From Acidobacteriota bacterium (GTDB taxonomy: Bacteria; Acidobacteriota; UBA6911; RPQK01; JAJDTT01): DNA of 64,000 nt. The stretch is from the NCBI GenBank assembly GCA_965209055.1, contig OZ242374.1, positions 3,328,001 to 3,392,000 of the forward strand, in the 5' to 3' direction. The translations under genes and the position numbers were made by a program. Positions within the stretch are counted from its first letter, which is position 1. Each line of letters opens with the position of its first letter. Shown piece by piece: positions 1 through 64,000 of the stretch. The notes beneath the pieces are model-generated. The model was not told the DNA's origin. It made no database searches and saw nothing but the letters and a program-made list of their open reading frames with translations.

Positions 1-206
1 GCAGGAGAAAGTTGGCTCAACAGTCTCGAGATGACGTGACCCCAGGCTTCCTGGTCCTGGGCCAAGTGGAGCGCCTTGACCGCTTTCTCACCCGCTTGGT
101 GTGCCGCAAAGCACGCCCAGTCGTGTCGACCGTCCCGTTGCGAGGCAACGGCCTGCTCAAAATCGTGTTCCGACTGTGCGAGCCAGTCTCTCCATCGTTG
201 AGTCAT
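1..206 (-). CDS. HEPN domain protein (partial, runs off the left edge)
   Basis: Not in the ORF track. Manual translation from the ATG at 206 gives MTQRWRDWLAQSEHDFEQAVASQRDGRHDWACFAAHQAGEKAVKALHLAQDQEAWGHVISRLL, matching the HEPN pattern W..QA..D...A...ACF.A.QA.EKA.KA...GH. Confidence 0.85.
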   Translation of the reverse strand, partial: MTQRWRDWLAQSEHDFEQAVASQRDGRHDWACFAAHQAGEKAVKALHLAQDQEAWGHVISRLLSQLSP

Positions 207-342
207 GCTCGGCTCCGGTGAGGACTCTCCGGCCAAAGCCGCGGAATCCTCCATCGGCTGGCCTGATTTCCACATTGTAACGCGGGACTTCCTGCTATGC
301 GATTTGGTGCGCGGCAAGTGTACAGTGGGGACTCCGTCCCCC

Positions 343-1506
343 CTAACCCCCCCTTTTCGGCGACAAGAAAGTCGCCGCTCGGAGATCCTGGGTGCGGCCG
401 GTTTCGGCGGACCGGTAGCCGGCGAAGATCACCCGCATCAGGTGAAGGCACTCGTCGGCGGTCATGGGGGGCGGTGACAGGCCCCGCGTGAAATCCACGG
501 CGGCCTGGATCAGGGTGCCGTACAGATCGGGATCGTCCTGGTAGTAGAAGAGCTGGACTCCCCGGGGAGCGTCCGGGTGGGTCGAGTACCACTTCAGAGG
601 CTCCCCCGAGGGCAGGTCCAGGTGCATCCAGCCCTTGGAGCCCCAGAGCCGGATCTGGTTCTGGTAGAAGCGGTCCAGGTAGTAGCCGGCGTTGAGCGTG
701 CCCACCAACCCGCCGCGCATGCGAAACGTCACGACGGCGGCGTCCTCCACGTCGATGGGCTGTCCGCCCACGTTTTCGCAGAGGGCCGAGATCCGGTCGA
801 TTCTGTCGCCGGTGAGATATTGCAGAACGTCCAGGTAGTGGATGCCGTGGTAGATGAGCTTCCCGCCTCCGGCCTTGGCCTTGGAGGCCACCCACAGGCC
901 GTGGTACTCGGGGCGGGTCAGCCGGGTCTGGTCGGCGATCCAGTCCATGGTGGCGGAGTAGGGTTTTCCCAGGTAGCCCTTTCCGATGAGCTCCCGGGCT
1001 TTCTTGATCGCCTCGCTCACCCGGGTCGACATGGCCAGCATCAACTCCCGTTTCCGGGACTGGGCCACCGGAACAAGCGGCTCGAAGTCCTCCAGTCGCG
1101 CGCAACCCGGTTTCTCGGTGATGACGTGGCTGCCGGCCTGCAGCGCCATTCGGATGGCGGGAGGGGAATGATGGCCCTCCAGGGTCACGACCACCAGCTC
1201 GGGCCGAGCCTCCTGAAGCATCTCCCGATGGCTCCGGTAGAGCCCTGCCAGACGATCGCCCAGGATCGCCCTGGCCTGGTCGAACTTCTTCCCGGTGGGG
1301 TCGGAGACTGCGACGCGGCCCACGCCGCGGGCGCTCGCGAATCCCTGAAAATAGCTGCGGAGATGACCGCCGGTCGCCTCGGTCAGCACGCCCGCCGAGA
1401 TGGGCTCTTCCGATCCGGCCCGGACCCGGGTGGCGTTTGCGGGAACGGCGGCCAGCGCCGCCAGTCCGCCCAGAGCTTGTCGTCGGGAAATCTGTTGGTG
1501 TTTCAT
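343..1506 (-). CDS. Gfo/Idh/MocA family oxidoreductase with Tat signal, copy 1
   Basis: Twin-arginine leader SRRQALGGLAA, EKPG motif, GGGKLIYHGIHYLD motif, C-terminal AGYRSAETG. Confidence 0.9.
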   Translation of the reverse strand: MKHQQISRRQALGGLAALAAVPANATRVRAGSEEPISAGVLTEATGGHLRSYFQGFASARGVGRVAVSDPTGKKFDQARAILGDRLAGLYRSHREMLQEARPELVVVTLEGHHSPPAIRMALQAGSHVITEKPGCARLEDFEPLVPVAQSRKRELMLAMSTRVSEAIKKARELIGKGYLGKPYSATMDWIADQTRLTRPEYHGLWVASKAKAGGGKLIYHGIHYLDVLQYLTGDRIDRISALCENVGGQPIDVEDAAVVTFRMRGGLVGTLNAGYYLDRFYQNQIRLWGSKGWMHLDLPSGEPLKWYSTHPDAPRGVQLFYYQDDPDLYGTLIQAAVDFTRGLSPPPMTADECLHLMRVIFAGYRSAETGRTQDLRAATFLSPKRGG

Positions 1507-1518
1507 GCTGCCTTCCGG

Positions 1519-2655
1519 TCAGCCCAGATCCTGGGTTCGGCCGGTTTCGGCGGACCGGTAGCCCGCGAAGATCACTCGCATCAGATGCAGGCTCTCTTCG
1601 GCGGTCATGGGGGGCGGGGCTTGGCCGCGCGCGAAGTCCACGGCGGCGTGGACCAGGCTTCCGTACCGGTGGTTGGAGTTGTCCTTATAGTGGAAGAGTT
1701 GGACTCCCCGGGGAGCATCCGGGTGGGTCGAGTACCACTTCAAGGGCTCGCCCGAGGTCAGTTCCAGGTGCATCCAGCCCTTGGAGCCCCAGAAACGGAT
1801 CTGATTCTGCTTGGAGCGGTCCAGGTAGTAGCCGGCATTGAGCGTCCCCACCCAACCGCCGCGCATGCGGAACGTGACGACGGCCGCGTCCTCCACGTCG
1901 ATGGGCTGCCCGCCCACGTTTTCGCAGAAGGCCGAGATCCGGTCGATTCTGTCGCCGGTGAGGTATTGCAGAACGTCCAGGTAGTGGATGCCGTGGTAGA
2001 TGAGCTTCCCGCCCCCCGCCTTGGCCTTGGAAGCCACCCACAAGCCGTGGAATTCGGGGCGGGTCAGCCGGGTCTGGTCCGCGATCCAGTCCATGGTGGC
2101 CGAGTAGGGCTTTCCCAGGTAGCCCTTGCGGATGAGCTCCCGGGCTTTCTGTATGGCGTGACTCATCCTCGTATGCATGGCCAGCATCAGTTCCCTTTTT
2201 TGCGACTGGGCCAACGGCGCCAGCGGCTCGAAGTCTTCCAACCGGGCGCAGCCCGGCTTCTCGGTGATGACGTGGCTGCCGGCCTCCAGCGCCATTCGGA
2301 TGGCGGGAGGGGAGCGATGGCCTGCCAAGATCACGACCACCAGCTTGGGACGGGCCTTCCGGAGCATCTCCTGATGGCTGCGGTAGAGTCCTTTCAGACG
2401 CTCCCCAAGGAGGTCCTTGGCCTGGTCGAACCTCTTCCCGGTGGGGTCGGAGACTGCCACGCGAGCCACGCCCGGGGCGCTCGCCAACCCTTGGAGTAAT
2501 TGGCGGATATGGCCGCCGCCGGTCCCCTCGGTCAGCACGCCCGCCGAAATGGGCTCTTCCGATCCGGCCCGGATCCGGCTGGTGTTTATGGGAACAGTGG
2601 CCAGCGCCGCCAGTCCGCCGAGAGCTCGCCGCCGGGAGACCTGATGGCGTTTCAT
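1519..2655 (-). CDS. Gfo/Idh/MocA family oxidoreductase with Tat signal, copy 2 (tandem paralogue)
   Basis: Same motifs. Long stretches are identical to 343-1506 at protein and DNA level. Confidence 0.9.
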   Translation of the reverse strand: MKRHQVSRRRALGGLAALATVPINTSRIRAGSEEPISAGVLTEGTGGGHIRQLLQGLASAPGVARVAVSDPTGKRFDQAKDLLGERLKGLYRSHQEMLRKARPKLVVVILAGHRSPPAIRMALEAGSHVITEKPGCARLEDFEPLAPLAQSQKRELMLAMHTRMSHAIQKARELIRKGYLGKPYSATMDWIADQTRLTRPEFHGLWVASKAKAGGGKLIYHGIHYLDVLQYLTGDRIDRISAFCENVGGQPIDVEDAAVVTFRMRGGWVGTLNAGYYLDRSKQNQIRFWGSKGWMHLELTSGEPLKWYSTHPDAPRGVQLFHYKDNSNHRYGSLVHAAVDFARGQAPPPMTAEESLHLMRVIFAGYRSAETGRTQDLG

Positions 2656-2796
2656 GGCGCCAGGATATCTCCGGAGTCACAGCCGGGCAATCGAACTCCT
2701 GGCGGCGTTGCTCCGGTTCGCCCGCAAACCGACTTGACCGCGGGACAGGATCATCGGATGTTCGATGCGGACCCGAAACGGATGGGAAGGAGAAAG

Positions 2797-4446
2797 ATGA
2801 AGACCAATGCCTCAGAGACCGCCCGTATGGATGGACGGCCGAACCACTATCGGATCGGCTGGCTCCTGTCCGGCGTGCTCTGTTTGCCTAGTCTGTCAGG
2901 ACTGGAGGCTTCCAACTCGGCGTTCCTGGAAATCGGGAATCGGAAACAGCTTTTTCTGGACCGCCAGGTGGTAGAGAGCCTGACCCACGCCAAACGGGTG
3001 CTCAATCCGGCGGCCAAGCACCCGGCCAACCCCTTGGTCAAGCCGGACCGGCCCTGGGAAGGCCACTATCTCGGGCTGGGCAGGATTCTCTATGACGAGG
3101 ACCGAAAAGTTTTCAAAATGTGGTACGGGAGCACGGACCGCTTCACTGCCAAGAAAGGGGGAGATCGGCTCCGCCCCTACCGTTGGGACTGGTCGGTGGA
3201 GGATGGCCGGGCCGTCCGGCGAAAGGTGGAGGAAATCTACGGCTACAGCGAATATGCCGGGCGCAACGATTGGATCCGGCTCTACGCCGAATCCACGGAC
3301 GGCATCCACTGGAAGAAGCCAAATCTGGGGCTGGTGGAATTCCAGGGTTCCCGCGACAACAACATTTTGCCCGCCGGCGAGTACGTCCCCAGCCATTACG
3401 ATCCCTACGAGCCGGACCCGGACAAGCGCTACAAGAAGGTGGTCCGGCGCGAGTCCAGCATCGATCCGAAGAACGACCCGGGTCTCTACGCCTGGGATGG
3501 CGTCCAGGTCGACTTCTTCCATTCCCCCGATGGAATCAACTGGACGCCGTACCCCGACAACCCCCGAACCGTAGGGGAGGGAGACCCCTGGTGGGTGCGG
3601 CGCTGGGGCGGTTTCGTCGGCAACTGGGACCCCATCGGGAAGCACTACGTCCAGTACCAGGAAAACTGCCTGCATCGGTACTGTCCCCTGGGGATCCGGG
3701 TCATCGGCCGCGCCCGGAGCCCGGACATGATCCATTGGACCGAGATGGAGACGATCATGGTCCCGGACCGGGACGATGATCCCGACACCGAGTTCTATGG
3801 CATGCCGGTCTTCTACTACGAGGGATTCCGGATCGGGCTGGTCTGGATCTTTCGGACCACCAACACCCTGCACTATCCCCAACTCGCCGTGAGCCGGGAC
3901 GGAGTCCGATACGAGCGCGAGTTCCGGGAGCCCCTGGTGAGGGTGGGGGACTATGGCGATTTCGACGAGAGCACCGTCTACGTTCGAGTCCCCATGGTCC
4001 ACGACGGACAGATCCGGATCTACTACTACGGCGGCAACTGGAGAGGCCCGGAGGCCCTTCATGCAAAGGGAGACCGGGCCATCTTCGCCATCGGCCTGGC
4101 GACGCTCCCCGAAGACGGATTCGTCTCGGTGGACTCGGGAAAGATCCAAGCCGGCGAGCTGGTGACCCGGCCCCTCCGCTTCCAGGGCCGGGAGTTGGTG
4201 GTGAACATGGACGCCGCCAAGCACAACCATGGTTCGGGCCGGCCCCAGGTCCGGGTCGAGCTTCTGGGAGTTTCCCACGAACCCATTGAGGGGTTTCTGC
4301 TCCGCGAGTCCGATCCCGTCGCCGCCAGCGGCCGGCACGTCATGAGCTGGCAGGGAAGAAACGACGTGAGCCGTCTTGCCGGCCGGACGGTCCGGCTCCG
4401 TTTTTCCATGAAGAACGCCAAGCTCTACTCCTTCCAATTCCGGTAG
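2797..4446 (+). CDS. Secreted five-bladed beta-propeller glycoside-hydrolase-like protein
   Basis: ATG 2797 follows AGGAG. Signal-like hydrophobic segment, repeated Asp-box-like motifs (STDGIHW, SPDGINW, SPDMIHW, SRDGVRY), KHPANPL and DGFVS motifs. Confidence 0.65.
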   Translation: MKTNASETARMDGRPNHYRIGWLLSGVLCLPSLSGLEASNSAFLEIGNRKQLFLDRQVVESLTHAKRVLNPAAKHPANPLVKPDRPWEGHYLGLGRILYDEDRKVFKMWYGSTDRFTAKKGGDRLRPYRWDWSVEDGRAVRRKVEEIYGYSEYAGRNDWIRLYAESTDGIHWKKPNLGLVEFQGSRDNNILPAGEYVPSHYDPYEPDPDKRYKKVVRRESSIDPKNDPGLYAWDGVQVDFFHSPDGINWTPYPDNPRTVGEGDPWWVRRWGGFVGNWDPIGKHYVQYQENCLHRYCPLGIRVIGRARSPDMIHWTEMETIMVPDRDDDPDTEFYGMPVFYYEGFRIGLVWIFRTTNTLHYPQLAVSRDGVRYEREFREPLVRVGDYGDFDESTVYVRVPMVHDGQIRIYYYGGNWRGPEALHAKGDRAIFAIGLATLPEDGFVSVDSGKIQAGELVTRPLRFQGRELVVNMDAAKHNHGSGRPQVRVELLGVSHEPIEGFLLRESDPVAASGRHVMSWQGRNDVSRLAGRTVRLRFSMKNAKLYSFQFR

Positions 4447-4495
4447 CCGGGAGAGGTTGTCATGGGAACCCGGCTCAAAAGCGGGTAAGCTGGAC

Positions 4496-4981
4496 ATGAT
4501 GACGTCGTTCAAGCGCGATGAGGCTCTGCGCCTGCTGGAGGAAGGGAATCAACGGCATCAGCACGGGGACATCGAAGGCGCCAAGGAGAAGTACAAGGAG
4601 TCCATCGACGTGCATCCCACCGCCGACGCCCACACCTTCCTGGGTTGGATGTACGGGATCCAGGGGCGTCTCCGGCTGGCCATCCGGCATTGCAGGATCG
4701 CCATCGACCTGGATCCCGATTTCGGCAACCCCTACAACGACATCGGGGTCTACCTGATGCAGCAGAACCGTCTCGACGAGGCGGAGCCGTGGCTGCGCCG
4801 GGCCATGCAGGCCGAGCGCTACGAGCCGCGCCAGTTCCCGCATCTCAACATGGGGCGGATCCACCTGGCCCGGAAGGAATACGGAAAGGCGCTCGACGAG
4901 TTCCGCCGGGCGCTTCGACTCGCGCCGGAAGACCGGACCGCCGCGGCCGCTTTCCGGGATCTGGTGGGGAAGTTGAATTGA
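4496..4981 (+). CDS. Tetratricopeptide repeat protein
   Basis: TPR-like helices (AHTFLGWMY, PYNDIGVYL, PHLNMGRIH). Start chosen at ATG 4496. Confidence 0.8.
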   Translation: MMTSFKRDEALRLLEEGNQRHQHGDIEGAKEKYKESIDVHPTADAHTFLGWMYGIQGRLRLAIRHCRIAIDLDPDFGNPYNDIGVYLMQQNRLDEAEPWLRRAMQAERYEPRQFPHLNMGRIHLARKEYGKALDEFRRALRLAPEDRTAAAAFRDLVGKLN

Positions 4982-5015
4982 GAGCCGGGGCCATAAAGAC
5001 GAGAGGAGAGACCAA

Positions 5016-6275
5016 ATGATCGCAGGGGGATCCGTCTGGTACAGGCAGCTTCACTGGCAAATCGCCATCGCCATGGTCCTGGGAATTCTGGCCGGCCTGG
5101 CCGGAGGCGAGTACCTGGCGGACAAGCTGGGTTGGATCGGGCAACTCTTCATCAAGCTGCTCAAGATGGTGATCGTTCCCCTGGTTCTCACCTCCATCAT
5201 TTCAGGCGTGGCCTCGGTGGGAGGCAGCGGATTGGGCCGCATGTTCGGAAAGACGCTCAGCTACTACGTCTTCACCAGCTTTTTTGCCGTTCTCACCGGA
5301 TTGGTATTGGTCAATCTCATCCAGCCGGGCGTCGGAGCCGACCTTGTGGACGCGGAGACCAAGGAGATGCCCGATGTCACGGTGATTAGTTCACCGGTGG
5401 AGCTGATCCTCGATATCGTTCCAGAGAACATCGTCGCCGCCGGCGCGGAAACCAAGATGCTCTCCATCATCCTGTTCGCGATTCTTCTGGGAATCAGCAT
5501 CGCCAGCCTTCCCCGGCGTCACCGGGAACCCCTGGTGGGTTTCATCGGAGCGGCCTTTCAGGCGATGATGCACCTCACCTCCGGCATCATCCGCTGGGTG
5601 GCCCCCATCGGCGTCTTTTCCCTGATCCTCACCCTGGTGGGAACCACCGGCCTGGGCTCCTTCAAGGCGTTGGGACTCTACGCGCTGGTCCTGCTCATCG
5701 GGCTCTCTTTCCACCTGTTTTTCACGCTCCCGCTGATCTTGCGGTTGGTGGGCGGCATCAATCCCATCATCCATTTCAAGAACATGGTCGAACCCATGGT
5801 CATGGCCTTTTCCACCAGTTCGTCGGGCGCGACGCTGCCCGTGACCATCCGGTCGGTGCAAAAGAAAGTCGGCGTCTCCAACCGCGTCACTTCGTTCGTG
5901 CTGCCCATGGGCGCCACCGTCAACATGGACGGAACGGCCCTCTACGAGTGCGCCGGGGTCTTGTTCATCGCCCAGGTGATGGGCGTCACCATGGGTTTCG
6001 AACAGCAGCTCCTGATCGTGGTGACGGCGTTGCTGGCCTCCATCGGCGCCGCGGCCGTCCCCTCAGCCGGCCTGGTGGTGATCTTCATCGTCCTGGAGGC
6101 CGTGAATCTGACGGGTCCTCAGGTGGCCTTGATCGTGGGAGCCATGCTGGCCATCGATCGCCCGCTGGACATGTACCGCACGGTGGTGAACGTCTTCAGC
6201 GACTCGTGCGGCGCCGCCATCATCGCGCGCTCCGAGGGCGAAACGGAGGTGGATACGGTGGTGGTGCAGGGTTGA
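5016..6275 (+). CDS. Dicarboxylate/amino acid:cation symporter (DAACS/GltP family)
   Basis: AFSTSSSGATLP, GATVNMDGTAL and DMYRTVVNV signature motifs, multiple TM helices. Confidence 0.95.
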   Translation: MIAGGSVWYRQLHWQIAIAMVLGILAGLAGGEYLADKLGWIGQLFIKLLKMVIVPLVLTSIISGVASVGGSGLGRMFGKTLSYYVFTSFFAVLTGLVLVNLIQPGVGADLVDAETKEMPDVTVISSPVELILDIVPENIVAAGAETKMLSIILFAILLGISIASLPRRHREPLVGFIGAAFQAMMHLTSGIIRWVAPIGVFSLILTLVGTTGLGSFKALGLYALVLLIGLSFHLFFTLPLILRLVGGINPIIHFKNMVEPMVMAFSTSSSGATLPVTIRSVQKKVGVSNRVTSFVLPMGATVNMDGTALYECAGVLFIAQVMGVTMGFEQQLLIVVTALLASIGAAAVPSAGLVVIFIVLEAVNLTGPQVALIVGAMLAIDRPLDMYRTVVNVFSDSCGAAIIARSEGETEVDTVVVQG

Positions 6276-6364
6276 TGAACGGGAAGTTGATCGCGGAAGT
6301 TCGCCACGATGTATAGTGTCGTTCCAGAAAGTCGTTCTTCCGTCCCCACGTCGAGACGAAGCGG

Positions 6365-9076
6365 GTGATGATCAGGTTTCTGTCCGCTGCCCGGACCAGG
6401 ATTTCTCCCCCCATCCTTGGCATTTTTCTGTTGGTGCCTCTCGGCTGGGCCGTGGCGCGCTCGCCGGAGCAGGCTTTGCCACCGCAGGGCGACCGATTTC
6501 AGGTTCAACTGTTCGAGGATCTGCCCGCCCATTGGCGCCAGGAGTGGTCGTTCCAGGGACTTGAGCCCTCATTGAGTTGGACGACGCCCGTGTTGGGGAT
6601 CAGTGGGCTCCCCGGGCGGATCTCGCCCGCGGGAATGACCATGCCGCGGAACCGGCCCTTCGCCTTGACGATCCAGGGCGATGTGAACTTGCCCGGAGGC
6701 GGCTACGAGTTTCGCCTCCGGAGCCGCATGCACGCCCGTTTCTTCGTGGACGGCCGTTTGCTCCTGGAATCCGCGCCTCCCAAGCCCAAGGAACTGACGC
6801 CGGCGGAGATAGCCGCCAAGGAGGCGGCCGAGAAGAAGGCCCGGGACGAAGCGGCTCAGCAGGAGGCCGAGGCTCAGGCGCGGCAGGATCTCCTGCGGCA
6901 ACGATTGGAAGATGCGCTGCTGGAGCAGAACGAAGAGACTCAAAAGGCGGTCGCGGCGGAACTGGAGAAGGCGAACCGGAGACAGAAGGGCGAGTTCTCC
7001 GATACCCGGCCACCCGCAGGGATCCAGGAACTGGGGAAGAAGGTCCCACTCGAATCCGGTCGATATCGCCTGAGGATCGAACTGACGGGCGGGAAGTTGG
7101 ACCGGGAGGTCTCCATCGTTTACCGAAAGGGCGAGGACGGGCTGCGGTTGCTGAGCCGGGGCGATCCCATTCCCTTCAGCGAGAGAGCGTGGGTCGAGTG
7201 GAACGAAGCCGAATCCCGGCGTCACCGAGAGGTCGAGGAGGCGGTTCGCGGGCCGCGGCTGGCGAAGTGGGAACAGTATTGGGTGCAGAAGCATCTGGGC
7301 CAGGCTCGCGCCGCCGCAGCCAGAACGCCGGTGGAGGTCGAACGGGCCGCCGGCATGCCCGAGTTCAACCTCATCGACCGCTTTCTGGGCGCCAGAATGG
7401 CCTCCCACGGGGTGGAACCCGCTCCCCTCACCAACGACTACGAGTTCGTTCGCCGGATCCATGTGGATGCCTGGGGGCTGATCCCCACCTGGGAGCAGGT
7501 CCGGGAGTTCGTCAGCGATTCGGATCCCGACAAGCGGAACCTGCTGATCGATCGCCTTATGGCCGGCGACGGATGGGCCGATCCCTGGGTCGGTTACTGG
7601 CAGGACCTGCTGGGAGAGAACCCGAAGCTCTACGGCGGAGTGCCGCACTCCACCGGTCCGTTCAAGGAGTGGATCCATCGAAGTTTCGTGGAGGATCGGG
7701 GATACGACCGGTTCGCCACGGAACTCCTGCTCATGGAGGGAACCCGCGAGCAACTGGGGACCCTGGGCTTTCATCAGTCCTTCGGCAGCGACGTGCCCAT
7801 GGCCGAGAAAGCCCATGTGATCTCCCAGGCGTTCATGGGCGCCACCATGAAATGCGCCCGTTGCCACGACTCCCCGCTGAACCGGTACCGGCAGCGGGAC
7901 CTGTTCGGGATTGCCGCCATGCTCGAAGGCGAGCCGGTGGGAATTCCCGAGACCAGCAGCGTGGGTGAAGTCCCGGGGCGCCGCAAGCCGGCGGTTCCGG
8001 TGACCAGCAAGCCGGGAGATCTGATCCCTCCATCGTTCGTATTCGACCATGACCGAAACCTTGAAGAGGTCGGGGCGGGCGTACGCGCCCACCGGAGAGC
8101 GCTGGCGGATTGGCTGGTTTCCCAGCGCCGTTTCGCCCAGGTCGGTGTCAACCGCATCTGGCAGAGGTTCATGGGGCGGGGACTGGCGCACTCCATCGAC
8201 GATTGGGACTCGCCGTCTGCAGTCTCCCATCCTGGATTGCTCGATTACCTGACAGACGAGTTCATCGGAAGCGGCTACAGCGTCCGGCATGTCCAGGAGC
8301 TGATTCTCAAGTCTCACGCCTATCAGCGGCGAAGGGACCAGACACTCGCCGAATTGCGGGACGTCGCCGGCAGACCCTTTTTCGCGGCGCCCGGGGCCCG
8401 CCGAATGCGCGCCGAGGAGATCGTCGATTCGCTTCACGTGACGGTGCGGAGGCCGTTCAAGAGCGAGCGCATCGCCTACCAGAAGCTGGACTACGGAGTT
8501 CCTCAACGCACTTGGCAGATCGTCTCACTCTCCAATGAGGAGGACGTGGCCGTTCTGGCCAAGCCGCTGCTGCAGGAGATCATCACGCTGGCGAGGGCGT
8601 TTGGGTGGCGGGACCAGCGCCCGAATCCGGTGAGCGTGCGAAACGACGACCCCCACGCCCTGCAGCCCCTGGCCATGGCAAACGGCGAGTTGATGCACCG
8701 CCTGGTCAAATTCACCGACCGTTCCTATTTCACGGAGCTCTCAAAACGAGCCGCCACCCTGGACCAATACGGGGAGCAGTTGTTCCTGAACACTCTTTCC
8801 AGGCTTCCCAGCGATGGGGAGAGGGATTGGCTCCGGAACCAGCTCGAGGCGGTCTGGGACCGGAGGCTCGTCCCCCCGGAGCTTCGGGAGACGCAAAAGG
8901 AAGAGTCCCGGGTCCGGGAGGTCACCATCACGGACGCCATCGCGGCTCACGAATACATCATGCAGGTGCGGCAGGGGGAGCCCGCCACGGCCTCCCTCAC
9001 CCCGTCCTTCCGCCACCAGGCGGAGAAGGTCCTGTGGGCCGTTCTCAACTCTCCGGAGTTCATTTTTCTGCCATGA
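6365..9076 (+). CDS. DUF1549/DUF1553 (PSD1/PSCyt2-like) protein with PA14-like N-terminal domain and CxxCH
   Basis: NLIDRFL...DYEFVRRIHVD, CARCHD, VNRIWQRFMGRGL...SHPGLLDYL and RRMRAEEIVDS motifs, ending NSPEFIF. Confidence 0.85.
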   Translation: MMIRFLSAARTRISPPILGIFLLVPLGWAVARSPEQALPPQGDRFQVQLFEDLPAHWRQEWSFQGLEPSLSWTTPVLGISGLPGRISPAGMTMPRNRPFALTIQGDVNLPGGGYEFRLRSRMHARFFVDGRLLLESAPPKPKELTPAEIAAKEAAEKKARDEAAQQEAEAQARQDLLRQRLEDALLEQNEETQKAVAAELEKANRRQKGEFSDTRPPAGIQELGKKVPLESGRYRLRIELTGGKLDREVSIVYRKGEDGLRLLSRGDPIPFSERAWVEWNEAESRRHREVEEAVRGPRLAKWEQYWVQKHLGQARAAAARTPVEVERAAGMPEFNLIDRFLGARMASHGVEPAPLTNDYEFVRRIHVDAWGLIPTWEQVREFVSDSDPDKRNLLIDRLMAGDGWADPWVGYWQDLLGENPKLYGGVPHSTGPFKEWIHRSFVEDRGYDRFATELLLMEGTREQLGTLGFHQSFGSDVPMAEKAHVISQAFMGATMKCARCHDSPLNRYRQRDLFGIAAMLEGEPVGIPETSSVGEVPGRRKPAVPVTSKPGDLIPPSFVFDHDRNLEEVGAGVRAHRRALADWLVSQRRFAQVGVNRIWQRFMGRGLAHSIDDWDSPSAVSHPGLLDYLTDEFIGSGYSVRHVQELILKSHAYQRRRDQTLAELRDVAGRPFFAAPGARRMRAEEIVDSLHVTVRRPFKSERIAYQKLDYGVPQRTWQIVSLSNEEDVAVLAKPLLQEIITLARAFGWRDQRPNPVSVRNDDPHALQPLAMANGELMHRLVKFTDRSYFTELSKRAATLDQYGEQLFLNTLSRLPSDGERDWLRNQLEAVWDRRLVPPELRETQKEESRVREVTITDAIAAHEYIMQVRQGEPATASLTPSFRHQAEKVLWAVLNSPEFIFLP

Positions 9077-9101
9077 AGAGTCCGATCGAAGGAGACGGGT
9101 C

Positions 9102-10442
9102 ATGAAACACTCCAGGTCCCCAATGCATCGGCGAGAGTTTCTCGGAACCACGGCGCGGCTCGGCGCGGGTTTGGGCGCGTCCGCGGTCGCAGGCGGAATT
9201 GCGTCGCGCCAGGCGACGGCGGCGGCAAGAACCGGGACCGACTCCGGCGAAAGGCCGAAAGCGACGGCCGACACCTGCATCTTCGTCTGGCTGGCCGGCG
9301 GCATGTGTCATCTCGACACGTTCGACCCCAAGCTCAAGGGGAACGGCGAGGAGATCGCCGGGAGCTACTACAATCCGATCAAAACCAGCGTGCCCGGGAT
9401 CCAGGTCTGCGAGCACCTGCCCCGGGTGGCGGAGCGCATGGACCGCTTCGCCATCGTCCGGTCGCTGAACCACAAGTTCAACGAACACACGCAGGCCGTC
9501 GACTTCGTGCATACCGGCCGGTTGGCGAGCGGGACCATCGTCTACCCCTCCATCGGCTCCATCGTGGCCCATCAACTGGGCGGATTCGATCCCAAGGCGC
9601 CGGCCTACGTGGTGGTGGGAAACCCCATGCAGCCCAGGGGACCGGGGTTCCTGGGCGGCAAGTCCAATTTCGTCTACCTGATCGATACGGAAGCCGGACC
9701 GGCCGGGCTCCGGCTGCCCGACGGGGTTTCGATTCAACAGTACGATGACTGGACCCGGACGCTGAAGAGCTTCTCCGAGCCCTACCTGAAGAAGCACGCC
9801 GATACGCCCATGGTCCAGGCCTACGCCTCGGTCATGGATCGGGGTTTCGAAATGATGAGCCCCAAGTTCCAGAGCGCCTTTTCTGTGAAGGAGGAGCCGT
9901 CCGAACTGCGCGAGGCCTACGGGAAGGAGTTCGGGCAGCGGCTGTTGTTGTCGAGGCGCCTGGTGGAGAACGGAATTCGATTCGTCGAGTGCTCGTTCAA
10001 CCTGCACTTCATCAACGGCTACGGGTGGGACGCGCACGCGTTCGCCCAGAAACGGGTCCACCTGCTGATCCGGCAACTCGATCGGGGGCTGTCGGTGCTG
10101 GTGGAAGACCTGGAGCGGCGCCGCCTGCTGGACCGGACCCTGGTGGTCGTGGCCACGGAATTCGGCCGCCCGCCCGAATTCGACGGACAGGGAGGCCGTG
10201 GACACCAGTGCGGCGGCTACTCCGTCGTGCTGTTCGGTGGCGGGGTCCGGGGCGGCCAAGCCATCGGGGCCACCGACGAACTGGGCAGGGAGATCGTGGA
10301 GCGCCCCGTCTCCATCCCCGATCTGCATGCCACGATCCATCGGGCGTTGGGCATCGATCCCGAAGAACCTCTCATGACGCCCGGGGGCCGGCCGGTCCCC
10401 ATCACCGATTTCGGCCGGCCGGTGGAAGAACTGTTCAGCTGA
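9102..10442 (+). CDS. DUF1501 family protein with Tat signal
   Basis: ATG 9102 after AAGGAG. RREFL leader, WLAGGMCHLDTFDPK, GWDAH, TEFGRPP and DLHATI motifs. Confidence 0.9.
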   Translation: MKHSRSPMHRREFLGTTARLGAGLGASAVAGGIASRQATAAARTGTDSGERPKATADTCIFVWLAGGMCHLDTFDPKLKGNGEEIAGSYYNPIKTSVPGIQVCEHLPRVAERMDRFAIVRSLNHKFNEHTQAVDFVHTGRLASGTIVYPSIGSIVAHQLGGFDPKAPAYVVVGNPMQPRGPGFLGGKSNFVYLIDTEAGPAGLRLPDGVSIQQYDDWTRTLKSFSEPYLKKHADTPMVQAYASVMDRGFEMMSPKFQSAFSVKEEPSELREAYGKEFGQRLLLSRRLVENGIRFVECSFNLHFINGYGWDAHAFAQKRVHLLIRQLDRGLSVLVEDLERRRLLDRTLVVVATEFGRPPEFDGQGGRGHQCGGYSVVLFGGGVRGGQAIGATDELGREIVERPVSIPDLHATIHRALGIDPEEPLMTPGGRPVPITDFGRPVEELFS

Positions 10443-10456
10443 CGTCTCGGCGGCGC

Positions 10457-12166
10457 CTACCAGAAGACGACGAACAGCAGCCAGCAGGCGACCACCAGGT
10501 AGAGTCCGATCCAGAGCTCGGGCCGCAGTCTCCAGGGTAGCCGGCCGCTGGGCGGAACCGGGAAGGGGTATCGGGGCTTGGACGGAGCCTGCAGCAGGGT
10601 CTTCTGGAGCCAGGTGCCCTCCAGGACCTTGAGGCGGTTTCCCATGAGCGACTTGAGATCCCGGTCCGATTCCTTCCGGCTGTAGATGAGCCCCTCCAGT
10701 TCCTCGTCCGTGGCCGGTCCCCGGAACAGGGTGATGATTCCCGACGCGACGACCATCACCGCCGCCGGCAGCAGCAGGTTCCACAAATAGGCCCACCAGA
10801 GGTTGGTGTACCAGGAGGGGAGGGGCCACTCGTAGTATTCCCCGATGAGCGCCGAAAAGCCGTAGATCAGCCCGGCCACAAGCCCCATGGATCCGGTGGC
10901 CCGGTGAACCCGGGTGAAGACTCCCATGAGGATGATGGTCATGAGGGGAACGGCGATGGCTCCGGCCAATCTCAGGTAGAAGGCCACCATTCCCGACTCC
11001 AGGAAGGGGACGTAGACGAAGCCCAGGGCGATGATGATGGGGACCGCGATCTTGCCCACCAGCGTGTAGTGGTCGTCCGTGGCGTTGCGCACCAGGAAGC
11101 GGGCGTAGACGTCGCGGACGAAGAGGCTCGAGATCCCCATGCCGATGGAGGCGAACGTCGAGTAACCGGCCGCCACCAGACCGGCCAGAACCAGGCCGAT
11201 GAGGCCCGCCGGCAGGTACTCCCGGACCAGCATGGGATAGGCGGAATCGATGATCGCCAGATCCGGAAAATGGGCCCGCGCCAAGGGCCCGAGGCTGACG
11301 TTGAACCAGAGGCAGACGGCCGTGATCACGCTGGCCAGCACGGCGCCCATCTTGAAGTCCCATTCCGACCGGGCCCCCAGGAAGCGGATGGCCTCGTACT
11401 GGTTGATGACGGCGTAGGTGACCAGTACCACCACCAGCCCGAAGACCATGAGGATGGGTGTGGCGCCCTCGGGCGTGTAGCCCCCCACGTGGAGCAGCTC
11501 CCCGGGCAGGGATTCGTCCACCTCGGCCAGCTTTCTGGTGAGGCCGCTCATGCCGCCGGTGCTGAACCAGACCACCCCCCAGAGCACCAGCGAGGAGACG
11601 ATCATGGCCACGGCCTGCAGGGCGTTGGTGATGACGTCCGACTCCAGCCCGCCGGTGACCACGTAGACCACGGCCGTCGCCGCCACCAGGACCACGACCA
11701 CCCAGGCCCAGGTGGCGTCCAGCTCTCCGATGATGTGCAGGACCAGGTAGAGGGAGAAAAAGATGTTGCCCACCACGTTGGTGCGGGACTGGATGTTGAT
11801 GAATACGGCCAGGATCCGGGTGAGGGGGCCGAACCGGAACTCGAGCCACTCGGCGTTGGTGTAAACGCCGGAGCGGTACATGGGAATGATGACGAAGCAA
11901 CTGAGCACGAACCAGCCGGCGGTGATGCCCAGCCACCACTGGGTGAGCTGGGAGAGGCCGAAGCGGTAGGCGCCGCCGGCGATCGCCACATAATCGCCGC
12001 TGTCCACGGCGGTGGAGAAGGCGGAGAGTCCCACGGCCCACCAGGGCAGGGATTTGGCGGCCAGGTACCAGTCGAAGCTCTTCCGGATGCCTTTGAAGGT
12101 GATGAGGCCGTAGAGGACGATGCCCAGGTTGACCACCACGACCAGCAGCCAGTCTACAAGGGTCAT
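10457..12166 (-). CDS. Sodium:solute symporter (SSS family)
   Basis: YLAAKSLPWWAVGLS, EWLEFRFG and YVVTGG motifs, many TM helices. Confidence 0.9.
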   Translation of the reverse strand: MTLVDWLLVVVVNLGIVLYGLITFKGIRKSFDWYLAAKSLPWWAVGLSAFSTAVDSGDYVAIAGGAYRFGLSQLTQWWLGITAGWFVLSCFVIIPMYRSGVYTNAEWLEFRFGPLTRILAVFINIQSRTNVVGNIFFSLYLVLHIIGELDATWAWVVVVLVAATAVVYVVTGGLESDVITNALQAVAMIVSSLVLWGVVWFSTGGMSGLTRKLAEVDESLPGELLHVGGYTPEGATPILMVFGLVVVLVTYAVINQYEAIRFLGARSEWDFKMGAVLASVITAVCLWFNVSLGPLARAHFPDLAIIDSAYPMLVREYLPAGLIGLVLAGLVAAGYSTFASIGMGISSLFVRDVYARFLVRNATDDHYTLVGKIAVPIIIALGFVYVPFLESGMVAFYLRLAGAIAVPLMTIILMGVFTRVHRATGSMGLVAGLIYGFSALIGEYYEWPLPSWYTNLWWAYLWNLLLPAAVMVVASGIITLFRGPATDEELEGLIYSRKESDRDLKSLMGNRLKVLEGTWLQKTLLQAPSKPRYPFPVPPSGRLPWRLRPELWIGLYLVVACWLLFVVFW

Positions 12167-12229
12167 GGAGTCCTCTCGGTCATGGTCCAGAAGAATAGCA
12201 GAGATCCGGTTGTCTGCCCTGTCAACGGG

Positions 12230-12595
12230 TCACGGCCTGCGGGTGGGGAGACGCAGGATGACGACGGGGATCACGATGGCAACAATGGCCAGAAGTGCCT
12301 GCACCCACGGATGCGGGAGTTGGTAGGCGGACCAGCCGACGGTGGCCCAGAGCAGCAGAACCAGCAGGATCTTGGTCCGAAGCGGCAGGCCTCGTTTCTC
12401 TCGATAGTCGCGAATGTAATCCCCGGTCCAGCGGTGGTTCATCAGCCAACGGTAGAGGCGGGGAGAACTGCGGACGTAGCAGGCGGCGGCCAGCAGCAGA
12501 AAGGGGGTCGTGGGGAGCAGGGGCAGAAAGATGCCGGCGATTCCCAGCGCCACCGAGATGCTCCCGGCGACGACGAGAAGGGGTCTGATCAGCAT
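12230..12595 (-). CDS. YbaN/DUF454 family membrane protein
   Basis: GIFLPLLPTTPFLLLAAACYVRSSPRLYRWL signature. Confidence 0.9.
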   Translation of the reverse strand: MLIRPLLVVAGSISVALGIAGIFLPLLPTTPFLLLAAACYVRSSPRLYRWLMNHRWTGDYIRDYREKRGLPLRTKILLVLLLWATVGWSAYQLPHPWVQALLAIVAIVIPVVILRLPTRRP

Positions 12596-12742
12596 TGGTT
12601 CAGGTTACTACGGTGTGTAGAAGAGGTATCGGGGCGCCCGTGGCATTGGAGGGGATTGTCGGTCTGGAGATCGGCGCGTGAAAGATGGTGGTCCTTGACG
12701 GCGTTTTACTGCTCGCGTTGTCTCCGCTAAATTCACGTCTTT

Positions 12743-13591
12743 TTAGAAGTAGGTGATCAGGCCGATCGACAGGTTGGTGCCGCGGGCCGTCACACTGGCG
12801 GGGACGGTCACTGCAACGTCGCTGAAGGGCGTGGTCCAGCGTTCATTGCCGGACTTCGGACGGCGCACCTCCGCGCGAAACCCGATGTGATCGCCGAACA
12901 TTTTTTCCACTCCGGCGCCGGCCACCCAGCCCTTGTAATCCTGGTCGCGGGAAGTTGTTCCCGACGTGAACTCGCCGGATGCGCAGGGGACGGGACTCAG
13001 GCAGCCGTCGAAGCGAGTCGTGAACTCCGCTTCAACCAGACGGATGCCTGCGAGGCCGTAGAGGCGCAGATCCCAGAAATTCAGCGGGCCGGGGCTGCCG
13101 CCCAGCTTGAACGCCACTCCGTAGCTCCGCTTTTTCTCGAACGACCAGTCTTCCGGCCAGCTCTCTCCCAGCTGATTGCGGCCGGGGGACGATCCGATCC
13201 CCGGCAATCGGCCGTCCACCGTGCCGCGGGGCAGCTCGACGTCGAATTCGACACTCGCGAAAAAACCGGTCGCGGGAAAGGGCAGGTGATAGCCGGCTAC
13301 GAAGCCGAATCCATAGGTCAGAGATTTGGAGGAATCCTGGTCCTGGAGAATCTGGCCGGCCTGCGGCGCAGGCACCAGAGTGTTCGGGTCGGTGTTGTCC
13401 ACGGTCTTCTCGAAGGTGACGTCGAGATATTCCATGGGAACCGTGACGCCGACGTAAAAGCCCCGGTCCTGGGCAAGCGCCGGGACCATCCGGGTCAAGA
13501 GGATCAGGAGTACGGTCCCCGATACGGCGGACAACCCTCGATGGATCGATAATGGGGGGAGGCGCCGTGCCCGGGCCGCTCGGTTCATCAA
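12743..13591 (-). CDS. Outer-membrane beta-barrel protein
   Basis: Signal peptide (ALAQ), GFYVG first strand, GWVAGAGVE, amphipathic strands, terminal Phe (LITYF). Confidence 0.7.
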   Translation of the reverse strand: MMNRAARARRLPPLSIHRGLSAVSGTVLLILLTRMVPALAQDRGFYVGVTVPMEYLDVTFEKTVDNTDPNTLVPAPQAGQILQDQDSSKSLTYGFGFVAGYHLPFPATGFFASVEFDVELPRGTVDGRLPGIGSSPGRNQLGESWPEDWSFEKKRSYGVAFKLGGSPGPLNFWDLRLYGLAGIRLVEAEFTTRFDGCLSPVPCASGEFTSGTTSRDQDYKGWVAGAGVEKMFGDHIGFRAEVRRPKSGNERWTTPFSDVAVTVPASVTARGTNLSIGLITYF

Positions 13592-13725
13592 TGAAACTCC
13601 ATCAGGGACAAGTGTTTCGTGGACGGCTTCGGGCGGAGTCTACTGAATGCTCCTGACAGTTTGACTGGAGGCCGATCGGTGATGCAAGTTCCGTCCTGAC
13701 TCCTCAACGCGCGCCCCAAACACCT

Positions 13726-14526
13726 CTACGGACCGAAACGGTGAATCAGGCCGAAGCGGACGATGCCCAACCGGTTTCTCACCTTGTAAGGACACGGACG
13801 GCGGGGGTTCCCCGGTCCGCACCGGTTGTTCCCGGAGTGGTTGACGGTATGGGTGCTCCACCCGAAGTCCAGAAACGAACCCTCTACCCGAAACCTCCAG
13901 GCACCGGTCAGCGGGGCCTCGATGCCGGCGCCGATCACGGGGCCCAGACCGGTCGTGCCGGCGCGAAACGAATCGTCCGGGTCCCAAAGGGGGAGAATGT
14001 TCCGGCCCGAATCGATGTCGGTGACAAAATTGGTGATTCCGGCAGCCGCCAGGCCGGCGGTGGCGAATGCCGTCGCCACCCCCACAGGCAGGTCGAAGCC
14101 GACACGTCCCGTGGCGACCCAATCGATATTCGAACCGGCCGTCTCGTCCAGCCCTTCAGGATCGAGCCGGTTCGATCTGCCGGACAGGTCGCCGAACGTG
14201 CCGTCGAATTCGATCCGGAGCCGGACACCCCCAAGGCCGAACTTCGTTCCCAGGAGCACCCCGGCGACGAACCGGTTGTCGCCGTAGTCGAGCCGGTATC
14301 CCGGTTGACCCCAGTTTGCGAAACCTTCGATGTCGACGATCCGGTTGCCCGCGAGGCCGGAGCCGATGAAGATTCCGGTATAGGTTTCCGCCGTGCCCGA
14401 ATCCGAATCGTCGCTCGCCGCGCCGGCCGGAATGCCGGTCGCCAATACAAGCATTGCCGAAAGGGCAGGGATCGCTCCGCGCCACGAGATGCCGGACCTG
14501 TGAGCGGGCTGGCGGCTGTGTTGCAT
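13726..14526 (-). CDS. Outer-membrane beta-barrel protein (Omp25/31-like)
   Basis: Signal peptide, WVATGRVGF, ATAGLA, GAGIE and VRFGLIHRF motifs. Start could be 14526 or 14556. Confidence 0.7.
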   Translation of the reverse strand: MQHSRQPAHRSGISWRGAIPALSAMLVLATGIPAGAASDDSDSGTAETYTGIFIGSGLAGNRIVDIEGFANWGQPGYRLDYGDNRFVAGVLLGTKFGLGGVRLRIEFDGTFGDLSGRSNRLDPEGLDETAGSNIDWVATGRVGFDLPVGVATAFATAGLAAAGITNFVTDIDSGRNILPLWDPDDSFRAGTTGLGPVIGAGIEAPLTGAWRFRVEGSFLDFGWSTHTVNHSGNNRCGPGNPRRPCPYKVRNRLGIVRFGLIHRFGP

Positions 14527-14583
14527 AGCCTTCTTTCCAGAAACTAGAATTCGCATTAATTATGCCTCACGGGGGGGACCATC

Positions 14584-15423
14584 ATGGCCAATGAGAAGAG
14601 TGGGAGGATGGAGGCGAAGCGCGTCCTGGTCACGGGCGCGGGGACCGGGATTGGGCGGGGCATCGCCCTGGAGTTCGCCGCGGAGGGAGCCGCGGTGGTG
14701 CTCCACTACTGCCACAGCAGCGCCGGCTGCCAGTCGGCCGTGGAGGAGATCCGGAGCTCCGGGGGGCGAGCCTTCGCCGTGGGCGCCGATTTCCGGCGGA
14801 TGGAGTCGGTCCAGGGCCTGGCGGCAACCTCGGCAGAGCTTCTGGGCGGAATCGACGTCTTGGTCAACAACTCCGGCGTAACGGCGAACAGCCCGTTCGA
14901 GGAGACCAGTCCCCACCAATTCGACACTCTCTTCGACATCAACTTCAAAGCCATGTTCTTTCTGACCCAGGCGGTGCTGCCCGCAATGGTCGAACAGGAT
15001 AGGGGCGCGGTCATCAATCTGACTTCGGTCCATGCCTATGCGGGTTTGGTCGAGCACTCGGTCTACGCCGCCTCCAAGGGAGCCATCGTGGCGTTCACCC
15101 GCGAGGTCTCGTTGGAGCTGATCCAGAAGGGGGTTCGCGTCAACGCCATCGCGCCGGGCTGGGTCCGGGTCCCGAATCAGGAGAGGGTCCTGGGAGAGAA
15201 TTTCGACTGGGAAGCGGCCGGGAAGACGCTGCCCGCCGGTTTCGTCGGCACTCCCCGGGACATCGGCCGTCTGGCCGTCTTTCTGGCGTCCGAGGAATCG
15301 CGCTACATCGTGGGACAAACGCTGGTCATCGACGGAGGCCAACTGGCGATCATGCCCAATACGGGCGATTTCCGTGGCCGGCGCCGTTTCCGGTTCGGAG
15401 AGGATTACGTGGGAGTTCCCTGA
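14584..15423 (+). CDS. Short-chain dehydrogenase/reductase
   Basis: TGAGTGIG, NNSG, YAASK and VNAIAPG motifs. Confidence 0.95.
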   Translation: MANEKSGRMEAKRVLVTGAGTGIGRGIALEFAAEGAAVVLHYCHSSAGCQSAVEEIRSSGGRAFAVGADFRRMESVQGLAATSAELLGGIDVLVNNSGVTANSPFEETSPHQFDTLFDINFKAMFFLTQAVLPAMVEQDRGAVINLTSVHAYAGLVEHSVYAASKGAIVAFTREVSLELIQKGVRVNAIAPGWVRVPNQERVLGENFDWEAAGKTLPAGFVGTPRDIGRLAVFLASEESRYIVGQTLVIDGGQLAIMPNTGDFRGRRRFRFGEDYVGVP

Positions 15424-15443
15424 ATCGGGGGCAGTTCCGGGAG

Positions 15444-16331
15444 TCAGGTCCCGAGGCGGGACCGGAACTCGGGCACGCCCGCAGACCCGGGCTTGAGGAC
15501 GATGAGCGCGCCGGCCGCCGGTCCCAGGTCCTCGTCTTCCGGATGGTTCCCGGTAGTGACGTAGAGGTCCGAAAGGTCCTCTCCTCCGAAGGCCACGCTG
15601 GCGGTGAACCTGGCCGGCAGTTCGATGGTCCGCTTCCGGCTGCCGTCGGCGCCGAACTGGAGCACCTTTCCCCCCATGGCCATGGCGATCCAGAGGTTGT
15701 CCTCGGCGTCCAGGGTCATGCCGTCGGCGTGCCCGTCGCGGGCGGCGTCGAATCGCAGAAAGGCGCGCTTCCGGCCGATGTCGCCGGTGCGGGGATCGTA
15801 GTCGAATTTCCAGACCACGTTTTCCAGGGAGTCGATGAAGTAGAAGGAACGGCGGTCGGAGGTGAAGGCCATGCCGTTGGGGATTCCAACCCCTTCCAGC
15901 ACCACTTCGAATGATCCATCGCGATCCAGCCGGTAAAGACGTCCCCGCTTCCGTTCCAGATCTTCGAAGGGCATGGCGCCGGCGAAAACCCGGCCCCCGG
16001 GATCGGCGATGACGTCGTTGAAACGCCCGCCGGACTCGGCCGGGATGTCCTCCAGGAGCGTTCCGGCGACCCGGCCGTCCCTCCAGACCGCCACGGTGCA
16101 CCGGTCCATGAAAAACAGCAGCGAGCCGTCTGCCTGGAGTGTCATCCCGCCCACCATCCGGCCTTCGTAACAGAGCCGGCTCTCGCCGGTGGCGGGTTCG
16201 TACCAGTAGATCCGGCTCGACAGGATGTCTGTCCAGTAGAGCCTGCCCTCGCCGGGGTGCCAGACCGGCCCTTCCCCGACCGTGCAACGGAGATCGGCGG
16301 CGATCTGGAACTCAGGGGCTCCTCGGGTCAT
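15444..16331 (-). CDS. SMP-30/gluconolactonase family protein
   Basis: GEGPVW, RFND, PNGMAF, DGMTLDAEDNLW and AFGGEDL motifs. Confidence 0.95.
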   Translation of the reverse strand: MTRGAPEFQIAADLRCTVGEGPVWHPGEGRLYWTDILSSRIYWYEPATGESRLCYEGRMVGGMTLQADGSLLFFMDRCTVAVWRDGRVAGTLLEDIPAESGGRFNDVIADPGGRVFAGAMPFEDLERKRGRLYRLDRDGSFEVVLEGVGIPNGMAFTSDRRSFYFIDSLENVVWKFDYDPRTGDIGRKRAFLRFDAARDGHADGMTLDAEDNLWIAMAMGGKVLQFGADGSRKRTIELPARFTASVAFGGEDLSDLYVTTGNHPEDEDLGPAAGALIVLKPGSAGVPEFRSRLGT

Positions 16332-16351
16332 GGACTCTGCTCCTGCCGGAT

Positions 16352-17503
16352 TCAGTACCGGCCGTACTCCCTGCCGGCCTCCGCAAACGCCTGGATGTTT
16401 CCCGGAGCCGAATCCATGATCTGGCCGGTGGACCGAAGAACGTAGCGGCCTCCGGCAGCGGCCGCGTCAAGGCAGCGTCTCACTTCGTCCCGAACCGCCT
16501 CGGTCCCGCCCTCCGGCAAAACGCGTTCGTTGAATCCTCCGTTGAGAGTGATTCGATCCCCGACCCGGCGCTTGGACTCGGCTAGGTCGAAGTCGCCCGA
16601 CGAGGTCTTGGGAGTCAGCGTCTCCAGCGAATGGGCGCCGGTGTCGGCCATGTCCTCGATGAAGGCCTGGCCGCAGCCGCAGTTGTGATAGCTGACCAGG
16701 AACCCCGCCTCCTTGGCCGCTTCCACCACCGCCTTGTCGTAGGGGTACATGAAGCTCCGGAACTGCTGGGGAGAAAATCCGATCCCGACCCACGACTGGT
16801 CGTAGAGAATGGAATGAACTCCGGTGGCGGCCAGGTGGCGGACCCGGCGGATGGCCCGGTCCCGGAGGAATTCGGAGAACTTCTCCACAAACCGCGGCTG
16901 GTCGATGAGGTCGCAGGCCATGGTCACGAGTCCGCGCATGTTGGACGCCTCGCCCCAGACTCCCATGAAACAGTGCATGAAGAAGGCCCGGTCTCCGGCC
17001 GCATCCACCATGGCTTTCAGCCTGTCCTGGTTCACGCTCTCCGGCTCCGGCAGGTAGCGAATGCAGAGGTCCAGGTCGCGCTCGTTCTTGACGGCCGGCT
17101 CCACCTCGGCCACCTGTCCCTCGCCCATCCGGTAGCTCCAGGTGACGGGTCCCTCGGGAGTGGTCGCCGTGAAACGGTGGGTGCGAAAGTTCCGGGCGTC
17201 CTCTTGGACCTCTTCTTCCACCCTCCAGGTCTCCAGTGCCTCTTCCGGCCAACTGTAGAGCAGCCGGGGATACCGATGCATGGAGAACCGGCGCTCGTCC
17301 GGCGTCACCACCACCGGGTCCAGGCCCAGGTCCTCCTGGATCCGGACCATCTCAAGCGGGTCTTGCACCAGGCCCTCCAGTACGGCGCGGGGTCCTTGAC
17401 CGGTGAGCCGCCGCAGGAGCGGCATTCCCAGCCAAGCGCAGACCGGAACCCGGTCGGTGGGTCGTCCGGTGTAGGCGGCTTCGAAACGATCGCGGGTGTC
17501 CAT
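16352..17503 (-). CDS. Uroporphyrinogen decarboxylase / MtaA-CmuA-like methyltransferase family protein
   Basis: DRVPV at the N-terminus, HNCG metal-site motif, TIM-barrel end GGRYVLRSTG...PGNI. Confidence 0.8.
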   Translation of the reverse strand: MDTRDRFEAAYTGRPTDRVPVCAWLGMPLLRRLTGQGPRAVLEGLVQDPLEMVRIQEDLGLDPVVVTPDERRFSMHRYPRLLYSWPEEALETWRVEEEVQEDARNFRTHRFTATTPEGPVTWSYRMGEGQVAEVEPAVKNERDLDLCIRYLPEPESVNQDRLKAMVDAAGDRAFFMHCFMGVWGEASNMRGLVTMACDLIDQPRFVEKFSEFLRDRAIRRVRHLAATGVHSILYDQSWVGIGFSPQQFRSFMYPYDKAVVEAAKEAGFLVSYHNCGCGQAFIEDMADTGAHSLETLTPKTSSGDFDLAESKRRVGDRITLNGGFNERVLPEGGTEAVRDEVRRCLDAAAAGGRYVLRSTGQIMDSAPGNIQAFAEAGREYGRY

Positions 17504-17631
17504 GCGTAGTCCCGGAAGGGAAACTCATGGTAGCCCATGGTGTCGGAGCAGGGCAACGAAACGGGGTCTGCCCGAAGTCCGAATTGGACCATTCCGGCTG
17601 TCGATGGTGTGGAATAAATCGACGCAGCTTT

Positions 17632-17650
17632 GTGCTATGATTCATAGTAC
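17632..17650. promoter_or_regulatory. Palindromic operator overlapping an extended -10 in a divergent promoter region
   Basis: GTGCTATGA-T-TCATAGTAC (9-bp arms, 1 mismatch) contains TGcTATGAT. Confidence 0.45.
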
Positions 17651-17719
17651 GTGTATCGCCAAAATGGGTCAGATCAGAGTGTTGATGGTCTCTGCAAAGC
17701 ATCCCCTGGGTTGAAGACG

Positions 17720-19642
17720 ATGAATTCCAAAATTGAGAGATTCGTTTCCCACACGCTGCCTGCGGTTTTTCTGTTTGTATGCGCAGCCCTGGCCATCCCT
17801 CCGGTTCAAGCCGAAGAGAAGACTCTGCCGAGCGACCCCCGGGCGCTCTACATCCATCCGGTGGGAGGGCAGCGGGGAGCGGTCGCGGAGGTTCAGATCA
17901 AGGGACAGACGCTCCAGGGCGCCTATGCCGTCTGGACCAACAGCAGCGCGCTTCGCGGCCAAGTGAAGCGGATCGAAGAGATCGATGAGGTTGGAGATCA
18001 ACCCTATGCGATCGGGTCGGTCCCATTGAGCCACCGGGTCACCGTTGAGGTGGAGATCTCGCCCGACGCCGAAATCGGCGGCTATTCTCTCCGTCTGGTG
18101 TCCCCGAGGGGCGTCTCCGACCCTCTTCCGTTCCGAGTGAGTTCGGAACGGGAGCCTCTGATCCTGGAGGACGCGAGCCGGACCGGACCCGGCCGTCCGA
18201 CTCAGGGACAGTTGTTGGAATATCCGGTGGCTGTCAACGGACTGATCGGCCGGTCGCTGGGTGGGGAAGTCGACTACTACAGCTTCGACGTGGACGCGGG
18301 CCGTGAACTCTATTTCGAAGTCTTTTTTCCGGCCCGTGGCAAGGGGCCGATCCCCAAGATGCTGCTCTATCTGTATCGGCATGAGCCGAGCTGGGTGGAC
18401 CCGCACCGCCTCCGGACGCTGGCGTTCAATGATGACCCCGTCGTTCATGAATCCGGCCTGTTCGCCGCGCAGGGGACCGTCCGCAGGGCGAGCCTGAAGC
18501 ATCGGTTCGCCGATTCGGGGCGCTATCTGATCGCCGTCAAGGGCTTCGACGACCGGGGCGGACCCGATTTCGTCTACCAACTTCGAATCGCCGACGCGGA
18601 AGTCGAAGAGATCTCCGCTGACAGGAGTTCCTGGCCGCTGGCGCATTCCGATCCTCACGCGTGGTTCGAAAGAAGGTTCCAGGTGAACCTCTCCCCGGCC
18701 CGTCTCCAGGAACTGTCCAGGCGAACCGTTCTCCAGGCCGGGGGAGCAAGAGAAATGAAGGAAGGGATCGGATCGGCCGGTTCCTCGGGCGTCGCCGGAG
18801 GGGATGACGCCGCCGGACCGGCTCCGTCACCCGAATTGCTCGGAGCCGTTGCCACTCATCGGATCGAAGGAACTTCCGGAAATGTTCCGGAACCGTCCCA
18901 AGTCACTCTGCCGGCGATTGTGGAAGGGGTCATCGATCGTCCCGGCAAGGCCGACCGCGTCAGATTTACGGCAGAAGCGGGCCAGGCCGTGGCGGTGGAA
19001 GTCGAGACCCCCCGGGCCGGAGTTCCCGTCTTCGTTCCCTGGGTGCAGGTTCTGGACCAGGAGCAGGAGGTGGTCTTCAGCGCCATCTACAATCGAGTCA
19101 CGGGCAACAACGTCATGCTGTTCCGTGAACTCGAATCGAAGATGATCTACACCTTCGACCGGGGAGGCGAATACACTCTGCAGATTCGCGAGTTGACGAC
19201 CGCCCACGCAGGTTCCGATTTTGCCTACCGTGTGTTGATCCGGCCTCAAATCCCCCACGTCGGACAGTTGAAGCTGGAGCCGGATCGCCTCAACATCGTG
19301 CAGGGCCAGGCCAACCGGCTGACCGTCACCGTGGACCGCGAAGAGAAATTCGAGGGGGAGGTCGCCCTCGTCGTCGAAGACCTTCCGGAAGGCGTGCACG
19401 CCTATGCGACGGCGGTTCCGGAGGAGGAACGTCCTCCCGCCTTCGACGAATCGGAAAAACATATGTTCCGTCCCGAGACCCAGAAGGTTTCCATTACGCT
19501 GATGGCCGAAGACGGGGCCTCGACCACGAACCTTCCTCGCATGGTGCGAGTCAAGGCCCGGGCCATCGTGGGTGGAGAAATGGGACCGCTGATTCCGGTG
19601 GGCGTGGTTCCCTTGATGGTGGTGGCGCCTCCACAATCTTGA
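17720..19642 (+). CDS. Secreted pre-peptidase C-terminal (PPC)-repeat protein typical of DUF1553/DUF1501 loci
   Basis: Signal peptide, PVGGQRG, VAVNGLI...EVDYYSF, IVEGVIDRPGKADRVRF and GGPDFVYQLRI motifs. Confidence 0.75.
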   Translation: MNSKIERFVSHTLPAVFLFVCAALAIPPVQAEEKTLPSDPRALYIHPVGGQRGAVAEVQIKGQTLQGAYAVWTNSSALRGQVKRIEEIDEVGDQPYAIGSVPLSHRVTVEVEISPDAEIGGYSLRLVSPRGVSDPLPFRVSSEREPLILEDASRTGPGRPTQGQLLEYPVAVNGLIGRSLGGEVDYYSFDVDAGRELYFEVFFPARGKGPIPKMLLYLYRHEPSWVDPHRLRTLAFNDDPVVHESGLFAAQGTVRRASLKHRFADSGRYLIAVKGFDDRGGPDFVYQLRIADAEVEEISADRSSWPLAHSDPHAWFERRFQVNLSPARLQELSRRTVLQAGGAREMKEGIGSAGSSGVAGGDDAAGPAPSPELLGAVATHRIEGTSGNVPEPSQVTLPAIVEGVIDRPGKADRVRFTAEAGQAVAVEVETPRAGVPVFVPWVQVLDQEQEVVFSAIYNRVTGNNVMLFRELESKMIYTFDRGGEYTLQIRELTTAHAGSDFAYRVLIRPQIPHVGQLKLEPDRLNIVQGQANRLTVTVDREEKFEGEVALVVEDLPEGVHAYATAVPEEERPPAFDESEKHMFRPETQKVSITLMAEDGASTTNLPRMVRVKARAIVGGEMGPLIPVGVVPLMVVAPPQS

Positions 19643-19672
19643 ACTTTTGCAATCCTGACGGAGAAGGATCCC

Positions 19673-22192
19673 TTGATGAGATCGTTCCTCACCTCTATCG
19701 CTTCCCTCTGGCTCGGTCTTTCCGCGGCCTACGGAAACCACTCCATGCGGCCGGCTCCGAGTCACGATCCGGCGTTGCTGTCGGCTCGGATTTTTCCCGA
19801 ATCGGCCACGCTTCGGGAGACGGGGGCCTCGCAGCGGTTTCTGGTCATCGGGAGGTTCGCCGACGGTTTGGAGCGGGACCTGACCTCTTCAAGCCGATTC
19901 GGCCTCGGAGATACCGGCCTGGCAAACGTCGACGAGGCGGGCAAGGTCAGCGCCCTGGCGGATGGCGAGACGGAACTCGAAGCCGAGATCCAGGGCCACA
20001 CACTCAGGGCCGCGGTGCGAGTCGTGGATTCGGGAAGGGAAACCCCGCTGAGCTTCGAGCGCGCCGTCTCACCCGTTCTCACCAAGACCGGCTGCAACGG
20101 CAGCGGCTGTCATGGAGGGGTCAAGGGCAGGGGCGGCTTCAAGCTGTCGCTCAACTCGTTGAATCCACGCGAGGATTACGACTGGATCGTGAGGGGGGGC
20201 GTCTACCATGTGCTCTCGCCAGAGGCGGGTGAACCTCTGGTTCCGCGGATCGATCTGGCCGAGCCGGCCGAAAGTCTTCTTCTGAAGAAACCGACCTTTG
20301 CCATCCCCCACGGCGGCGGCCCCCGCTTCGATACGGATTCCCAGGAATACGAGACGATCGTGAACTGGGTCCGGAAAGGGGCTCCCTTCGAGCCGGAAGG
20401 AGGCGTCACCGTTCCGCGGATCGAGGAGGTGGCGGTCTACCCCGAGGAAATCGTCCTGGATGGCAAGGGAGTCCATCGTTTGGCGGTCACGGCCACATTG
20501 TCCGACGGCCGGACCCGGGACATCAGCGATGAGGTTCGCTACGAATCCCAGAACCGGGCCGTGGCCAAGGTGGATGCCGACGGCGTGGTCACCGCCGTCA
20601 AGACCGGTGAGACCAACATCCTGGTGCGAGCCGCCGGCCACACGGTTCACGCCCGAATCGGCGTCATCGCAGAACCCATCGCCGACTACCCCGAAGTCCC
20701 CGAGTGGAACTTCATCGACCGGCACGTCATCGCCAAGCTGAAGCGGTTTCACCTGATTCCGTCAGAGCTCTCGGACGACTCCGAATTCCTGAGGCGGGTC
20801 TGCCTGGACGTCATCGGCACCCTGCCGCCTCCGAACCGGGTCCGGGAGTTCCTGGAGGACCCGGGTCCGGACAAACGGAACCAGCTCATCGAGATTCTGC
20901 TGGACTCGCCGGAATTCGTGGATTTCTGGACTTTCCGTTTTTCCGATCTCCTGCGGCTGGTGCAGGAACCCAACTACAGCCAGCTCTACTATGAGTGGAT
21001 TCGAACCAGCGTCGCGTCCAACAAGCCGTACGATCAGATGGCCCGGGAGCGTCTGGACGCCCAGGGACGGGACCGGCCCTCGCGGCACTACTATGAGAAC
21101 AACTCGCAGCCGGAGCGGATCCTCTCCGAAGAACTGCGCGTCTACACGGGACGGCGCTTCGACTGCGCCCAGTGCCACGACCATCCCTTCGAGCCCTGGT
21201 CCCAGGATCAGTTCTGGGGGCTGGCCGCCTTCTTCGGGAATCTCGACTTCATCGGCTACTACGACATCGCCTTCGACAACCCGGCCGGCGGGTACGGAGA
21301 CAAGGGGAAGGCGGGGCCGTTGAAGCATCCCCGGAAAAAGACCGTGCTCCATCCGGAATTCCTGGACGGGACCCCGTTGGCGGAAGAGTTGCGGCCCAAC
21401 CAGCGCCGGGAGTTGGCCAAGTGGCTCACCTCTCATCCCTACTTTGCCGAAGCCTTCGTCAATCGGATCTGGGGCTACTTTTTCGGGAGAGGGATCGTGG
21501 ATCCGGTGGACGATTTCAAGGCCTCCAATCCGCCCACGCACCCGGAGTTGCTCAATGCGCTCGCCGCCGATTTCCGGGAGAACGGCCACGACCTCAAGCG
21601 CCTGATTCGGACGATCGTGCAGTCCAGGACCTATCAGCTCTCGAGCCGGCCCAACCGGAACAATCGCGGCGACCAGATCAACTACTCCCATTTCCTGCCC
21701 AGACCGCTGGAAGCGGAGGTTCTGCTGGACGCCATCTCCCACGTGGCCGGTGTGCCCGAGGTTTTTCACGAGAAACCAGAGTCGCCGGAGGGACAGCCTC
21801 CACCAGGAACGCGAGCCATCCAGTTGAAGGCTCCGGTGCGTTATTTCTCGCATTTTCTGGACCTTTACGGCCGCCCGATGCGTTACGCGGTGCCCGAGCG
21901 CGACGCTGGTCCCAGCGTTTCCCAGGCCCTGCACCTCTACGCCGGGAAGACCTACACCGAGAAACTGACCCGGGAGGGCGGGCGGATCAGCCGATTGGTC
22001 CAGGAGGAGATGCCGCAGGGGGACATCATCGAGCACCTCTATCTGGCGTCATTGTCCCGTCTGCCCACGGACGAGGAAAAAGGCCAGTTGGAAGCGGTGA
22101 TGGCGAATATCAAGTTGCCGGGTCGGAAACAGGCGTTCGCCGATCTGACCTGGGCATTGCTCACTTCCAGGGAGTTTTCGTATAACCATTAA
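19673..22192 (+). CDS. DUF1549/DUF1553 protein with Ig-like (Big_2) domains and heme-binding motifs
   Basis: GCNGSGCHG...GGFKLSL, NFIDRHV...EFLRRVCLD, CAQCHDHP and VNRIWGYFFGRGIV...PPTHPELL motifs. Confidence 0.9.
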   Translation: MMRSFLTSIASLWLGLSAAYGNHSMRPAPSHDPALLSARIFPESATLRETGASQRFLVIGRFADGLERDLTSSSRFGLGDTGLANVDEAGKVSALADGETELEAEIQGHTLRAAVRVVDSGRETPLSFERAVSPVLTKTGCNGSGCHGGVKGRGGFKLSLNSLNPREDYDWIVRGGVYHVLSPEAGEPLVPRIDLAEPAESLLLKKPTFAIPHGGGPRFDTDSQEYETIVNWVRKGAPFEPEGGVTVPRIEEVAVYPEEIVLDGKGVHRLAVTATLSDGRTRDISDEVRYESQNRAVAKVDADGVVTAVKTGETNILVRAAGHTVHARIGVIAEPIADYPEVPEWNFIDRHVIAKLKRFHLIPSELSDDSEFLRRVCLDVIGTLPPPNRVREFLEDPGPDKRNQLIEILLDSPEFVDFWTFRFSDLLRLVQEPNYSQLYYEWIRTSVASNKPYDQMARERLDAQGRDRPSRHYYENNSQPERILSEELRVYTGRRFDCAQCHDHPFEPWSQDQFWGLAAFFGNLDFIGYYDIAFDNPAGGYGDKGKAGPLKHPRKKTVLHPEFLDGTPLAEELRPNQRRELAKWLTSHPYFAEAFVNRIWGYFFGRGIVDPVDDFKASNPPTHPELLNALAADFRENGHDLKRLIRTIVQSRTYQLSSRPNRNNRGDQINYSHFLPRPLEAEVLLDAISHVAGVPEVFHEKPESPEGQPPPGTRAIQLKAPVRYFSHFLDLYGRPMRYAVPERDAGPSVSQALHLYAGKTYTEKLTREGGRISRLVQEEMPQGDIIEHLYLASLSRLPTDEEKGQLEAVMANIKLPGRKQAFADLTWALLTSREFSYNH

Positions 22193-22243
22193 CCGAACCT
22201 CGTGCCCGCCCCGGGCTCAGGATCGCGGAGGTTTTGGAGTCGC

Positions 22244-23593
22244 ATGAAGAAAATCGGTTGCCTGAGCTGTACCGAAGCGGAGCTGGGTCGGAGGGATTTC
22301 CTACGGGTGGGCTCGGTGGGCGCACTCGGACTCAGCTTGAGCCAGATTCTGGAGTGGGAGAGCCTGATGGCCGGCCCGGCCGCTCCGGCGGCTCGAGCCA
22401 AAAAGGGGGAAGCCTGCATCCTCCTCTGGCTGGGGGGTGGTCCCAGTCAGATGGATACCTGGGATCCTAAAACCAACAGCGCCTTCAAACCCATCGCCAC
22501 CAACGTCGACGGCATCCAGGTCTCGGAGATCCTGCCCTTGACGGCCCGGCACATGGACAAGCTCTCCGTGATTCGGTCCATGCATACCGAGGAGAACAAT
22601 CATCCTCAGGGGCACCACTATGTTTTGACGGGGCATCGCCCCAACGCCGCCGACAAGTTCCCCAGCTTTCCTTCCATCATCACCAAGGAACTGGGCCCCC
22701 GGGGAGAAGTACCGCCGCATGTCCTCTGCCCCGGTTGGGACTCGGCCGACGCCAAACGCTACAACGATCTGTTCCGTTCCGCTTTCCTGGGCGCCAACTA
22801 CGATCCCATGATCCTGGCGGACCGGGGTGAGAAGGGGATCGACGTCACAGATCTGGTCCTGCCCCAGTCCTTTCCCGTGGAGAGCCTGGAGAACCGCAGT
22901 TCCTTTCTCAAGATTGTGGACAGCTACTACCGCCAGAAGGTGGAGTTGGCCGAGTTCTCCAACATGGACGGCTTCCGGGAGAAGGCCCTTCAGATGATCC
23001 TGTCCCCGGCGGTCCGGGACGCCTTCGATCTTTCTCAAGAGCCGGAGAAGATGAAGGAGGCTTACGGCAAGCACAAGTTCGGGCAGAGCGTCCTGCTGGC
23101 CCGGCGCCTGGTGGAAGCCGGCAGCCGCTTCGTCACCGCCTCCGGTTACAGCCACAACGTTTGGGACACGCATGGCGACAACGACGCCAAGCACCGGGAT
23201 GAGTTGGTTCCTCCCTTGGACCGGGCGCTATCGACCCTGCTGGAGGACCTGCACCAGAGGGGTCTCCTGGAAACCACCGTAGTCCTGGTGATGGGCGAGT
23301 TCGGCCGCACCCCCCACATGAACCCGAACAATGGCCGCGACCACTGGCCCGAGTGCTGGTCTGTGGCCCTGGGAGGCGGGGGGATCCGAGGGGGACAGAT
23401 TGTTGGCGCCAGCGACGAACGGGGCGGTTACGTGGCCGAGCGCATGGTCACCATGGGTGACCTGCACGCCACGATTTACAAGGCCCTGGGAATCGACTGG
23501 AACAAGGAACTGATGAGCCCCACCGGTCGTCCCATCAAGATCGCCAACTCCATCGACGACATGACCGGAGTGCCTCTCAAGGAGTTGGTCTGA
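22244..23593 (+). CDS. DUF1501 family protein with Tat signal
   Basis: RRDFLRVG, WLGGGPSQMDTWDPK, WDTH, GEFGRTP and GRDHW motifs. Confidence 0.92.
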   Translation: MKKIGCLSCTEAELGRRDFLRVGSVGALGLSLSQILEWESLMAGPAAPAARAKKGEACILLWLGGGPSQMDTWDPKTNSAFKPIATNVDGIQVSEILPLTARHMDKLSVIRSMHTEENNHPQGHHYVLTGHRPNAADKFPSFPSIITKELGPRGEVPPHVLCPGWDSADAKRYNDLFRSAFLGANYDPMILADRGEKGIDVTDLVLPQSFPVESLENRSSFLKIVDSYYRQKVELAEFSNMDGFREKALQMILSPAVRDAFDLSQEPEKMKEAYGKHKFGQSVLLARRLVEAGSRFVTASGYSHNVWDTHGDNDAKHRDELVPPLDRALSTLLEDLHQRGLLETTVVLVMGEFGRTPHMNPNNGRDHWPECWSVALGGGGIRGGQIVGASDERGGYVAERMVTMGDLHATIYKALGIDWNKELMSPTGRPIKIANSIDDMTGVPLKELV

Positions 23594-24633
23594 GACGGTC
23601 CGGTTTCCCGTCCGTTCGGGTTTCCACAACTCGATCCGGAGACCGGTTCCCGCGCCGAGACCTTCTGCTGGGTGGGTCCGCCTCGGCAGCTGCACTGCTT
23701 TCCTCCTGCACCGGGGCTGACCCTGACGGCCGGCGGGAGCAGATTCGAATCTCCCTCGTCGGAGCGGTGCTGAACAACCCCTTCTGGGATCTGGTCGCCC
23801 GGGGTTTCCGGGCCGCCGGCCAGGATTTGGCTGGGGTGGCCGTGACCTACGCCGCCCCTGAAGAGTTCAGCCTGGCCAATATCAACGCGCTGATCCAGAG
23901 TGTAATCGCCGGATCTCCGGACGGGATCGCCGTCGACTATCGGGGACGGGAGTTTGAAGAGGTCACCCGGCAGGCCCTGGACCGGGGGATCGCCGTCCAG
24001 TTCTTCAACAACTTCGAAGGGCTCGATTCGAACGATCCCCGGATCGTACGGCTGTCGGAGACGGCCGTCGGCCTGGACAAGATGGAAGCCGCCCGCCGGA
24101 GCGGGGAAGCGTTCCTCGAGCATCTGACACCCGGCGATCCGTTGGTACTGTTCAACGGGCTCCCGGACTCTCCGGAGCACCTCATCATCCAGAACGCCTA
24201 TCTCAAGGTGTTTGCCGAAGCCGGATGGACCCGGGAGCGGATCGAACTGTTCCCGGTGGGATTGGACCCGGCCCAGAACTTTCAGCTCATGAAGGTCTAC
24301 CTGACGGCGCACCCCGAGACCCGCGGAATCGTCTGCTGGGATTCACTGACGGGATCGGCGGCGGCACGAGCGAAGATGGACGTGGGACTGGACATCCCAG
24401 TCGTGAGCTGGAATCTGGATGCGATCACCATTCGGAGCGTGAAAGAGGGGGCTCTGACCCTCACCCTGAGCCAGCAGCCGTATCTTCAAGCCTACTACGC
24501 CGTTGTCGCCCTCTACCTCAAGCTGAGGCACGGCATCCTCGAAACGCCGTTCGTCGACCCGGGCCGGTTTCTCGTGGACCGGTCCAACATCGACCAGGTG
24601 GAGGAATTGTTCAAGCGGGGTGTCCTCGGGTAG
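23590..24633 (+). CDS. Sugar ABC transporter substrate-binding lipoprotein (probable CTG start)
   Basis: NNPFW and QQPYLQAY (RbsB-like). The frame stays open upstream of 23767 through a Tat/lipobox leader RRDLLLGGSASAAALLSSC. Confidence 0.8.
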   Translation: MRRSGFPSVRVSTTRSGDRFPRRDLLLGGSASAAALLSSCTGADPDGRREQIRISLVGAVLNNPFWDLVARGFRAAGQDLAGVAVTYAAPEEFSLANINALIQSVIAGSPDGIAVDYRGREFEEVTRQALDRGIAVQFFNNFEGLDSNDPRIVRLSETAVGLDKMEAARRSGEAFLEHLTPGDPLVLFNGLPDSPEHLIIQNAYLKVFAEAGWTRERIELFPVGLDPAQNFQLMKVYLTAHPETRGIVCWDSLTGSAAARAKMDVGLDIPVVSWNLDAITIRSVKEGALTLTLSQQPYLQAYYAVVALYLKLRHGILETPFVDPGRFLVDRSNIDQVEELFKRGVLG

Positions 24634-24722
24634 TTGGAACAAGAAAAAGAGTTTATCCATCCTGAGTTATAGATAGTTCAACCAGAATTCATATCTGAGA
24701 ATCCAGATCAGGGGATCGAGGT

Positions 24723-25718
24723 TTGAAGCGAGCGAACAGGCTCTTGGTCCGGACACTCCGGCGTCCCGAGTCGGGTCCCCTGGTGGGTTTGCTGGCACTG
24801 GGACTTCTGTTCCAGATCCTTTCGGGCGGAAACTTTCTGACCTTTCCCCAACTGAGCGCTCTGGCCGCTCTCTCGGCTTCGTTGGGCATGGTGGCCCTGG
24901 GCGTGACCCTGCTCATGATCAGCGGGGAGTTCGACCTCTCGGTCTCCCAGACTTTCGCCCTGGCGCCCATCCTCATGGGCCGATTGATGACCGATCTGGA
25001 TTGGCCGGCGGCGCCGGCCCTGGGATTGGCCCTGACCGGTGTGCTGTTGGTGGGTCTGATCAACGGACTGTTGACCACGCTGGCCCGAATCCCGTCGTTG
25101 ATCGTGACCCTGGGAATGTTGTTCGCCGTCACCAGCCTGAATCGCGTCCTGGCGGGCGGCTATCCGGTCCAACTCTATGGCCGGGAGGGTTCGGTGATCC
25201 GCCTCATGGGTGAGGACGTGCCGGCCACGCCCGTGGGGGCCCCGTTCCTCTGGATGCTGGTCGCGGGAGCCATCCTCTGGTTCGTCCTGGAGCGGACCGG
25301 TTACGGAAACTGGACCCGGGCGGCCGGGCACGCGGGCGGAAACGTGGCCCGGGCCATGGGGGTGCCCGTCTCCAGAGTCAAGGTGACGAACTTTGCGTTG
25401 TGCGCGGGGTTGGCCGGATTGGCCGGCTGTCTTCAACTGGCGGATTTCGGGTCGTCCGGCGTGAGTTCGGGCGAGAACTACAATCTGTTGGCCATCGTCG
25501 CCGTGGTCATGGGAGGCACCTCTCTTTTCGGGGTTCGCGGAACCATCCTGGGAACGCTGCTGGGGACCTTGATCCTGGGCGCCCTCAAGACCGGCCTCAT
25601 TCTGGTCGGGACCCGAGGGGAATACTACACGGGGCTGATCGGCGTCCTCCTGCTGGTCGTGGCGGTGATCAACGCCCGGGCCGAGAAGGCCCGCCGTGGG
25701 GATGAGAGGAGCTCGTGA
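24723..25718 (+). CDS. Sugar ABC transporter permease (RbsC family)
   Basis: ISGEFDLSV, IPSLIVTLG and AIVAVVMGGTSLFG motifs. Confidence 0.93.
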   Translation: MKRANRLLVRTLRRPESGPLVGLLALGLLFQILSGGNFLTFPQLSALAALSASLGMVALGVTLLMISGEFDLSVSQTFALAPILMGRLMTDLDWPAAPALGLALTGVLLVGLINGLLTTLARIPSLIVTLGMLFAVTSLNRVLAGGYPVQLYGREGSVIRLMGEDVPATPVGAPFLWMLVAGAILWFVLERTGYGNWTRAAGHAGGNVARAMGVPVSRVKVTNFALCAGLAGLAGCLQLADFGSSGVSSGENYNLLAIVAVVMGGTSLFGVRGTILGTLLGTLILGALKTGLILVGTRGEYYTGLIGVLLLVVAVINARAEKARRGDERSS

Positions 25719-26467
25719 ACCTGCCGATGGGTCAGCCGCCGCCGGTCGTGGAGTTATTGGAGATCTCCAAGACCTACGGCGAAGTGGAGGTGCTGGGAAA
25801 CGTCACCCTCTCTCTGGGCGCCGGCGAAGTGGTCGCATTGATCGGAGACAACGGGGCGGGGAAATCCACGCTGGTCAAGATCGTCAGCGGCTATCTGAAG
25901 CCGACCTCGGGGCGAATGAAGGTCGGAGGCCAGGAGGTCCGTCTCGAGTCTCCCCGGGAGGCCCGCCGGCGCGGAATCGAGACCGTCTATCAGGATCTGG
26001 CCATCATCGGCCAGTTGAGCCTGTGGCGGAACTTCTTCCTGGGTCAGGAATTGAGGAGAAAGTCACGCGGCGTGAGGGTCCTGAACCGGAGCGCCATGAG
26101 AAAAATCTGCCTCGAACGGCTTCAGGATTTCGGTTTGGAGAGTGTCCATTCTCCCGACCAGTCGGCGGCCTCGTTGTCGGGAGGCGAGCGCCAGACCCTG
26201 GCCATCGCCCGGGCAGTCCATTTCGAATCGCGCCTGCTGATCCTGGACGAGCCCGTAGCCTCCCTCTCGGTACGGGAGGTGCGCCGGGTTCACGAAACCA
26301 TCGACCAGGCCAGGAAGCGGGGCCTGGGCATCCTCTACATCGACCACAACATGAACCACGTGGTCCCCGTCGCCGACCGGATCGCCGTCCTGGAGCGCGG
26401 CCGACTCAAGACGGTCGTGCAAAGTGGAGAGGTGAGCGCCGCCGACCTGAACGACCTGTTGGTGTAA
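25715..26467 (+). CDS. Sugar ABC transporter ATP-binding protein
   Basis: GDNGAGKS, LSGGERQ and LILDEP motifs. Confidence 0.95.
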   Translation: MNLPMGQPPPVVELLEISKTYGEVEVLGNVTLSLGAGEVVALIGDNGAGKSTLVKIVSGYLKPTSGRMKVGGQEVRLESPREARRRGIETVYQDLAIIGQLSLWRNFFLGQELRRKSRGVRVLNRSAMRKICLERLQDFGLESVHSPDQSAASLSGGERQTLAIARAVHFESRLLILDEPVASLSVREVRRVHETIDQARKRGLGILYIDHNMNHVVPVADRIAVLERGRLKTVVQSGEVSAADLNDLLV

Positions 26468-26471
26468 GGGG

Positions 26472-26517
26472 CGGCGGTCTCCGACCGCCGAACAGGAACG
26501 GCGGTCTCCAGCCGCCG
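26472..26517. repeat. Two tandem REP-like palindromes between convergent transcription units
   Basis: CGGCGGTC-TCC-GACCGCCG (26472-26490) and CGGCGGTCTCCAGCCGCCG (26499-26517). Confidence 0.65.
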
Positions 26518-26564
26518 GACTCCGAACCAACACCACCCCGGCCACCCAACGGGTCCACCGAAGA

Positions 26565-26672
26565 TCAATACGGCAGCAACCCGCCCTCGACGTTCATGGC
26601 GCTGGACGTTATTTACGCAGCGTCGTCGGAGCAGAGGAACGCCACCACGTTGGCCATGTCCTCCGGTTGCTG
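26565..26672 (-). pseudogene. Orphaned duplicate of the last 36 codons of the SDR gene at 28613-29413
   Basis: 108-bp direct repeat of 28613-28720, 7 mismatches by hand count, one creating a TAA. Confidence 0.92.
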
Positions 26673-26745
26673 GGTGAGAATTGCAAATGGCTCACTTGCC
26701 ATAGTGAGCTCTGGTCGCTCCCGGTTCAGTTCGGTGATCTGCTGG

Positions 26746-27354
26746 TCATGAAAACCAGGTTCTCAGCACGTCCCTGAATTCACGGAATGCGTCATCCTCA
26801 CAATCTCGCAGAGAAACACGTTCGGCGAGCTGTCGATACAAGGACGCACTCCGCGGTTGTCGCGCTTGCCGCAGCGCCGCTTGAAACGCTTCCTTGGGCC
26901 GGGCCGGTTTGACCTCGCCTTTTCGCAACCATCCTTCATGCACCAGCCAGCGATGAAGTCCCGGTTGCCGGGTTCCCCAACCTGTAATTGCAGCGACATG
27001 CGGCGATGGGCTCCACACCCAAGCTTCCAACTCGGGCGCGATCACGATCGCACGAGCGTTGCCATCACCCCAGATATAGTCGAGAGCCCGGTTGAGGCCG
27101 TCTTGTAGTTGTTCCCGCGTTTGTTGTTCCCGGCCACTGCCTTCATGGTCGAAAATGAGGAGTCCGTGGCGGTACTGTTTTGCGAAGGTTCTGAGGAACT
27201 CGACGCCTCGCAGCGCACACGCGGGATCGTGCTCCGGCTCCACAAAAACGTCTTTTTCGATGGCTCGAATCCCCAAGGCTTCGGGTCTCGCCAGCAATCC
27301 CTCCAATGCAAATTTCAGGTCCTTGTCGGCGGCGAGGATGACCAGATCCTTCAA
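26746..27354 (-). CDS. ATPase-partner protein, DUF4276/MAD4-like (putative defence)
   Basis: TTG start overlaps the ATPase stop (TTGA). KDLVILAADKD, FDHEGSG and PELEAWVW motifs. The family call is from recalled resemblance. Confidence 0.6.
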   Translation of the reverse strand: MKDLVILAADKDLKFALEGLLARPEALGIRAIEKDVFVEPEHDPACALRGVEFLRTFAKQYRHGLLIFDHEGSGREQQTREQLQDGLNRALDYIWGDGNARAIVIAPELEAWVWSPSPHVAAITGWGTRQPGLHRWLVHEGWLRKGEVKPARPKEAFQAALRQARQPRSASLYRQLAERVSLRDCEDDAFREFRDVLRTWFS

Positions 27355-28610
27355 CCCAAAATCCCCGATGCGAGCAACGCGCCGAGACTGGTTTCGCCGC
27401 GCCACTCTCTAAGCCGGGGATGTTCGGCGCCCAGTACAATGTCCGTTGATCCGGCTTCGTCCTTAGCAAAACAGAGAACGTCGCTTGCACGAGCTGCGTT
27501 CAAAATTACCGTGGAGTGAGTTGCGAGCAGGACTTGTGCTCCATACACCGACGAAAGGGAATCGTAGACGGTCGAAATCGCACCCGGATGGATTCCGTTT
27601 TCAGGCTCTTCGATCAGATAGACTCCCCTTATATTGTTGAGATAGGCAGGTAGCGTCAGCGCGGCCAGCCGGAGGGTGCCGTCTGAAACAAGCCAGGACG
27701 GCACTGCCACTCCCCCTTCATATCCAAAAACCATGTAGCGGTGTTTGTCTTCGGGCCGTTCCACAGTCGTGATTTCCTTGAAGTCGGTGAGGGCAGTTTG
27801 AAGATGAGAGATCCAGGACTTGTAACGTCCCGGATCCTGTTCCCTCAGATGGGCGATCACCCAAGGCAGATTGGATCCATCCGGCAGAAAACCCTTGACC
27901 CGTTGGGGGGGGCTCGGGCGCTTGATCTGAAGACTGTTGAGGACGAATCGTTGAACTCCGGTGTTCAACAGCTCCCGAAACCAAGTGGCCACAGGGAACG
28001 AATTCTCGTCTGCTGGTAGGTTGCCCAAAGCGGACCTGTGTGGTCCCAGCTTGAAAGAAGGTGCCCAGCCCTTGCCCGGCCTGGCATAGATTTCGCTGTA
28101 GAAGTTGTCGTTTCCCCCCGGCACCTTCGAGATTACAAGCCTCTCCTGGCTCTGACCCTTGCGAGTTACCAGCGAACGGGGAGGTATAGCTGACATTGGG
28201 AAGAGTAGGGGGCGCTGCGGATTGACGACAGCCGCCTTTTTCAGCCGAAAAGTCTCGGACTTGAATTCGAAGCGGCGCTGGGTCTCGTCGAAACCAATCG
28301 CCACTTCGTACCTTGCCGTGTCCAATTCCTTTCGCGCCGTTTGACGACGAATGTCTTCGGGAATTCGGGCCTCGATCGCGAGCTCGAAGCCTTCACCTTG
28401 CCTTCGAAAGAGCAGCTCCTCAGGATTTGAGGCCCGGTTCGATAGAGCGTCCTCCAGACCATCGGACACGACCTCCTGCAGAAATGCCACGACGTCCAGG
28501 AACGTCGATTTGCCTGAGGCATTGGGGCCGACCAGAACGTGGAAAGAGTCGAGTGGTCTGGAAATATACCGCAGGCAACGGTAATTCAGAGCTTCGATGA
28601 ACGTGATCAT
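27351..28610 (-). CDS. ABC/AAA_21-type ATPase, MAD3-like (putative defence)
   Basis: MITFIEALNYRCL, Walker A GPNASGKS, SDGTLR, Walker B IEEPENGIHP, ATHS. The ATG lies 2 nt after the SDR stop. Confidence 0.85.
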   Translation of the reverse strand: MITFIEALNYRCLRYISRPLDSFHVLVGPNASGKSTFLDVVAFLQEVVSDGLEDALSNRASNPEELLFRRQGEGFELAIEARIPEDIRRQTARKELDTARYEVAIGFDETQRRFEFKSETFRLKKAAVVNPQRPLLFPMSAIPPRSLVTRKGQSQERLVISKVPGGNDNFYSEIYARPGKGWAPSFKLGPHRSALGNLPADENSFPVATWFRELLNTGVQRFVLNSLQIKRPSPPQRVKGFLPDGSNLPWVIAHLREQDPGRYKSWISHLQTALTDFKEITTVERPEDKHRYMVFGYEGGVAVPSWLVSDGTLRLAALTLPAYLNNIRGVYLIEEPENGIHPGAISTVYDSLSSVYGAQVLLATHSTVILNAARASDVLCFAKDEAGSTDIVLGAEHPRLREWRGETSLGALLASGILG

Positions 28611-28612
28611 CG

Positions 28613-29413
28613 TTAGTACGGCAGCAACCCGCCCTCGACATTCATGGCGCTGGATGTAATGTACGCGGCGTCGTCGGAGCAGAGGAACGCCACCACGTTG
28701 GCCATGTCCTCCGGTTGCTGAATCCGGCCCAGCGGAATGCTGTCCACGGCTCCCGCCTTCACGGAACCCTCGGGAACGTCCAAAATCTTGGCGGTCTCCC
28801 GGTCGATCAGGTCCCACATGGGCGTGTCGATGATGCCGCCGCAGATGCTGTTGACCAGGATCTGATGATCGGACAGCTCCAGGCCCAGTTGCTTCCCGAA
28901 CCCGATGGCCGCGTGCTTGCTGGCGGCGTAGGCTCCCAGCGGAGTGTTCTTCCCCGGCGCGATCTTGCCGGCCCCCGAGGCGTTGATGACGATCCGTCCG
29001 CCGTGCCCCTGCCGGATCATCTGCCGGCCCGCCGCAGTGCAACAGAGGAAGACCCCCTTGGCGTTGACGGCCATCAGGCGGTCCCAGCTTGCTTCGTCGG
29101 TGTCGATCAGGGGAGCGACGATGCCGATTCCGGCATTGGCCACCAGGATGTCCAGCTTGCCGAAGGCCTCGACCGTCGCACCGATCATGGCGTCGACGTC
29201 TCCGAATGACGTCACGTCCGCCTGCAGGCCCACCGCCTCGCCGCCGGCGGAACGGATCTCCGCAGCAACGGATTCGGCGCCGTCCTGGTCGATGTCCGCT
29301 ACGGCTACCTGAGCCCCTTCCCGGGCTAGGCGCAACGCGATGGCCCGGCCGATGCTGCGTCCGCCTCCGGTGACCAACGCGCTTTTCCCTTCGATTTCCG
29401 AATATCTGGCCAT
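28613..29413 (-). CDS. Short-chain dehydrogenase/reductase
   Basis: TGGGRSIG, ANAG and YAASK motifs. Confidence 0.95.
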   Translation of the reverse strand: MARYSEIEGKSALVTGGGRSIGRAIALRLAREGAQVAVADIDQDGAESVAAEIRSAGGEAVGLQADVTSFGDVDAMIGATVEAFGKLDILVANAGIGIVAPLIDTDEASWDRLMAVNAKGVFLCCTAAGRQMIRQGHGGRIVINASGAGKIAPGKNTPLGAYAASKHAAIGFGKQLGLELSDHQILVNSICGGIIDTPMWDLIDRETAKILDVPEGSVKAGAVDSIPLGRIQQPEDMANVVAFLCSDDAAYITSSAMNVEGGLLPY

Positions 29414-29444
29414 GGTGGTGCGCTCTCCTGTTCGAGTCCTGGCT

Positions 29445-29912
29445 TCAGTCAGTGAACTCCATCAACTCAAGTACAAATCCATCCGGATCCTTGAAGAAAA
29501 CCACCTTGAGGGCGCCATACTCCCAATCGTCTCCCAGGTCGAAGACCACCGGCGCGGAGACGAACTCCACTCCCGCTTCGGTGAGTTCCCGGTAGGCTCG
29601 ATCCATGTCCTTCACCCCGAAGCAGAAGTGCCCCTGGTTGGACATGCCCAGTACGGCATTGGAGTTCTCGCCCGGGGGGTCGACGTAAAGCTGAAGGTCC
29701 ACAAGAATCCCGGGCGTTTCCGGAATGGCCAGCCGAACCACCTGCATCACCACGTTCTCCTTGGCTGCCATCTGGGAGATTTCCTTCCCTTCCAGCCGGT
29801 GCCGCTCCACCTCCTTGAAGCCGAGCACGTCACAGTAGAATTTGAGTGAACGGTCCAGATCGCTGACGGTGACCGCCACGTGGTCCAGATTCCTTACCCA
29901 TTCCATATCCAA
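29445..29912 (-). CDS. VOC/glyoxalase family protein
   Basis: DHVAVTVSDLDRSLKFY, HFCFGV and FFKDPDGFVLEL motifs. Confidence 0.92.
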   Translation of the reverse strand: MDMEWVRNLDHVAVTVSDLDRSLKFYCDVLGFKEVERHRLEGKEISQMAAKENVVMQVVRLAIPETPGILVDLQLYVDPPGENSNAVLGMSNQGHFCFGVKDMDRAYRELTEAGVEFVSAPVVFDLGDDWEYGALKVVFFKDPDGFVLELMEFTD

Positions 29913-30103
29913 TCCTCCTGGCTGGGAACTTGTTTCGGTCAGGCTGCTCAGGAACTCTGCCGGAGTTTGATCGCCCGGTCATCCTCGCCTCAGAACGGGG
30001 CGATTATCATTGACAATCGGAATTCAGATCAAGTCGACAACCCGTGCTGTATTCATGGCTCCATACGCGACTTTCGCCAGTTGCGAGCTTATACTCCTCA
30101 CCC

Positions 30104-31447
30104 ATGGTACGAACACGCTATCTCTACGGTGTCGCTCTGGTGGCCGCCGTCGGCGGATTCATCTTCGGATACGACCTCTCCATCATCGCCGGCGCCAGCC
30201 TCTTCCTGAAGGAAGAGTTCGCCCTGAGTCCGTTCTGGCTGGGATTCGCCGTCAGCAGCGCGGTCATCGGCTGCATCCTCGGTCCCCTCTTCGGAGGCGG
30301 CCTCACCGATCGCTGGGGACGGAAGAGGGCCCTCGTCTTTTGCGCGATCCTGTTCGGGATTTCGGCCATCGGGACCGCGCTGCCCCGGAACATGACGGAG
30401 TTCTACATCTTCCGGATCGTGGGCGGCGTCGGCGTGGGCCTGGCCTCCATCATTTCCCCCATGTACATCGCCGAGGTGGCTCCGGCCCGGATGCGGGGGC
30501 GGCTGGTTCTGGTCAACCAGGTGGCCATCGTGGTCGGTTCGCTGTCCTCCATCATCGTCTCCTACTACCTCTCCCTGATCGGCTCATGGCGCTGGATGTT
30601 CGCGTCCGAGATGGTCCCCATCGTGATCCTGCTCATCGGCCTGGCGTTCGTCCCCGAGAGCCCCAGATGGTTCGCCCAGGTGAATCGGAAGGAGGAGGCC
30701 CGGGCGGTGCTGACCCGGATCGGCGGAAGCGCATACGCCACTGCGGAGCTGGAGGAGATCGCCCGGTCGCTGAAGGAGAAATTGGGGAGTTTCCGCGATC
30801 TGATCAAGCCGGGCATGAGAACGGCCCTCCTCATTGCCTTGACCCTGGCCGTCCTGCAACAGTTGAGTGGGACCAGTCCGTTGCTGTTCCACACTCCGCT
30901 CATCTTTCAGCGGGCGGGCTTCGAGAACATCTCCGACGCCATCCTGCAATCCATCATCGTCAACGTCTGGAACCTGACCTGGACCTGCATCGGACTCTGG
31001 GCCGTCGATCGTTACGGCAGGCGCCCGCTGTTGATGACGGGGACCATCGCCATGGCGGTCGGGTTCCTGCTCATGGGCATCTTCTTCTACTACGACATGG
31101 CCGGGATTTTTCTCCTGCTCACCATGTTCCTGGTGGTGGGAGGCTACGTCATCAGCCTGGCGCCTCTGGCTTGGTTGATCATGTCCGAGATCTTTCCCAC
31201 GCACCTGCGGGCGAAGGCCATGCAGGTGGCGGCGCTGGGCCTCTGGGTGTCGGCGTATCTCGGCGCCCAGGTGTTGCCCCCCATGATGTCCTACTTCAAG
31301 GAGGACCTGGGGACCGAGGCGTACGCGTTCTGGATCTTCATGGCGGTCTGTATCTTCGCCGTCATTTTCGGATGGAAGATGGTGCCCGAGACCAAGGGCC
31401 GGTCCCTGGAAGAGATCGGCCGTTCGTGGACCCGGAACGTGAAGTAA
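30104..31447 (+). CDS. Sugar porter family MFS transporter
   Basis: GFIFGYD, DRWGRK, YIAEVAPARMRG, PESPRW, QQLSG and PETKG motifs. Confidence 0.95.
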   Translation: MVRTRYLYGVALVAAVGGFIFGYDLSIIAGASLFLKEEFALSPFWLGFAVSSAVIGCILGPLFGGGLTDRWGRKRALVFCAILFGISAIGTALPRNMTEFYIFRIVGGVGVGLASIISPMYIAEVAPARMRGRLVLVNQVAIVVGSLSSIIVSYYLSLIGSWRWMFASEMVPIVILLIGLAFVPESPRWFAQVNRKEEARAVLTRIGGSAYATAELEEIARSLKEKLGSFRDLIKPGMRTALLIALTLAVLQQLSGTSPLLFHTPLIFQRAGFENISDAILQSIIVNVWNLTWTCIGLWAVDRYGRRPLLMTGTIAMAVGFLLMGIFFYYDMAGIFLLLTMFLVVGGYVISLAPLAWLIMSEIFPTHLRAKAMQVAALGLWVSAYLGAQVLPPMMSYFKEDLGTEAYAFWIFMAVCIFAVIFGWKMVPETKGRSLEEIGRSWTRNVK

Positions 31448-31488
31448 CGCCTCACCGCGATCATTCCGAACCTCCCGGAGCCTTGAAC

Positions 31489-32736
31489 ATGTTCTTCAAC
31501 CAGGAGCGGGCCAGGAGCTTCATGCGGGAGTGCGGCCTCGACGCCCTGATCGCCGCGTCCCATCTGAACATCACTTATTTCACCGGCTACTTTTGCTGGC
31601 TCGATCCCACCATTCGGGGGTACATGCTGCAACCGGGAGCCCCGTCCAGCCTGGCGCTGCCCGGCTACGCGGTCTTTCCACTGGAAGGGGAACCGGCTCT
31701 GGTGCTCAATCCTCTCTTCGCCGTCAACGGCGCGGACCTCTGGGTCCGCGACCTCCAAGTCTTCGGCGCCTCCGGCGTGGACGACACGCTCACCTCGGGC
31801 GATTTGCCGGACAACTATCGCAGGATCCACGACCTGCTGCTGGAGCCGCCGCGGGCGTCCAGTTCCCTGGAGGCGCTGTTGCACATCCTGGAAGCAAGAG
31901 GCCTGACCGGTGGGCGCGTCGGTGTTGAAATGGAAGCCCTGACTGCGGATCGGAAGGAGGAGCTGGCCCGGGCTCTTCCCGGAGCCGCTCTGCTCGACGC
32001 GTCAAACCTGATCCGGCTGATTCGGATGGTCAAGAACGACTATGAGGTCGGTCTTCTGACCCGCTCGGCAGAGATCAACGAGGAGGCAGGGTTTCAGGTT
32101 CTGTCGGAGACGAGGCCGGGCACGACCCTGGGAGAGATGAATGACCGTTACCGGGTCCTGGCGGCCCGGGAGGGGGCCGACTTCGACCACTTCTGCATCG
32201 GCCTCGGCGGGCTGGGCATGGCCACCGAGCCGGACTACGCACTGGGCGAGGACGACGTCATGATGGTGGACTTCGGGTGCATCTACCGGCGTTGCTTCTC
32301 GGACACGGGGACCACATTCGCTCTCAAGGAGTTGTCCGATCCGCTAATGCGCCGGTTCGAAGCAGTGCGTGAATGCGTTGCCGCGGGGGTTGGCGCCATG
32401 AAGCCGGGCGTCCGCTGCTCGGCCGTCACGGGGGCCATGTTCCGGATCCTGGAAGAGCTGGAATTGACCGCGTCCTATCCCCACGGCCACGGGGTCGGTC
32501 TGGACGTCCGGGACTATCCCACCGTCGTGGCCGACAACGGGTTGCGGGTGAACGACGACTGCGTCGACGTGGCCTCGGACATGCCCTTGGAAGAGAATAT
32601 GGTCCTGAACCTGGAGGCCTCCATGTTCCTTCCGGGCGTCGGTTCGCTCCAGATGGAGCGCTCCCTGGTGATCACGCCGGACGGGTGCCGCGACTTGGTG
32701 CCGCAGGATCGATCGCGGCCGTACATCCCCCGCTGA
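31489..32736 (+). CDS. Xaa-Pro peptidase (M24) family protein
   Basis: RMVKN, VDFG...SD, HGHGVGLDV and LNLE motifs. Only the last ~415 aa of the 908-aa track ORF are coding. Confidence 0.88.
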   Translation: MFFNQERARSFMRECGLDALIAASHLNITYFTGYFCWLDPTIRGYMLQPGAPSSLALPGYAVFPLEGEPALVLNPLFAVNGADLWVRDLQVFGASGVDDTLTSGDLPDNYRRIHDLLLEPPRASSSLEALLHILEARGLTGGRVGVEMEALTADRKEELARALPGAALLDASNLIRLIRMVKNDYEVGLLTRSAEINEEAGFQVLSETRPGTTLGEMNDRYRVLAAREGADFDHFCIGLGGLGMATEPDYALGEDDVMMVDFGCIYRRCFSDTGTTFALKELSDPLMRRFEAVRECVAAGVGAMKPGVRCSAVTGAMFRILEELELTASYPHGHGVGLDVRDYPTVVADNGLRVNDDCVDVASDMPLEENMVLNLEASMFLPGVGSLQMERSLVITPDGCRDLVPQDRSRPYIPR

Positions 32737-32766
32737 GGGCCGTGACTGAACCGCGGCAACAAAAGG

Positions 32767-33540
32767 GTGGCTGAACCCCTCGACCCCCGCACGGCCGGGG
32801 AGATCCGCAAGCGAAGCCGGACCTTCTTCGAAGCCGAGCTGGATCGTTACCGGGACGTTTCTCCGCCGTCCATCCAGGATGACGATCAGACCCGGCGACT
32901 GCTCCAATCGTTGCCTGCGCCGCCGGATTCGAAACTGGTCGACATCGGGTGCGGTACCGGAATCGTCGCGTCGCACATGAAGCGGCTCTTCCCGAAAGCC
33001 GCGGTGTGGGGACTTGACATCTCTCCCAAGGTCATCGCCAGGGCCAGGGAATTGGACCGGACCGGGAGCATCGGATTCGTCGTGGCGACGGAGTCGGAAC
33101 TCCCATTTACCGATTCCGTATTCGACTCTGCCGTGTGCCGATTCTCGCTCCACCACTATCCCGATCTGGCGGCCCATTTTCGGGAAGTCAGGAGGATTCT
33201 CAAGAGGAAGGGAATCTATCTGATCGTCGAGGTCCTTCCCGAAGCCGGGCGGTTTCAAACTATGCTCAACGACGTGTTCGCCGCCGCGGAGCGGGAATCG
33301 GCCGGACACGTGGCCTACTATTCGCTGGAGGACTTCAGGGACCTGCTTGCGCCCGCGAAGCTGACGCTACGGTCGGTCCAGCCCATTCCGCTCCAATTGA
33401 AGATCGGTAAATACCTGAACCACTGCCAGGAGATCCGGAAGACGCCGACGTCCTTTCGGAACCGGATCTCGTTTGAGGAAGGGGACGACTGGTTTTCAGT
33501 CCGATTGCCGGCGGCGGGACTGTTTGCCGAGGCGGATTGA
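32767..33540 (+). CDS. Class I SAM-dependent methyltransferase
   Basis: VDIGCGTG, GLDIS, LPFTDSVFD and LHHY motifs. Confidence 0.88.
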   Translation: MAEPLDPRTAGEIRKRSRTFFEAELDRYRDVSPPSIQDDDQTRRLLQSLPAPPDSKLVDIGCGTGIVASHMKRLFPKAAVWGLDISPKVIARARELDRTGSIGFVVATESELPFTDSVFDSAVCRFSLHHYPDLAAHFREVRRILKRKGIYLIVEVLPEAGRFQTMLNDVFAAAERESAGHVAYYSLEDFRDLLAPAKLTLRSVQPIPLQLKIGKYLNHCQEIRKTPTSFRNRISFEEGDDWFSVRLPAAGLFAEAD

Positions 33541-33601
33541 GAAGCCGGAATTCCGGGTATTCAGCAACCAGGACCAAGCGGGACGGCCCGCGCGGAGTTC
33601 G

Positions 33602-34582
33602 TCACTGGTCGATGCGGTACAGTGGCTCCAGCCCCGCGGCGATCCGGTCCAGGTTCTCGGCGGCGCACGCCGCCCGCTTGCGCGCGGTGCCGTCGGTGAC
33701 CCCGGCGATGTGAGGCGTCGTCACGGCGTTCGGCAATCGGAAAATGGCATCGGACAGATCAGGCGGTTCCTGGCTGAAAACGTCGATTCCGGCGCCGCCG
33801 ATCCAGCCTTCCACCAGGGCCTGCTCCAGGGCCGCCTCGTCCACCAGCTCTCCGCGGGAGACGTTGATCAGGAAAGCGGACGACTTCATCAGCTTCAGCC
33901 GGCGCTCGTTGATGATGTGGCGGGTCTCCCGGTTGAGATGCAGATGCAGGGAGACGACGTCCGATTGGGCGATGACGTCGTCCATGTCGGACGGCTTCCC
34001 GGCGAACTCCAGTCCCAGCTCGCTCACCTCATCGGGTCCGACGTCGCGGATGTCGATGGCGAGAGTCTTCATCCCGAAACCCGGGGCGCGCTTCGCCAAC
34101 TCGATGCCGCTGGCCCCCAAGCCGAGAATGCCCAGCTTCCAACCCTCCATTTCGGCGCCCATCGGCCTGTAGAGTTTGCCGCTGTCGAGGACCTCCTTCG
34201 AATCGTGGTACCTGCGGGCCAGCATCAGGATGAACATCATGGCGCAGTCGGCCAGGGCCACGGCGCTGAAGGCTCCCGGGCAATTGGAGGTCGGCATTCC
34301 CTTCGACTTCCAGTATTCCAGGTCGAAGTGGTCGAACCCCGTTCCAAGGATCTGCCAATGCTGGACCTTGCCCGCCGCCGCCAGGTCGACCATCTCCCGG
34401 GTTCCCACCGATCCGCCATGATCGATGACGGCGTCGATGCCTTCGAACTGCGGGGCCAGGGGCTGATCGTAGTCGGCAATGCGCAGGTCGTGATTCTTCG
34501 TCACGGCGTCGACGAGCTCGGACCCCCAGCGCTCGAACAAACCGGGTAAGGGGAGAAACAGCACCTTCAGTCTTTGGCTCAT
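33602..34582 (-). CDS. D-isomer-specific 2-hydroxyacid dehydrogenase
   Basis: GLGASG, INVSRG, DVFSQEP and TPHIAG motifs. Confidence 0.93.
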   Translation of the reverse strand: MSQRLKVLFLPLPGLFERWGSELVDAVTKNHDLRIADYDQPLAPQFEGIDAVIDHGGSVGTREMVDLAAAGKVQHWQILGTGFDHFDLEYWKSKGMPTSNCPGAFSAVALADCAMMFILMLARRYHDSKEVLDSGKLYRPMGAEMEGWKLGILGLGASGIELAKRAPGFGMKTLAIDIRDVGPDEVSELGLEFAGKPSDMDDVIAQSDVVSLHLHLNRETRHIINERRLKLMKSSAFLINVSRGELVDEAALEQALVEGWIGGAGIDVFSQEPPDLSDAIFRLPNAVTTPHIAGVTDGTARKRAACAAENLDRIAAGLEPLYRIDQ

Positions 34583-34654
34583 GGGCGCATCATAGCATGA
34601 GACGCGGTCCGTTTCGGTTGACGCTTCCGAGATTCAGCGGGTATGTTTTTCCTC

Positions 34655-34894
34655 ATGAAGACGACCCTCAACATCGATGATACGGTGATGCAGCGTCTGC
34701 GGGAAGAAGCGGCCCGGCGCGGCACCACCATGTCTGCTCTCGTTGAGGCGGGACTCCTCCGTGTCTTGGGGGGGAGTACGCGAATCGACGATGGACCGGA
34801 ACCCCTGGTACCGTTGCCCACCTGGAAAAGCGGCGGGCTCCGGGTCGGCATCGCCGACCGCGAAGCGCTCTACCAAAAGATGGATGAGGCGTGA
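34655..34894 (+). CDS. VapB-like ribbon-helix-helix antitoxin
   Basis: MKTTLNIDDTVMQRLREEAARRGTTMSALVEAGLL...PLPTW...IADREALY. Confidence 0.85.
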   Translation: MKTTLNIDDTVMQRLREEAARRGTTMSALVEAGLLRVLGGSTRIDDGPEPLVPLPTWKSGGLRVGIADREALYQKMDEA

Positions 34895-36651
34895 GTGCTG
34901 GTCTTCGATACACCTCCCTTCGTTGGCGCGGGCTCCTCGTGGCCCTTTTCCTGCTAGCGGCCCTGTCACCTCTGGCCGGATCGGACTCCGGCACGGTCCT
35001 CTTCAGCGACCAGGCTCAGGCGGCCGGAATCGATTTCGTCCACTTCAACGGGATGTCGGGAGAGAAGTACTACTGCGAGATGGTGGGGTCCGGCGGCGCC
35101 CTGTTCGACTACGACAACGACGGCGATCTGGACCTCTATATCGTCCAGGGCAACATGCTGGGGCCGGGAAAGGCCCTCAAGGACGCCCTCTTTCCACCGC
35201 GGGTCCCGTTGCCGCCGAGAGACCGCCTGTATCGAAACGACCTGGAGATCCGTGCGGACGGGAGCCGGAACCTGCGCTTCACCGACGTCACGCAACAGAG
35301 CGGCATCGAGTCCGCCGGATACGGCATGGGAGCGGCGGCGGCCGACGTCGACAACGACGGCTGGATCGATCTCTTCGTGACCAACTTCGGGAGGAATCAA
35401 CTCTTTCGCAACAACGGGGACGGCAGCTTCCGCGAGGCCGCGCTGCCGGAAAAGGCCGCGACCCGTTGGAGCGTCAGCGCGGCGTTCCTGGACTACGACC
35501 GCGACGGTTGGCTCGATCTCTTCGTCGGCAACTACGTCGACTTCAGCTTCTCTCACACCAAGAACTGTTTCGGTTCGACCGGGCGCGTCGACTACTGCGG
35601 GCCAACCAGCTATGAGCCGGTCCCGGACCAGTTGTTCCGCAACCGGGGAGACGGGAGCTTTGAGGACGCATCGGCCGCGTCCCAGATCGCCCGTCAATAC
35701 AACGGTTCCCTGGGCGTGGTCACGGCCGACTTCAACCTGGACGGTTGGATCGACCTCTACGTGGCCAACGACCAGCGCCCCAACCATCTCTGGATGAACC
35801 AGGGAAACGGAACCTTCAGGAACGAAGCGTTGCTGGCCGGCTGCGCCTTCAACAAGGACGGGAAGGCGGAGTCGAGCATGGGCGTGGATGCGGCGGACTT
35901 CGATAACGACGGCGACGAAGACCTGTTCATGACGCACCTGCTGAACGAGACCAACACCCTCTACCGGAACGACGGCACCGGCTGGTTCGAGGACCAGTCC
36001 TCGGGCACCCGGCTCGCGCCCCCCAGCGTCCCCTTCACTGGATTCGGAACGGCCTTCCTGGACTTCGACAACGACGGGTGGCTGGACGTCCTGGCTCTGA
36101 ACGGCCATGTCTCCACCTTGGAAGCCCTGGCCAAGGACAATGACCCGTACCCGCTTCATCAACCCAATCAACTCTTCCGCAACGTGGACGGAGAGACGTT
36201 CGAGGACTTGACCGGCGGGGCCGGGCCGGTGTTTGAGCTGTCGGAGGTGAGCCGTGGCGGCGCCTTCGGGGATGTGGACAACGACGGCGACACGGATGTC
36301 CTGGTGGCCAACAACAACGGGCGCGCGCGGCTGTTGATCAACCAGACGGGACAGCAGCGGCATTGGCTGGGACTGCGGCTGATGGACCGGCGGCTCAAGA
36401 GGGACCTGCTGGGGACTCGAGTCGGCGTGTTCCTCGCCGGAGGCCGGACGTTGTGGCGGCGCGTCCGGACCGATGGGAGCTACGCCTCTTCCAACGATCC
36501 CAGGCTGCTCTTCGGACTCGGAAACGAGACGCGGGTGTTGAAGGTCCGCGCCGAATGGACGGACGGAACAAAGGAGCAGTGGGACAGCCTGCCGGTAAAC
36601 CAATATACGGTTCTCTATCGGGGTAGCGGAACGGCGGTGACGAAACCATGA
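34891..36651 (+). CDS. CRTAC1-family FG-GAP repeat / ASPIC-UnbV protein 1
   Basis: Repeated DYDNDGDLDLY and DFDNDGWLD motifs, C-terminal GSYASSNDPRLLFGLG. Confidence 0.92.
   Translation: MSAGLRYTSLRWRGLLVALFLLAALSPLAGSDSGTVLFSDQAQAAGIDFVHFNGMSGEKYYCEMVGSGGALFDYDNDGDLDLYIVQGNMLGPGKALKDALFPPRVPLPPRDRLYRNDLEIRADGSRNLRFTDVTQQSGIESAGYGMGAAAADVDNDGWIDLFVTNFGRNQLFRNNGDGSFREAALPEKAATRWSVSAAFLDYDRDGWLDLFVGNYVDFSFSHTKNCFGSTGRVDYCGPTSYEPVPDQLFRNRGDGSFEDASAASQIARQYNGSLGVVTADFNLDGWIDLYVANDQRPNHLWMNQGNGTFRNEALLAGCAFNKDGKAESSMGVDAADFDNDGDEDLFMTHLLNETNTLYRNDGTGWFEDQSSGTRLAPPSVPFTGFGTAFLDFDNDGWLDVLALNGHVSTLEALAKDNDPYPLHQPNQLFRNVDGETFEDLTGGAGPVFELSEVSRGGAFGDVDNDGDTDVLVANNNGRARLLINQTGQQRHWLGLRLMDRRLKRDLLGTRVGVFLAGGRTLWRRVRTDGSYASSNDPRLLFGLGNETRVLKVRAEWTDGTKEQWDSLPVNQYTVLYRGSGTAVTKP
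34895..34912 (+). pseudogene. Six-codon stub of a VapC/PIN toxin (MLVFDT)
   Basis: GTG CTG GTC TTC GAT ACA directly after the vapB stop. The frame then runs into unrelated sequence and a TAG. Confidence 0.55.
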
Positions 36652-38420
36652 ACCGGCGAAGGGGGCAACGCCGAGCCTGGGGTGACCGGCGGACGCTCGT
36701 TGCCGTCGCGGGTCATCTGATTCCGTGCCTGTACTTCATGTCAGGTGTCGTGAGTTCCGCCTCCGGCGTCTTTACCGACGAAACTCATGCGGTCGGGATC
36801 GATTTCGTTCACTTCAACGGGATGTCGGGGGAGAAATACTTCTGTGAGGTGGTGGGATCGGGCGGCGCCCTGTTCGACTACGACAACGACGGAGACCTGG
36901 ACCTCTATATCGTCCAGGGCAACATGCTGGGGCCGGAAAAAGCTCTGAAGGACGCCCTCTTTCCGCCGCAGGTTCCCCTGCCCCCGAGAGACCGCCTGTA
37001 TCGAAACGACCTGGAGGTCCGTGCGGACGGGAGCCGCGTGCTGCGCTTCACCGACGTTACGGGGCAGAGCGGGATCGAGGCCACCGGGTACGGCATGGGG
37101 GCGGCCGTGGCCGACGTCGACAACGATGGCTGGATCGACCTCTATGTCACCAACTTCGGGCGGAACCAACTGTTTCTGAATAACGGGGACGGCAGCTTCC
37201 GCGAGGCGGTGCTGCCCGAAGAGGCCGCGCCCCGTTGGAGCGTCAGCGCGGCGTTTCTGGACTACGACCGCGACGGTTGGCTCGATCTGTTCGTGGGCAA
37301 CTACGTCAATTTCAGCTTCTCCTACACCAAGGACTGTTTCGGGATCACGGGGCGCGTCGACTACTGCGGGCCCCTCAGTTACGAGCCGGTCCCGGACCAG
37401 TTGTTTCGCAACCGGGGCGACGGGACTTTCGAAGACGTGTCGGCCCCATCCCAGATCGCCCGGCAATACAATGGTTCCCTGGGCGTGGTCACGGCCGATT
37501 TCAACCAGGACGGCTGGATCGACCTCTACGTGGCCAACGACCAGCGGCCCAATCATCTTTGGATGAATCAGAAGGACGGGACCTTCAGCAACGAGGCCTT
37601 GCTGGCCGGCTGCGCCTTCAACAAGGATGGGAAGGCGGAGTCGAGCATGGGGGTCGACGCGGCGGACTTCGACAACGACGGTGACGAAGATCTGTTCATG
37701 ACGCACCTCCTGAACGAGACCAACACCCTCTACCGGAACGACGGCAGCGGCTGGTTCGAGGACGAGTCCTCGGGAACCCGTCTCGCTCCCCCCAGTGTCC
37801 CCTACACCGGATTCGGCACGGCCTTTCTGGATTATGACAACGATGGCTGGCTGGACGTTCTCGCAGTGAACGGACACGTCGACACGCTTGACGTCCTGGC
37901 CAAGCAAAACGATCCTTATCCGCTTCATCAGCCCAATCAACTCTTCCGCAATTTGGAGGGGAGACGGTTCGAGGACGTGACGGGTGGAGCCGGCCCTGTT
38001 TTCGAGCTTTCGGAGGTGAGCCGGGGCGGAGCCTTCGGGGACGTGGACAATGACGGCGACACGGATGTTGTGGTGATCAACAACAACGGTCCCGTGCGGC
38101 TGTTGATCAACCGCATGGGCCAGCAGCGCCGCTGGCTGGGGCTGCGGTTGATGGACTGGCGGCTCAAGAGGGACCTGCTGGGGACTCGAGTCGGTGTTTT
38201 CCTCCCCGGAGGACAGACCTTGTGGCGGCGCGTCCGGACCGACGGGAGTTACGCCTCCGCCAACGATTCCAGGCTGCTCTTCGGACTTGGCGACGAGACG
38301 CGTGTGTTGAAGGTCCGCGCCGAATGGACGGACGGAATGGTGGAAGAGTGGAGCGCCCTGTCCGTCGACCAATACGCGATTCTCTATCGGGGTAGTGGTA
38401 CAACGGTGGCGGGCCGATGA
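36648..38420 (+). CDS. CRTAC1-family FG-GAP / ASPIC-UnbV protein 2 (close tandem paralogue)
   Basis: Near-identical mature region to 34891-36651, with a different leader. Confidence 0.92.
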   Translation: MNRRRGQRRAWGDRRTLVAVAGHLIPCLYFMSGVVSSASGVFTDETHAVGIDFVHFNGMSGEKYFCEVVGSGGALFDYDNDGDLDLYIVQGNMLGPEKALKDALFPPQVPLPPRDRLYRNDLEVRADGSRVLRFTDVTGQSGIEATGYGMGAAVADVDNDGWIDLYVTNFGRNQLFLNNGDGSFREAVLPEEAAPRWSVSAAFLDYDRDGWLDLFVGNYVNFSFSYTKDCFGITGRVDYCGPLSYEPVPDQLFRNRGDGTFEDVSAPSQIARQYNGSLGVVTADFNQDGWIDLYVANDQRPNHLWMNQKDGTFSNEALLAGCAFNKDGKAESSMGVDAADFDNDGDEDLFMTHLLNETNTLYRNDGSGWFEDESSGTRLAPPSVPYTGFGTAFLDYDNDGWLDVLAVNGHVDTLDVLAKQNDPYPLHQPNQLFRNLEGRRFEDVTGGAGPVFELSEVSRGGAFGDVDNDGDTDVVVINNNGPVRLLINRMGQQRRWLGLRLMDWRLKRDLLGTRVGVFLPGGQTLWRRVRTDGSYASANDSRLLFGLGDETRVLKVRAEWTDGMVEEWSALSVDQYAILYRGSGTTVAGR

Positions 38421-39883
38421 ACTGGCAGAGGGGAGAACGGCGAAACCAGAGCACGAGCGCCGTTGTCCTGCTTCTGAGCCTGGGCTTCGCGGTCTCTGTC
38501 GGGGGCCCGGCCCCGGCGGAAGAACTTCCTCCCGTGGCGGATCTGGCCCCGCTGAAGGATGAATTCGACGCCACGGCGTGGGAGCAGATCGAGGCGGCCG
38601 TGAACCGGCTGCGCTCGGAGCCCAAGTCCGCGGAGGCCAATGGCAGACTGGGCATGATCCTCCATGCCCATGAACGCTACAAGCCTGCGGAGCCGCTCTA
38701 TCACCGGTCACACCTGCTGGACCCGGGCCACTACCCCTGGGCCTACTACCTGGGAGTCGTCCGCGTCCCGCTGGGAAAGCTGAACGAAGCGGCGTCCGCG
38801 TTCCGCCGGGCCGTGGCGCTCAAACCGAATGACGTTCCGGCCCGCCTGGCGCTGGCGGACGTCCTCCGGCAGCTGGGACAGCCGGATGAGAGCCGCGAGG
38901 CGTACCAACGGATCATCCGGGACCACCCCGGCTCGGCCGTGGCTCACTATGGCCTGGGTCGGGTCCACGCCGGGGAAGGCGATCTGCCGCGAGCGGTCGA
39001 ACAGTTCCGAAAGGCGTGCGACCTGTTCCCGGAATATGGCGCCAGCCACTACGCACTGGGTCTGGCTTATCGGGATCTGGGCGAAGGCGCCAAGATGCGG
39101 GAGCATCTGGTCCGGTTCCGGCAACACTCGACCGGGGAGCCGCCCCGCCGGGACCCGTTGCTGGACGCGATCCAGTCACTCGCCTCCGGAGCCACCTGGT
39201 ATTTGGAGCAGGGGATCGCCCTTCGCGACCAGGGAGATTTCCGAGCCGCGGAAACAGCTTTTCTGAAGGCGCTGGAGATCAACCCGGATCACTCGGTGGT
39301 CCACGGGAATCTCTCCTCCCTGTACGTGGTGCTGCGTGACCCGGTCAAGGTGGAGGAACACTACCGCAAGGCGGTGGCCATCGACCCGGGCATGTACAAG
39401 ACCCACTACAACTTCGGCATGTTCCTGGGCATGTCCGGCCGTATGGGGGAGGCTGAGGAGGCGCTGAGAAAGGCTCTGGAGATCAATCCCTACCACGCCC
39501 TGAGCCACAACAACCTGGGGTATATCATGGCGCAGAAGGGCCAGGCCGACGAAGCGGCGCGGCATTTCCGTCTGGCCATCCAGTACGAGCCCAATTTCCA
39601 TCTCCCCCACTTCAACCTGGCCCGCCTGCTCATGAGCCAGGGGAAGCCCGCCGAAGCGGTCCGGCACCTGGAGAAGACGCTGGAACCCGAAAACGAGGGC
39701 ACGCCCGTATATCTGCACACCTTGGCCCTGGTGCGGATCGAGTTGAAACAGTTTCAGAAAGCCAAGGAGGCCGCGCTGAAGGCGAAACAAATGGCCGCTG
39801 CGTCCAACCAGCAGTCCCTGTTGCGGGAAATCGAGGCACTCCTGACCCGGCTGGAGGCGATGAGTGCTTTCGGCACCGAGTAG
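38417..39883 (+). CDS. Secreted tetratricopeptide repeat protein
   Basis: Signal peptide, many TPRs (AHYGLG, SHYALG, THYNFG, SHNNLG, PHFNLA). Confidence 0.9.
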   Translation: MNWQRGERRNQSTSAVVLLLSLGFAVSVGGPAPAEELPPVADLAPLKDEFDATAWEQIEAAVNRLRSEPKSAEANGRLGMILHAHERYKPAEPLYHRSHLLDPGHYPWAYYLGVVRVPLGKLNEAASAFRRAVALKPNDVPARLALADVLRQLGQPDESREAYQRIIRDHPGSAVAHYGLGRVHAGEGDLPRAVEQFRKACDLFPEYGASHYALGLAYRDLGEGAKMREHLVRFRQHSTGEPPRRDPLLDAIQSLASGATWYLEQGIALRDQGDFRAAETAFLKALEINPDHSVVHGNLSSLYVVLRDPVKVEEHYRKAVAIDPGMYKTHYNFGMFLGMSGRMGEAEEALRKALEINPYHALSHNNLGYIMAQKGQADEAARHFRLAIQYEPNFHLPHFNLARLLMSQGKPAEAVRHLEKTLEPENEGTPVYLHTLALVRIELKQFQKAKEAALKAKQMAAASNQQSLLREIEALLTRLEAMSAFGTE

Positions 39884-39884
39884 G

Positions 39885-41618
39885 ATGAGAGACTCCATGG
39901 GCCGTTTGCCGCGGGCATGCGTGCTGACTTTGGCCGTAGTCTTGGCCGGCGGACGACTGGAGGCAGAAGGGGACCCCGCATTCCGGGAAGCAGCCCGAGA
40001 ATTGGGTCTGGACTTCCATCATTTCATCGGAGCTACCGGAGAGTTCTATCTGCCCGAGATCATGGGCTCCGGGGTGGGACTGCTGGACTACGACGGCGAC
40101 GGCGACCTGGACGTCTACCTGATCCAGGGAGCAATGCTGGACCCGGCCAAGGCCCTCTCCCAATCCATGTTTCCGTTCCCAGGACCCGCCCCGCCGCGCA
40201 ACCGCCTCTTCCGCAATCAGTTGAAGGAGACGGGCCGGCTCGGGTTCGTCGATGCCACCGGCGGCTCCGGCGTGGGCCACGAGGGGTACGGGATGGGCCT
40301 GGCCGTCGGCGACTACGACGGCGACGGCGATCTGGACCTTTACCTGACCAATTTCGGACCCAACGTGTTGTATCGGAACCGCGGCGACGGGACTTTCCGG
40401 GATGTGACGCAAGACGCCGGCGTGGACGATCCCAGGTTCAGCACCAGCGCCTCTTTTCTGGACTACGACGGGGACGGCCGTCTGGACCTCTACGTCGCCA
40501 ACTACGTCTCCTTTACCGTCCGGGGAAACAAGATCTGCGGCGAGCCCCGCCGGGACTACTGTTCGCCCAGCGTCTACGAGCCGGTGCCGGACCGGCTGTT
40601 TCGGAACCTGGGGGGTGGCAGATTCGAAGACGTCAGCGAGGAGGCCGGGCTGGGCGCCGCCTTCGGGGCCGGATTGGGCGTCATTGCGGTGGACGCCAAC
40701 CGGGACCGCAGGTTGGATATCTACGTCGCCAATGACGGGACACCCAATCAACTGTGGATCAACGGCGGCGAGGAGGGCTTTGAGGATTTCGGGCTGATGT
40801 CCGGCGTGGCCTACAACGCCGACGGCGTGGCGGAGGCGGGCATGGGGGTGACGGCCGCCGATTTTGACGGCGACGGCGACGAGGACCTCTTCGTCACCCA
40901 CAACCAGCGAGAGACCAATACCCTCTACCTGAGCGATCTGGCCACGGGGTTCACCGACGCCACTTCCCGGTTCGCGCTGGCCCAGGCAAGTGTCCCCTAC
41001 ACTGGTTTCGGCACCCTCTGGTTCGACTACGATCACGACGGCTGGCTGGACCTGTTCGTGGCCAACGGGGCGGTCACCGTGGATGAGAACCAGCCCTCCG
41101 ATTCGGTCTATCCCTACGCCCAGAAGAACCAGCTCTTTCGGAACCACGGCGGGGGCGTGTACCGGGAAGTGTTCGCCTCGGCCGGGGGACCGGGACTGGA
41201 TCTGGTCGAAGTGAGCCGTGGAGCGGCCTTCGGGGACCTGGACGACGATGGCGATGTGGATGTCGTGGTCTCCAACAACAACGGACCGGTGCGTCTCCTG
41301 CTCAACCAGGCGTCATCGAGCCGGCGCTGGCTCGGCGTGCGCCTGGAAGGAGAGAATGCCCCCTACGCCGGGATCGAACAGGCGGGAGTTGCCGTGCTGC
41401 GGGAGGGAGTCCGGCCCCTCCTGCGCCGCTGCCGAACCGACGGCAGCTATCTCAGCGCCCATGACGGACGGATCCTTTTCGGTCTCGGCACGGCTGTGGA
41501 AGTGAAGGGTGTGGCCGTCGAGTGGCCGGACGGCCGATGCGAGGTCTGGCCTGGCGGAGAGTCCAACCGCTATATCACGGTACGCCGTAGTTCAGGACAG
41601 CCTTGCGGTTCCGAGTGA
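39885..41618 (+). CDS. CRTAC1-family FG-GAP / ASPIC-UnbV protein 3
   Basis: DYDGDGDLD repeats, GSYLSAHDGRILFGLG. Confidence 0.9.
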   Translation: MRDSMGRLPRACVLTLAVVLAGGRLEAEGDPAFREAARELGLDFHHFIGATGEFYLPEIMGSGVGLLDYDGDGDLDVYLIQGAMLDPAKALSQSMFPFPGPAPPRNRLFRNQLKETGRLGFVDATGGSGVGHEGYGMGLAVGDYDGDGDLDLYLTNFGPNVLYRNRGDGTFRDVTQDAGVDDPRFSTSASFLDYDGDGRLDLYVANYVSFTVRGNKICGEPRRDYCSPSVYEPVPDRLFRNLGGGRFEDVSEEAGLGAAFGAGLGVIAVDANRDRRLDIYVANDGTPNQLWINGGEEGFEDFGLMSGVAYNADGVAEAGMGVTAADFDGDGDEDLFVTHNQRETNTLYLSDLATGFTDATSRFALAQASVPYTGFGTLWFDYDHDGWLDLFVANGAVTVDENQPSDSVYPYAQKNQLFRNHGGGVYREVFASAGGPGLDLVEVSRGAAFGDLDDDGDVDVVVSNNNGPVRLLLNQASSSRRWLGVRLEGENAPYAGIEQAGVAVLREGVRPLLRRCRTDGSYLSAHDGRILFGLGTAVEVKGVAVEWPDGRCEVWPGGESNRYITVRRSSGQPCGSE

Positions 41619-41708
41619 TGGGCCGAGTCACAGGCGGGTGCCGTCTAACGGGAAAGAGTGTTGGCAGTATACTGGGACGCATGATCCGGTAGTCGGAAGC
41701 GACGAATC

Positions 41709-43700
41709 ATGGCGACAGCGAATCTGGACGGAAAGGCGATTCCGGGGCCGTTCTTCTTGGACCCGCGGCGGGTCTGGTTGACTACGGGGATCCTGGCTCT
41801 GGCCCTTTTCGGGGGGAACCGGGAAGCCGCCGGGCAGGAGGACGGCTCCCGGGCAGCGGTGCAAGTGTTGCCGATTCCGGACACGGTGCTGGCGCCCGAA
41901 TGGATGGAAATCCGAGGGGAACTGCAGATCGAAGGCAAGGACACCCTCGGTGTATTTCACGATTTTCGGTTCTCGGACCGCGTCGAAGAGAGTGGGATCG
42001 AGTTCCTTCACCGGATCGTGGATGATTCTGGGAAGTACTGGAAACCGGTGCACTACGACCACGGGAACGGAATTTCCGCCGCGGACGTGGACGGAGACGG
42101 GCTTGAGGACATCTATTTTCTCAACCAGGTCGGAGCCAATCAGCTCTGGAAGAACCTGGGCCGCGGCCGGTTCCGCGACCTGACCGAAGTGGCTGGAGTC
42201 GGCGTGCCCGACAGGATCAGTGTGGCGGCCTCCTTCGCCGACATGGACAACGACGGCGATGCCGACCTCTTCGTCACCACCGTGCGCCAGGGGAACGTCC
42301 TGTTCGAAAACAGGGGCAAGGGCCGGTTCCGGGACGTGACCAGGGAATCGGGCCTCGCCTATACGGGGCACTCATCCGGAAGCGTGTTCTTCGACTACGA
42401 TCGAGACGGCCTCCTGGACCTGCTCGTGACCAATGTGGGCGTTTACACCACCGAGCAGGTCGGCAGGGGAGGTTACTACGTCGGGGTGGACGATGCCTTC
42501 GGGGGCCACCTGAGGCCGGAGCGTACGGAGAAGAGCCTGCTCTACAGGAACCTGGGCGATTGCCGGTTCGAGGAGGTGTCCGGGAAAATGGGACTCGTCG
42601 ATGAAGGTTGGAGCGGCGACGCCAATCCCATCGACGTCAACCGCGACGGTTGGCCCGATCTCTACGTCCTGAACATGCAGGGCAACGATGAGTACTACGA
42701 AAACGTGGAGGGCCGGAAGTTCGTCAAGAAGAGCCGCGAGTTGTTTCCCAAAACCCCGTGGGGATCGATGGGGATCCAGGTCTTCGATTTCGACAACGAC
42801 GGGCGCATGGACATCTTTCTCACCGATATGCATTCGGACATGAGCGAAGGCATCCCTCCCCTCTTCGAGAAGCTCAAGTCGAACATGCAATGGACTCCGT
42901 CGCGCCTGGGCATTCCGCGGGAGGAGAGCATCTACGGGAATGCGTTCTATCTGAACCAGGGTCAAGGGCGATTCCGGGAAATCTCCGATCAGGTCGGCGC
43001 GGAGAACTACTGGCCCTGGGGCCTCAGCGCCGGAGATCTGAATGCCGACGGCTACATTGACGCCTTCATCGCGTCGAGCATGAACTATCCATTCCGTTAC
43101 GGGGTCAATTCGGTCCTGCTCAATGACGGGGGAAAGACCTTTCGGGACAGCGAATTCATCCTGGGAGTGGAGCCCAGGCGCGGAAACCGTACGGCCCGGC
43201 CCTGGTTCGAACTCGACTGTGACGGCGAGGACAAGACGCATTCAAGTTGCCGGCAAAAGAGCGGGCGATTCGTGGTCTGGGCCGCCTTGGGGTCTCGCTC
43301 ATCGGTGATATTCGACTTGGATGGCGACGGCGATCAGGACATCGTCACCAACGAGTTCAACTCCGAACCGATGGTGCTGGTCAGCGATCTGGCAGAGAAA
43401 AAGCCGATCAGCTATCTGAAGGTGAAGCTGCAGGGTGAGCGAAGCAACCGGGACGGTCTGGGCGCACGGGTGACGCTGCAGACCGGCACCCGAAGTTATA
43501 CTCGGGTCCACGATGGCAAATCGGGCTACCTCTCACAGAGCCGGCTGCCCCTGTACTTCGGACTGGGGAATTCGAATACCGTGGACCGGATCGAGGTGAT
43601 CTGGCCCTCCGGGGAACGCCAAGTTGTTTCGGGTCCCATCCCGACCAACCAACAATTGGAAATCAGGGAACCGGACGCGACAAGCGCCGGTTCCGAATGA
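41709..43700 (+). CDS. CRTAC1-family FG-GAP / ASPIC-UnbV protein 4 (UnbV-like)
   Basis: DVDGDG and DMDNDG repeats, SNRDGLGARV, SGYLSQSRLPLYFGLG. Confidence 0.9.
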   Translation: MATANLDGKAIPGPFFLDPRRVWLTTGILALALFGGNREAAGQEDGSRAAVQVLPIPDTVLAPEWMEIRGELQIEGKDTLGVFHDFRFSDRVEESGIEFLHRIVDDSGKYWKPVHYDHGNGISAADVDGDGLEDIYFLNQVGANQLWKNLGRGRFRDLTEVAGVGVPDRISVAASFADMDNDGDADLFVTTVRQGNVLFENRGKGRFRDVTRESGLAYTGHSSGSVFFDYDRDGLLDLLVTNVGVYTTEQVGRGGYYVGVDDAFGGHLRPERTEKSLLYRNLGDCRFEEVSGKMGLVDEGWSGDANPIDVNRDGWPDLYVLNMQGNDEYYENVEGRKFVKKSRELFPKTPWGSMGIQVFDFDNDGRMDIFLTDMHSDMSEGIPPLFEKLKSNMQWTPSRLGIPREESIYGNAFYLNQGQGRFREISDQVGAENYWPWGLSAGDLNADGYIDAFIASSMNYPFRYGVNSVLLNDGGKTFRDSEFILGVEPRRGNRTARPWFELDCDGEDKTHSSCRQKSGRFVVWAALGSRSSVIFDLDGDGDQDIVTNEFNSEPMVLVSDLAEKKPISYLKVKLQGERSNRDGLGARVTLQTGTRSYTRVHDGKSGYLSQSRLPLYFGLGNSNTVDRIEVIWPSGERQVVSGPIPTNQQLEIREPDATSAGSE

Positions 43701-43709
43701 GGTGAAACC

Positions 43710-44741
43710 ATGAGCAAGGAAACCGTGAGCAAGAGAGTGTCTCGATGGTGGGTGGGTGTTCTGGGAGCGGCGGCTTTGGCCATTGCCGGTCCGGGCTGTG
43801 GCGGTTCGCCCCCAGGGGAGCCGGCAGCTGAGGAGCCGGCAGCCGAGGAGACCACGGCTCCCAGCCTGGTGACGCAGGCGGAGCACGAAGCCACCAAGGC
43901 CAAGTTGACGGTGCAGTTCAGCGACGATTTCAACCAGGTTTATGGTCCTCCGGACCAATTCGACCTGAAGCGGTGGACCCGCATGCCGACGGCCCGGGCG
44001 CGAATCCGGGACGGACATTGGCTGCTCGAGGTTGAGCGCGCGCCCCCGCCCGGTCCCGGCGAAGCCGTCCTGGGCGGTTTCGGCACCACCGGGAAGTACT
44101 TCAATCCCGGATTGGCCGGCACCAACGGCGCGGAGGTGACCGTCGGCGTGTTCAGCCACGAGGACTACCCAAAGGAAATGGACGAGAAGGGACAACTGGT
44201 CCAGGCGTGGAGCATCACGCTGGGCAGTTGGCACGGTTTCGTGGGTGGCCAGGAGGAGGAGGATCGGGGGGTGCAGCTCCATTTCGACCTGTTGCGGGAC
44301 GACGGGCTCTTTGTCTACCTGGTGCGCGGTCTCAGGCCCGATGACTTCGAGAAGTATCCGAGGGACAAGTTCGGGACCGAAGAAGCCAAGACGATGACCC
44401 CCCAGGAACTCAGGGTCGCCCATGAGGCGGCCATCGCAACGGGTGGTCCCTATGTGACCGTTCCCTGCATGGCGCTCGCCACCCGGGTTTATCGGGACCC
44501 GGCGGAGATCGCCGACTTGCTGGAGCGGCCCCGGCGCTGGGGAGTCTACCTGACCGACGACGCCAACACCGTCTACTGGACCCTGGACGACCAGGTGATG
44601 GACGTCCTGGACATCACCGGTTACTTCAGTTCCTCACCCAAGTCGGTGGAGGACGGCGCCCTCATCTCCATCATGGGCGTCGCCACGCACCAGCTCAACG
44701 TCTGGAAGATGGACGATCTGGCGTTTCTCGCGTCTCCCTGA
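43710..44741 (+). CDS. Hypothetical lipoprotein
   Basis: Hydrophobic leader ending AGPGC, Pro/Glu/Ala linker, GAGG RBS. No family recognised. Confidence 0.7.
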   Translation: MSKETVSKRVSRWWVGVLGAAALAIAGPGCGGSPPGEPAAEEPAAEETTAPSLVTQAEHEATKAKLTVQFSDDFNQVYGPPDQFDLKRWTRMPTARARIRDGHWLLEVERAPPPGPGEAVLGGFGTTGKYFNPGLAGTNGAEVTVGVFSHEDYPKEMDEKGQLVQAWSITLGSWHGFVGGQEEEDRGVQLHFDLLRDDGLFVYLVRGLRPDDFEKYPRDKFGTEEAKTMTPQELRVAHEAAIATGGPYVTVPCMALATRVYRDPAEIADLLERPRRWGVYLTDDANTVYWTLDDQVMDVLDITGYFSSSPKSVEDGALISIMGVATHQLNVWKMDDLAFLASP

Positions 44742-44834
44742 CGGAAGGTTGTCCTCCATTCGGGACTCGTTTCGGTTCCATCCGAAGGAGGAGGAGAGCG
44801 TGGGCCAACTGAGGTCCCCCAGTCCTGGACAGGC

Positions 44835-46100
44835 ATGATCACCTCCGTTTTTGCGATTCAATTCATGGCGTTGACATTCCTCCTGGCGTCTCTCCTGGTG
44901 GCGCCGCCGCTCGCGGCACAGGACTGGCCCGAGTTTCGCGGACCGACCGCCCAGGGACACTCGGATGCCGTCGGGCTGCCCCTGATCTGGAGCGAAGCCG
45001 GGAACGTCGCCTGGAAAGTCCCCATTCCCGGGCAGGGTTGGTCCTCGCCCGTCATGCGCGACGGCAAGATCTGGCTGACCACCGGGATTTCCCAGGAGGA
45101 CTCACCGCAGGCGCGCCACTCGCTTCGCGCCCTGGGGCTGGACTTCGATTCGGGCCGTCTCCTGCACGACGTCGAGGTCATCGCGCTGGAGGGTTCCCCC
45201 TCGCTGCACACCAAGAACTCGTCGGCGTCTCCGACGCCGATCCTGGAAGCGGACCGGGTCTACGTCCACTTCGGCGACTTCGGCACGGCGGCCCTCGACG
45301 CCCGGGGCAAGATTCTCTGGAAGAGCCGCAACCTGCGCTACGTGGAGCAGTACGGACCCGGGTCGACACCGGCCATCGCGGATGACCTGCTCCTGATCAG
45401 TTGCGACGGCACCGATACCCAGTTCGTCGCGGCGTTGGACAAGAACGACGGCACGGTGCGGTGGAAGACCTTGCGCGAGGACGGCGACATGGCCTATTCG
45501 ACGCCTCTGGTCATCGACGCCGCCGGTCGGCGTCAGGTCATCAGCACCGGTGGCAACGTGGCCGCCTCCTACGAACTGACGACCGGCAAGAAGCTCTGGT
45601 GGATCCGGTACATCGGTTTCTCCCAGGTTCCCCGGCCCCTCTTCGTCCACGGTCTGGTCTACCTGGTCAATCCCGCGCTGGGCAGGCCCGAGTTGTATGC
45701 CGTTCGGCCCGACGGCCGCGGCGACGTCACCCAGTCGCACGTGGTCTGGAAGTGGCAGCGCGGGGTTCCCATCACGCCCTCTCCCCTGATCGTCGGACGG
45801 GAGATCTACTTCGTCAGCGACGGAGGTGTCCTCACCTGCCTGGACGCGCGGGAAGGGACTCTCCACTGGCGGGAACGGCTGGGAGGGAACTTCTCCGCCT
45901 CTCCCGCCTTCGCCGACGGCAAGATCTTCCTTCTGGACGAGGACGGCAAGACGACGGTCATCAAGCCGGGACGGCGTTTCGACCAGTTGGCGGAAAACCA
46001 ATTGGACGGACAGACCCTGGCGTCCATGGCCATCGCCGGCCGGTCGCTCCTGATTCGCAGCGACACCCACCTGTATCGGATCGAAAAATCCGCCAGATAG
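44835..46100 (+). CDS. PQQ-like beta-propeller repeat protein (BamB-like)
   Basis: DWPEFRGP, GWSSPV, ASPTP, YSTP and FSASP motifs with Trp-docking repeats. Confidence 0.9.
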   Translation: MITSVFAIQFMALTFLLASLLVAPPLAAQDWPEFRGPTAQGHSDAVGLPLIWSEAGNVAWKVPIPGQGWSSPVMRDGKIWLTTGISQEDSPQARHSLRALGLDFDSGRLLHDVEVIALEGSPSLHTKNSSASPTPILEADRVYVHFGDFGTAALDARGKILWKSRNLRYVEQYGPGSTPAIADDLLLISCDGTDTQFVAALDKNDGTVRWKTLREDGDMAYSTPLVIDAAGRRQVISTGGNVAASYELTTGKKLWWIRYIGFSQVPRPLFVHGLVYLVNPALGRPELYAVRPDGRGDVTQSHVVWKWQRGVPITPSPLIVGREIYFVSDGGVLTCLDAREGTLHWRERLGGNFSASPAFADGKIFLLDEDGKTTVIKPGRRFDQLAENQLDGQTLASMAIAGRSLLIRSDTHLYRIEKSAR

Positions 46101-46383
46101 GAGCTTCCGGTTTCCTGCCGCCCACTGGAGGGGGGACTGTTAGTCCCAACTGTCCCTAAGTCAAAGACTACCGAACATTAACGTTTTCAATTATTTACCG
46201 GGTTCTTCGCCGAATCGGTAAAGTGGTTGACTCTCCATGTTTGACATGCTGAACAGGCAACAAACAGGCAGCCGAATCGGTTCCTGAAAGCCGACGCGCC
46301 CTTTTTCCCTCTTCCGTTGCCTGGCTCAGAGACATTATCGAATGGGCTTTGCCGACCGTTGGTCGTCACCGGAGGACTCTGCC

Positions 46384-46748
46384 TGAGGCCGAAGGTGTCT
46401 GACTTCGAATGGCTCGGCATTCCCAAGAATCGGCATCCCCGGCCAGTGTACTACGGCGCGGTGGGGAAGACCCGCCGCTACATGGCGTTCAAACTGCCGA
46501 TTGCCTTCGAGGCGACCCGGACCATCTTCGTCCGTGTCGATCCGGGGCACTCGACCGACCAGGGCCTGCTCAACTCCTACGGCGGGGTGACGGCCGCCTT
46601 GAAGCGGGCGGTCGAGTTGCAACCAGCGGCGGAAGGCCGCTCCTTCCAGGTCGTGATTGACGGTGAACGCACGTGGCAGTCGCAACGGCTGATGGAGGCT
46701 CGTTTCGGCAGTGCGAAAAGAGGGTCTCGCGCCCGCTCCGGGATGTGA
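46384..46748 (+). pseudogene. 5'-truncated relic of an uncharacterised ORF family ('orfX'), copy A
   Basis: FEWLGIP..HPRPVYYG..GKTRRYMAFKLPIA..RTIFVRVDPG aligns with 50057-50410. Its tail SYGGVTAALKRA aligns with 50830-50925(-). Confidence 0.6.
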
Positions 46749-46996
46749 ATGGGACAAAGGGGGTGGATTCACAAAAAGCGGTTCCGGTGACTCACAAATC
46801 CGTCTCCCCCGATCCTTTGTCGTTTCAATCAGTTACGGACCCATTTCCGGCCACCGGGTGGCCGCACGGGGAAAATGGAGGTGGACGGGAGCGACCCCCC
46901 CTTTTTGCCGCCCGGTGCGGGCGCGGGGGTGCTGCGCAATTCACATTTGCGCAGCACCCCCTGGGGGGGTCGCTCCCGTCTCAATTATCCTAGCGG
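46738..46996 (+). repeat. Structured repeat copy 1 (nested hairpins)
   Basis: Perfect 18-bp inverted repeat (46884-46901 / 46963-46980) enclosing a perfect 15-bp hairpin (46925-46961). Homologous to 49758-50025(-) and 50446-50724(+). Confidence 0.88.
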
Positions 46997-47444
46997 ACTG
47001 TTTCTATAAAGTCCGTAAACCATAATATATAAACGAGTTATGAAAATTCTACCACCGCTCTTCCCCCCATTCTTTCCACCGGGTTGAATTGGATGTCTTT
47101 GGCCCTTCGTGGCCGTGAACGGACGTACCCGTTCGGCCAAGCCGTGGAAGAGCGGTCGGTCGGCATCCTCGCCGCAGTGATCAGATCCTGTCGGGTTGCG
47201 GTCGTGCTTGAACCACTTTTCGCGGCGGAAAGACCTCCCTGGGAAAGGATAACGGCAGGTGATCGTCGGCCGCAAAGTCCTTACGCGGCACGCGATCCGA
47301 CCGCATCGTTCCGGACGCCATGGGTCACCTTATCCGCTCCGTGCCTCCACCCCGTCGGAGGTGGAAGAGTGGCGCTTCGTCAGATGCTCGCCCTCCATTG
47401 AGCGCGAGGCCGAAGGTCCGGCTCAGGAAGTCGATCCCCACGGC

Positions 47445-47630
47445 TTGACCGAACGGTTACGCGTTCAAGTCCTCCGTTGCGAAGACCCGGCGGCGTTGGC
47501 CAACGGCAGATGGAGTTGGCGGCAACGCTGGGCGATCGTTACGACCACACGAAGATCTCCCATGTGGAGAAGCGACACTAGGCACTGCTACTGGATGGGG
47601 CGGTTAAGGCAACGCGCGAGTTGAAGAAAA
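47445..47630 (+). pseudogene. Degenerate XRE-family HTH regulator
   Basis: QMELAATLGDRYDHTKISHVEKRH*ALLLDGAVKATREL with an internal TAG at 47579-47581. Confidence 0.55.
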
Positions 47631-48049
47631 TCGAGGAGGAGTGGCCGGGTCTCAACTACGGGCTGACGCGGGGCATCCTCATTGTCGAGCCATCCGCACC
47701 TTCGGTTCTCTCACTCACCCAGTAGGCGGCGCGGTACTTTCCACATCCCCCAGGGACTTTTCGTACCAATGCCTAGAGTTTTCTTCTCTTCACTTAGTGC
47801 GGCCTGGACTGTAACGGGGAGTTCCAACAGACTGACCGGGAGCATGAAGCGAAAGAACGAGTCACAGCTAGTGAGTGACAGTCGAGGACTTCTACCGGAG
47901 TTGCCTCCAAGCGCGGTTCGCGGGTTGGTAAGGGGACGGATCGCTGGTGGGAAAAAGCGTGCGCCTCTCTGAGATCATCTTACGGACGGAAAGGAAAAAG
48001 GGAACTATACAAGCCTGTTCGAGAACCAGATTGGACACAGGGGGAGAGA

Positions 48050-48958
48050 ATGACCACTGAGCTTAGACACCTAGAACCTGTCGATCTCCGAGAAGTTTGG
48101 CCTGACGAAAAGGTAGATTTCACTCCTTGGATCGCCGCCAACCTCGAAGTGCTGAGGAGTCCACTGGGAATGGAACTGATAGACCCGGTGCTGGAGCGGC
48201 CAGTCGGTCACTATCAGGCGGACATTGTTTGCAGGGAAGTCAAAACTAACGCCACGGTGGTGATTGAGAATCAACTGGAGCCGACTGATCATGATCATCT
48301 CGGCAAGCTCATCACCTACTCAGCGGGGTTGAAAGCTGACATCAGCATCTGGATTGCCAAGAAATTCAAACACGAACATCATGATGCGCTCCACTGGCTG
48401 AACAAGACCAACGGCGACAAGGATCAATTCTATGGCATCGAGGTCCACGTGCGGTCGAACGAAGATTCGTACGAACCGAAGTTTGTCAAAGTCGACCTCT
48501 CGAAACCCGCACGACGCCCACAGTCATCGCAAAAAAAACGTTACGAAGAATACGGGAGTGCTCTTAACACGTTTCTCAAGTCCAAATTCCCGGACGGACC
48601 GTGGAAGGGTATGACGGGGGGCAATATGGAATACACTGCAGGATACCCTGGGAAGAAATCTGGGGGGCCGTTTGGATTGACCGTAATGCCAAACAAGCCG
48701 GAGCACCGTGTGCGGGTAAAGGTATGGGGTCCAAAAGAGCATTTGCGCCGTCTCAAAAGGCGAGAGGAACTCAACAGGTTAGACGGCTTGAAGTGGGGAC
48801 CCCCAAAGAAGTCCGAGGGGAATTTCCACTGCACCCTTCCCGCTGATCCGAAAGAGAAGTCGGATTGGTGCCGGCAACACAAGTGGATCGCGGACTGTCT
48901 GAATAAAATGCATGAGGTATTCCTCCCACTCGTAAAAGAACTGATCCGTGGCGATTAG
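48050..48958 (+). CDS. DUF4268-type protein with N-terminal NucS-like PD-(D/E)xK nuclease domain
   Basis: VDLREVWPDE..DFTPW, ADIV..VVIENQL..TDHDHLGKLITY motifs. Confidence 0.8.
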   Translation: MTTELRHLEPVDLREVWPDEKVDFTPWIAANLEVLRSPLGMELIDPVLERPVGHYQADIVCREVKTNATVVIENQLEPTDHDHLGKLITYSAGLKADISIWIAKKFKHEHHDALHWLNKTNGDKDQFYGIEVHVRSNEDSYEPKFVKVDLSKPARRPQSSQKKRYEEYGSALNTFLKSKFPDGPWKGMTGGNMEYTAGYPGKKSGGPFGLTVMPNKPEHRVRVKVWGPKEHLRRLKRREELNRLDGLKWGPPKKSEGNFHCTLPADPKEKSDWCRQHKWIADCLNKMHEVFLPLVKELIRGD

Positions 48959-49013
48959 AGGAGGCGAAGATCCCGAGAATGGCTCACAGTCGCAACGGGC
49001 TTCCAGGGAAGTA

Positions 49014-49289
49014 CTATTTTCCAGTAATCACCCAGTCCAGGAACTTGTTGAGCAGGACCGCGAGGCTGGCGATCGTGATGCCAGCCTTCCACATCTTGGA
49101 CTCAAGAGCGGTGGTGGAAACCTGTAGGTCCGCTTTGACCTCGACAATCTCGGCCTTTACAGCGGCCACATCCTCCTTGGTGGCCAACTGGTCGCTGATC
49201 GGAATAGCACTAGCTGCGGCCCGAGCCTTTGACTCTGGCGCACCGGCAGCTACCAGCGCGTCATAGACTTCACTCACCATGACTCCCAT
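49014..49289 (-). CDS. Small coiled-coil membrane-anchored protein (DUF1640-like)
   Basis: EVYDALVAAGAPESKARAAA..LATKED, coiled coil, C-terminal TM, GGAGG RBS. Confidence 0.7.
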   Translation of the reverse strand: MGVMVSEVYDALVAAGAPESKARAAASAIPISDQLATKEDVAAVKAEIVEVKADLQVSTTALESKMWKAGITIASLAVLLNKFLDWVITGK

Positions 49290-49333
49290 GAGCTTTCCTC
49301 CAACTCAGCCCAGTTTACCTTCTCGCCGATAGA

Positions 49334-49731
49334 TCATGCAGCATCGGAAGGCCGTCCAGAGGTGCAGACCAGGACGAAATCTTCCCGGCGCTCAACGACT
49401 TCCAACACGGTGGCGGACCAAGTGCCCCGCCGGCGCGTCGGGGTTTCGATGTGGCACCCAGCCAAGTTCTTGGGGTGCTTGCCCGGGTTGCCCCGGTAGG
49501 ATGAACTCCAAAAGCCATACCCTTCATTTGTTCGGCCTGGACCGCGCGAAGCGGCGAGCGGACCCAGGCGCCGACGTTCACATTGCGTTCCGACTTCAGA
49601 CATTCCGGGGCTCTATCCAGATCGTCGTCAAGGCGGTATTCATCCTTCAAGCGTACCACAGTGGCACCTGTAGCCTGTGGTGGTACATAGATGATTTTGT
49701 CGTGGGGGAATTGGACGTCTTCGATGGCCAC
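49334..49731 (-). pseudogene. Hypothetical protein, probably frameshifted
   Basis: Protein-like N-terminus in one frame (MAIEDVQFP...GAWVRS) and protein-like C-terminus in another (GTWSATVLEVVER...). Confidence 0.4.
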
Positions 49732-49757
49732 AACCGGGCTTCAGGAATCTCCTCAGG

Positions 49758-50025
49758 GGCCTTCCCGCAGGGATCATTAGGACGGGAGCGACCCCCCCAG
49801 GGGGTGTTGCGCAGATGTAAATTGCGCCACACCCCCGTGCCCGCGCCGGGCAGCAAAACGGGGGGGTCGCTCCCGTCCACCTCCGCTTTCCCCGTGCGGG
49901 CGCGGCGAAGCCGGGAATGTGGCCGGAACTGCATGAGCGACAAAGAGATCGGGGAAATCGGAGGTGTAAGTCAAAAGGCTTCCGGGATGTAACTCGCGTC
50001 CTTTGTCTCCCTTACACCTCCCGAT
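49758..50025 (-). repeat. Structured repeat copy 2 (inverted relative to copy 1)
   Basis: 49781-49899 matches the reverse complement of 46862-46980 with about 11 mismatches. Weaker similarity continues to ~50025. Confidence 0.88.
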
Positions 50026-50056
50026 CGACACCGGGAAGCCCTTTCGCCTCCCCATG

Positions 50057-50410
50057 AACCTCGTCGATCCGCAGGTGACGCAGCTGTCGCAGGCGCTGCA
50101 GGCGCTGGGCCTTTCCCGGCGGCTGTTCCCGTGCCGCCACTATGCCGGCCATGCCCAGGGACGGAGCCGGTACTTCCCCCGCAAGCTCCCCCTGGCCCTG
50201 GAGGAGGACCGGGCGACCTTCGTCTATGTTGGTCCCGGCCGGGACACCGACTCGGAACTGCTCTCGTTGGGGGTGCGGAGCACGCCCGGCTCTGGACCGC
50301 GCTACGCGCACAAGACCATCCGGTTCACGTGGTCGCGGTGGCCCGCGACGACCTCCGCCGGGAGCGGGCCGGGAAGGTCCTGCGGCGCTGGGCCAGCCCG
50401 AGTCCCAAGG
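50057..50410 (+). pseudogene. 5'-truncated, frameshifted orfX relic, copy B
   Basis: LQALGLSRRLFPCRHYAG..GRSRYFPRKLPLALEEDRATFVYVGPG, then a frameshift to AEHARLWTALRAQ..VHVVAVAR. Confidence 0.6.
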
Positions 50411-50445
50411 CCGTGTTCCACCTCCGGGGGCCTGCCCGGCGAAGT

Positions 50446-50724
50446 CCCGGGATGTGAAACACACATGGGGGGGTGTGTTCCACTCTCGGAGCGGCGAGTG
50501 TTACACGCTCCCTTTCCGCCATCCTGTTGAGCCCCTTCGGTTTGTCCCCGCCCTCCGGGAGGAGGCGCGCCCGGACGGGGAGTCCGGGTAGGAGAAGTGA
50601 GCGACCCCCCTGTTTTCGTGCCTCGCACGTCACGCAGGCGCTGCCGGTGTTCCACTCCGTTGCACACCGGCGCGGCATGCGCGGGGGGGTCGCTCACTTC
50701 TTCATCGATCCCTGCGGGAAGGCC
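50446..50724 (+). repeat. Structured repeat copy 3 (divergent, structure conserved)
   Basis: Starts CCGGGATGTGAA like copy 1. Perfect 18-bp IR (50593-50610 / 50684-50701), inner hairpin 50643-50671, ends GATCCCTGCGGGAAGGCC like copy 2. Confidence 0.8.
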
Positions 50725-50829
50725 TCTGCGAAGATCGGGATAGGGAGAATTCCAGCCTGTCGTGAGAAAATGCGCCGCATGGGAGAGGACAACGGAAACT
50801 TGCAATGGGAGGCAAAGCAAGCGGCCAGG

Positions 50830-50925
50830 CGCTTGTCGATGGTCACCTCGACGGCGCGACCGGTTGCCAACGGTTCCAACCCGATCGCCCGCTTCAGCGC
50901 GGGCGTCACCCCGCCGTAGGAACCG
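50830..50925 (-). pseudogene. orfX C-terminal relic, copy C
   Basis: SYGGVTPALKRAIGLEP..GRAVEVTID, versus SYGGVTAALKRAVELQP..GRSFQVVID in copy A. Confidence 0.6.
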
Positions 50926-51209
50926 AGCCGCGTGTGCTGGATCGCTGACGGAAACGCGAGGAACCTCCACTGGGTGGTGCAGAGTTCGCAGACCACAAAA
51001 CGGACTGCGCCCGTTGGTAGGAATCCCCGCTCCGGCAACGCCTCGCGGTGGATCCTGGACGATGTCCAATGGCCTATCCCCAACCCTTGGTCCGGCCTCG
51101 CCAAGCCAACACAGGCCATATGTTGCGGTCCGGATTATGTGGCGGACAGTCCGTATCATCCTGCTGCACGTGAGAACACACCGTATCTCAGCAACATAAT
51201 CTCCTTCAC

Positions 51210-52205
51210 TCAGAGCGCGGCCAGGAAGGCGATCAGTCCCGTGTTTGTCCTCCACGGGCGATCCGAACCGGGCTCGGCGGCATCGCAGAGCGCCATGGCC
51301 CTGGCCTTCATCTCCAGGTCGATCTCGGCGTAGATGTTGGTCGTATCGAGGCTGGCATGACCGAGCCAAGCGCGGATCGTGTTCAGATCGATGCCGGCCT
51401 GGAGCAGGTGGCAGGCGCTGGTGTGACGGATGGTGTGCGGCGTGACCCTCCTTCCGGCGAGCAACGGGACGCGGGCTGCAGAGCGCTCGACGAGCCGATA
51501 GACCCCGAACCGGGTATAGGACCTGCGCTGCCGGCTGAGGAAGACGGCATCCCCGGCTGCCCGTCCCTGCAAGAGTTCCGTGAGCGCGGCTTCGGTCCGG
51601 GGCCACAGCGGACACTGTCGGTGTTTTCCGCCCTTGCCGTGGATGTTGACGAGCGCTTGCCCGCCGCCGCGTCGTCCGATTTGCAGATCGCCCGCCACGA
51701 GCTGAGTCGTTTCGGAGACGCGTGCCCCGGTGTTGTAGAGGAACAGGAGCAGGGCGTGTTCGACCCGGCCTCTCGGCGTTCGCCGGTCCGGGACCTCGAG
51801 CAGTTCCTTCATCTCGGTCTTGCTGAGCCAGCCGATCGGCTTCGGCGCGGCCTTCTTCGAGGCAATCGCACGGATACTGCCGCTCCACTCGATACGTCCG
51901 GGATCGCGGCTGGCGATGAAGCGTGCGAAGGCCCGGATCGCCGATAGCCGCTGGTTGCGGGTCTGCACGGAGCAACCGCGGTCCTGCTCGAGATAGTCGA
52001 GGAACTGGCGCACGTGCCGGGCCGTGAGGTCCTGCACCGCGATCCGTTCGACTGGCTTGCGGGCCTTGGCGCCGACGAACGGCAGCAGGAGTGCGAAGGT
52101 ATCGCGGTAGCTCTTCTGAGTGTTGCGGGCGAGGTTGCGCTCGGTGACGATGTAATCGGCCAGGAAGCGGCGCAGCCAGGGGCCGAGCGTGCGGGGATTA
52201 CTCAT
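51210..52205 (-). CDS. Tyrosine recombinase RitC
   Basis: TGARVSE, GKGGK, HTIRH and LGHASLDTTNIY motifs. Confidence 0.93.
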   Translation of the reverse strand: MSNPRTLGPWLRRFLADYIVTERNLARNTQKSYRDTFALLLPFVGAKARKPVERIAVQDLTARHVRQFLDYLEQDRGCSVQTRNQRLSAIRAFARFIASRDPGRIEWSGSIRAIASKKAAPKPIGWLSKTEMKELLEVPDRRTPRGRVEHALLLFLYNTGARVSETTQLVAGDLQIGRRGGGQALVNIHGKGGKHRQCPLWPRTEAALTELLQGRAAGDAVFLSRQRRSYTRFGVYRLVERSAARVPLLAGRRVTPHTIRHTSACHLLQAGIDLNTIRAWLGHASLDTTNIYAEIDLEMKARAMALCDAAEPGSDRPWRTNTGLIAFLAAL

Positions 52206-53151
52206 GGTTTCCTCCTCCGTTGACGTAGGCGTCGAAACGGACCGAAGCCTGATGCAGGAGTTCGGGCGTCATCGACAGATAGATCCGGGTGCCGTTGAGA
52301 TCCGTGTGGCCGAGCCAGGTGGATAGCGTCGGCAGCAGTCGCTGGACATCGGCGCCCTGCCGGTACCAGGACTCCAGCCGGTGTACGGCTGCGGCATGGC
52401 GCAGGGAATGAAAGCACGGACCTCGCCGTCCGTCGTTGCGACCTTCGATTCCGGCCTCCTTGAGCAGCTTGGTGAACGCGTGCGCGGCGGTGCTCTGGGC
52501 CAAGGGCGTCCCGTCGCGGTTGGCGAGGAAGGTCGAGGCCGTGCCCTTGGGGAAGGGGCGTTGTGCGCGCCGGGCGGCATAGGTCTTCAGCGCGTCGGCA
52601 AGTTGCCGGCAGACGGGAACGAGGCGGGTCTTGTAGAACTTGGTGTGACGTATGGTCAGCAGCGCATCGGGCAGGTCCACATCGTCGAGGGTCAGGCGCT
52701 GGGCCTCGCCGAATCGCAGCCCCGCACCGTAGAGAAGCTGGAGCAGTGTCCGCAGGGTATCGGCGTCGATCTGGATCGAACGTTGCCGACTGACATCGAT
52801 GGCGTCGAACAGGCGTTGCAACTCGTTGCGGGAGTACACGTAAGGTGGTGAGGACCGCGGTCGAGTCGGCTCTTCATCGCGCGCCGGAAGCGGCGACCGG
52901 GTCACGTAGCTGCGGCTGATCGCGTAGCGGTAGAAGCCGGCCAGGACGCTGTACTTGTTGGCCCGGTACCGGGTTATCGGACCTTGACCGGCAAGGAAGT
53001 CGAGAACGTGGGCTGGGGAGACGGCATCACAGCCGGCGCTCCCGCCGACCTGTTTCAGGAACCGGTGCAACAAGTATGCGCCGGTGTCGAACTTGGCGCC
53101 ATGGGCCTGACGCCAGGCGATATAGTCGTTGACCGCATCCCGGAGCATCAT
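52198..53151 (-). CDS. Tyrosine recombinase RitB
   Basis: GLRFGE, TKFYKTRLVP, HSLRH and LSTWLGH..TRIYL motifs. Confidence 0.93.
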   Translation of the reverse strand: MMLRDAVNDYIAWRQAHGAKFDTGAYLLHRFLKQVGGSAGCDAVSPAHVLDFLAGQGPITRYRANKYSVLAGFYRYAISRSYVTRSPLPARDEEPTRPRSSPPYVYSRNELQRLFDAIDVSRQRSIQIDADTLRTLLQLLYGAGLRFGEAQRLTLDDVDLPDALLTIRHTKFYKTRLVPVCRQLADALKTYAARRAQRPFPKGTASTFLANRDGTPLAQSTAAHAFTKLLKEAGIEGRNDGRRGPCFHSLRHAAAVHRLESWYRQGADVQRLLPTLSTWLGHTDLNGTRIYLSMTPELLHQASVRFDAYVNGGGNHE

Positions 53152-54380
53152 GTCAGGCCCTCAAGATCGATGTCGGCGACCTCACGGAGGGTGCTGAGGT
53201 TCACCTTGGCGTACACGGCGGTGGACGAGGTGCTGCGATGGCCGAGGTAATCGCCGACCTCCTTGATCGACAGGCCGTGGTCGAGCAGGTGCTGGGCGGC
53301 AGCATGACGAAGCGCATGGGCACCGCGACGTTTGCCGGTGATACCGAGCTGATCGAGGCGTGTCCTGACGACGTTCGAAACTGTCTGCCGGGTCACCGGA
53401 CGGATCGGAGCGATCAGAGTGAGGAACAGTGCCCTCTCCGGGCGCAAGGCACGAACCTCGGTGAGGTAACGCACGATCGACTGCCCGACGCCGCGGGAAA
53501 GCGGATAATGATGGGGGCATCCCGACTTGGGGCGGCGTACCCGTAGCGTCTCCTCTTCCCAGTCCAGATCATCGAGGAGCAGGCCGGCGACCTCGCGGGC
53601 ACGCAACCCGTACGCGATCAGCACCATCAGGATGGCACGGTCGCGAAGGTCGGCCGGCCGGTTGCCCTCGGAGGTTGCGAGCAGGCGGAGCACCTCGCCC
53701 CGGTTGAGTCCCTTCGGGAGTGTCTCGCCGGGATGGAACCGCACCGGCATGATCCCGTCAGCCAGCCCCAGTGTACACCAGCCCTGGCGTTCGGCGAACC
53801 GGGAAAAAGTGCGCAGACGCTGCCCGTAAACGCGGACCGTGCTCCGACTGCAGCCACGGGCGTGCCAGCGCATGACCGCCCGGTCGATGTCGGCGACAAC
53901 GACCGCATCCAAGGCAATGCCCCACTCGCCGAGCTAGTCGAAGAAGCAGTCCATCGTATGGCAGCAAGTACGGATCGTCACCTCGGACCATCCGCGCTCT
54001 TTGCGCATCCACTCCTTGAAGATCGTGGCCTCGGCGACGTGGGCGTGCCGTTGCCGCACCCTACAGGGCTCATCGAGCAGACCCGCGAAGCGTAGCCATC
54101 GCACTGCGCGGCTGACGAAGATCCGGCGCACCCCCGGTCGCGCCGAACGACACGGTCGACGGTCGGTCGCCGCCTCGATCCGGGGCAGGCTGACGCGCTC
54201 GCCTGCCCGCAAGTCCAGAAGACGAATCAGGGTGATCTGAGCCGCTGCGATCGTGCGTAATGTGAGCGGTCGCGCGCCCTCCTGCGCGCAATGCCTCAGG
54301 TAGCTCAACCGTTCTTCCAACAACGGTTCGCAGCGATAACGGCCTATCGTGCCGCGGTCGATGAACAGGGCCTCGAACAT
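53148..54380 (-). pseudogene. Tyrosine recombinase RitA interrupted by one in-frame TAG
   Basis: ORFs 53934-54380 and 53148-53912 share a frame: FFD*LGEWGIALD. GLRARE, HALRH and LGH..TAVY are intact. Confidence 0.88.
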
Positions 54381-54522
54381 GATCGTGCCTCCTTGTGGGG
54401 TGAAGACATGATTATGGTCGAACGACTTCCCGTCAGATAATTATGTTGCTGAGATACGGCGTGTTCTCATGTGCAGCAGGACGATGCAGACTGTCCGCCA
54501 CATAATCCGGACCGCAACATAT

Positions 54523-54554
54523 GGCCTGTTATGTGGCACTCAACATAACAGGCC
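54523..54554. other. Perfect 12-8-12 palindrome at the RIT end (candidate recombination site)
   Basis: GGCCTGTTATGT-GGCACTCA-ACATAACAGGCC. Confidence 0.7.
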
Positions 54555-54674
54555 AAATGGCGGGCTTGTTTTTTCGGTAGTTCTCGATGATTGCGCCTGA
54601 GTGGGTTTCAGGCGGCATATCGGCGGACCATGGCTCCGCGCAGGACTTCAAGCTGGCGCTCTACGCAAGGCGGA

Positions 54675-55898
54675 TCAACGGAGCCGGACGGACGCCCGAG
54701 GCCGACTCTCGTCGGCCAGATAGCCCGCCCAGTTGTCCATGAGACGCCTCCGCCGCTCGAACAGGTCCGTCCTCCGGTAGGCCGCCTCGACCGGATTGCG
54801 CACCTTGTGCGCCAAAGCCGCCTCCGCCACCTCGCGCGGATGTTCCGTCTCCTCCGCCACCCAGTCCCGGAAACTCGACCGGAACCCGTGCGGCACCGCC
54901 GCGATCTTCAACCCCCGCAGCAGGTCCGACATGGCCGTATACCCGATGGGCTTTCCACCCACCCCCGGAAAAACGAGTGGGCTGCCGCCAGCGAGCGCCC
55001 GCGCCTCCTCCAGGATCTCCAACGCTCGCCGGGCCAACGGAACGCGGTGCTCCCGATTCACCTTCGTCCGTGGGGCCGGGATGGCCCATACTCCTTCCTC
55101 CCGGTCGATCTCCTTCCACGCGGCCCCACGGACCTCGCCGGAGCGTGTCGCCGTCAGGACCAGGAACTCGAACATCAGCTTCAACATCGGCCGCTTGTTC
55201 GATGCCCGCACCGTCTGGAGTGCGGACGCCACTTCACCGTGAGGCAACGCCCGCATGTGACGCACGGCGGTCCCCTGCGAGCCGAGTACCGGACCGATCC
55301 GGTCGCAGGGGTTGTCGGGCCGAAGATCCATCGCCACGGCCCACTCCAGAACCGCGCGGATGCGCTGGCGCAGCTTCCGGGCCGTGGCGGCCTTCTCGTG
55401 CCAGATCGGAGCCAGGATTCCGATCACGTCCGCGCTCGTCACCTGCGCAATCGGTATCTTCCCGATATGAGGCAAGACGTAGCGCTCCAGGCTCCACAGC
55501 CAGAGCCGCGCATGCCGGGGGGAGCGCCAGCCCGGCCGCAGCTGCTTCCAGACCGCCCCAGCGGCGTCCGCGAAGCTGGGCATCGACTCGGCCCGCCGGT
55601 TCGCGGCCCGGGGGTCGCCCCCGTCGCGGGCCAGCTTCCGGTTGGCGAATGCTTTCTCGCGCGCTTCCTTGAGCGAGACGAGGGGGAATCCACCGAGCCC
55701 GAGCTCGGTTCGCCGGCCCCGGATGGTGAGGCGCTGGATCCAGCCCCGGCTCCCTGTAGGCCGGACGTAGAGGTAGAGGCCGTGGCCGTCGCAGTATCGT
55801 CCGGACTGGCTCACGTTGCGGACAAAGGCCGGGGTCAGGGCATTGAGGGGATGCGGCCCGCGCGGCTTGCGTTTGGGAGGTTGTTTCGGGAATCTCAT
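54675..55898 (-). CDS. P4-like tyrosine integrase with arm-binding domain
   Basis: DGHGLYLYV...LGLGGFPLVSLKEAR N-domain, TATRSGE, HGFRSSFRDW, LAH and AAYRR motifs. Confidence 0.95.
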   Translation of the reverse strand: MRFPKQPPKRKPRGPHPLNALTPAFVRNVSQSGRYCDGHGLYLYVRPTGSRGWIQRLTIRGRRTELGLGGFPLVSLKEAREKAFANRKLARDGGDPRAANRRAESMPSFADAAGAVWKQLRPGWRSPRHARLWLWSLERYVLPHIGKIPIAQVTSADVIGILAPIWHEKAATARKLRQRIRAVLEWAVAMDLRPDNPCDRIGPVLGSQGTAVRHMRALPHGEVASALQTVRASNKRPMLKLMFEFLVLTATRSGEVRGAAWKEIDREEGVWAIPAPRTKVNREHRVPLARRALEILEEARALAGGSPLVFPGVGGKPIGYTAMSDLLRGLKIAAVPHGFRSSFRDWVAEETEHPREVAEAALAHKVRNPVEAAYRRTDLFERRRRLMDNWAGYLADESRPRASVRLR

Positions 55899-56357
55899 AC
55901 CTACCACTATATATACCACAATATGGTGGATGCAAGGGGATGAAGCGGGTCGGTATGGGACAAGGTCGGATGTCCGATCTAGTTGTAAACCAATCATAAA
56001 CAAACACTTATGGACAATACTGGACTTACCTGGACGATGCACCTGATTAAATCTAGGCTTCCTAGCGGGAAGGCTCCAATAGGGCTACTCTGGCAATCTG
56101 TGTAGTCAATCCTCTATGAGCCAGCGCAGGCCATCGGTCTTGCCGATCTGGGGTGGAAAGTGGATCTGGTTGAACGCTCGATCCGGAATGGGAACCAGGA
56201 CCTCGTCGAAGCGCTGGAGCAGAACGCCGATAGACAAGTGAGACTATTTGACCTTGCCGTTCGGTAACGAATTGCAAAAGGTCCAAGTGATACTCCACCT
56301 TGCTCCGGTCGGCCAAATTGGCCAAGATTGACGTTTGCCATCAACTGTAGGAGTGGC

Positions 56358-56542
56358 ATGCGGAAGCCGAGCGCGAAAGACGCGAAGTACGGCTTCGGCC
56401 GACGCATCGGCCTCGCCCGCGCCGCGCCCGTCACGGTGACCAAGCACGGGCGGTTATCGTGGCGCTCTTGGTCGAGGAATACGAGCGCCTGAAGGCGCTT
56501 GACACACCTGAGGCACGCTCGGGAACGGAGGAACGGGAATGA
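56358..56542 (+). pseudogene. Frameshifted Phd/YefM antitoxin upstream of hsdR
   Basis: AGGAG RBS. MRKPSAKDAKYGFGRRIGLARAAPVTVTKHGR, then a shifted frame [17 protein letters not shown]. Confidence 0.75.
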
Positions 56543-56573
56543 CGTGGAACAGAACGGGAGGCCGCTGAGCCGG

Positions 56574-58898
56574 ATGGACAAGCGAGGCCTCTCAGAGCGT
56601 GACATCTGCACGAAGTTCATCACGCCCGCTCTGCGCAACGCCGGGTGGGACGAGATGTTGCAGATTCGCGAAGAGGTGAGCTTCACCCAGGGCCGGATCA
56701 TCGTGCGGGGCAAGCTGGTCGCACGCGGCAAGGGGAAACGCGCCGACTACATCCTTTATCTCAAGCCAAACATCCCGATCGCCGTGATCGAGGCGAAGGA
56801 CAATTCCCACAGCCTCGGCGACGGCATGCAGCAGGCTCTGGATTACGCCGAGATCCTGAACGTTCCCTTCGCGTTCTCTTCGAACGGCGACGGCTTCGTG
56901 TTCCACGACCGTACGGGGGCCAGTACACCGCTTGAGTCGGACCTTTCTCTTGAAGACTTTCCGTCACCCGCCGATCTGTGGGCGCGCTATCGGGCCTGGA
57001 AGGGCCTGACGCCGGAAGCCGAGGAGATCGTCCTTCAAGACTATTTCGAAGACGGCAGCGGCAAGACGCCGCGCTACTACCAAGTCAATGCCATCAACGC
57101 GACAATCGAGGCCATCGCCAAGGGGCAGAACCGTATCCTGCTCGTCATGGCCACGGGCACGGGCAAGACCTATACCGCCTTCCAGATCATCTGGAGGCTA
57201 TGGAAGGCGCGCCGCAAGAGACGCATCCTGTTTCTCGCCGACCGCAACGTGCTCGTCGATCAGACGATGACGAACGATTTCCGCCCGTTCGGCGGCACAA
57301 TGACCAAGCTCTCGCGCCGGATCGACCCGGCGTACGAGGTCTATCTCGGCCTCTATCAGGCAATCACCGGACCGGAGGAACGCCAGAAGACGTACCGAAA
57401 GTTCTCACCGGAGTTCTTCGATCTGATCGTGATCGACGAATGTCACCGGGGCAGTGCTGCCGACGATTCGGCGTGGCGCGAGATCCTTGAGTACTTCTCT
57501 GCCGCAACCCAGATCGGTCTCACCGCCACGCCGAAGGAGACGAAGTACGTCTCCAACATCGCCTATTTCGGGGAGCCGGTCTTCACTTACTCCTTGAAGC
57601 AGGGCATCAACGACGGTTTCCTCGCGCCCTACAAGGTGGTCAAGGTCCATATCGATCGGGACGTGGAGGGCTACCGCCCAGAGAAGGGAAAGGTCGACCG
57701 CGTCGGCGAGCCAGTTGAGGATCGCGTTTACAACTTGATGGACTTCGACCGAACTCTGGTCATCGACGAACGGACGACACTCGTCGCGCAGAAGGTCACG
57801 GCTTTCCTGAAGGAGAGTGGCGATCGTTTCCAGAAGGCGATCATCTTTTGCGTCGATCAAGAGCACGCCGCGCGGATGCGTCAGGCGCTGATCAACGAGA
57901 ACGCGGATCTCGTCGAGGGCAACTCACGTTACGTCATGCGGATCACCGGTGGAGATACTTTGGGACAGGCCGAACTCGGGAACTTCATCGATCCGGAATC
58001 GAAATACCCCGTCCTGGTCACCACATCGCGCCTGCTGTCCACCGGCGTCGACGTCCAGACTTGCCGGTTGATCGTGCTCGACCGAGCAGTGGGGTCGATG
58101 ACCGAGTTCAAGCAGATCGTCGGCCGCGGTACCCGCGTGCACGAAGACACACGAAAGTTCTACTTCACGCTCATCGACTTCCGGGGGGCCACGGGTCATT
58201 TCGCGGACCCGGACTTCGACGGCGAGCCGGTCCAGATTTACAGGCCGGAGGAAGACGGTCCGATCGCGCCACCCGATGGGCCGGATCCCGGCCCGAACGG
58301 GAACGGCGACGTAGATCCACCGCCGGGGCCACAGAAGAAAATCTATGTCGATGGCGTCGAAGTGGCCATCGTCGCTGCCCGGGTGCAATACCTCGACGGG
58401 CACGGCAAGCTGGTGACGGAGTCGTTGCGTGATTTCACGAGGAAAGCCCTGCGCCGGCGCTTCGCGAGCCTTGACGACTTCCTGAACCGTTGGAACGCCG
58501 CAGAGCGCAAGCAGGCAATCATTGATGAGATGGAGGCCGAGGGCCTGCCGCTGACCGTGATCGCCGAAGAGTTGGGCAAGGATCTCGACCCCTTCGATCT
58601 CGTCTGTCACATCGCCTTTGACGCCAAACCGCTGACCCGCCGCGAGCGGGCCGAGAATGTCAAGAAGCGGGACGTGTTCGCGAAATACGGAGGTCAGGCC
58701 CGCGCTGTGCTCGATGCGTTGCTCGACAAGTACGCGGACGAGGGCATTCTCAATCTCGACGACGCCAACGTCCTTAGAATCCCGCCACTCGACCGACTCG
58801 GTACACCGTTGGAACTGGTCCGCGCCTTTGGCGGGAAGCCCGGTTTCGAGCGGGCCGTGCACGATGTTCAATCCGCCCTCTATCGCGAGATCGCCTAA
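56574..58898 (+). CDS. hsdR: Type I restriction endonuclease subunit R (EcoAI/EcoEI-like, type IB)
   Basis: [22 protein letters not shown] nuclease, [20 protein letters not shown] and QIVGRGTR motifs. Confidence 0.95.
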
Positions 58899-58901
58899 GA
58901 G

Positions 58902-60353
58902 ATGTCCGTCAGCACGCTCGTCAAGTCGATTCAGAACATCATGCGCCAGGACGTGGGCGTCGATGGCGATGCGCAGCGCATCAGTCAACTGTGCTGGATG
59001 TTCTTCCTCAAGATCATCGACGATCAGGACCAGGAGCTCGAAGTTCTAAAGGACGGATACCGTTCGCCCGTACCTGACCCATTGCAATGGCGGAGTTGGG
59101 CCGGCGACCCGGAAGGCATCACAGGCGAGGAGTTGCTCGACTTCGTCAACGGCGATCTCTTTCCGAAGCTGAAGGAACTTCCGCGCAGGGCCGGCCCTCG
59201 CGCCAGCGTCGTGCGCGACGTGTTCGAGGACGCCTACAACTACATGAAGTCCGGCCCGCTGCTGCGGCAGGTTGTCAACAAGATCAACGGAATCGACTTC
59301 AACAACCTGACCGACCGGCGGCACTTCGGCGATATCTACGAGCAAGTCTTGAACGATCTGCAATCGGCCGGCAATGCGGGCGAATACTACACGCCACGCG
59401 CCGTGACCTCGTTCATGGCCCAAATGATCGACCCGAAACCGGGCGAGACCCTGCTCGATCCGGCGTGCGGCACTGGCGGGTTCCTCACCTGCGCCATCCG
59501 TCATATGCACGAACGCTACGTGAAGCGGACCGAAGATGAGGCAAGGATGCAGGCCTCCCTGCGGGCCATGGAGAAGAAGCCACTCCCCCACATGCTCGCC
59601 GTCACGAATATGCTCCTGCACGGCATCGAAGATCCGTCGTTTCTGCGCCACGACAACACACTGGCGCGCCCCTACATCTCTTGGGGCCGGGACGACCGCG
59701 TGGACATCGTGTTGACCAATCCGCCGTTCGGTGGCAAGGAGGAGGACGGCATCGAATCGAACTTCCCGAAGCACTTCCAGACGCGCGAGACGGCTGACCT
59801 GTTTCTCGCCCTGATCGTCCGACTTCTGAAACCCGGCGGCAGGGCTGCCGTGGTCCTACCCGACGGCTCCTTGTTCGGCGAGGGTGTCAAGACGCGGCTC
59901 AAAGAGCACTTGATGAGGGAATGCAACCTTCACACCATTGTGCGCCTGCCGAACTCGGTGTTCTGTCCCTACGCTTCGATCGGGACGAACTTGCTGTTCT
60001 TCGAGAAAGGCGAACCGACCAAGGATGTCTGGTTCTGGGAACACCTCGTACCTGAGGGCCAAAAGGCCTATTCAAAGACCAGACCCATCCGGCTGGAGCA
60101 TCTTGAGGACTGTGCCGCTTGGTGGGGCGGGGCGGAACGTAAGAGCCGCGAGGAAGGTGAACGAGCTTGGAAGGTGACTGCCGAGGAGATCGCTACGCGC
60201 GGCTACAACCTCGACATCAAGAATCCTCATACCGAAGAAGAGGACCTTGGCGATCCCGAGATGCTACTGGAGGAGCTGACGCGTGCCGAGGCCGAGGTGA
60301 ACTCAGTGCGAGACCAGTTGAAGGGAATCCTGACAGAGGCGCTGTCACGGTGA
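58902..60353 (+). CDS. hsdM: Type I RM N6-adenine methyltransferase subunit M
   Basis: GEYYTPR, DPACGTGGFL and NPPF motifs. Confidence 0.96.
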   Translation: MSVSTLVKSIQNIMRQDVGVDGDAQRISQLCWMFFLKIIDDQDQELEVLKDGYRSPVPDPLQWRSWAGDPEGITGEELLDFVNGDLFPKLKELPRRAGPRASVVRDVFEDAYNYMKSGPLLRQVVNKINGIDFNNLTDRRHFGDIYEQVLNDLQSAGNAGEYYTPRAVTSFMAQMIDPKPGETLLDPACGTGGFLTCAIRHMHERYVKRTEDEARMQASLRAMEKKPLPHMLAVTNMLLHGIEDPSFLRHDNTLARPYISWGRDDRVDIVLTNPPFGGKEEDGIESNFPKHFQTRETADLFLALIVRLLKPGGRAAVVLPDGSLFGEGVKTRLKEHLMRECNLHTIVRLPNSVFCPYASIGTNLLFFEKGEPTKDVWFWEHLVPEGQKAYSKTRPIRLEHLEDCAAWWGGAERKSREEGERAWKVTAEEIATRGYNLDIKNPHTEEEDLGDPEMLLEELTRAEAEVNSVRDQLKGILTEALSR

Positions 60354-62089
60354 ATGCTGACCGCCTATTCGCCCTATACGACCGCGTAGCCGAGGCACCG
60401 GACGCCATTGGACGTCTGCGCCGCTTCGTGCTGGATCTCGCCTTGCGGGGAAAGCTTGTGGAGCAGGATCCGGCAGATGAACCGGCATTGGGACTGCTGA
60501 ACCGGATTGATGAGGCGAATGATCCACTGGCAGGATTCAACCGGGCTAAAAAATCACGAGCACTACCACCGATAAACCCGAGGGAGGTCCCTTTCGAGTT
60601 ACCATCAGCCTGGCAATGGGTGTATTTCGGGAACATCGTCGATTTTTCCGCAGGCCGGACGCCCCCACGGAAAGAACCATCGTATTGGAATACCGGTGAT
60701 TTCCCATGGATCAGCATCGCCGACATGGAGGACGGAAAGACCCTTCGATCTACGAAGGAGACTGTGAGCACCGAGGCCCGTCTCAACGTCTTTAAGCGTG
60801 AGCCGGAGCCACCCGGCACAATGATCATGAGCTTTAAGCTCACAATTGGAAAGATCGCCAAGCTGGGCATCTCCGCGTTTCATAACGAGGCAATTATTTC
60901 CATTCGGCCACATGTCGGTGACCTAAACTCCTACCTATTCAAGGTTCTACCTGATCTTGCACGGGGCGCCAATACCAAAGGAGCAATCAAGGGCGCAACG
61001 CTTAACCGTAAGTCACTTTTGACCATAATGGTCCCGCTCCCGCCTCTCGCTGAGCAGTGCCGCATCGTTGCCAAGGTCGATGAACTCTTGGCGGTTTGCG
61101 ACCAGTTGGAGAAAGCACGCACCGCGCGGGAGGACACCCGCGACCGGCTCACCAAGGCCAGTCTTACCCGTCTAGTTGCTCCCGACATCGACGCCCCGAC
61201 GTTTCGTTCTCACGCGCGCTTTGCCGTCGATGCCCTGCCCGCACTGACCGCTCGTGCCGATCAGATCAGGCATCTACGCCAGACGATTCTTGGCCTCGCC
61301 GTGCGGGGGAAGCTGGTGGAGCAGAATCCGGCGGACGAACCGGCGGACGAAATACTGGAACGGATCGCGGCAGAAAAGGTACGACTGTTGAGGGCACGAA
61401 AGATCAGGAGACACAAATCAACTGCATCGTTGTCACGAATAGAATCGGATTTTGGACTACCGAGTGGTTGGGCGGCAGCAAGGTTCTCGGATGTCGTGAC
61501 TGAGTTACGAACCGGACCCTTCGGCAGCTCCCTTCACCGGAGTGACTATGAAAAAGGCGGAACACCCGTCATCAATCCTGCATCAATACAGGATGGGAAG
61601 ATTGTTCCTTTCGAGAATATGGCGATAGGGGACGATACTCTTGAGAGACTCGCAACGTTCAAACTCCGCGCCGGTGACATCGTGATGGGCCGTCGTGGCG
61701 AAATGGGACGCTGCGCGGTGGTAGAACAGAGCGAGGAAGGTTGGCTCTGTGGGACGGGAAGCCTGATTCTCCGTCTTTCGAATAGCCTCTATCCAAAATA
61801 CCTAGCAATGCTCATCGGATCGCCCAATTTTCGGGAAAATCTTCGAGGTCATTCTGTCGGCGCTACAATGCAGAATCTGAATCAGTCCATTCTGTTGAAG
61901 ATGAGCATTGGTCTACCACCGCTCGCCGAGCAGTACCGCATCGTTGCCAAGGTCGATGAGTTCCTAGCGCTCTGCGACCGCCTAGAGGCCCGTATCACTA
62001 CCACAGATGGCACCCGCCATCGTCTCCTCGGAGCCCTTCTGCATAATGTGCTGGCATCAAACACGAAGCCGCGTCCTCTTGGAGGCTAA
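60350..62089 (+). CDS. hsdS: Type I RM specificity subunit S
   Basis: GTGA overlap with hsdM. Two TRDs, each followed by LPPLAEQ.RIVAKVDE. Repeated LA.RGKLVEQ.PADEPA. Confidence 0.93.
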   Translation: MNADRLFALYDRVAEAPDAIGRLRRFVLDLALRGKLVEQDPADEPALGLLNRIDEANDPLAGFNRAKKSRALPPINPREVPFELPSAWQWVYFGNIVDFSAGRTPPRKEPSYWNTGDFPWISIADMEDGKTLRSTKETVSTEARLNVFKREPEPPGTMIMSFKLTIGKIAKLGISAFHNEAIISIRPHVGDLNSYLFKVLPDLARGANTKGAIKGATLNRKSLLTIMVPLPPLAEQCRIVAKVDELLAVCDQLEKARTAREDTRDRLTKASLTRLVAPDIDAPTFRSHARFAVDALPALTARADQIRHLRQTILGLAVRGKLVEQNPADEPADEILERIAAEKVRLLRARKIRRHKSTASLSRIESDFGLPSGWAAARFSDVVTELRTGPFGSSLHRSDYEKGGTPVINPASIQDGKIVPFENMAIGDDTLERLATFKLRAGDIVMGRRGEMGRCAVVEQSEEGWLCGTGSLILRLSNSLYPKYLAMLIGSPNFRENLRGHSVGATMQNLNQSILLKMSIGLPPLAEQYRIVAKVDEFLALCDRLEARITTTDGTRHRLLGALLHNVLASNTKPRPLGG

Positions 62090-62103
62090 ATGCATGCAAA
62101 TGC

Positions 62104-62415
62104 ATGGCCTACGAGGACACGGAGGGCGGACTACGACTACGGCACCAATGTGCATCACAAGCTCAAGCGGAAAGAGTTGGCCTACGCCCACCTATCGACT
62201 TCGTTGGTTACTTCAAACGGGAGAACTGCCACGCCAGAAAGGAAATCTGGAGCGAAGCCTCTCCGGACGGTCGATGGCGCGCCTACTCGCTGGAAGCCCT
62301 TCTTCGACGAGATAAGACTAGCCTCAAAGTGTTCTGCCTGAAGGACCTATCCATGACCGATCTGGAGAACCTTCGCTCTGCGCAGAGCAGCTTCGAGGCG
62401 GTGAGAGAAAATTAG
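62104..62415 (+). pseudogene. Frameshifted C-terminal relic of a second, different hsdM
   Basis: Across frames it reads YDYGTNVHHKLKRK.L / DFV....EN.HARKEIWSE..PDGRWRAYSLE.LLRRDKTSL..F.LKD.S.TDLENL, resembling HsdM C-termini. Confidence 0.6.
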
Positions 62416-62470
62416 GATCGCGCAATGCGCTGCTGGATGGATGGCACCCTTCCCTGACACACCGAACGTG

Positions 62471-63025
62471 TCAGGTTATCGATGTTGGTGGAACACGCTG
62501 CGGCGGCCGGAAAGCACTCCTGAGTTGCCAGGCAATTGCCATCATGCGGTATTTACGGTTTTGGGCTCCTGGTTCGATATCCAAGTTTTGGCAGATATCG
62601 GCGTGAAAGATATTCTCGGCGATGCCGGAGTCATAGACACAGAACAGCCGTTTTCCGCCTTTCCGCAATTTCCGGACATCTTTGGTGTAGGTTGCGATGA
62701 ACTGCAAATAGCCGTTGTACCGAGGGTCGATGCATTTGCTTGACTTTAGGAGCTCGGGACTCATCAGGAGCACACGGTCAACGGAGAACCCCTTGGTTGC
62801 GGGCTCGGGGCGAAAGTACACGGGCTTCACGTGCCCGTCTGGACCGATATGGTGTTCTCTGAATAGAGTGCGCACGAGCACCTCACTATCGGCCACTGGA
62901 CCAAGCGAGTACTCACTGACGGATTCGCGTTCACAAGCGCAGTCAGGAAACCTCTCGCGGTAGCGAGCGCACTTGCAGTCGTCTTGGCCATACTCGGTCT
63001 CCAACTCCAAACAGCTGCACGACAT
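62471..63025 (-). CDS. Hypothetical protein, Cys-rich N-terminus plus possible RES/ART-like core
   Basis: Start MSCSC 13 nt after the upstream stop. Motifs EVLVR, GFSVDR, CVYD and NIFHADI. Confidence 0.6.
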   Translation of the reverse strand: MSCSCLELETEYGQDDCKCARYRERFPDCACERESVSEYSLGPVADSEVLVRTLFREHHIGPDGHVKPVYFRPEPATKGFSVDRVLLMSPELLKSSKCIDPRYNGYLQFIATYTKDVRKLRKGGKRLFCVYDSGIAENIFHADICQNLDIEPGAQNRKYRMMAIAWQLRSAFRPPQRVPPTSIT

Positions 63026-63038
63026 GACGATAGCGGAC

Positions 63039-63752
63039 TCAGGTGGGATCTTGTATGCGCAGGATTCGCAGCATGTCGTCCGGCCAAGGGTCGGTCGCAT
63101 CCACGCCGTCATTGCCGCACTTCTCAGCCACAGCTCCAGGCACTCCATGAACGGCGAAGTATGCATACGTGCCGTCGCCCTCGAAGGTCACCTCGGCGAA
63201 TACGTGTGCATGCCGGATATCCCAGTACACACCGACGTCCCCTTCGGCACCTTCCTCCGGGTAGGGCAATGGAATGTCGCCAGGCCTGCTGTCTAGGAAG
63301 GTCAAGGCGTCGTTTACCGCCTCTTGCGACGGTGCCTTAGCGCCGTCTCCGTCCCAGTTGTCATCCAATTGCGCATAGGAGACGAGTTCTTGGCGGAGCT
63401 TGGATTCGGCGTCAGAGGTGAATGAGGTCCAGCGGCCCGCCTCGCGGCTCTTTCGCGCACGGAGTGCTGTCGAGATCTTCGGCTGAGCATACCATGTCAG
63501 AGCTGATCGTCGTGAATCAACTTGGACATCTGGCTTGACGCAAGCTTCGCGGAACCGCCTCGCCCAAGAGTGCTCGGATTCTCCGGGCGTGGTCATGACG
63601 ATACAGGTACCTGGTATTGTTTCTACCAGAGTAGACAACTCCCCGACGGCAGGAGGCAAGGAACGCTCCACTAATCCATTGGTCAACGTAGATCTCCTAT
63701 CCTGCTCTTGGACCCGTCTTGATCGAGGTGATTGCAGGTTTGCTCTCGCCAA
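63039..63752 (-). CDS. Hypothetical protein with LDDNWDGDGAKAP motif (start uncertain)
   Basis: C-terminal half reads L.DNWDG.GA..PS..A...A..FL...P.P....GDVGVYW...EVTF.GDG. Confidence 0.65.
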   Translation of the reverse strand: MARANLQSPRSRRVQEQDRRSTLTNGLVERSLPPAVGELSTLVETIPGTCIVMTTPGESEHSWARRFREACVKPDVQVDSRRSALTWYAQPKISTALRARKSREAGRWTSFTSDAESKLRQELVSYAQLDDNWDGDGAKAPSQEAVNDALTFLDSRPGDIPLPYPEEGAEGDVGVYWDIRHAHVFAEVTFEGDGTYAYFAVHGVPGAVAEKCGNDGVDATDPWPDDMLRILRIQDPT

Positions 63753-63999
63753 CGTCGTTCTTGTGAGTCACTTGCACGTCGTATTCAGTGTTGGGCTTGA
63801 GATCAACGAAGGAGCACATGTTAAAAGGTGTCTCGAACCCGGGACTCCACGCTTGCGTTCCTGACTCCCTGATACGAACGACGGAAGTGACTGTCGGGTT
63901 CCATTTGGCCTCGAGCGTCCGTCCGAGCTTGTCGGGTAGCAGCACAGAGATCATTTTGCCGTCCCACACAAGGCGCGGATTTTCGGAGCGGCTCGACAT
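63697..63999 (-). CDS. Fibronectin type III domain protein (possibly 5'-truncated by the window edge)
   Basis: W.P...VRIR.....W.......FVDLKPNTEYDVQVTHKNDVGES FN3 signature. Confidence 0.75.
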   Translation of the reverse strand: MSSRSENPRLVWDGKMISVLLPDKLGRTLEAKWNPTVTSVVRIRESGTQAWSPGFETPFNMCSFVDLKPNTEYDVQVTHKNDVGESKPAITSIKTGPRAG

Positions 64000-64000
64000 C

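Follow-up and report, generated by a model that had tools for sequence, protein, structure and literature searches.

The oriT2 of pAD1 contains an inverted repeat of ~140 bp, and plasmids also carry single-stranded DNA elements (sso, ssi and Frpo) that are 150-300 nt long, orientation-specific and heavily folded. MOBC relaxases are described as joining a winged HTH domain to a PD-(D/E)XK domain, and TraX is described as binding direct repeats that lie 70-120 bp from nic (PMC12857230). Very little work exists on conjugation in Acidobacteriota and Gemmatimonadota, and our literature search on this subject found nothing specific.

We analyzed a window of 64,000 nt (contig OZ242374.1 of GCA_965209055.1, Acidobacteriota bacterium, positions 3,328,001-3,392,000, forward strand) that holds copies of a structured repeat unit of ~260-300 nt (Table 1). 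Most likely, the unit is the transfer origin, not described so far, of a family of ICEs. More specifically, we consider it an even call that the unit is an oriT-like cis DNA site of this family, recognized by a protein termed OrfX, and that it has multiplied in genomic islands as orphan copies. An origin or oriT had been one of the options named in the first-pass annotation; it was the best fit of these and stands as a candidate, because the unit lies in a T4SS cluster beside the coupling-protein gene, OrfX is modeled with an MOBC-like architecture, and the box motifs of the unit track the OrfX winged helix. A broader proposal, which we hold only tentatively, is that OrfX and the unit are a relaxase/oriT pair that has so far gone unrecognized, a remote and catalytically diverged branch of the restriction-endonuclease-like MOBC class, and that they drive conjugation of a large ICE family in Acidobacteriota, Gemmatimonadota and sponge-associated bacteria, with the oriT multiplied to dozens of chromosomal copies and integrase elements specialized on the oriT tail for carriage.

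Table 1. Features of the repeat unit and its surroundings (window positions)
Feature	Position	Strand	Description
LE, left terminus of copy 1 island	46127-46303	+	opens with small hairpin GGGAC-loop-GTCCC
orfX1	46317-46748	+	143-aa internally deleted remnant without winged helix; tblastn against L031, L032, L033
Unit copy 1	46738-46996	+	subfamily c1; 3' tail interrupted at 46996
Box 1, TGTGAAT	46744-46750	+	inverted copy of box motif
Box 2, ATTCACA	46767-46773	+	
Box 3, ACTCACA	46790-46796	+	
Copy 1 3' Y-shaped domain	46884-46980	+	perfect 18-bp outer stem 46884-46901/46963-46980
Copy 1 small hairpin	46911-46921	+	inside 3' Y-shaped domain
Copy 1 inner hairpin	46925-46939/46947-46961	+	inside 3' Y-shaped domain
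Box 4, ATTCACA	46939-46945	+	loop of inner hairpin
attL	46988-46996	+	left half of copy 1 tail mini-hairpin; core CCTAGCGG
Z	46997-56060		~9.06-kb integrative element with copies 2 and 3, recombinase trio, P4-like integrase
Unit copy 2	49758-50010	-	subfamily c2; then minus-strand ORFs 49731-49315 and 49289-49014
Copy 2 outer stem	49780-49798/49860-49878		perfect
orfX3	50003-50457	+	N-terminally truncated, frameshifted remnant between copies 2 and 3
Unit copy 3	50447-50724	+	subfamily c3; outer stem, inner hairpin and boxes altered (GTGTT type)
Copy 3 outer stem	50593-50610/50684-50701		perfect
orfX4	50694-51119	-	141-aa orfX remnant
P4-like tyrosine integrase of Z	54675-56042	-	Arm-DNA-bind_3, Phage_int_M, Phage_integrase domains
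attR	56061-56075	+	displaced right half of copy 1 tail, CCTAGCGGGAAGGC; attL/attR direct repeat
hsdR, hsdM, hsdS	56499-62089	+	type I restriction-modification system; LE island cargo downstream of copy 1

Structure of the repeat unit

Agreement among the three copies is far above chance. Copies 1 and 3 start with CCGGGATGTGAA, and copies 2 and 3 end with GATCCCTGCGGGAAGGCC. The outer stem of copy 3 is changed at 2 positions per arm compared to copies 1 and 2 with pairing retained, and the inner hairpin of copy 3 has another sequence that is still paired; the sequence statements of the first-pass annotation were all confirmed. When folded as RNA, copies 1 and 3 had z values of -6.6 and -5.6, respectively, and 0 of 200 shuffles folded equally well for either copy. 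In the structure alignment, 82.3% of cells were paired compared to 39-48% with slid partners, and double-change cells numbered 404 compared to 90-211 in the slid controls. The covariation score was 0.261 compared to 0.05-0.10 in controls, a value reached by 0 of 500 shuffles. The selection on structure proposed from the three copies is supported by pairing and by covariation against slid and shuffled controls. The base changes described as compensatory did keep pairing; within one genome, however, part of them may be module exchange between subfamilies and not independent events.

The unit contains a conserved 12-bp inverted repeat with arms ~85 nt apart and paired inner hairpins between them. 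In the outer stem, the top 9 bp are practically invariant across phyla, which suggests sequence-specific recognition. A search of the whole window against Rfam gave 0 matches at gathering thresholds, in agreement with the first-pass annotation, which recognized no tRNA or RNA family in the unit; at E <= 1, positions 46100-47100 gave only three chance-level matches (E 0.046-0.96, far under gathering). The unit resembles sso, ssi and Frpo in size, orientation specificity and heavy folding. Unlike those elements, it is accompanied by no rolling-circle Rep protein (PF02486 absent) and is tied to orfX and a T4SS, not to a replicon.

Association with orfX and conjugation genes

We compared 80 orfX loci from MAGs of Acidobacteriota, Gemmatimonadota and Gammaproteobacteria. 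The 3' domain of the unit was present on the same strand in 80 of 80 loci (covariance model R1; weakest E 6e-4) and lay 155-172 nt past the orfX stop codon in 77 of them. The partnership of unit and orfX, at first only suggested, is thus strongly supported by these other genomes, and in the genome studied here, orfX or a decayed orfX is always upstream of the unit. VirB8 (71 loci) and TrbL (61 loci) were encoded upstream, with T4CP (40 loci) and VirB11 (55 loci) downstream; in other phyla, the unit is single-copy within T4SS operons. This genome has one complete T4SS locus, in the order TrbC, VirB4, TrbG, TrbI, TrbL, VirB8, orfX, unit, T4CP, VirB11. The placement between orfX and T4CP, here and in related loci, is consistent with an oriT, as are the inverted repeat with its 18-bp stem and the four co-varying boxes, which are putative protein-binding sites.

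Several of these traits match what is described for MOBC relaxase/oriT systems such as TraX/oriT2 of pAD1 and MobC of CloDF13, in which the relaxase gene adjoins a VirD4-type coupling-protein gene, as orfX does, and the oriT combines a large inverted repeat with distant short repeats that would set specificity (PMC12857230, PMC5704250). The hosts differ: here they are ICEs of Acidobacteriota and Gemmatimonadota, whose T4SS genes are Trb-like. Relaxase families PF03432, PF13814, PF08751, PF03389, PF07514, PF01076 and PF02486 had 0 matches in this genome. The T4SS clusters here lack a recognizable relaxase, and we infer that OrfX is the relaxase beside the unit; the candidate OrfX/oriT pair would fill this gap and would improve MOB typing of environmental genomes.

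The fold and the gene order could also be explained by a structured intercistronic RNA leader, co-transcribed with orfX and controlling translation or stability of the coupling-protein mRNA. We consider this unlikely. In this reading, the tail hairpin would mask the ribosome-binding site, and box 1 would switch its pairing among boxes 2, 3 and 4. The unit does lie within a row of co-oriented genes, it folds strongly and covaries, and the coupling-protein ORF (~675 aa) begins exactly 12 nt past the GGAAG of the tail in 59 of the 80 loci, so that ribosomes could bind at the tail and the unit could act as an RNA leader. However, this spacing is absent from the Acidobacteriota loci and from the copies in this genome, ~75 of which have no coupling-protein gene after them. 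The base pairs point in both directions. G:T was clearly more frequent than A:C only in the inner 3' hairpins (108 vs 40, sense strand), which favors RNA, and box 1 is complementary to the other three boxes; in contrast, the box1:box2 helix showed the reverse (G:T 13 vs A:C 37), and mosaic loci that lost the box1:box2 pairing kept the match of the winged helix to boxes 2-4. The top of the outer stem, moreover, does not covary but is invariant in sequence, and the lack of an Rfam match also speaks against an RNA leader.

OrfX and the box motifs

Intact OrfX has ~310 aa and belongs to a family of at least 3,534 database proteins. The three intact paralogues in this genome used as references (L031, L032 and L033) had no Pfam match at E <= 1 and no NCBIfam match; the orfX1 remnant likewise had no Pfam or NCBIfam match. 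The N-terminal domain was modeled as a winged helix (AF2, pLDDT 87.6), with MarR-like structural matches for residues 1-90 at Z scores of 6-7.4 (7.4 to 3s2w). For the C-terminal domain (pLDDT 89.5), most of the top 20 structural neighbors were PD-(D/E)XK-type nucleases, among them NucS (7.2), SdaI (6.8) and AF1548 (6.7), followed by Can2, BstEII, AgeI, N.BspD6I, BglII and FokI; this similarity was middling (Z scores of 5-7.2; best Foldseek E 0.038). In these models, OrfX joins an N-terminal winged helix to a C-terminal domain that may have a restriction-endonuclease-like fold; an arrangement of these two folds is described for MOBC relaxases (PMC12857230, PMC5704250).

The likeness to MOBC has limits. 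The MOBC model PF13814 (Replic_Relax), which found matches in 22 of 301 genomes from this phylum, did not match OrfX. Between OrfX and 11 true PF13814 proteins, hhalign gave a weak link (probability 2.4%, E 0.019); 186 columns aligned collinearly, and the register was the one expected. Among the MOBC catalytic residues (H, PD, E-x-D, K), the invariant PD and E are replaced in OrfX in this register, and only D176 aligns. The conserved acids and bases D110, E114, H115 and K160 could form a variant catalytic site.

Each unit carries a 6-8-nt box motif four times, once inverted and once in a hairpin loop, unlike the five tandem direct repeats on the MOBC side of the comparison. The longest word common to box 2 and the loop of its own unit averaged 6.97 nt compared to 4.60 nt after shuffling (maximum 5.04). 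The box type follows the sequence of the OrfX winged helix (recognition helix), also in the mosaic loci L062, L076, L077, L091 and L093; shared descent confounds this association, however, and L092, L101 and L055 depart from it.

In the oriT reading, the OrfX winged helix would bind the four boxes, and the conserved 18-bp stem would extrude or refold on the orfX-sense strand into a hairpin, positioning processing near its own base or the tail. The coupling protein encoded directly downstream would then hand the DNA to the T4SS. In this genome, modules of an orfX remnant and a unit have been amplified as orphans in dozens of islands; they would be mobilizable only in trans, if at all.

Boxes that co-vary with a MarR-like winged helix would also suit a double-stranded operator or promoter region on which OrfX acts as a transcription factor, the hairpins being incidental or an attenuator, and variable cargo genes do begin directly downstream of many copies. 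This explanation seems distinctly improbable to us. An operator has no need for the 12-bp inverted repeat with its spaced arms and paired inner hairpins, the nuclease-like domain and the constant position next to the coupling-protein gene are left unexplained, and a scan of 46050-47150 gave neither a sigma-70-like promoter nor a terminator pattern on the + strand. The one terminator-like match, at 46110-46093, is on the - strand and falls outside the unit.

Copies of the unit in genomic islands

The count of three copies is correct for the window; genome-wide, blastn identified 76 unit loci in 6.08 Mb, of which 62 are near full length (200 nt or more). Inverted c2/c3 pairs recurred at 8 loci. 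For most c1-type copies, an intact cognate orfX is absent from this genome. LE was found in 31 copies (blastn) whose outer flanks all differ. Of these, 28 are followed by a unit no more than 8 kb away, at element lengths of 841-6318 bp; the LE-unit-RM arrangement occurs in two further copies in the genome. When flanks were compared among copies, as had been proposed, the right flanks of the unit fell into recurring classes. The unit is thus internal to larger elements, and the suggestion that it is a transposon end is not supported as stated.

These islands resemble integrative mobilizable elements, described as carrying a transfer-origin-like site and restriction-modification-type cargo without a T4SS and as depending on a helper (PMC5704250). 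They differ in having dozens of copies in one chromosome, many with only a decayed protein gene, and mobilization is here a prediction. If correct, a multiplied oriT could let one ICE mobilize many islands or chromosome segments, and orphan copies would be a possible route to mobilizing defence islands.

The unit shares high copy number and strong hairpins with REP/BIME or MITE-like palindromes, but it is much longer and always linked to orfX sequence, has neither terminal inverted repeats nor target duplications at its borders, and is conserved across phyla in operons. A MITE was rejected on the dissimilar ends of LE and unit, the variable internal length and the internal position of the unit. 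An IS200/IS605-type hairpin-ended transposon was rejected on the recurring right-flank classes and the lack of a Pfam transposase domain in orfX or its neighbors.

Insertion of element Z into the tail of copy 1

Copy 1 is interrupted in its 3' tail by Z, and the remainder of the tail lies at 56061-56075. Z is absent from two paralogous loci, and in a contig of run X1, position 46990 is joined to 56066, which is the arrangement of these Z-free paralogues. Two more Z elements share the ends of Z, and attL/attR cores were present in 3 of 3 Z elements examined. From these junctions, it looks proven that P4-like integrase elements use the tail mini-hairpin, TCC(C/T)T-N-(G/A)GGAAGG, as their attachment site; copy 1 is split by one such element.

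It is very improbable that the unit as a whole serves mainly as a recombination or transposition module (att site, transposon end or MITE-like), propagated by a recombinase of its own and independently of conjugation: the copy number, the integrase target in the tail, the LE terminus with unique flanks and the inverted c2/c3 pairs favor it, but the attL/attR repeats share only the ~15-nt tail and leave ~245 nt of the unit unexplained, the unit is internal to larger elements here and single-copy inside T4SS operons elsewhere, and the ORFs scanned near the three window copies had no Pfam match to any transposase family.

Z is comparable to P4-type integrase islands and their tandem accretion, with a tyrosine integrase at one end and short direct repeats (core CC(C)T-N-GCGG) flanking a 9-kb insert. 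In place of a tRNA gene, however, Z targets a conserved hairpin in the candidate oriT of another mobile element, so that Z would ride along with that element. Orphan copies combined with such site-targeting integrase elements would be an unusual, layered form of hitch-hiking among mobile elements. The P4-like integrase has 15-18 DNA-level copies in the genome, and a tail-like motif lies ~20 nt upstream of the integrase start in 5 of 10 copies examined.

Conservation and structure of the unit

The unit, a structured repeat of approximately 260 nt that ends in a Y-shaped 3' domain (outer stem and inner hairpins) and a tail, is a real, conserved element with orfX, the ~310-aa gene upstream of it, as partner. 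The 3 window copies described in the first-pass annotation were found at the places given there, and the compensatory change reported for the outer stem was confirmed: relative to copies 1 and 2, copy 3 carries changes at two positions, each altered on both arms with pairing retained. The outer stem is perfect (18-19 bp) in all 3 copies. In single-strand folding, the z score was -6.6 for copy 1 and -5.6 for copy 3, and 0/200 shuffles were equally stable for either copy. The same annotation had recognized no known RNA family. In our Rfam search, nothing reached the gathering thresholds, and a cutoff of E <= 1 yielded matches at chance level only.

Searching the 6.08-Mb genome by blastn with the 3 window copies as queries identified 76 unit loci, 62 of them at least 200 nt long, which comprise subfamilies c1, c2, and c3 and about 10 diverged copies aligning in the 3' domain only. 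Coverage by other genomic copies was 62 in the 3' domain, 41-47 at the unit start, approximately 33 within the orfX end, and 12 farther upstream. A reversed c2 unit, a truncated orfX, and a c3 unit form an inverted arrangement in the window and at 7 more genomic loci; the inverted repeat extends approximately 11 nt past GGCC on either side.

Positions of features in the window
Feature	Position	Strand
Unit copy 1	46738-46996	+
Unit copy 2	49758-50010	-
Unit copy 3	50447-50724	+
Inverted c2 unit, truncated orfX, c3 unit	49758-50724	
Terminator-like match	46110-46093	-
Left terminus (LE) of the island carrying copy 1	46127-46303	
LE-terminus hairpin	46127-46150	
Inserted integrase element	46997-56060	
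338-bp segment	47124-47461	
Cargo ORF	48050-48958	+
Cargo ORF	49014-49289	-
Cargo ORF	49315-49731	-
Recombinase trio	51111-54547	
Recombinase-trio ORF	51210-52205	-
Recombinase-trio ORF	52198-53151	-
Recombinase-trio ORF	53148-53912	-
Recombinase-trio ORF	53934-54380	-
P4-like integrase gene	54675-56042	-
Type I restriction-modification system	56499-62089	

For the structure test, 77 units were aligned with MAFFT, and the consensus used had 59 pairs. Cells were paired in 82.3% of cases, compared to 39-48% when partners were slid, and 404 cells were altered on both sides, compared to 90-211 with slid partners. The covariation score was 0.261, a value reached by 0/500 shuffles (0.05-0.10 with slid partners). 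Covariation was seen at the base of the outer stem (CG 42 and UA 18 at one pair) and in the mini-hairpin of the tail (CG 47, UA 20). The nine pairs at the top of the outer stem are essentially invariant, which points to a putative sequence-specific recognition. An all-against-all scan of column covariation was set aside because clade structure overwhelmed the signal.

Using 67 of the genome's own copies, we derived a covariance model for the 3' domain and ran it on 80 orfX loci from Acidobacteriota, Gemmatimonadota, and Gammaproteobacteria MAGs. The domain was matched downstream of orfX, on the orfX strand, in 80/80 loci, and started 155-172 nt past the orfX stop codon in 77 of them (98, 193, and 256 nt in the others). 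Genes for VirB8 (71/80) and TrbL (61/80) were present upstream, and those for a coupling protein (40/80) and VirB11 (55/80) downstream.

The orfX protein and the box motifs

The gene beside copy 1, orfX1, is an internally deleted remnant of 143 aa; intact paralogues of 307-317 aa are present at 3 genomic loci. One of these is in the only complete T4SS cluster of the genome, in the order AAA_25/CHC2 protein, TrbC, VirB4, TrbG, TrbI, TrbL, VirB8, orfX, unit, coupling protein, and VirB11-like ATPase. Searches of Pfam and NCBIfam found no family for orfX, nothing was matched among 72,556 plasmids by tblastn, and a protein atlas search returned unnamed Acidobacteriota clusters only. There are at least 3,534 database relatives, all hypothetical where a source name is given, and at least one of them (P0081) is a fusion with VirB8.

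In the AlphaFold model of full-length OrfX (pLDDT 87.6), the N-terminal domain is a MarR-like winged helix (Z up to 7.4). The best structural neighbors of the C-terminal domain, modeled separately (pLDDT 89.5), were mostly PD-(D/E)XK-type nucleases, namely NucS (Z 7.2), SdaI (6.8), and AF1548 (6.7), then Can2, BstEII, AgeI, N.BspD6I, BglII, and FokI. Such Z scores are intermediate, and the best Foldseek E-value was 0.038. A 2025 review gives MOBC relaxases the architecture that the OrfX models show; it describes TraX of pAD1 as a winged-HTH protein that binds to direct repeats located 70-120 bp from nic (PMC12857230). However, the PD and E residues of MOBC are not conserved in orfX in the hhalign register, and hhalign against 11 true PF13814 proteins of the same phylum gave a weak result (probability 2.4%, E 0.019). 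Direct homology between orfX and MOBC is not established. Seven relaxase Pfam families had 0 matches anywhere in the genome.

A box motif of 6-8 nt occurs four times per unit. One copy is inverted and close to the 5' end, two are in direct orientation within the 5' domain, and the fourth occupies the apical loop of the inner 3' hairpin. Depending on lineage, it reads TTCACA, TTACA, GTGTT, TGCGCAC, TGTGCAC, or GGACAC. The longest word shared by box 2 and the loop of the same unit had a mean of 6.97 nt, compared to 4.60 nt when shuffled (maximum 5.04), and that shared by boxes 2 and 3 a mean of 7.0 nt, compared to 4.74 nt. Box type follows the winged-helix sequence (TGCGCAC with THHERARRLV, TTCAC with AHPEQxRRxVH, and TGTGCAC with IDRWQALRFVRA), an association confounded by shared descent; L092, L101, and L055 are exceptions. 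Box 1 complementarity is lost in 5 mosaic orfX loci; the helix is still matched to boxes 2-4 in 3 of these (L062, L077, and L093), and the loop box has drifted in the other 2 (L076 and L091). Counts of G:T versus A:C were 108 versus 40 in the inner hairpins, favoring the sense strand, and 13 versus 37 in the box1:box2 helix, where the sense strand is not favored. Among the copies of this genome, which are not independent events, G:U was far above A:C.

Possible roles of the unit

We give about even chances to a reading in which the unit is an oriT-like DNA site belonging to a family of ICEs whose protein is MOBC-like but unclassified, and in which this site has been amplified in the genome into orphan copies and also serves for attachment. 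There is a smaller chance that it is an RNA leader. An ORF of approximately 675 aa begins exactly 12 nt past the GGAAG of the tail in 59/80 loci, and therefore the tail may also act in ribosome binding and the unit may act as a leader. An operator or promoter region is doubtful, as the promoter/terminator scan of 46050-47150 detected no sigma-70-like promoter on the + strand; its sole terminator-like match was outside the unit. That the unit is a purely recombinational module is improbable.

An IncP-like nic motif (ATCCTG-like) in the tail was also considered, but ATCC[CT]?TG was present in only 9/80 downstream regions, and the idea was dropped because a covarying mini-hairpin describes the region better. 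Readings as a TnpB/omega RNA, IS110 bridge RNA, retron, group II intron, or integron attC were likewise set aside; the ORFs scanned contained no protein domain that fits any of them.

The tail as an integration site

Copy 1 ends at 46996/46997, where ...ATCCTAGCGG is followed directly by ACTGTTTC. The remainder of its tail, CCTAGCGGGAAGGC, is found at 56061, 18 nt beyond the start of the P4-like integrase, and continues into the flank that two paralogues without the interruption have; the intervening ~9.06 kb is therefore an inserted element. It is bounded by a repeated core, and its attL/attR structure is shared by two further elements. A tail-like motif was present approximately 20 nt upstream of the integrase start in 5/10 copies examined; the other half had a different conserved upstream region. 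At the DNA level, the genome contains 15-18 copies of the integrase gene. Contigs compared over 45500-57500 contained no excision product distinguishable from paralogous copies, and the contig joint from 46990 to 56066 bears the paralogue's letters.

In three orfX loci of other genomes, L042, L044 (about 5225-5233), and L074, unrelated sequence (ACTGCCT..., TATTTC...) breaks into the unit tail following ...ACGG or ...CCGG. This suggests that tail-targeted insertions are not confined to this genome.

Within the inserted element, three tandem tyrosine recombinases form a recombinase-in-trio arrangement with no second DNA copy in the genome. In contigs of sequencing runs X1 and X8, position 51110 is joined directly to 54548 and the 3437 bases between them are missing; the trio thus resembles a discrete insertion. 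The 338-bp segment lies between 24-nt inverted repeats and is reversed at the equivalent place in other genomic copies and in one contig; it may be an invertible segment or a small inserted element. The 3 cargo ORFs are in a stretch of lower GC (50-57%), and Pfam gave no family above the curated threshold for them.

Islands carrying the unit

LE occurs 31 times in the genome with a different outer flank each time; 28 of the 31 copies are paired with a downstream unit, and the elements so delimited are 841-6318 bp long. The right flanks of the unit, in turn, are not unique and fall into approximately seven recurring classes; the unit is therefore internal to larger elements. In the window and the 30 other LE copies, the LE-terminus hairpin reads GGGACTGTTAGTCCC or GGGACTAACAGTCCC, that is, with the loop in both orientations, and further variants are present; it resembles a recombinase core site. 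Once the insert is disregarded, a type I restriction-modification system follows copy 1. Three near-identical copies of this system exist, all of them preceded by an LE-orfX-unit module, and the homology among them stops within the target-recognition region of hsdS.

Follow-up and report, generated by a model that had tools for sequence, protein, structure and literature searches.

P4-like integrases usually, though not obligatorily, target the 3' ends of tRNA or tmRNA genes. The IS1111-attC insertion sequences and the group IIC-attC introns insert in the attC hairpins of integrons. In streptococci, tyrosine integrases of IMEs insert in the nic site of the ICE oriT and other IMEs lie inside conserved ICE genes (PMC5704250). 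ICEs, IMEs and CIMEs also accrete in tandem by site-specific recombination, as described in PMC5357655 and PMC5704250.

The locus described here lies in a 64,000-nucleotide stretch of an Acidobacteriota genome (the window). It is a discrete 9.07-kb insertion, E1, inside another mobile element, OE, and its integrase has the same domain set and catalytic boxes as the P4-family (DUF4102 / Arm-DNA-bind_3) integrases of satellite phages and genomic islands. E1 is very probably a small integrative element inserted by a P4-like integrase system at a hairpin-motif site inside OE, with internal sites that allow nesting.

Borders and contents of E1

E1 is 9,072 bp long, counted with the right copy of a 9-bp repeat. 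The features of E1 and of the OE around it are:

46127 to 46996, plus strand: left part of OE, left end GGAGGGGGGACTGTTAGTCCC..., a repeat family with unique upstream flanks
46884 to 46980: hairpin copy 1, from an inverted-repeat search and a DNA fold
46981 to 46996, plus strand: target motif TCAATTATCCTAGCGG, with the attL core repeat TCCTAGCGG at 46988-46996
46997 to 56068, minus strand (that of the integrase): E1 integrative element, delimited by paralogous empty sites, family junctions and backbone comparison with nine other copies
46997 to 47460: left arm of E1 (P' arm), kept in 12 other left ends and in the homologue loci L099 and L100
47124 to 47461: 340-bp segment with 24-bp inverted repeats at its ends, from an inverted-repeat search
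48050 to 48958, plus strand: cargo gene, 302 aa, candidate anti-phage defence protein PDC-S11 (PADLOC PDLC04911, E 1.7e-65)
49014 to 49289, minus strand: small ORF, 91 aa, no family above cut-off
49760 to 49973, minus strand: hairpin unit copy 2, inverted, a backbone part kept in nine other copies
50594 to 50722, plus strand: hairpin unit copy 3, kept in other copies; a copy-3-type site is occupied at genome position 3152671
51111 to 54547, minus strand: nested RIT element (recombinase in trio), 3,437 bp, with three Phage_integrase hits and terminal inverted repeats
54675 to 55898, minus strand: P4-like tyrosine integrase, 407 aa, open, with Pfam Arm-DNA-bind_3, Phage_int_M and Phage_integrase
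55899 to 56068: right arm of E1 (P arm), with blocks shared by 10 copies in the genome and by 8 loci of other phyla
56069 to 64000, plus strand: OE continuation, GAAGGCTCC..., then type I restriction-modification cargo
56499 to 58898, 58902 to 60353 and 60167 to 62089, plus strand: OE cargo genes hsdR, hsdM and hsdS

The 9-mer TCCTAGCGG has two exact matches in the window, at 46988-46996 and 56060-56068. Allowing one mismatch gives 13, where chance would give about 15, and the 9-mer by itself therefore carries little weight. The left flank of E1 reads ...GGGTCGCTCCCGTC-TCAATTATCCTAGCGG^ACTG and the right flank ...TCCTAGCGG^GAAGGCTCC, where the caret marks the break. At two paralogous loci of the same genome (~2190509 and ~4730653) both flanks are contiguous and the motif is intact, with ATCCCTGCCGG/ATCCCTGGCGG followed by GAAGGCTCCAATAAGG. 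These joined flanks and the uniform breakpoints of the family (13 of 13 left, 10 of 10 right) make the borders of E1 more than chance, and E1 has the flanking direct repeats and, at the paralogous loci, the empty sites of a P4-like element. The preliminary description had placed an integrase element between the two 9-bp repeats and read its joined flanks as colinear with hairpin copy 2. The repeats and the flank reading are correct, but copy 2 points the opposite way to copies 1 and 3. Excision products and empty sites were sought in the assembled contigs of four runs. No attP joint or excised circle is among the joints listed (27 further joints fall outside these), and no locus-specific empty site of E1 was seen in the contigs. 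The sole contig joint across E1 runs from 46990 to 56066 with CTGC between, and is the paralogue at genome position 2190509.

The integrase has arm-binding, central and catalytic domains (PF13356, 2.2e-18; PF22022, 8.5e-25; PF00589, 1.6e-15), and its match to NCBIfam PRK09692 is below cut-off. Its translation contains TATRSGE, HGFRSSFRDW and AAYRRTD, which we take to be the catalytic R, H-x-x-R and Y boxes. Its gene starts with the ATG at 55898, which leaves 162 bp up to the right repeat. The left arm is AT-rich, begins ACTGTTTCTATAAAG, and contains GTAAACCA..ATAAAC..GTTATG and the repeats TACCAC (47050-47055) and TTCCAC (47074-47079). The right arm contains TACCAC at 55902-55907 and 55914-55919, 12 bp apart, an inverted GGTGG (55925-55929), the further blocks GGATGCAAGGGGA and ACACTTATG, two TGGAC, and the attR core at 56060-56068. 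A P4-like integrase element, an integrase start about 160 bp from the right repeat, and AT-rich segments with TACCAC-like repeats inside both ends had all been proposed earlier, and each agrees with these data. The arm repeats are probably binding sites of the integrase. No excisionase was found.

The PDC-S11 candidate has only weak OapB/DUF4268 matches in Pfam. The orientation of the 340-bp segment varies, being as in E1 in E6 and E8 and inverted in E2, E3, E5 and E10. In copy 2 the hairpin spans 49781-49877, the minus-strand motif ...ATCCCTGCGG ends at 49765, and GAAGG follows at 49764-49760. Copy 3 comprises the hairpin (50594-50700), the motif TTCATCGATCCCTGCGG (50701-50717) and GAAGG (50718-50722). 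Both copies (49747-49877 on the minus strand, and 50594-50722) have the order hairpin-...ATCCCTGCGG-GAAGGCC.

The RIT has three adjacent tyrosine recombinase genes (51210-52205, 52198-53151 and 53148-53912; three PF00589 proteins) within long terminal inverted repeats (51111-51200 and 54440-54529; 90 nt, 94%). It is precisely absent from other family copies, and contigs join 51110 to 54548. The three nesting levels claimed before (outer island, integrase element, RIT) correspond to OE, E1 and the RIT, each identified as a mobile unit.

The host element, the hairpin and the integrase-element family

OE is integrative too, and encodes a Xer-like recombinase of its own. The recombinase gene lies beyond the window (window-equivalent 65514-66656), belongs to a family of at least 26 copies, and scores 60.5 bits against integron-integrase models with a cut-off of 265 bits. 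The orthologous OE site is empty in sister species, and E1 is present in just one of three paralogous OEs with the same cargo. The left ~870 bp of OE appears to be non-coding and ends in hairpin copy 1 and the motif; its ORFs have no Pfam match and its substitutions lack 3-base periodicity.

Hairpin copy 1 has an 18-bp perfect outer stem with small and long inner hairpins (a three-way shape), and its DNA fold has -59.7 kcal/mol (z = -9.3). The genome contains ~72 hairpin-motif copies of this ~100-nt repeat, six of them occupied by left ends, and all nine genomes of the genus carry the hairpin. Its shape is kept across phyla although the inner sequences differ entirely, with compensatory changes in the outer stem (GACG/CGTC, GATG/CATC, GAAG/CTTC, GGAG/CTCC, GCTG/CAGC). 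The stem co-varies, while 23 of 23 sequences have the GGGAGCGACCC core unchanged; across the hairpin, the motif pairs with a mirrored CCGCACGGGG. Outside hairpins there are 96 loose matches to the motif, so site choice is not fully explained by sequence alone. The attP core has no adjoining hairpin, so the hairpin may be dispensable.

A tRNA-like or other known RNA family was rejected for the hairpin. Rfam gave no match at gathering score (the best at E <= 1 being a plastid UTR no better than chance), and ARAGORN gave a tRNA-Val-like call in only 2 of ~72 units. The hairpin was also not found among 72,556 plasmid records.

The family has 10 right and 13 left ends in this genome. All left junctions are given as ..GG^ACTR (12 are ..GG^ACTG, one is given as ..GG^GCTG), and all right ends finish in ..CGG or ..CCGG at one position. 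Six of the 13 left ends abut the ~100-nt hairpin. Five lie in a different, ~165-nt palindromic repeat, a near-perfect hairpin, which is the target of a sister subgroup of elements, and the remaining two (genome 4519745 and 6060630) are at ..GCGG without the ~100-nt hairpin. The direct repeats of complete elements are TCCTAGCGG (E1), CCTTGCGG (E3), CCTGCGG (E2) and CCCGGCGGACTG (E9, E10). Divergence between family copies is put at about 10% in DNA, or at ~8-20%, and among close integrase copies (80-100% identity) 9 of 10 are open and one has two stops. The divergence and the broken gene suggest that the insertions may be old.

Close integrases (74-89% identity) also come from MAGs with the labels Acidobacteriota, Gemmatimonadota, Gammaproteobacteria, Aminicenantes and Latescibacterota. 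At 28 of 41 close-homologue loci a junction was recognised, lying 156-167 nt away from the start of the integrase. Eighteen are of the CC..(C/T)(G/C)GGAAG type, including the L022 junction CCGTCCCGGAAG, which is an approximate match only, and 17 of these break at CGG^GAAG or TGG^GAAG; eight are CCCCGCGG^GAA(C/T)G and two are in the second target. No recognisable junction is seen at 12 or 13 of the 41 loci, several with truncated integrases. In L099 and L100 the left end is directly abutted by a hairpin arm and the motif, with apparently just the 3' arm kept in L100, and the hairpin junction recurs in another Acidobacteriota species and a Longimicrobiales genome.

The E1 integrase family does not use tRNA or tmRNA 3' ends. 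A tRNA stands beside the integrase at none of the 41 close and 19 distant homologue loci; the sole tRNA in the window is a tRNA-Ser at 26464-26536, and none lies within 20 kb of E1. The preliminary description had proposed a target beside a structured repeat, not a tRNA, and belonging to another mobile unit, and had called for mapping of the att sites of close homologues. The six hairpin-abutting left ends and the junctions in other genomes bear out the target, and the recombinase and empty orthologous site of OE its mobile setting.

The hairpin module is not just the site of another unit: the integrase elements have it in their own backbone, across phyla. In this genome, nesting has made use of the two internal hairpin-motif sites at least twice. 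E3 is inserted exactly at the copy-2 site of E2, its flanks collinear with the intact copy-2 site of E8, and one left end occupies the copy-3-type site at 3152671. Hairpin arrays also occur, with an integrase C-terminal remnant between the hairpins. The earlier suggestion that the two further sites permit nesting thus holds. The cargo of the elements is defence genes, which in E2 are Upx, a SIR2-like PDC-S65 and a type II R-M system.

Proposed mechanism and its alternatives

The sole backbone protein of E1 is the P4-like tyrosine integrase, which presumably catalyses the integration and may recognise the hairpin itself. In the attP of the excised circle, the core (T/G)CC(N)NGCGG would lie between the right arm and the left arm, the latter beginning ACTGTT, with repeated TACCAC/TGGAC-type sites predicted to act in the arms. 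The integrase would recombine this attP with chromosomal ATCC(C)TNGCGG^GAAGG, 6-7 nt 3' of the conserved ~100-nt three-way hairpin. Strand exchange would take place inside the shared CC(N)NGCGG block and leave a 7-9-bp direct repeat around the insert. The hairpin-motif module is confined to mobile DNA, the OE family and the integrase elements. The latter have two copies each, so each insertion would add two new landing sites; elements would nest or line up and later decay, and defence cargo would accumulate in islands. It is possible, though doubtful, that the hairpin-motif is a portable attB landing pad in elements of at least three recombinase lineages and several phyla, with integron-like capture of whole self-integrating defence elements, two pads added per capture, recursive island growth, and a hairpin active in site choice or transfer.

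The elements might instead be inert relics, left by ancient bursts or by homologous-recombination copying of composite blocks, with no ongoing site-specific integration. We hold this to be a minority possibility. It is consistent with the divergence of the copies (~8-20%), the broken integrase, the unpaired ends (13 left versus 10 right) and the lack of an excision signal among the joints listed from the contigs of the four runs. However, flanks vary between copies, with several downstream classes, E1 occupies a single OE of the three, nine of ten close integrases are open, and other species and phyla have this junction too. These observations point to many independent integrations, whatever the present activity. 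Both target classes, the three-way hairpin and the ~165-nt near-perfect hairpin repeat, are long palindromes, and the integrase might act on an extruded or single-stranded hairpin with the stem-base motif as one half-site, in the manner of integron integrases at attC and of XerCD with the CTX phage. The pairing of the motif with CCGCACGGGG across the hairpin, and the co-varying stem around an invariant core, would fit such recognition. It seems unlikely, since the enzyme is of the usual arm-binding P4-like type, which acts on duplex sites; moreover, two left ends are at GCGG without the three-way hairpin, the attP core has none, and the L100 target apparently keeps just one arm.

An inverted repeat followed by a conserved motif is also a layout compatible with an origin of transfer, and the motif presumably resembles the IncP-type nick consensus. 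The hairpin and ATCC(C)TG.CGG would then have a nick site a few bases 3', the integrases would target the nick region, and the elements would cross phyla by hitch-hiking on conjugation. The module is common to otherwise unrelated elements (the E family, a second integrase clade and OE), integrase-only elements of 74-89% identity are found in MAGs of several phyla, and defence cargo lies directly on the GAAGG side. Precedents are IMEs integrating in the oriT nic site (PMC5704250) and oriT-only islands with defence genes near oriT (10.64898/2026.01.13.699239). Against this, none of 31 related genomes yielded a VirD4-type coupling protein (PF02534), and two of them a MOBP relaxase (PF03432), one without the hairpin and the other matching it weakly; neither is among the nine genomes of the genus, all hairpin-bearing. 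MobA/MobL, TrwC and VirB4 (PF03389, PF08751, PF03135) were not found in the genome, nor was the hairpin found in the plasmid records. A transfer origin is quite improbable.

Insertion by the P4-like integrase system at the hairpin-motif site remains the preferred explanation. A P4-like integrase lineage has shifted from tRNA genes to multi-copy structured repeats in mobile DNA, a target harmless to the host. Nesting and later decay offer a concrete, testable route for defence-island growth. Because this integrase turns up at 74-89% protein identity, together with its junction and hairpin, in the MAGs of several phyla, the system marks recent gene flow between distantly related bacteria. With both attP and attB defined, the integrase and its ~16-bp site are a candidate tool for integration, and the hairpin is a conserved structured element now open to assay of function.

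Comparison with known systems

Like P4-family elements, E1 has an integrase gene adjoining attP, short flanking direct repeats and repeated sites in AT-rich arms. It differs in its target, a hairpin-side motif in mobile DNA and not a tRNA or tmRNA 3' end, and in carrying copies of that target. With the streptococcal IMEs it shares the use of another mobile element's conserved site as attB, which gives elements within elements. However, the oriT role of the E1 target is putative and the genome yielded no conjugation genes; the hosts of E1 are non-conjugative recombinase elements, and E1 itself carries the site. Tandem accretion also gives arrays with remnants, as in the hairpin arrays here, but there the incoming element uses the resident attL or attR at a chromosomal gene, whereas the E1 family has dedicated internal sites that result in true nesting.

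IS1111-attC and group IIC-attC elements likewise home to a structured repeat of another genetic platform, but they use a DEDD transposase and a reverse transcriptase, respectively, and are without integrase, attP and cargo. E1 as an integron was rejected, since the integrase is P4-like and not of the IntI type, there is no attI or attC, and the OE recombinase is far below the integron-model cut-off. The likeness to integrons lies in the tyrosine recombinase, the hairpin-associated sites and the stacking of cargo. Integrons stack promoterless cassettes, whereas the E1 family stacks whole integrase-bearing elements, and what lies between its hairpins are integrase remnants.

Borders and anatomy of the integrase element

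The 9-mer TCCTAGCGG has two exact copies in the whole window, at 46988-46996 and 56060-56068. With one mismatch allowed it has 13 matches in the window against about 15 expected, so the repeat taken alone is weak evidence of insertion. A perfect hairpin with an 18-bp stem (46884-46980) and the spacer TCAATTA lie upstream of the left copy, and GAAGGCTCC comes after the right copy. The genome, searched as a single contig of 6.08 Mb, has two paralogues of the surrounding locus that stay homologous to it over 4.4-5.3 kb. In both of these the left and right flanks are contiguous, reading ...GGGTCGCTCCCGTC-TCAATTATCCCTGCCGG-GAAGGCTCCAATAAGG... in one and ...CAAATTATCCCTGGCGG-GAAGGCTCCAATAAGG... in the other (the vertical bar in later motifs marks the break). 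Since the flanks are joined in both paralogues, 46997-56068 is, by this comparison, a 9,072-bp insert, here E1. The repeat and the colinear flanks on which the preliminary description had based the element are thus both found, and its remark that no tRNA is adjacent agrees with the position of the sole tRNA in the window, a tRNA-Ser at 26464-26536, 20 kb from the element. A lower-GC stretch (0.57-0.62) with large ORFs follows this tRNA (26464-34549) and may be a separate island.

Features of E1 (window positions)
46997-47460: left arm (backbone part 1)
Variable cargo (backbone part 2)
49758-51122: block of 1.4 kb containing hairpin copies 2 and 3 (backbone part 3)
49781-49877: hairpin copy 2, inverted, with the motif ...ATCCCTGCGG|GAAGG on the minus strand
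50594-50700: hairpin copy 3, direct, with the motif ending at 50717
Integrase and right arm (backbone part 4)
54675-55898, minus strand: P4-like tyrosine integrase, 407 aa (Pfam Arm-DNA-bind_3, Phage_int_M, Phage_integrase)

The R, HxxR and Y boxes of the integrase are legible in the translation, and its start codon is 162 bp from the core repeat, close to the 160 bp first estimated. The cargo of E1 includes the PADLOC candidate defence protein PDC-S11 (E 1.7e-65), and another copy of the family carries Upx, the SIR2-like PDC-S65 and a type II R-M pair. No excisionase, replication or mobilisation gene was recognised in E1, and the small ORFs near its left end gave no family in the excisionase search. 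A 340-bp segment at 47124-47461, bounded by 24-bp inverted repeats, has the same orientation as in E1 in two other copies and is inverted in four, which points to a switch by site-specific inversion close to the left arm.

The family has 13 left ends and 10 right ends in the genome, with 16 integrase matches (10 close and six of a clade at 63-66% identity). The left junctions are all of the form ...GG|ACTR (...GG|ACTG in 12, ...GG|GCTG in one), and each of the 10 right junctions has ..CGG or ..CCGG as its last bases, at a constant distance from the integrase. Complete elements have direct repeats of 7-12 bp, all inside CC(N)NGCGG(ACTG).

Target sites, hairpin module and relatives

About 72 hairpin-motif sites occur in the genome, and six are occupied by left ends of the E family; a loose regular-expression count of the motif is too permissive as a test of site preference. 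A second target repeat is a near-perfect palindrome of about 165 nt, MITE/REPIN-like, broken at CCCGGCGG|ACTGCG. It has at least five exact empty copies elsewhere in the genome and is used by a subgroup of five elements, one of them in the opposite orientation.

Elements at the palindrome (genome positions)
571510-580245
2474513-2485350
4956963-4968745
67985-83994
3838580-3848413

Two further left ends lie at ..GCGG with neither the hairpin nor the palindrome.

The hairpin has a three-way fold (-59.7 kcal/mol, z = -9.3). Across 23 hairpin sequences from this and other genomes GGGAGCGACCC and GGGTCGCTCC do not vary, the outer stem has compensatory pairs (GACG/CGTC, GATG/CATC, GAAG/CTTC, GGAG/CTCC, GCTG/CAGC), and the inner arms differ in sequence with pairing kept. 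No Rfam family matches at the gathering score, and at E <= 1 the match is at chance level. ARAGORN calls two of the roughly 72 units tRNA-Val-like (genome 3841235-3841319 and 5203736-5203820); these calls are probably false, and are curious in that the units are targets of an integrase family normally using tRNA genes. The string GGACTGTT occurs at 46997-47004, at 46133-46147 and at genome 1238500-1238522, which are respectively an integrase-element left end, the outer-element att core and the 3' terminus of the 165-nt palindrome. This recurrence may go back to a shared ancestral target resembling an anticodon loop, or be a coincidence.

Every hairpin copy can be assigned to a mobile element: each E element has two, each second-clade integrase is followed by two or three, and each outer element has one. 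In the Gemmatimonadota loci the motif and hairpin come directly after the integrase stop codon. Two genomes without the outer-element recombinase, G001 and G023, carry the hairpin (15 and 11 matches) alongside the P4-like integrase (five and two matches). The hairpin module therefore belongs to the integrase elements at least as much as to the host unit. No integrase remnant was found in the outer-element units, and a coding reading of the 870-bp left unit of the outer element was rejected, as it has no 3-base periodicity and nothing in Pfam. The hairpin was not found in plasmid records, and all plasmid relatives of the integrase have less than 60% identity (best about 45%). A single match on a viral contig was set aside as chance, lying inside a coding region without the motif.

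Close integrases (74-89% identity) are found in MAGs labelled Acidobacteriota, Longimicrobiales, Versatilivoraceae, Palauibacter, Gammaproteobacteria, Aminicenantes and Latescibacterota. At 28 of 41 close-homologue loci a junction lies 156-167 nt from the integrase start. Eighteen of these junctions are of the CC..(C/T)(G/C)GGAAG type, 17 with a CGG|GAAG or TGG|GAAG break, and CCGTCCCGGAAG at locus L022 is an approximate match only; eight others are CCCCGCGG|GAA(C/T)G and two are at the palindrome target. A second Acidobacteriota species has hairpin-ATCCCTGCGG|ACTGTTTCC (L099), and in a Longimicrobiales genome ...GGGGGTCGCTCCCGGGCCAATGATCACGG|ACTG leads into a recognisable left arm. Right-arm blocks kept across phyla are CATACC.ACCA.TATA, GGATGCAAGG, ACACTTATG and two TGGAC. 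On the question, raised in the preliminary description, of whether att sites of close homologues abut the hairpin, L099 shows the hairpin at the junction. No junction is seen at 12-13 of the 41 loci, several of which have truncated integrase genes. Homologues seated at tRNAs would have spoken against the element as first described; a tRNA stands beside the integrase at none of the 41 close loci and at none of 19 distant homologues.

Outer element, nesting and decay

OE, the outer integrative element around E1, runs from 46127 to about 2.7 kb past the window, with hairpin copy 1 in its left part (span examined: 46127-64000 and beyond, L091:1-4746, genome 3374127-3394746). Its right module has about 30 copies by DNA and encodes a 380-aa Xer-like tyrosine recombinase with 26 protein matches in the genome; as cargo, OE carries a type I restriction-modification system here. 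The ends share a 15-nt repeat, GGGACTGTTAGTCCC, and the right end resembles a tRNA 5' half up to the anticodon loop. Sister species have the two chromosomal flanks side by side at the orthologous empty site. In G001 a terminator-like hairpin, GGAGCGGGGACTGTTCGTCCCCGC, links them, so that OE, judged by these flanks, has entered a REP-like hairpin at its loop. Members of the OE family insert in loops of REP/terminator-like hairpins (GGGGGACTGTTAGTCCCC and two other variants). At the empty site, G003, one of the sister species, has a tandem array of REP-like hairpin units of about 30 nt (GGGAGGGGCGGTTTTCTTGCCGCCCATT...; L108, orthologue of about 46100).

The innermost level is a 3,437-bp RIT (recombinase in trio) element at 51111-54547, with three tyrosine recombinases and 90-nt terminal inverted repeats, inserted between hairpin copy 3 and the integrase of E1. 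The three levels first proposed (outer island, integrase element, RIT) are all present. A 148-aa ORF of no family at 53934-54380, directly upstream of the 254-aa first recombinase of the RIT, may be its split N-terminus. Run X1, labelled as a different study, has RIT pieces with 5/476 and 10/863 letters different.

Nesting also occurs within the family. E3 (genome 1598860-1608686) occupies precisely the copy-2 motif of E2 (1583524-1610675), in inverted orientation, and the sequences on either side of E3 line up with the intact copy-2 site in E8, another family copy. The left end at genome 3152670 adjoins a copy-3-type hairpin and the enclosing larger element has one right end, which fits nesting followed by deletion between two integrases. 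Downstream of the second-clade integrases the hairpins are spaced 0.6-0.9 kb, with an integrase C-terminal remnant between them; this is the footprint that repeated integration and decay would be expected to leave.

Second-clade integrases with arrays of two or three hairpins (genome positions)
2675775-2679000
~1064784
~2971044
~816809
~468744
~184605

Integration and comparison with known systems

The anatomy of E1 points to integrase-driven attP x attB recombination, the simplest reading being that the P4-like enzyme would exchange strands within CC(N)NGCGG, with the TACCAC/TGGAC-type repeats and the shared GTAAACCA..ATAAAC..TTATG blocks as putative arm or accessory sites. Excision was looked for on Logan contigs of four runs and no product was seen: the circular attP joint suggested for the search is absent among the 15 of 42 joints listed, and the empty site is present as the paralogues only. 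The joint from 46990 to 56066 (CTGC between) is not excision because it is identical to the paralogue at genome 2190509. The inversion joint 47125/47460 and a joint from 50717 back to 47053 are also in these contigs and can derive from other copies.

The hairpin itself may be recognised by the integrase. Both target types of the E family are palindromic, and structural selection acts on the hairpin, but two insertions have no hairpin and neither does attP. That the hairpin is an origin of transfer (oriT) seems improbable, even though it would explain its presence in unrelated elements, the cross-phylum spread of integrase-only elements and the defence cargo next to it, and would match the IMEs known to insert in oriT nic sites (PMC5704250; 10.64898/2026.01.13.699239). 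Searches of 31 related genomes found coupling proteins in none and a MOBP relaxase in two, neither of them in the hairpin-carrying genus, and relaxase and VirB4 searches for other conjugation families found nothing in this genome. A search for Y1 transposases (RAYT-type) gave two weak matches, unrelated to the repeats.

No description of an E1-type element, its hairpin or its target was found in the literature listings and article passages searched. The enzyme of E1 belongs to the P4-like integrases, but their usual tRNA target was looked for and is not the one used. The behaviour of E1 is similar to that of the streptococcal 'hunter' IMEs (PMC5704250) and to tandem accretion (PMC5357655, PMC5704250). 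New with respect to these systems are the use, as a target, of a motif at the base of a conserved three-way hairpin confined to mobile DNA, the two copies of its own target that the element bears, and the range across phyla.
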